A program made the position numbers and the translations under genes. From a bacterium (GTDB lineage: Bacteria; Fidelibacterota; Marinisomatia; Marinisomatales; UBA1611): a stretch of 19,217 bases of DNA. Location: the NCBI GenBank assembly GCA_038127595.1, contig JAYPIC010000033.1, forward strand, positions 1 to 19,217. Direction: 5' to 3'. Below, piece by piece: positions 1-19,217 of this stretch (position 1 is its first letter; the number at the start of each line of letters is the position of its first letter). The notes under the pieces are model-generated. The model did not search any database and had not been told where the DNA came from. It was given only the letters and a program-made list of their open reading frames with translations.

Positions 1-411
1 GCATCAGGCTTTTTAGCATCACAATCAGATTCATCTTTTTCTTTGATTCTTGCCACACCTAGTGGCTACAGCGTCAGCCTTCCTGCTACGTCCACTGCAT
101 TATCTACAATTGCAGATAATATTATAAGTCCTAGCGTTTTTAAATTAAACCAAAATTATCCTAATCCATTTAATCCTTCAACATCAATTGACTTTGAAGT
201 TTTTGAATCATCAAAGGTCTCTTTAAATGTGTATGATTTAAGTGGAAGGCTAGTCAAAAATTTACTTTCTGGAAATCTAAATAGCGGTGCTTACAGTATA
301 GAATGGAATGGGAAAAGTACCAATGGCATTTCTGCAGCAGCAGGAGTGTATTTTTACTCGTTATCCTCAGAAGAAAACACAATAATTAAAAAGATGTCAT
401 TGATTAAGTAA
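1..411 (+). CDS. Partial (5'-truncated) secreted protein ending in a FlgD-Ig / T9SS type A sorting-like C-terminal domain
   Basis: Frame 1 is open from base 1 (GCA TCA GGC...) to TAA at 409-411, so the TTG at 43 is unlikely to be the true start. The C-terminus has the typical CTD signature 'FKLNQNYPNPFNPSTSIDF...VYDLSGRLVKNL...WNGK...AAGVYFY...KKMSLIK'. Confidence 0.88.
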   Translation, partial: ASGFLASQSDSSFSLILATPSGYSVSLPATSTALSTIADNIISPSVFKLNQNYPNPFNPSTSIDFEVFESSKVSLNVYDLSGRLVKNLLSGNLNSGAYSIEWNGKSTNGISAAAGVYFYSLSSEENTIIKKMSLIK

Positions 412-430
412 TTTTTCAACGTCATGAAAT

Positions 431-462
431 GGTGCTGGGTGCATTTAGTCTCGCCCAGCACC
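431..462. terminator. GC-rich stem-loop (possible intrinsic terminator or structured RNA element)
   Basis: Perfect 9-bp inverted repeat GGTGCTGGG (431-439) / CCCAGCACC (454-462), extendable by a U-G pair, 20 nt after the upstream stop. No U-tract on + (CCTCCCT follows) and only ATTTC on -. Confidence 0.5.
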
Positions 463-571
463 CCTCCCTAACAATTAATCTTCCAATTTCGTTTAACACA
501 TGATACCATCAAACAATTTTATTAATATACGGTTGATCAATGACAGTATATTTATTGGACATAGAATCATA

Positions 572-862
572 ATGGAATATCTTCTTTTGGGCGTAATAGC
601 ACCGACCGTGCTGAATCTAATTCATCTAGGTATTGGGCTTTTTGTTACAAAAAATCAAGGAAATATCTATGGAGTAGGTTTTTCAGCCATAGGCTTTGTT
701 TCCAAAACCGCAGGCATGGTATTTTTAACTTGGCTTGGCGTTTCTTACATCGGATTGGACTTCAAAATATATGTTCCTCTATTAACATTTTTTTGGTTTA
801 TTACCCATATTTTGGAAGCATTCATAATTAATAGTGCAATGAAAAAAAATATCGATAAATGA
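572..862 (+). CDS. Hypothetical inner-membrane protein (~96 aa, about 3 TM helices)
   Basis: The ORF track starts at 500, but the hydrophobic body starts at the in-frame ATG at 572 (MEYLLLGVIAPTVLNLIHLGIGLFV...). Three hydrophobic segments and a basic tail; no recognisable motif. Confidence 0.7.
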   Translation: MEYLLLGVIAPTVLNLIHLGIGLFVTKNQGNIYGVGFSAIGFVSKTAGMVFLTWLGVSYIGLDFKIYVPLLTFFWFITHILEAFIINSAMKKNIDK

Positions 863-913
863 GATTTTTAATTTCTTTGCTAAAATGTATCTTAAAAGTT
901 TAAGCGCTCAAAA

Positions 914-2128
914 TTGAAGTTAGATAGTGATTATTTTAGCAACATAATTTCTCGACTAGGCGCTAAAGATTTGTTGGAAAATTTTACTGATCACAAATTG
1001 GCAAACTACAAAAGTAAAAGAAATTTTGATTACGGCAGTTATGAGAAAAATTTTGTGAGTGCATTATCACCAGCTCTTTCAAGAAGAATCATTACTGAGC
1101 AAGAAATCATCAAGCATGTATCCAGTCAATTTTCATTTGGGCAAATTGAAAAATTTGTAGATGAAATATGTTGGCGGACATATTGGAAAGGTTGGCTTGA
1201 GCACAGGCCAGCGGTTTGGTATGACTATTTATCCCAGTTAGAGAGTTTTGAGGACGAAAAAATCAATAACCCACTTTATCTTAAGGCAATTAAGGGTAAT
1301 ACAGGGTTAGAATGTTTTGATTCTTGGGTAAAAGATCTACTGGAATTTGGGTATCTACACAACCACTCTAGAATGTGGTTTGCAAGCATTTGGATATTTT
1401 ACTTTAATTTACCGTGGCAACTTGGAGCGGAATTTTTCTATCAAAATTTAATCGATGCAGATCCTGCATCAAATACGCTGTCATGGAGATGGGTAGCAGG
1501 CCTTCAGACTCAAGGTAAAAAATACATAACCTATAAAGAAAATATTGATCGCTTTACTGGCGGTAGGTTCAGTTTTCCAGATAATTTTGTGCTTTCTGAT
1601 AGAATGACTGATAATTATGTTTACTATGAGCCTAATTATCAAGTTTTAGAAAGCAATACCACAAATTCAAAAAACAAAGGTTACATGGTAATTGAAGATG
1701 ATCTTTCATTTACAAATGTCATGAAAGATAGTCCAATTTTGATCCAATCTGAGTCTTATAACCCATTTGGTCAAAGTGAAAATGTAAAGTATTTTTCTGA
1801 TAGAGCATTAAAGAGTGCTAAAGAGTATTGTAAAAAAAATATCAGTAAAAATGTAGCAACTTTTAAATGGAGTAACGTAGAAGAAATAAACGATTGGGTT
1901 ATTACAAATAAGATAGATGAGGTCGAGATAATTTCGCCAACTGTAGGAAAGTTTGAAAAACTAATTCCTTCTACGTTTAAAAGGTTAGATGTCAAATCAT
2001 CTTATTTTTTTCATGACTGGGATAAGTTGTTTTGGAGACATGCTGATAAAGGTTTTTTCAAGTTGAAGAAAAATATAAAAACAATTGTATCTCCATTTTG
2101 GAATATGCCTTTATTTAACTCTGATTAA
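914..2128 (+). CDS. DNA photolyase/cryptochrome family FAD-binding protein, inverted-domain (NewPHL-like) class
   Basis: FAD-binding motifs sit in the N-terminal half: 'VSALSPALSRRIITE', 'KFVDEICWRTYWKGWLEHRP', 'GYLHNHSRMWFASIW', 'LPWQLGAEFF', 'DADPASNTLSWRWVAGLQT'. It is 404 aa with no N-terminal antenna domain, and the C-terminal region ends 'WD..FWRHADKGFFKLKK'. Confidence 0.9.
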   Translation: MKLDSDYFSNIISRLGAKDLLENFTDHKLANYKSKRNFDYGSYEKNFVSALSPALSRRIITEQEIIKHVSSQFSFGQIEKFVDEICWRTYWKGWLEHRPAVWYDYLSQLESFEDEKINNPLYLKAIKGNTGLECFDSWVKDLLEFGYLHNHSRMWFASIWIFYFNLPWQLGAEFFYQNLIDADPASNTLSWRWVAGLQTQGKKYITYKENIDRFTGGRFSFPDNFVLSDRMTDNYVYYEPNYQVLESNTTNSKNKGYMVIEDDLSFTNVMKDSPILIQSESYNPFGQSENVKYFSDRALKSAKEYCKKNISKNVATFKWSNVEEINDWVITNKIDEVEIISPTVGKFEKLIPSTFKRLDVKSSYFFHDWDKLFWRHADKGFFKLKKNIKTIVSPFWNMPLFNSD

Positions 2129-2129
2129 T

Positions 2130-2546
2130 ATGAAATTCCCAGTCATACCAGTATCATCTGGACTAATCATCCAAAATAATAAAGTACTTATTGGTTTGCG
2201 CTCTAGGAGCGATAATGGAGGTGGACTTTGGGAATTTCCTGGTGGCAAAATTGAAATTGATGAGTCTAGTGAAAATGCGGTTATTAGAGAGTTAAGTGAA
2301 GAGCTTGACATCATTGTCCGTAAACCAAAAAAAATAATGCAGTATTTACATCGCTTTAAAAATTTGATCTATGATATATCTTTTTTTGAAGTGATCTCAT
2401 TCAAAGGTTCCATAAAGAAAATAGTACATGATGAACTTGAATGGGTAGACCTTGATTCTATTAAAAATTATAATTTTATATCTGGTGATTTGTTGATCAT
2501 TGATAGACTCATTAATGAGCCAAGTTTAGTAAAAGGATTAGAATAA
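2130..2546 (+). CDS. mutT: MutT-like Nudix hydrolase ((d)NTP pyrophosphohydrolase)
   Basis: Nudix box 'WEFPGGKIEIDESSENAVIRELSEELDI' plus the MutT/NudG-type 'HDELEWV...F..GD'. The ATG at 2130 lies 1 nt after the photolyase stop and is preferred over the overlapping start at 2085. MutT versus NudG specificity cannot be resolved. Confidence 0.85.
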   Translation: MKFPVIPVSSGLIIQNNKVLIGLRSRSDNGGGLWEFPGGKIEIDESSENAVIRELSEELDIIVRKPKKIMQYLHRFKNLIYDISFFEVISFKGSIKKIVHDELEWVDLDSIKNYNFISGDLLIIDRLINEPSLVKGLE

Positions 2547-2561
2547 TGTGGAGAGTGCTCA

Positions 2562-2999
2562 ATGAAGTATAGACAGTCTGTGATTGTTAAAAATGTAACG
2601 CTTCAAAAAGCAAATGAAACGTTTAATGACATTAAGTTTTTAAAATATTTGATAGCCCTTCAGCCGGTAAGAATAATTAATTGGGATGGTACGTATGATG
2701 GCGCAGAGGCACATATGAAGTTTTGGTTTTTTGGATGGAAAGATTTTAAAGTTACTCATGGTGAAAATAGGAGTGAGAAAAACCTATTTTCTTTCAAAGA
2801 TATTGGTTCTGTTTTGCCTTTTGGGTTATCGAAGTGGGAGCATACCCACATTGTTTTAAAAAAAGAAAACAATGTAGAAATTATTGATGAATTAAATTTC
2901 AAAGGGCCAAATAGTCTGATCATGTTTTTTGTAGCGCCAGTTCTCATTTTCCCAATTTTTTTGCGTAGAGTACTTTACAGGACTTATAGTTGGGATTGA
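2562..2999 (+). CDS. SRPBCC (START/Bet v1-like) family protein
   Basis: 145 aa; the pattern 'FSFKDIG..LPFGLSKWEHTH.V......IIDELNF....P.F..R' matches SRPBCC proteins. GGAG RBS lies upstream. Confidence 0.7.
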   Translation: MKYRQSVIVKNVTLQKANETFNDIKFLKYLIALQPVRIINWDGTYDGAEAHMKFWFFGWKDFKVTHGENRSEKNLFSFKDIGSVLPFGLSKWEHTHIVLKKENNVEIIDELNFKGPNSLIMFFVAPVLIFPIFLRRVLYRTYSWD

Positions 3000-3163
3000 T
3001 GTCCAAACAAAATAAAAGATATCTACCATCTAAGATGTGCCCTATTTGTGATCGACCATTTATATGGAGAAAAAAATGGAGATTGAACTGGGATGAAGTA
3101 AAGTATTGTTCAAAAAAATGCTCAGGTAATAATAAAAAGAACGTTTTGAGCGTTTCATTGTAA
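2999..3163 (+). CDS. DUF2256 domain small Cys-rich protein (54 aa; not in ORF track)
   Basis: Manual translation: MSKQNKRYLPSKMCPICDRPFIWRKKWRLNWDEVKYCSKKCSGNNKKNVLSVSL*. It matches the DUF2256 signature LPxKxCxxCxRPFxWRKKWxxxWxEVKYCSxxC, and its start overlaps the upstream stop (TGATG). Confidence 0.92.
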   Translation: MSKQNKRYLPSKMCPICDRPFIWRKKWRLNWDEVKYCSKKCSGNNKKNVLSVSL

Positions 3164-3205
3164 TTTTATTTTGTTATCTTATCTTTTTTAATACTAAAAT
3201 TAAAT

Positions 3206-3679
3206 ATGAATAGAAGAGAGTTTATAAAAAACAGCTGTGGCATTGCATGTGCTTGTGTAGGTATATCTGCTATCAGTTTACTTCAAAGTTGTGAAGATAA
3301 TAAAGCTTATGAACAGAATACCAATGAGGGAGGGGGTACTCCTGATAGTGATAATCAAATAGTCATTAGCTTACAAGACTCTCCATATCAAAATTTAACT
3401 AATGTTGGTGGCACCGCTGTAATGAGTTCAAATTCAATCGATTCATTAGGACTGCTTTTGATACGATCTTCTGAAACGCAAATTAAAGCATTTTCTAGGA
3501 GGTGTACTCATTCTTCTTACCGAGTAAATGCATTCAACAGTCAAGGTTTAGCAGTTTGTAGTTCTGGTCATGGCGGTAGCTTTAACACGAATGGACAAGT
3601 TGCTGCTGGCCCTCCTAATGCAAATCTTGCTTCTTACAACACAACTTTAGAAAATGATACCTTAACTATTTTTGGTTAG
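3206..3679 (+). CDS. Tat-exported Rieske [2Fe-2S] lipoprotein
   Basis: Twin-arginine signal 'MNRREFIK', lipobox-like 'LLQSC', Rieske boxes 'AFSRRCTH' and 'CSSGHGGSF...G....GPP...L..Y'. Confidence 0.85.
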   Translation: MNRREFIKNSCGIACACVGISAISLLQSCEDNKAYEQNTNEGGGTPDSDNQIVISLQDSPYQNLTNVGGTAVMSSNSIDSLGLLLIRSSETQIKAFSRRCTHSSYRVNAFNSQGLAVCSSGHGGSFNTNGQVAAGPPNANLASYNTTLENDTLTIFG

Positions 3680-3691
3680 AAAGAGAATATT

Positions 3692-3886
3692 ATGCTAAAA
3701 AATATAAATTTATTTATAGTCTCATTGCTAGCGATAGAGTTTTTTTCATTATTGCTTGGATATGGCACACACTTTGAACATTACAAATATGCTATTATGC
3801 TTAGCATAGTGATTTTAAACTATCTTTTTATCAAGAGTCAGTCTAAAGTCAAAGTATTGAAACAGCCTAGTAACAAACAATTATAG
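3692..3886 (+). CDS. Small hypothetical membrane protein (64 aa, 2 TM)
   Basis: Fills the gap between the Rieske and DUF6370 genes in the same orientation, with two hydrophobic segments and a basic tail. Confidence 0.6.
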   Translation: MLKNINLFIVSLLAIEFFSLLLGYGTHFEHYKYAIMLSIVILNYLFIKSQSKVKVLKQPSNKQL

Positions 3887-3897
3887 GAGCGATTGTT

Positions 3898-4272
3898 ATG
3901 AATTTTAAGTATATAGTTTACATTGCATTATTCACATCATTCTTTTTAAATCAGTTAGATGCAGGTTGTGGCTCCTGTGCAGCTGACAGGAATAAGACTA
4001 AAAAGGCCTTCATTGAAAATATACCATCTAATGGTAAGATCGATGGTAAAACATTTGCCTCATGCGGAATGTGTAATTTTGATACTGGGGAAAGAAATTG
4101 TGGTTTATCTGTTAAGATAGGTAAAGATGTGATTAAGGTTGTAAATGTAGATATTGATGCTCATATCGATTCTCATGCCAAGGACGGGTTCTGTAATGTT
4201 GTTAGAATTGTAAAGGTTAAAGGTAAAGTCAAAAATAATAAACTTTACGCTGACTCTTTTTCAGTATTATAA
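3898..4272 (+). CDS. DUF6370-like secreted Cys/His-rich protein
   Basis: Signal peptide followed by 'ASCGMCNF....CGLSVKIG.....V....IDAHIDSHAKDGFCNVVR.VKVKG', the pattern recalled for DUF6370 proteins. AGGAG RBS at 3885-3889. Confidence 0.75.
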   Translation: MNFKYIVYIALFTSFFLNQLDAGCGSCAADRNKTKKAFIENIPSNGKIDGKTFASCGMCNFDTGERNCGLSVKIGKDVIKVVNVDIDAHIDSHAKDGFCNVVRIVKVKGKVKNNKLYADSFSVL

Positions 4273-4274
4273 TT

Positions 4275-5645
4275 TTAGCTACGAACCTTTTTAAAATAAT
4301 ATACGCTACCAGTCGCTGTAAGTCCGATTCCAAGTAAAGATGGAATTGGGGCTGTTATAAGAGTTAGTGTTAAGAAAGAAGTATACAAAACTAGTACTAT
4401 TATCATGCTAGTTGGGTAGAGGAATGCTTTATATGGCCTATCTTTATCAGGATATTTTTTTCTCAAAATATAAATAGAGCCGAAAGTTAGTATATTAAAA
4501 ATAGTACTCGTAGCAGAGAAAAAATCAATTACAGTTTCATACATATTATTTCCTGTATCTCCAGACTGAAAGTAGCTTGATAAAATTGCCCCAGTGAGAA
4601 GTACGGTAGCCCATACTCCTTGGCCAATTAGAGCATTATTTGGAGTGGCATAGGTTGGATGAAGCTTTTTGAAGCTGTCAAAAAAAAGTCCATCTCTTGC
4701 CATAGCGTGCCATGATCTGCCCTTACACAGAATTTGAGTACTTATATTGCCGAAAGCATTTATTGCTACTGCAATCGAAATTAAAATTCCTCCAGTAGCG
4801 CCCATGACAACTTCAACTGCTTTTGTGGCAACCCATTTATTTTGCTTTATAGTTTCAATGTCTAATTGATATATATAGCCAACATTCGCTCCGAGATATA
4901 AAACCATTATCCCAGATATTCCTAAAAATAAAGAAATAGGTAAGGTTTTTCCTGGGTTTTTAACCTCTTCGGCCATGTATGTTGCACCTTCCCATCCACT
5001 AAAGGCAAAAAAGGAATACCTTAATGCTGCTCCTATAGCTAATACAGTATGCCATCCAAAATCCTCAGGCCAGAATGGGTCTGTGAAGTGACTTGTATCA
5101 CCAGTAGAAAACCCTGTTAAAGTGATACCTATAATTGCACCGACAGCAATTACTTTAGTAGCACCAAAAATAACTTGAAATTTCCCACTTAAACTCACTC
5201 CAAACAGATTTATTGCCGTTAAAAGCCAAATGGTAAATAATGATAGAATGAAAGTGGGAAAGATTCCAAAGGGCTCACCAGAAATAATTTGAAATATTGC
5301 ATTAATGAATTCTGTAAAAACAAGCGAGACAGCTACTATTGAAGCAGTCTCAGAAACAAAAAACATTGCCCACCCTCTTAAAAAGGCAATATATGGTCCA
5401 TAAGCCTCTTTTAAAAAAACATATGGACCACCTGATTTTGGGATCATTGCAGTTAGCTCTGCATAGACTACAGCACCAAAAATAGTGATTATACCACCAA
5501 GTACCCAAACTAGCCCAAAAAGAGACGTACAACCCACTAACGCCATTATTGGGGCTGGTGTCCGAAAAATTCCTGAACCAATAATCCTGCTAATTACAAT
5601 TGCGGTTGATTCTTTGATTCCTAAATTTTTTTTGTAATCTGTCAA
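4275..5645 (-). CDS. APC-superfamily amino acid permease (LAT/SteT-like)
   Basis: TM1 'IIGSGIF', 'YAEL...PKSGGPYVFL..AYG', TM6 'FAFSGWE...AEEVKNP', 'AMARDGLF', 'RPYK'; about 12 TM segments. The TTG at 5645, 10 nt after the spmB stop, is preferred over the 5693 start that overlaps spmB. Confidence 0.92.
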   Translation of the reverse strand: MTDYKKNLGIKESTAIVISRIIGSGIFRTPAPIMALVGCTSLFGLVWVLGGIITIFGAVVYAELTAMIPKSGGPYVFLKEAYGPYIAFLRGWAMFFVSETASIVAVSLVFTEFINAIFQIISGEPFGIFPTFILSLFTIWLLTAINLFGVSLSGKFQVIFGATKVIAVGAIIGITLTGFSTGDTSHFTDPFWPEDFGWHTVLAIGAALRYSFFAFSGWEGATYMAEEVKNPGKTLPISLFLGISGIMVLYLGANVGYIYQLDIETIKQNKWVATKAVEVVMGATGGILISIAVAINAFGNISTQILCKGRSWHAMARDGLFFDSFKKLHPTYATPNNALIGQGVWATVLLTGAILSSYFQSGDTGNNMYETVIDFFSATSTIFNILTFGSIYILRKKYPDKDRPYKAFLYPTSMIIVLVLYTSFLTLTLITAPIPSLLGIGLTATGSVYYFKKVRS

Positions 5646-5655
5646 AATGAATTGT

Positions 5656-6204
5656 TTATATGAATATGATTTTACAAATGTATACTGCTGCAATTACTCC
5701 AACGGCATCAGCAATCAAACCTGCTATGAGAGCATGTCTTGATTTTCGAATACCAACAGATCCAAAATAGACAGCTAATACATAAAAGGTGGTTTCAGTA
5801 GATCCAAACATTGTTGCTCCTATTTTCGTAAACAATGAATCTGTACCATATTCATTTACAAGGTCTGTGAACAGGCCCAATGATCCACTTCCTGATAATG
5901 GTCTCATTATAGCAAGAGGGACATTTTCTGGAGGGAAGCCGATAGCATTTAAAAAAGGAGATATTAGGGAAATGAATAATTCCATTGCGCCAGAGGCTCT
6001 AAACATTCCTATGGCAACAAGAATTGCTATGAGATATGGCATTATTCGAACAGCAATATCAAAGCCATCTTTTGCTCCATCGACAAATGATTCATAAACT
6101 TTTATTTTTTTAAAGACTAGGCCATAAAATGGTATGCCAACTAGCAAAAATGGAATGATATATTTTGAGATCTGATTTGTTAATAAGATAAAGCTATCGA
6201 TCAT
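5656..6204 (-). CDS. spmB: Spore maturation protein B family membrane protein (gate domain)
   Basis: 'VYESFVDGAKDGF...I.PYL..ILVAIGMFRASGA', 'PLAIMRPLSGSGS', 'GSTETTFYVLAVYFGSVGIRKSRHA' are characteristic of SpmB. Confidence 0.93.
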   Translation of the reverse strand: MIDSFILLTNQISKYIIPFLLVGIPFYGLVFKKIKVYESFVDGAKDGFDIAVRIMPYLIAILVAIGMFRASGAMELFISLISPFLNAIGFPPENVPLAIMRPLSGSGSLGLFTDLVNEYGTDSLFTKIGATMFGSTETTFYVLAVYFGSVGIRKSRHALIAGLIADAVGVIAAVYICKIIFI

Positions 6205-6800
6205 GCTAATTCCTTGCTGTTATCCAATTTAAATCGATCCATTTTTGACAACATTTTAACTGATACTATAGCTGCTACCGTGGATAGAGATGTTGCAAAT
6301 ATTGTTGTTATGAATATTTGACTAGAAGATGCACCCATTAGACCCACTACTGTAGCAGGCAAAATGATTTGAACACTTGATGTATTGATTGCTAAAAAGG
6401 TACACATAGCGTCTGTTGCTGTATCTTTTTGTTTGTTAAGACTCTGAAGCTGCTTCATTGCTTTAAGACCTAAAGGTGTTGCAGCATTTCCTAGCCCTAG
6501 CATATTTGCTGCCATATTAAGAACTATGGAGCCTATTGCAGGATGATCACTTGGGACATCTGGAAATAGTTTTATTGTTATTGGGCGTATTAGTCTTGCA
6601 ATAATATTAATAAGGCCGGATTCCTCAGCAATTTTCATTATACCTAGCCAAAGCGCCATAATACCAATTAAGCCAATAGCTATTTCTACGGAGGTTTTTG
6701 ACATAGAAATTGCAGCTTCAGTTACTTGATCTATTCTTCCTGTAATTGTCCCGACAACTACAGATATTAAAATGAGTCCAAACCAGATATAATTAAGCAT
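6201..6800 (-). CDS. spmA: Spore maturation protein A family membrane protein (nucleoside recognition gate domain)
   Basis: 'MLNYIW', 'LWLGIMKIAEESGL', 'LFPDVPSDHPA', 'ANMLGLGNAATPLGLKAM', 'FLAINTSSVQ'. ATGA overlap with spmB. Confidence 0.93.
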   Translation of the reverse strand: MLNYIWFGLILISVVVGTITGRIDQVTEAAISMSKTSVEIAIGLIGIMALWLGIMKIAEESGLINIIARLIRPITIKLFPDVPSDHPAIGSIVLNMAANMLGLGNAATPLGLKAMKQLQSLNKQKDTATDAMCTFLAINTSSVQIILPATVVGLMGASSSQIFITTIFATSLSTVAAIVSVKMLSKMDRFKLDNSKELA

Positions 6801-6808
6801 AAATAAAT

Positions 6809-7741
6809 CTATAGTTGAACCGCGTTATCAATTAAAGTAACTGGCATTTCTTTGTTTTTTGTGTCAATTTCAGTATTAATAGATAGAGGTAATGTTGATT
6901 GGAATTTTCCATGACCGCAAGGAAAATTTGATAAAATAGGTACGTTAAGGTCTCCACAGATATCTAAAATAATTTGATCAATATTCCTTTCAAATTTTAC
7001 TTCTTGGTCTTTCATATCTTTTAATTCACCAAAAATTAATCCTTTGATGTTATCAAACATGCCAGCTTCTCTCATATGAACAAGCATCCTTTCAAAGGAA
7101 TATAAATACTCATCGATGTCTTCCAAAAATAAAATGGTTCCATCTGTATTTAAACTGTCATCAGTCCCTAGTCTATTAACTAGTAGACACATATTGCCGC
7201 CCCATAAAGGTCCAGAAGCAACACCATGTTTTAGTATTTTGGTTTCTAGCCCTTCTGGGCTATAGATTTTTATAAATTTTTCTCCAGCAAGCACTCTCTG
7301 CATTAGGCTGTAGTTATACTCAACCCATGAATCTCTGTAGGTTGTAAGCATCGGTCCATGGAATGTGACTATGGAGGTTTTTTGAGTAATTGAAGTCAGC
7401 AAAGCTGTGATATCACTGTACCCAATAAAAATTTTAGGGTTTTCTTTTATTAAATTATAATCTAATAGTGGTAAAACTCTATTGGCACCATAACCTCCTC
7501 GAGCACAAAAAATAGCATCGATATCTGAGCTTCCAAACATTTCATTAATGTCATCTGCTCTTTGCTCAGGAAGTCCGGCAAAAGGTCCCCATTTAAGATC
7601 ATTACTTTTCCCAAATTTCAGTTTATATCCTAGGTTTGTAAAATATTTAGATGTTAAGGATAATATTTCTCCATCTAACCAATAGGAAGGGCTAACGATT
7701 CCAATAGTAGAGTTTTTATGAAGTGCTTTTGGTTTAATCAT
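6809..7741 (-). CDS. ldcA: LD-carboxypeptidase (peptidase S66, LdcA/MccF family), cytoplasmic
   Basis: 'IGIVSPS', 'ARGGYGANR', catalytic Ser in 'FIGYSDIT', 'FHGPM', 'GGNM', Glu region 'LFLEDIDE', His in 'FPCGHG'. No signal peptide. Confidence 0.92.
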   Translation of the reverse strand: MIKPKALHKNSTIGIVSPSYWLDGEILSLTSKYFTNLGYKLKFGKSNDLKWGPFAGLPEQRADDINEMFGSSDIDAIFCARGGYGANRVLPLLDYNLIKENPKIFIGYSDITALLTSITQKTSIVTFHGPMLTTYRDSWVEYNYSLMQRVLAGEKFIKIYSPEGLETKILKHGVASGPLWGGNMCLLVNRLGTDDSLNTDGTILFLEDIDEYLYSFERMLVHMREAGMFDNIKGLIFGELKDMKDQEVKFERNIDQIILDICGDLNVPILSNFPCGHGKFQSTLPLSINTEIDTKNKEMPVTLIDNAVQL

Positions 7742-9152
7742 ATATAATACTTTTTACAATTTGATCATGAACGCGGGCATATCTAGATGAGTAGTCAGTA
7801 TAGCCATTCATTAGAATGGAAAATGCCACATCACCATACTTTTTTGATTTTATGTAGCCAGCAAGGTTTCGAACTCCTGATAATCCACCAGTTTTTGCCC
7901 TGACTAGGTCACCCTCATCTACTAAACGCTTTTCTAGAGTACTGTTCTCCCAGCCTCCTCCAGGAAGAGTTGAAATAAAATCATCTTTATATTCACTATT
8001 ATACATCCATTTAAGCAATGAATTTAACTGAGCTGCGCTGGTCAAATTATATCTAGAAACGCCAGATCCACCAGCTAGTCTCATATTAGATGTATCGATC
8101 AGGACTTCTTTCGCTAGAAAAGATTTTATGCTATCTAAGCCAACTTTCCATGTACCAGGTAATGTATCTAATGCTCCGATAGATTTAACAAAAAGCTCTG
8201 CGGTCAGGTTATCACTCTCATTCATTAAGTTTGTAGCTGAATGTATTAAAGGTTTTGATAAATGATTGCTTATTTTTTTATAGCTTTTATTTAATGTCTT
8301 CTTTTTTGAAAAGGTTTTTACTTTTGCTCCATACTTTTCTAGAGACTCTTTAAATACTACCCCAGTGAAAGTAGAAGGGTCGTAAATATTTCTGTAAAGC
8401 GTATCTACATCAGAAGTATCAATGATTTCCCCATATGCATTAAAGTTATTTTTGTTCAAAACCCAATCTCTGTCAATTTTTAATTTTTTTTGTACTGAAT
8501 CCTGAACAGTAATTGATTCATTTTTAAATTTAATAAAAGATGTTTTAGGATAGTAATCAATGGATGCAGACTTTCCTGCAGGGCCTGGTTTAATGTAAAA
8601 ATCAATACAATTATCATTTACTGAAAGAGCACTTATTGGAGCTGCATACCACCATGGACCTTCATCCCACATCCAGCCCTCTCCATAGTTTAAACTATCA
8701 AGAAAGGTATCATCGATAAAAAGGGTATCAATATTTTTATATTTTTTTGATACCTCTAAAGCTAGAGAATCTAATTCTTTGACAGATAAGTCTGGGTCTC
8801 CACCTCCCTTTAGAATTAGGTTCTTTGTATCAGAAAAAACATCAGTTTCAAATTGATGATCTTTTCCTAAAAAATATAATGCTGCAGCACTAGTGTAGAG
8901 TTTATTTGTACTAGCTGGCATTAATAGTTTTTGGCTATTATAGTCATAAATTACTTTATTGTCTTTTAGAGATATGACTTGAATGCTCATATTTAAATCG
9001 ATTTCAGAATTTTCAATGATTTTATTAATCTTATTTCTAAGGTTTATTGAACCTTCCATTTTGTAGAAAGATTTTGGAGGCGCACAGCTCGAAATTATTG
9101 CGGTAAAAAAAAGTAATATAAAATTGGGGCTCTGTTTAAACATATCAATCAT
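7734..9152 (-). CDS. dacB: D-alanyl-D-alanine carboxypeptidase/endopeptidase PBP4 (peptidase S13), probable lipoprotein
   Basis: SxxK 'PASTNK', 'GGGDPDL', 'GWMWDE', SxN 'ESDNLTAE', KTG 'RAKTG', 'LAGY', 'FSILMN'. Lipobox-like 'IISSC'. Confidence 0.93.
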   Translation of the reverse strand: MIDMFKQSPNFILLFFTAIISSCAPPKSFYKMEGSINLRNKINKIIENSEIDLNMSIQVISLKDNKVIYDYNSQKLLMPASTNKLYTSAAALYFLGKDHQFETDVFSDTKNLILKGGGDPDLSVKELDSLALEVSKKYKNIDTLFIDDTFLDSLNYGEGWMWDEGPWWYAAPISALSVNDNCIDFYIKPGPAGKSASIDYYPKTSFIKFKNESITVQDSVQKKLKIDRDWVLNKNNFNAYGEIIDTSDVDTLYRNIYDPSTFTGVVFKESLEKYGAKVKTFSKKKTLNKSYKKISNHLSKPLIHSATNLMNESDNLTAELFVKSIGALDTLPGTWKVGLDSIKSFLAKEVLIDTSNMRLAGGSGVSRYNLTSAAQLNSLLKWMYNSEYKDDFISTLPGGGWENSTLEKRLVDEGDLVRAKTGGLSGVRNLAGYIKSKKYGDVAFSILMNGYTDYSSRYARVHDQIVKSIIYD

Positions 9153-9805
9153 TTTAATGATAAAATAAATGTGTCAAGTAGCATATGTCCAAAATTGAAT
9201 GACTCATTAGCTCCCTCAAGTCCAAGGTTATGCTCCTCAACAAATGCTTCCGTTGCCTCTATATGTGGTTGGAATCCCCAAATTGGTTTTTCTATTGATT
9301 CAATCCCTTCAATATCAACCATTTCGCTCGAAGCAATTACATTAAATTTTGGTGGAGGTGTTGTAATTCCATCCTGATGAGAATAGAGCAATAATCCAGA
9401 TTTAGAACTCCCCCATAGAGAACTTTTTTTAATGTTTACTTTACGATTTCCTCTTTCAATCTTTTCATTCCAAAGCGGCTCTACTATGCCACCAAAAATT
9501 TTACCAATTAGTTGATGGCCGTAGCACAACCCCATAATTGGAATATTAATTTCTGTAGCTTGTAAAATCACCTTTTCTATTTCATCTTGCCACTTATTTT
9601 TATCGTTTACTGATGTAGCGCTGCCAAGGATAATGATACCTAATGTGTTTTCATTGAATTCGTTATGCATACTTTTTGTACCGTAAAGAGCTGGTAGGTG
9701 GTATGTAACACTGAAAGGGGCTACTTTAACGATACGGTTAAAAGACTCTAAAGATGGCGTAACCACCGCTGGGTCAATAACCATAAGGCTTTCATTATTT
9801 TTCAT
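9149..9805 (-). CDS. Stand-alone class I glutamine amidotransferase / C26-like gamma-glutamyl hydrolase
   Basis: Nucleophile elbow 'PIMGLCYGHQ', 'SHQDG' and His-x-Glu 'GFQPHIE'. No synthase domain. ATGA overlap with dacB. Confidence 0.88.
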   Translation of the reverse strand: MKNNESLMVIDPAVVTPSLESFNRIVKVAPFSVTYHLPALYGTKSMHNEFNENTLGIIILGSATSVNDKNKWQDEIEKVILQATEINIPIMGLCYGHQLIGKIFGGIVEPLWNEKIERGNRKVNIKKSSLWGSSKSGLLLYSHQDGITTPPPKFNVIASSEMVDIEGIESIEKPIWGFQPHIEATEAFVEEHNLGLEGANESFNFGHMLLDTFILSLK

Positions 9806-9982
9806 TACTTGTAATTATTTATATATCTTCTGAGTTAAAAAGTAGCGTATTTTTGATATTGGTACGAAGTTTTATTTATTTTAAAAATTAACCTGTTTAA
9901 GATTTAACACATTTTAATGACTAAAAAAAATATATCCACCTCTAACTTAGTTTTTAAAAATATTTTCTCACAAAATTTGATT

Positions 9983-12900
9983 ATGCTTTCATTAATCAAA
10001 TTATCAATGGTCCTTTTAGTGAGCTTTTTTGTCAGTTGTGACAGGTCTGGTTTTACTAATAAAAATAAAGTAAAACTATCTGATGAGATGCAAGATATGT
10101 TAAATGCTTTATTAGATGGAGATTATATTGTAGAAGCAGAGCCATTTTTTCAAGCAGAAGATAATGATGAACTCATTGGTGAGTACATTCATGTTGATTC
10201 AGTTTCATCCGGTATTAATTTTAAAAATAGTTGGAATCCAGATAAGAAATATAAAGGTCAGCTAGGTAATTCATTTATTGCCGCAGGCGTTGCAGTAGGA
10301 GATTACAATAATGATGGTTTACAGGATTTATTTTTAGCAAGGCAGCAGGACGGAGGAAAACTTTTTCAGAATATTGGTGGGTTTAAATTCAAAGATGTTA
10401 CAAAAAAAGTTGGTATTAACTCAGCTCCTTTTTGGAGTACAGGTGTTTCTTTTATTGATATTAATAACGATGGCTGGTTAGATATTTATGTTTGCGCGTT
10501 CGATAGCCCTAACAAACTGTATATAAACAATCGTGGCAAGTTCAATGAGTCGGCTGGAGAATTTGGATTAGATTTTAGCGGTGCAAGCGTATCGATGTCA
10601 TTTGCTGACATCGATTTAGATGGAGATCTAGATGCATACCTACTTACCAATAGACTTCAGGATACTGATTCAACGCTAAATGTTAAAACTCTTAAAAACA
10701 AACCTGATCCATACGTTATAGATCCAAAATATGAAGAGGTGGGGTACTTTATTAAAAGGCCGGGTAAAGTCCCGTTGCTTGTAAATGCAGGACAGTTTGA
10801 TCACCTATATCTCAATGATAATGGTAAGTTTATTAACGTAACCAAAGAATCTGGTATAGGTAAAAATCCTTATTATGGATTATCGGCAACTTGGTGGGAT
10901 TATAATGATGATGGACTACCTGATCTTTATGTTGCGAATGATTATATGGGACCAGATCATTTATTTCAGAATTTGGGGCAAGATAAAGATGGAATTACTC
11001 AATTTAAAGATGTTGTTTCAAGTGCTCTTCCTTACACCCCATGGTTTTCAATGGGTTCTGATTATAGCGATATTAACAATGATGGACTAATGGATTTGAT
11101 GGCTTCAGATATGGCTGGCAGTAATCATTACAGAGATAAAGTATCAATGGGTTCGATGAGTGGACCAAATAGTGAAGCATGGTTTTTAAATTTTCCAAAT
11201 CCTCCTCAGTATATGAGGAACACTTTATTTTTGAATACTGGTACTGAAAGATTTATGGAAATAGCATATTTAGCTGGACTAGCAGCGACAGACTGGACTT
11301 GGACTGTGAAATTTGGAGATCTAGATAATGATGGTTTTGAGGATGTTTACTTTACAAATGGTATGTCCAGGGATTTTGTAAACGGAGATTTAAAGGACAG
11401 GTTCAGGGTTATAACAAATAATGATGAAAAAGCCTTGAAAGAGTCAGACCTATGGGAAAATGAAAAACCATATAAGCTTAGTAATATGGTATTTAAAAAC
11501 TTAGGCAATTATAAATTTAAGGACACCAGTATAAAATGGAACCTAGATTATTTTGGGGTAAGTACAGGGTCAGCTTTAGGCGATTTGGATAATGACGGTG
11601 ATCTTGACATTGTCATGAATGGCTTTGATGAAGAAATTCGTATTTATCGTAATGAACTTAAATCTGGCAATTCAGTACGGGTAATTCTGGAGGGTTCAGA
11701 GAGTAATTTTCAAGGCCTTGGCTGTAAGGTTATTGCTATTTATGATGGGGGAAAAAAGCTGACAAGATATTTATCTAGCTCTCGTGGTTTTATGAGCTCT
11801 AGCGAATCAGTATTGCACTTTGGAATAGCAAACGAAGAGAAAATAGATAGTTTATTTATTTACTGGCCTTCAGGTGCTAAACAATTTATTTCTAACCTGC
11901 CTGCTAATTTAACATACAGAATTAAAGAAAAATCCTCATCTGAAAAAAGAGAGGCTAAAGTCGATCCAATGTTTGTAAAGGATAGAGGTAGCCTATCAAA
12001 AATTGTTCATCAGGAAAAAATATATGATGATTTTAAAAGGGAAAACCTATTACCAAATAAATTATCGCAACTTGGTTCTGGTGTTTCATGGGGAGATGTT
12101 GATGGAGATGGAGATGATGATATTTTTGTTGGTGGGTCAAAGGGTTTTCCTTCAAAGCTTTACATCAATAAAGGCAAACAGAAATTTGAAAATAAATTTC
12201 AACCTGTTTTTATAAATGATTCAAAATATGAAGACATGGGCTCAGTGTTTTTTGATCCTGATCGAGATGGCGATCTTGACCTGTTCGTAGTTAGCGGCGG
12301 GGTAGAGTGCGAACCTGGTGATCCAATTTTGCAAGATAGACTATATATAAATGATGGGAATGGTAATTTTGGTAGGGCAGCTGAAGGCCTAATACCTAAA
12401 CTAAATGAGAGTGGTAGCGTGGTATCAGTCGCGGATATTAATCAGGATGGTAGAGACGATCTTTTCATTGGCGGAAGGACAGTCCCGGGTAATTACCCTT
12501 CGAGCCCACGCTCCTTCATTTTAATTAATTCTGGAGCCAGGTTTATTAATGAAACTCAAAAGGTTGCGCCATCATTAGCTAATGCGGGAATGGTTACCTC
12601 AGCTATTTTTTCTGATGTAAATAATGATGATTGGCCCGATCTTCTCGTTACTTATGAGTGGGGACCAGTTCGTTTTTATCTTAATGATAAAGGGATATTA
12701 TCTGATAAGACATCTATGGTTGGCCTTGATTCTAAAATAGGATGGTTTAGTAGTATAAGCCCTGGTGATATTGATAACGATGGAGATATCGATTTCATTG
12801 TTGGAAATACAGGATATAATACGAAGTATAAGGCCTCATATTTAAATCCCGAGATCTTATATTATGGAGATTTTGAGGGGAATGGTAAGAAAAACATTGT

Positions 12901-13726
12901 CGAGGCAAAATTTGAAGACAATGTATGCTTTCCTCGTAGAGGGCTAGGCTGTTCTAGTGATGCTATGCCAATTATTAAAGAACGATTTCCGACTTATCAC
13001 CAGTTTGCTATTTCATCAGTCGATCAGATTTATTCTCAAGAGTTATTAGATAAAGCTCAAAAATTTGAAGTGAATGAGCTTGCTTCAGCTATCATAGAAA
13101 ATAGAACAACTAAAGAGGGTAAAATTCAATTTTCCTTTCAGCCTCTTCCAAGGATAGTACAATCTAGTCCAATATTTGGTACCGCATTATGCGATGTTAA
13201 TGGAGACGGTAATTTAGATCTATATGTTGTCCAAAATTTTTCCGGGCCTCAAAGAGAAACGGGATACATGCGAGGTGGGGTGAGTCATCTTCTGCTCGGA
13301 GATGGGATGGGTAATTTTACAGCAATTTCTCCAAATGAAAGTGGGTTAGTGGTCAGTGCTGATGCCAAAAGTTTAACTATGAATGATGTCGATCAAGATG
13401 GTAAAGTTGATTTTCTAGTAGGCGTTAACAATGGAAAATTTCTTTCATTTATCAATGATATTGATTTTAATGGTAGTGCTATAAGATTATCAGATCTTCC
13501 CAAGGGCAAACATTTTATAGGAGCAAAGATCTGGCTTCATTTTAAAAACGGAAATATTCAAATGCATCAGCTTAGTGGTAGTTCAGGGTATTTATCACAA
13601 TCTGGACCTGTGGTCTATATTGGTGATAAATCTGATATCAAAAAAATGATTATAAAATGGCCTAATGGTTCAAAAGATGAAATAAATTTCTCTAATTCAC
13701 CTGAGTTATTTAGTTCAACATTCTAA
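9983..13726 (+). CDS. CRTAC1/ASPIC-UnbV family FG-GAP (VCBS) repeat lipoprotein
   Basis: About 14-15 DxNxDG/DxDxDG Ca-binding repeats, an ASPIC/UnbV domain ('GLGCKV....RGFMSSSE..LHFG......I.WPSG') and a second shorter copy at the C-terminus. The ATG at 9983 gives a lipoprotein signal 'MLSLIKLSMVLLVSFFVSC'; the ORF track start is 9917. Confidence 0.88.
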   Translation: MLSLIKLSMVLLVSFFVSCDRSGFTNKNKVKLSDEMQDMLNALLDGDYIVEAEPFFQAEDNDELIGEYIHVDSVSSGINFKNSWNPDKKYKGQLGNSFIAAGVAVGDYNNDGLQDLFLARQQDGGKLFQNIGGFKFKDVTKKVGINSAPFWSTGVSFIDINNDGWLDIYVCAFDSPNKLYINNRGKFNESAGEFGLDFSGASVSMSFADIDLDGDLDAYLLTNRLQDTDSTLNVKTLKNKPDPYVIDPKYEEVGYFIKRPGKVPLLVNAGQFDHLYLNDNGKFINVTKESGIGKNPYYGLSATWWDYNDDGLPDLYVANDYMGPDHLFQNLGQDKDGITQFKDVVSSALPYTPWFSMGSDYSDINNDGLMDLMASDMAGSNHYRDKVSMGSMSGPNSEAWFLNFPNPPQYMRNTLFLNTGTERFMEIAYLAGLAATDWTWTVKFGDLDNDGFEDVYFTNGMSRDFVNGDLKDRFRVITNNDEKALKESDLWENEKPYKLSNMVFKNLGNYKFKDTSIKWNLDYFGVSTGSALGDLDNDGDLDIVMNGFDEEIRIYRNELKSGNSVRVILEGSESNFQGLGCKVIAIYDGGKKLTRYLSSSRGFMSSSESVLHFGIANEEKIDSLFIYWPSGAKQFISNLPANLTYRIKEKSSSEKREAKVDPMFVKDRGSLSKIVHQEKIYDDFKRENLLPNKLSQLGSGVSWGDVDGDGDDDIFVGGSKGFPSKLYINKGKQKFENKFQPVFINDSKYEDMGSVFFDPDRDGDLDLFVVSGGVECEPGDPILQDRLYINDGNGNFGRAAEGLIPKLNESGSVVSVADINQDGRDDLFIGGRTVPGNYPSSPRSFILINSGARFINETQKVAPSLANAGMVTSAIFSDVNNDDWPDLLVTYEWGPVRFYLNDKGILSDKTSMVGLDSKIGWFSSISPGDIDNDGDIDFIVGNTGYNTKYKASYLNPEILYYGDFEGNGKKNIVEAKFEDNVCFPRRGLGCSSDAMPIIKERFPTYHQFAISSVDQIYSQELLDKAQKFEVNELASAIIENRTTKEGKIQFSFQPLPRIVQSSPIFGTALCDVNGDGNLDLYVVQNFSGPQRETGYMRGGVSHLLLGDGMGNFTAISPNESGLVVSADAKSLTMNDVDQDGKVDFLVGVNNGKFLSFINDIDFNGSAIRLSDLPKGKHFIGAKIWLHFKNGNIQMHQLSGSSGYLSQSGPVVYIGDKSDIKKMIIKWPNGSKDEINFSNSPELFSSTF

Positions 13727-13782
13727 AGTTCTGGTCATATAAAATAGGAAATGATATGTTAAGTAATATAACTTTATAGTCA

Positions 13783-15192
13783 ATGAAGTTTCATTTAAGC
13801 CTTACCACATTTCTTATCCTATTATTTTCTTGCTCAGGAATTGAAAAAAGTAATATCACTTTTGCGGGCAAGATAAAGAATAATACTGAGCCCATTGTCA
13901 AGGTATCAAACTACAAAAGCAGCTTGAGTGAGGAAATTGAGATTGATTCTTCTGGGAATTTTAATGGTTCCTTTTTGATAGATAAGGAAGGCTATTATTA
14001 CTTTCAAATAGGCAGGTCATACACAACAGTATTTTTTTCTCCTAATAATAAAGTATTCGTAGATATAGATGCAGATAGCTTTTTTCAGAAAATTTCTTAT
14101 TCAGGGACATTACAAAAAGAAAATAATTATAATGTCTCAAAGTCAAAACTTCGATCAAAGCTTGTTGGGGATGCTAAGGAATATTTTGTTGTTCCCCTAG
14201 ATGAATTCTTGTCAAAAATAGATAATACCAAAAGACAACTTTTGCAATTATTGGAGAGTAATACTCAACTAAATGAAAAGACTAAAGCAATTGAAAGAAA
14301 AATAATTCATTATGAATATCTTCAGGCTTACAATAATTACCAAAAGTTTTACAGCTATCATAAAAAAGTAAACGCAGATCTTCCTGCTGATTATTATGAA
14401 CCTGTAATTAATATGGATCTTAACGATGATGAAATGTTCAGGTATTCTAGAGCGTACAGGAATTTAGTGGTTGAAAATTTTAGATTGTCCTCCAAAAAAG
14501 CATTAGCAGAAAATCAACAAATTGATATTATTGATTTTGTTGAAGGGCAAATTAAAAAGATGAACAGTCAAGATATAAAAGAGCAATTTACAAGTATGTT
14601 GATCAGGCAAATGAAACAGTCTAATTCAAATATAGACAGAGATTATATCAGAATAGATTCACTTTTAACAACAAAGAGAATGAAAGATAAACTTTTTCTC
14701 AGGTATAGGTCTGCAAAAGAAAATACATCGGGAGCTGTGGCAGTCGATTTTAACTATGAAAATTTTGAAGGAGGCAGAACTTCACTTAAAGATTTGTCTG
14801 GCAAGATTGTGTATATCGATGTTTGGGCTACATGGTGCGGCCCATGTATTAAAGAAATGCCAGCTCTTAAAGAACTTGTAGACTATTACAAAGGTAAAGA
14901 TATCGAATTTGTTAGTGTCTCCATAGATAGTGAAAAAGATTACCAAAAATGGAGAAAAATGGTACCAGAGAAAAACGTTGGTGGGATACAGCTTTATGAT
15001 CCTGAGGGTCTAAATTCATCCTTTATGAAATCTTTTAGCGTTAGTTTAATACCTAGATTTATGATGATTGATAGACAAGGAAAGATTATTACTGCACATG
15101 CGCCGAGACCATCTTCAGAAAATATAAAAGCATTTATTGATAGCCATTTAAATGACAATAAACCAAAAGTGGTTAAGTTTAAAACTTCATAA
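13783..15192 (+). CDS. TlpA/ResA-like thioredoxin-fold disulfide reductase lipoprotein
   Basis: Lipobox 'LLFSC', long N-terminal domain, C-terminal 'GKIVYIDVWATWCGPC..EMP', 'FVSVSID' and cis-Pro 'IPRFMMIDRQGKI'. Confidence 0.9.
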   Translation: MKFHLSLTTFLILLFSCSGIEKSNITFAGKIKNNTEPIVKVSNYKSSLSEEIEIDSSGNFNGSFLIDKEGYYYFQIGRSYTTVFFSPNNKVFVDIDADSFFQKISYSGTLQKENNYNVSKSKLRSKLVGDAKEYFVVPLDEFLSKIDNTKRQLLQLLESNTQLNEKTKAIERKIIHYEYLQAYNNYQKFYSYHKKVNADLPADYYEPVINMDLNDDEMFRYSRAYRNLVVENFRLSSKKALAENQQIDIIDFVEGQIKKMNSQDIKEQFTSMLIRQMKQSNSNIDRDYIRIDSLLTTKRMKDKLFLRYRSAKENTSGAVAVDFNYENFEGGRTSLKDLSGKIVYIDVWATWCGPCIKEMPALKELVDYYKGKDIEFVSVSIDSEKDYQKWRKMVPEKNVGGIQLYDPEGLNSSFMKSFSVSLIPRFMMIDRQGKIITAHAPRPSSENIKAFIDSHLNDNKPKVVKFKTS

Positions 15193-15195
15193 TGT

Positions 15196-15201
15196 AGGAG
15201 G
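15196..15201 (+). promoter_or_regulatory. Shine-Dalgarno site
   Basis: AGGAGG 5 nt upstream of the ATG at 15207. Confidence 0.7.
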
Positions 15202-15206
15202 GAGAT

Positions 15207-15992
15207 ATGATCTACCAATGTAAAAAAGTAATACTATTCAGTTTTTTTATTATGGCATTTTGCTTTGCAAATTCTGACTCTATTTCAGATGAAGCCTGTT
15301 CTTTGAACGCACAAAGCACTCAGGCCTTAATGCTCACTCCACCAACTATTGTTATAGACCATGTTGGCCTTAACACCGTCGATACTCTTCCCGATTATAT
15401 TCCTCCTTATACAGAAGTTCTTGTTGATGTTCTTGTGAACGGAGGTGTAGACGAGGACGATATTGAACCTGGTGGTGTTGTTTTAAATTGGCAGGAAAAT
15501 TCTTTGAGCGCTCCAGTTTACATGCGTGCAATGCCCAGACTGTATAATCTTTTGTATCAAAATTATCATTATATAAAGCGCATAGATCCCTATGGTAATG
15601 GTAATAAAATTTATTGGTGGGTTACTGCCTTAAACACTAGTGGAGAACAATCTTCTACTGAAATTGATTCTTTTGTCATAGGAACTTTATCAATTGATGA
15701 TAGTATTTTGCCAGAGAGGATAAGTCTTAAAGGCAATTTTCCTAACCCTTTCAATCCATCCACTCAAATTTATTTTCATGTGCTAGAAAGATCTCAAATT
15801 GATCTAAAAATATTTTCCCTCAACGGAGATTTAATAAAATCGTATCCTGCGAAATATTTTGATAGTGGAACAAATTTTATTGAATGGAATGGATTGAATG
15901 ATAAGTACAATTCCGTACCATCAGGAGTGTATGTTTATAAAATCAAAAGCACGAACCAAATTATGTTTGGGAAAATGACCCTATTAAAGTAG
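15207..15992 (+). CDS. Secreted protein with FlgD-Ig / T9SS type A sorting-like C-terminal domain
   Basis: Sec signal, ~140-aa domain of unknown function, then 'LKGNFPNPFNPSTQIYF...IFSLNG...EWNG.......PSGVYVY...KMTLLK'. Confidence 0.85.
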   Translation: MIYQCKKVILFSFFIMAFCFANSDSISDEACSLNAQSTQALMLTPPTIVIDHVGLNTVDTLPDYIPPYTEVLVDVLVNGGVDEDDIEPGGVVLNWQENSLSAPVYMRAMPRLYNLLYQNYHYIKRIDPYGNGNKIYWWVTALNTSGEQSSTEIDSFVIGTLSIDDSILPERISLKGNFPNPFNPSTQIYFHVLERSQIDLKIFSLNGDLIKSYPAKYFDSGTNFIEWNGLNDKYNSVPSGVYVYKIKSTNQIMFGKMTLLK

Positions 15993-18439
15993 TGACTCAC
16001 AATTTGATTAAACCGGTCTTTCTTCTTTTCTTTATTTCATTCGTACAACTATATGCACAATCTTTTACTGTCTCTGGCACGGTCTTAAATGAAAAAGGTC
16101 AGCCTCTCATAGGTGCTAATGTTTTTATTGATGGCACTGCATTGGGGTCTGCAACTGACATTGAAGGTAACTATCAAATAAAGAAAATTCCATCTGGCAA
16201 AAAATACACTATTACTGCAATGTTCATTGGTCATAGAACAATGACCAAAGAAATAATTGATCCTGATAAGGCACTAATAAAAATAGATTTTGAACTTGTC
16301 ATGTCTTTAGTAGACCTTGATGAGGTAGTGGTAGCTGCAAGCTTTAGTGAAAGAAAAAAACGTGCTCAAGCATCTCCAGTAACAATAATTTCTCAAGATG
16401 AGTTAAGGAAAATGCCAGTTAGGAGTATAGATGAGGTTTTAACAGGTAATGTGCCTGGTGGATTTGCTAGCCTTCCCTCTAGGCCAGGGCAGAATAATTC
16501 TGCATTTACGATAAGAGGTGGTACTAGTGGTTCTGGAAGGCCTCTTGGCGATGTTAAGATCTATATAGATGGTATAGAGCTATTAGGGTTTGATATGCAG
16601 TCTTACCCAGGTATAGCTGATTTTGTTGACCCATCCGATATTGAAAAGATTGAAGTATTAAGAGGACCTATGGGGTCAACCCTTCATGGCTCAAATGCCC
16701 AGAGCGGTATCATTCAAATATTTACAAAAAAAGGATCCAGTTTAAACAGGACTAAAATACGTATGAAGCTAGCCAGTAAAATTACTGAGGCTCCCATTCT
16801 TGATAAAAATGCATCAGGCAGGGAGATGATGTTTACGTTAAGCGGAGGCAATAGTGCTAAAACAAGCTATAGTCTAGGAGTAAATAAATCTATCGATGAG
16901 GAAGTTATGCCAAGCAATGGAAGTGATATTGATAGGCTTAAAATGCATGGTTCTATAAATACTAAGATTGGATCTGCAGTAATTGACCTTAAAACATATC
17001 ACAGTTGGGGGAGTCAAGGATTTATTAGCAACTTATTTCATTTACTTGAATATAAAAATGAAAGGTCTTGGGATAATGCACCATCCCATTGGGATGACTC
17101 TTTATCAAATGGCGGGACAGAATATTATAAACCTGGATTTAGTTTAAATATTTCGCAGAGTTTTAGTAAGAATCTTTATCATAGCTTGGTTATCGGAAAT
17201 GACTCAAAAAAGTTTTTATATAAAAAATATTATGAAAGTTCAGAGCAGTCGTATTTAACCGAAAATTGGAATAGATACACACTAAATTATTTTTGGAATT
17301 ATAAAAAGCCGGTTCATAAAGGCTTAAAAATAGATTTTACTACAGGAATGCAACAAACAATGAGCAATCATTTGAGATTGTCTGGCAAGCTTGACGAAGT
17401 AAAAGATCAGTATTATTATGAAGACTTTGATGATGCTTCCATTGTTGACCAGAGTAATAGGAATTCAGGTTTTTACGCTGAGCTAGTAACAGATTTTAGA
17501 GATAAATTTTTTGTCACAATTGGCCAGAGGATTGAACAGAATGAGTATTTTGGTAAGGACTACGGTACTCATTTTAGCCCTCGATTAGGCTTTTCTTATT
17601 TATTTAATTTTGGTAAGTCGATCTTAAAAACTAGAGGCGCATGGGGAAGTGGTGGTATTAATCCTCCTAAAGCGATGCAGGCCTTACCAAGTGAATCAAG
17701 CTACAGCATTAACATTGGAAATCCTGATTTGAGACCGGAAAGACAATCTGGATATGAAATTGGAGCAGATTATTATTATGGGGATAATTTTTTCATTGAG
17801 GTGACATATTTTGATCAATTATTTTTAGATGGTATAGCAAATGACCCAAGCATTGATGACCTTTTTACAATAAAGCAAGAGTATTGGTACATAAATCTTG
17901 GACAAATATTAAATAAGGGTATCGAAGTTGCTGCAAAGACCAGGGTTTTTGACTTTTTCGATGTTAGTGCTAACTACACGTACCTTGATAGTAGGTGGGG
18001 AGAAGATTCTTTGAGGCAGAATGATCCGATTTATGAAGGATTTTATAATAAAGGAGTACAACGAACTGATGTACCATCGCAAACAGGTAATGTTTCTATT
18101 AGTTTTAATATTCCAGGTACAAAGTACACATCTAAAAAAGGCGGTTCTATTTCATTTGATCTCAGTTATATAGGTAAGCGTAAGGGTAGAGATTGGCTAA
18201 TGTATTATGACGGTCTATATAATCCAGATATACAGCCTTTCACCTACTATAGTAGTGAAATATTAATGGATTATGATTCATTTTATAATGCTCGATTTAG
18301 GCTTAATTATTGGTTAACTAAAGAAGTTTCAACTTATATTGATATAAGAAATCTTAATAATCATACAGATATTTCTAGATCCATAACCGAACCTGCGCTA
18401 GGTAGACAAATTATCTTTGGATTTGATTTAGATCTTTAA
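15992..18439 (+). CDS. TonB-dependent receptor with N-terminal carboxypeptidase-regulatory-like extension
   Basis: Signal peptide; extension 'VSGTVLNEKGQPLIGANV......G.ATDIEGNY'; TonB box 'LDEVVV'; plug 'IRGG...IYIDG...DIEKIEVLRGP..TLHGS.A..GIIQIFTK'; barrel 'GNPDLRPE...YEIG', 'NKGIE', 'NYTY', 'RNL.N', 'GRQIIFGFDLDL'. The GTG start overlaps the upstream TAG. Confidence 0.93.
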   Translation: MTHNLIKPVFLLFFISFVQLYAQSFTVSGTVLNEKGQPLIGANVFIDGTALGSATDIEGNYQIKKIPSGKKYTITAMFIGHRTMTKEIIDPDKALIKIDFELVMSLVDLDEVVVAASFSERKKRAQASPVTIISQDELRKMPVRSIDEVLTGNVPGGFASLPSRPGQNNSAFTIRGGTSGSGRPLGDVKIYIDGIELLGFDMQSYPGIADFVDPSDIEKIEVLRGPMGSTLHGSNAQSGIIQIFTKKGSSLNRTKIRMKLASKITEAPILDKNASGREMMFTLSGGNSAKTSYSLGVNKSIDEEVMPSNGSDIDRLKMHGSINTKIGSAVIDLKTYHSWGSQGFISNLFHLLEYKNERSWDNAPSHWDDSLSNGGTEYYKPGFSLNISQSFSKNLYHSLVIGNDSKKFLYKKYYESSEQSYLTENWNRYTLNYFWNYKKPVHKGLKIDFTTGMQQTMSNHLRLSGKLDEVKDQYYYEDFDDASIVDQSNRNSGFYAELVTDFRDKFFVTIGQRIEQNEYFGKDYGTHFSPRLGFSYLFNFGKSILKTRGAWGSGGINPPKAMQALPSESSYSINIGNPDLRPERQSGYEIGADYYYGDNFFIEVTYFDQLFLDGIANDPSIDDLFTIKQEYWYINLGQILNKGIEVAAKTRVFDFFDVSANYTYLDSRWGEDSLRQNDPIYEGFYNKGVQRTDVPSQTGNVSISFNIPGTKYTSKKGGSISFDLSYIGKRKGRDWLMYYDGLYNPDIQPFTYYSSEILMDYDSFYNARFRLNYWLTKEVSTYIDIRNLNNHTDISRSITEPALGRQIIFGFDLDL

Positions 18440-18633
18440 GTTTTATTTTATCCTCATCTTTAGAAACTATATTTTTTCATATTTATTCATTTCTAATGTT
18501 AAAGATCTAAATTTAGATCATTAGATAATCTTAATTTTTATAGAATCTCAGTTAATTAATTTTTTTTTATTTTTTTATTTTATATCTAGGATTTTTGAAA
18601 AAATAAAAATTATATTTATTGTGCTTTAAATTA

Positions 18634-18661
18634 TTGACAGGCCATTGATTGGTGATACTAT
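18634..18661 (+). promoter_or_regulatory. Sigma70-type promoter for the downstream FG-GAP gene
   Basis: Perfect -35 TTGACA (18634-18639), 16-nt spacer, extended -10 TG-A-TACTAT (18653-18661), with an AT-rich UP-like tract upstream. Confidence 0.6.
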
Positions 18662-18680
18662 TTGTTTGTACCAAACAAAT
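18660..18680. promoter_or_regulatory. Operator-like palindrome overlapping the -10/+1 region
   Basis: ATTTGTTTG-TAC-CAAACAAAT: perfect 9-bp arms with a 3-nt spacer. Confidence 0.6.
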
Positions 18681-18723
18681 GTAATTAAGATTTAAAGGTT
18701 AACCTAAACAAGGGAGAACAAGT

Positions 18724-19217
18724 ATGAAAAAAATGTTAATACTATTTCTTTCCGCTCTGCTCATTTCAGCAACCTATGCTGAAGATTATCATCCAGGAGC
18801 TGATTTCACAGTAGCAAATAAGTTGATGTTTCATGGAGACCCCAACTTCAGTGATTTCTCAGTACTTGGCGCACAAAGTGTGATGGCAGGGATGGATTTT
18901 GATGCCGATGGCAATGCAGAAATTTTATTTACCATTGATGAAACACTACCACCAGGTGGACCAGATCCTGGTAAGGTTGGTGTATATCTGTATGAAGCAG
19001 ATGGCAATGGCGGATATAGCTATGTGTGGCATTTTGTGTCCCCTGATCCTGGTAACAGTCTTCCAGGGCTCGGGCATGGCGACATAGATGCAGATGGAAA
19101 CCATGAAATTTATTTTGGTGTCGCTCCAGCAGCTGGTGCCAATGACGATACATGGGGAACATATATTTTTGAACAAGAAAATGGAGTTTTTCCATCTACA
19201 GCAACACATCTTCTTAG
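18724..19217 (+). CDS. Partial (3'-truncated) secreted FG-GAP/VCBS repeat protein (not in ORF track)
   Basis: AGGGAG RBS at 18711-18716; ATG at 18724 with the frame open to the window end: MKKMLILFLSALLISATYA|EDYHPGADF...MDFDADGNAEILF...VYLYEADGNGGY..VW...GDIDADGNHEIYFG... Sec signal plus two DxDxDG repeats. Confidence 0.9.
   Translation, partial: MKKMLILFLSALLISATYAEDYHPGADFTVANKLMFHGDPNFSDFSVLGAQSVMAGMDFDADGNAEILFTIDETLPPGGPDPGKVGVYLYEADGNGGYSYVWHFVSPDPGNSLPGLGHGDIDADGNHEIYFGVAPAAGANDDTWGTYIFEQENGVFPSTATHLL

Follow-up and report, generated by a model that had tools for sequence, protein, structure and literature searches.

The locus

Why would a pair of membrane proteins related to SpmA and SpmB be encoded between cell-wall peptidases and a permease in the genome of an uncultured ocean bacterium of the Marinimicrobia? 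The biochemical job of SpmA and SpmB is described as unknown in the available part of a 2022 survey of sporulation genes (bioRxiv 10.1101/2022.02.25.481979), and their mechanism is likewise given as unknown in the accessible text of PMC3533761. The answer we consider probable is that the operon would supply the import and trimming functions at the centre of a scavenging system for peptidoglycan stem peptides, the host being one that would make every wall precursor but meso-diaminopimelate (mDAP).

The window, i.e. the whole stretch of 19,217 nucleotides that was analysed, comes from a genome (G000) that is 95.8% complete. The comparison set comprised 61 genomes, 34 with spmA and 27 without. 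The locus consists of six genes, all on the minus strand:

9805-9149, minus strand: GATase, class I glutamine amidotransferase-like hydrolase, 218 aa (PF00117)
9152-7734, minus strand: S13, PBP4-type DD-carboxy/endopeptidase, 472 aa (PF02113, TIGR00666 over cut-off)
7741-6809, minus strand: S66, LdcA/YkfA-like LD-carboxypeptidase, 310 aa (PF02016 and PF17676)
6800-6201, minus strand: SpmA, Gate-domain membrane protein, 199 aa (PF07670)
6204-5656, minus strand: SpmB, Gate-domain membrane protein, 182 aa (PF07670)
5645-4275, minus strand: APC, LAT-type permease, 456 aa (PF13520)

A preliminary description of this DNA had proposed that these genes are coupled, and the coordinates bear this out: ATGA overlaps join GATase to S13 (9149-9152) and SpmA to SpmB (6201-6204), S13 and S66 overlap by 8 nt (7734-7741), and 8 nt separate S66 from SpmA (6801-6808). 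The SpmB/APC junction is a 10-nt gap (5646-5655). The six gene annotations of that description were also upheld, by Pfam/NCBIfam profiles and intact catalytic motifs. The flanking genes, an ASPIC/FG-GAP gene from 9917 and a DUF6370 gene up to 4272, lie on the opposite strand. A promoter and terminator scan stayed at chance level, with 35 promoter-like sites compared to 27.2 ± 6.2 in shuffled sequences. RNA contigs from four libraries (3 studies) cover the six genes and span each junction; as these contigs reveal neither the strand nor whether one transcript carries all the genes, and cover the flanks too, we infer, rather than observe, that the six genes are co-transcribed.

The hydrolases

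GATase is a stand-alone domain without signal peptide (PF00117, E 6.8e-16), and its triad Cys94/His181/Glu183 is retained in 19 of the 19 alignment rows. None of the NCBIfam cut-offs was reached, the best matches being GMP synthase subunit A and PRK09065; a separate, full-length guaA lies on contig C31 of the same genome. The Cys-His-Glu triad and stand-alone domain fit the class I GATase-like gamma-glutamyl hydrolases (PuuD/C26, GGP1), and the protein is a candidate gamma-glutamyl or amide hydrolase. Its assignment as the gamma-D-Glu-mDAP peptidase is not supported: genomes with this gene also have NlpC/P60 or MpaA, and its distribution is largely limited to a single family. In two genomes (G016, G019) it stands beside S13 and NlpC/P60, without spmAB.

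S13 is a predicted lipoprotein (Cys23) that scores 247.6 for TIGR00666, for a cut-off of 107.8. The motifs SxxK (81-84), SxN (313-315) and KTG (420-422), together with the N-terminal Cys, are retained in all 28 of 28 rows; motifs, export signal and family score all agree with PBP4 of the E. coli DacB type. S66 has neither signal peptide nor hydrophobic segment and is predicted to be cytoplasmic. Ser109, LEDxxE (206-211) and His277 are conserved in the alignment, giving the Ser-Glu-His triad of LdcA/YkfA beside both Pfam domains. The protein is colinear with E. coli LdcA (5z01) and, between two aligned blocks, ∼24 residues shorter than MccF; we take the absence of the MccF loop to mark an LdcA/YkfA-type S66. 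Its score is below the NCBIfam cut-off for muramoyltetrapeptide carboxypeptidase (NF008424, 146.2 vs 378), and MccF-like and LdcA structures give similar scores. Removal of D-Ala from tetrapeptide is the activity predicted from its sequence.

The operon had been regarded as a self-contained pipeline of release, import, trimming and cleavage. This is not supported, because PBP4 by itself does not detach peptides from the glycan, and the amidases, an SH3-NlpC/P60 gene (contig C6) and a second S66, a lipoprotein, are all located elsewhere in the genome.

SpmA, SpmB and the permease

SpmA and SpmB are homologous to annotated spore maturation proteins (homologues of the former are named spore maturation protein A), and are 55-60% identical to firmicute members of the family, other than the B. 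subtilis pair itself. No sequence relatives were found among solved structures. The structural model was made with a natural SpmA-SpmB fusion, 59% identical to the window's SpmA and 60% to its SpmB. It displays an elevator-type scaffold plus transport-domain fold, and its top 13 VIA hits, as well as the leading Foldseek hits, are elevator-type folds (DASS/ArsB/CNT/TRAP). Because the rmsd is 4.6-6.9 Å, with 6-15% identity, the match holds at the level of the fold and not of a family within it. Profile comparison of SpmA with SpmB as an inverted internal repeat gave a probability of 5.4% (E 0.007, 61 columns) with shallow profiles. The model suggests that SpmA and SpmB may be the N- and C-terminal halves of one split elevator-type secondary transporter or importer, predicted to perform ion-coupled solute transport. 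The earlier proposal that SpmAB is a transporter is thereby strengthened as regards its fold, not its substrate.

By the positive-inside rule, basic residues at SpmB 32-35 and 153-156 would put the C-terminus of SpmB on the outer side. In 5 of the 33 relatives SpmB and an M15 D-Ala-D-Ala dipeptidase form a single protein (3 of the 5 Pfam-confirmed), and an M15 with a hydrophobic N-terminus lies directly downstream in 3 of the 33.

The APC gene starts with a TTG at 5645, no ATG being nearby, in agreement with the starts of its orthologues. Sequence likeness and TM1/TM6 motifs make it LAT type, with y+LAT1/2, xCT and a bacterial APC as nearest solved relatives (E 1.7e-47 to y+LAT1); TIGR00911 is below cut-off. 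Six residues (R20, E99, R209, Q304, K308 and D374), which all 16 of the 16 aligned orthologues share, are missing from the other APC of the genome. Orthologues were found in 21 of the 34 genomes with spmA and in 0 of the 27 without. The charged pocket residues would fit mDAP, and APC is a candidate importer of mDAP or gamma-D-Glu-mDAP.

Wall metabolism of the host

No DAP pathway gene was found in the 95.8% complete genome, which keeps MurA, MurI, Alr, Ddl, MurE and the dcw cluster; the DAP branch alone was not found, and the host seems unable to make DAP. Among the 61 genomes, dapB was over cut-off in none and murI in 54, and MurE keeps DNPR in 55 of 55. LysA was over cut-off in 37 of the 61, where the DAP pathway was not found, so that mDAP from outside is required. 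The distribution of lysA tracks that of spmAB (30/34 genomes with spmA, 8/27 without). Absence of the pathway, a DNPR-bearing MurE and the tracking of spmAB by lysA together point to mDAP scavenging, most likely from the wall peptides of other bacteria, and the apparent lack of DAP synthesis genes in this genome is the likely reason for the operon.

AmpG was known to be absent from the operon, and this extends to the genome, where no AmpG, Mpl or MpaA-like match was found. A Yej-like ABC importer is present (YejA-like binding protein), as are two SBP_bac_5 genes (contigs C66 and C95), a DppA-like M55, GGT, an M20 peptidase and, on contig C26, DUF1611 adjacent to an enolase-family racemase (DgcN/DgcA-like, below cut-off). 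Contig C63 carries a cysteine-synthase-like gene that might encode a lanthionine synthase.

Gene neighbourhoods and alternative explanations

Of the 33 relatives that carry spmA, 27 have S13, S66 and spmA at one locus and 14 have the full set of six there, several loci being broken by contig ends. This is more than chance would give, and the linkage reaches beyond close kin. As expected, enzymes acting on peptidoglycan peptides recur around spmAB (S66, M15 D-Ala-D-Ala dipeptidase, NlpC/P60, MpaA, Ala-Glu epimerase-like, LysA, amidases), and on the SpmA tree S66 linkage shows up in two distinct regions. Two other expectations failed: S66 was found at 0 of 10 KSB1, Cytophagia-labelled and other loci, against FCB-wide linkage, and AmpG-like matches, all below cut-off, were not anticorrelated with spmA (13/34 with, 10/27 without). 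Thirteen near-complete relatives are without spmAB.

SpmAB might instead import D-alanine (or D-Ala-D-Ala), the product shared by the adjacent carboxypeptidases, with mDAP peptides carried by APC or the Yej-like ABC system. We regard this as unlikely: although it fits the M15 fusions and neighbours, the predicted outward C-terminus of SpmB, the alanine-racemase-like neighbours at loci L130, L102, L107 and L109, the mostly small solutes carried by structural relatives, and the position of B. subtilis spmAB after the DD-carboxypeptidase gene dacB (available text of PMC8745062), the commonest neighbour is a signal-less S66, which requires cytoplasmic tetrapeptide. LysA, epimerase-like, M20 and amidase neighbours suggest mDAP peptides, and Alr and Ddl are encoded by the host.

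Less probable still is a locus that draws C and N from wall peptides as nutrients, or recycles the cell's own wall, with mDAP supply incidental and a wall containing lanthionine or lysine. Self-recycling alone yields no net mDAP for a growing cell, and both the need of LysA for outside mDAP and the DNPR of MurE speak against it, whereas the M55, DUF1611-racemase, GGT and M20 genes, the possible lanthionine synthase, and the absence of dapB from spmA-less relatives as well are in its favour. It is in part compatible with mDAP scavenging. Loose clustering of envelope genes, with unrelated substrates for SpmAB, GATase and APC, is very improbable given the translational coupling, the confinement of APC orthologues to spmA-bearing genomes, the SpmB::M15 fusions and the S66 linkage in two parts of the tree, despite the GATase loci free of spmAB and the spmAB pairs without peptidoglycan neighbours at cyanobacterial, KSB1, most verrucomicrobial, Halomonas and Prevotella loci and in two Marinimicrobia (G055, G057).

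Comparison with known systems

The dppA-E/ykfABCD genes of B. subtilis serve murein-peptide catabolism: a single operon encodes S66, an Ala-Glu epimerase and YkfC, and the cluster includes an ABC peptide importer. Chlamydial YkfC does not cleave gamma-D-Glu-mDAP, and growth of a dapD mpl strain on supplied tripeptide has served as a test of peptide use (PMC9928106). An importer-linked cytoplasmic S66 is common to both systems, and our genome also has M55, racemase and SH3-NlpC/P60; as it has no Mpl, wall peptides would go to amino acids, as in B. subtilis. Here, however, SpmAB and a LAT-type APC would be the importers, with no ABC system in the cluster, an S13 lipoprotein and GATase are in the operon while epimerase and NlpC/P60 are elsewhere, and the host is a diderm without detectable DAP pathway. 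With S66 alone of the S66/epimerase/YkfC set, the operon would work like dpp/ykf but is not a member. DacB of B. subtilis is an S11 peptidase; dacB-spmA-spmB, which is under sporulation control and has a role in spore core dehydration, shows the same order of spmA-spmB downstream of a DD-carboxypeptidase gene, whereas here the peptidase is S13, S66, GATase and APC are added, and the locus shows no spore context.

Recycling by AmpG/LdcA/Mpl and Opp/MppA in E. coli similarly combines wall-fragment import with S66 trimming, but through AmpG and Mpl, for which this genome has no match. YejBEF-YepA of Agrobacterium imports wall fragments (accessible parts of PMC10622912 and PMC9790009), and the YejA-like binding protein is shared; the available texts on such importers do not name SpmAB among them. 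The predicted fold of the fusion is that of elevator-type secondary transporters (DASS/INDY, ArsB, NhaC/MleN, TRAP-M, AbgT, CNT), SpmAB being split over two genes. In E. coli yjiH-yjiG-iadA, too, the genes of two Gate-domain membrane proteins precede that of an isopeptide dipeptidase; YjiG is weakly SpmB-like (25% over 84 aa, E 3e-8), but pairwise comparison of YjiH with SpmA showed no likeness. The function of yjiH-yjiG is described as unknown in the available text of PMC13311989. Fidelibacter multiformis IA91, of the same phylum, is a muropeptide auxotroph without MurNAc, D-Ala, D-Glu, DAP and Lys synthesis (available text of PMC11652737). Reliance on the wall fragments of others and inability to make DAP would be common to both, but our genome keeps wall precursor synthesis except for DAP.

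A bolder reading, which we offer only tentatively, is that SpmA and SpmB could be an unrecognised family of split elevator-type stem-peptide importers, distinct as a class from AmpG, Opp/MppA and Yej/YepA. In this view an ocean order of high abundance would be mDAP-auxotrophic, using this operon to build its wall and lysine from the walls of other cells, and the spore-dehydration phenotype in B. subtilis would then reflect failed clearing of cortex-maturation peptides.

The locus offers SpmA and SpmB a predicted transporter fold together with candidate substrates, which makes their function testable, and APC is a candidate dedicated mDAP importer. It also suggests that other bacteria are the source of a single wall amino acid for a widespread marine lineage; this dependence would be narrower than the muropeptide auxotrophy of Fidelibacter and would make the lineage a consumer of seawater peptidoglycan.

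Gene content and conservation of the operon

On rechecking, the six minus-strand genes were found, with all their junctions, as they had been set out in the preliminary description. They and their plus-strand neighbours are as follows.

9805-9149, minus: GATase (PF00117), no hydrophobic segment
9152-7734, minus: S13 (PF02113; TIGR00666 above cut-off), lipobox-type Cys23
7741-6809, minus: S66 (PF02016 and PF17676), no hydrophobic segment
6800-6201, minus: SpmA, one Gate match (PF07670)
6204-5656, minus: SpmB, one Gate match (PF07670)
5645-4275, minus: APC permease (PF13520); TTG start at 5645, ten bases past the spmB stop, in the same register as orthologues
500-862, plus: 120-aa hydrophobic protein, no match in Pfam or NCBIfam
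914-4272, plus: photolyase FAD-binding protein, NUDIX hydrolase, 145-aa protein, Rieske protein (twin-arginine-like start), DUF6370; same gene order within the genus
9917-18439, plus: FG-GAP/ASPIC protein (1269 aa), TlpA-like redoxin, secretion-tail protein, TonB-dependent receptor; no link with the operon seen

The window is an entire contig of a 2.0 Mb genome (G000), 95.8% complete, assigned to Marinimicrobia/Fidelibacterota by the names of homologues and the records of related genomes. RNA-library contigs give coverage of the operon, their strand not being readable. Sequence comparison found the catalytic motifs of the operon enzymes unbroken and kept across relatives.

In 34 of the 61 genomes compared, drawn from the genus, its family and its order, spmA was found. 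Over 33 relatives, some of whose loci stop at contig ends, S13, S66 and spmA share one locus in 27, the APC gene is at the spmA locus in 19, GATase in 18, and all six genes are together in 14. Other genes come and go at these loci: an M15 D-Ala-D-Ala dipeptidase, which is joined to SpmB in 5 and stands alone in 3; an additional S66 carrying an export signal in 6; SH3-NlpC/P60 in 5, NamZ in 5 and LysA in 4; MpaA was above cut-off at the G032 locus. In 13 relatives (L038:738-4040 and 12 others) two genes often stand immediately 5′ of the operon, one for a ~390-aa protein that Pfam does not match and one for an M23 peptidase of ~700 aa that carries a secretion-tail domain; G000 yielded neither. 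A beta-lactamase-fold domain fused to a sodium:solute symporter (L041:1648-4272) adjoins the operon in G025 and G011, and a protein of ~775 aa, weakly matched as NagB-like and PIG-L-like, recurs next to such loci (L045:8379-10709; G000:C39:4157-6478).

The operon had been proposed to form a salvage pipeline; it is not self-contained, for other contigs carry amidases, NamZ, SH3-NlpC/P60, an M15 and a DppA-like peptidase, a racemase and an S66 that is exported. G000 also holds a second wall-peptide operon (G000:C45:6912-11514), with M55 D-aminopeptidase, small hydrolase, AmiA-like amidase, lipoprotein S66 and beta-lactamase-fold protein. At G000:C26:5973-8371, a DUF1611 gene and an enolase-family racemase best match the DgcN/DgcA D-glutamate pathway models, both under cut-off.

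Linkage of spmAB with S66 across bacteria

Among the best 80 of 575 genome loci, grouped by record titles and synteny, S66 adjoins spmAB in 21 of the 26 Marinimicrobia-like loci, 7 of the 10 gammaproteobacterial, 3 of the 5 firmicute and the single Chloroflexi locus. It is next to spmAB at no locus of the 14 Legionellaceae (13 of which have an AmiA-like amidase instead), 6 cyanobacterial, 6 verrucomicrobial, 2 acidobacterial and 10 KSB1/Cytophagia-labelled/other loci. This last count goes against an FCB-wide linkage. In the SpmA tree, one supported set unites the copies of Marinimicrobia, gammaproteobacteria and Chloroflexi with S66-less cyanobacterial copies, and firmicute copies stand apart. 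The tree forces at least two associations of S66 with spmAB. These counts and the tree mean that the spmAB-S66 link is real, yet neither family-wide nor FCB-wide.

The cyanobacterial spmAB of L095, L098, L110 and L115 share a clade with the Marinimicrobia copies, in which they nest, with no S66 nearby. L084, a record titled Winogradskyella, has Marinimicrobia-like synteny and 80% SpmA identity, and is possibly misbinned or mislabelled. A firmicute operon (L126:425-9337: pepT-like, murA, murE, lysA-like, spmA, spmB, S66, M20) combines wall synthesis and peptide salvage in one run.

Proposed import and gamma-glutamyl cleavage

The APC orthologue occurs in spmA+ genomes only (21/34, versus 0/27 without spmA). 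Among proteins of solved structure it is closest to y+LAT, xCT and a LAT-like protein from a bacterium. Helices TM1, TM3, TM6 and TM8 line the LAT pocket; 16 orthologues all keep R20 (TM1), E99 (TM3), R209 (TM6), Q304/K308 (TM8) and D374, residues that are replaced in the genome's other APC, and y+LAT1 differs at R20, R209 and K308. Such a mixed-charge pocket would suit meso-diaminopimelate (mDAP) or gamma-D-Glu-mDAP. The anticipated anticorrelation of spmAB with ampG did not appear, AmpG-like genes being present in 13/34 spmA+ and 10/27 spmA− genomes. Import could also run through a YejA-like binding protein, which is accompanied by permease genes in relatives; many spmA-less genomes have a YejA-like protein too.

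The GATase triad is unbroken, a full guaA lies elsewhere in the genome, and no subfamily cut-off was reached. GATase is found in 24/61 genomes, just one outside the family, and where spmAB is missing (G016, G019) it still stands beside S13 and NlpC/P60. Elsewhere (L102, L107, L120, L121) its place in the locus is filled by different glutamyl-amide hydrolases, which supports a tie to gamma-glutamyl chemistry; since GATase is found alongside NlpC/P60 or MpaA, it is probably not the principal enzyme acting on the tripeptide. Better guesses for its substrate would be gamma-D-Glu-mDAP, left uncut by chlamydial YkfC (PMC9928106), or amidated stems.

Comparison with known systems

In its working the operon resembles the dpp/ykf cluster for peptide catabolism in B. 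subtilis, but it does not have the features that define that cluster; it also echoes dacB-spmA-spmB. Neither an SpmAB-type importer nor an order-wide absence of DAP genes was found in the accessible portions of the literature searched (including 10.1101/2022.02.25.481979, PMC3533761, PMC8745062, PMC11652737, PMC13507758, PMC13311989, PMC9928106, PMC9790009 and PMC10622912).

Supply of diaminopimelate

In the 95.8% complete G000, no dapA-family gene, dapB, dapF, ddh, AmpG or Mpl was found, nor LysX above cut-off. MurA, MurI, Alr and Ddl are present, MurE scores best as a DAP ligase, and LysA, above cut-off, shares an operon with GH18 and NamZ. Above cut-off, dapB is found in 0/61 and dapF in 2/61 genomes, compared with murI in 54 and murE in 56; DHDPS-family matches occur in 12/61, none in the window's genus. 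All 55 MurE sequences read keep DNPR, a motif linked to mDAP. In co-occurrence counts over genomes that are related and so not independent, and where lysA is often <30 kb from spmAB, lysA tracks spmA (30/34 spmA+ versus 8/27 spmA−; 21/22 versus 3/13 in near-complete genomes).

In 13 near-complete relatives spmA was not found by the query used, and dapB is missing too. G047, a relative (1.1 Mb, 99% complete, 4 contigs), has a DNPR MurE and no match for dapB, lysA, murI, spmA, AmpG-like or YejA-like protein.

A cultured member of the phylum is described in PMC11652737 as unable to make DAP and living on muropeptides. Because DAP decarboxylase and DAP-type MurE occur without a DAP pathway, we infer that mDAP would come from an outside source.
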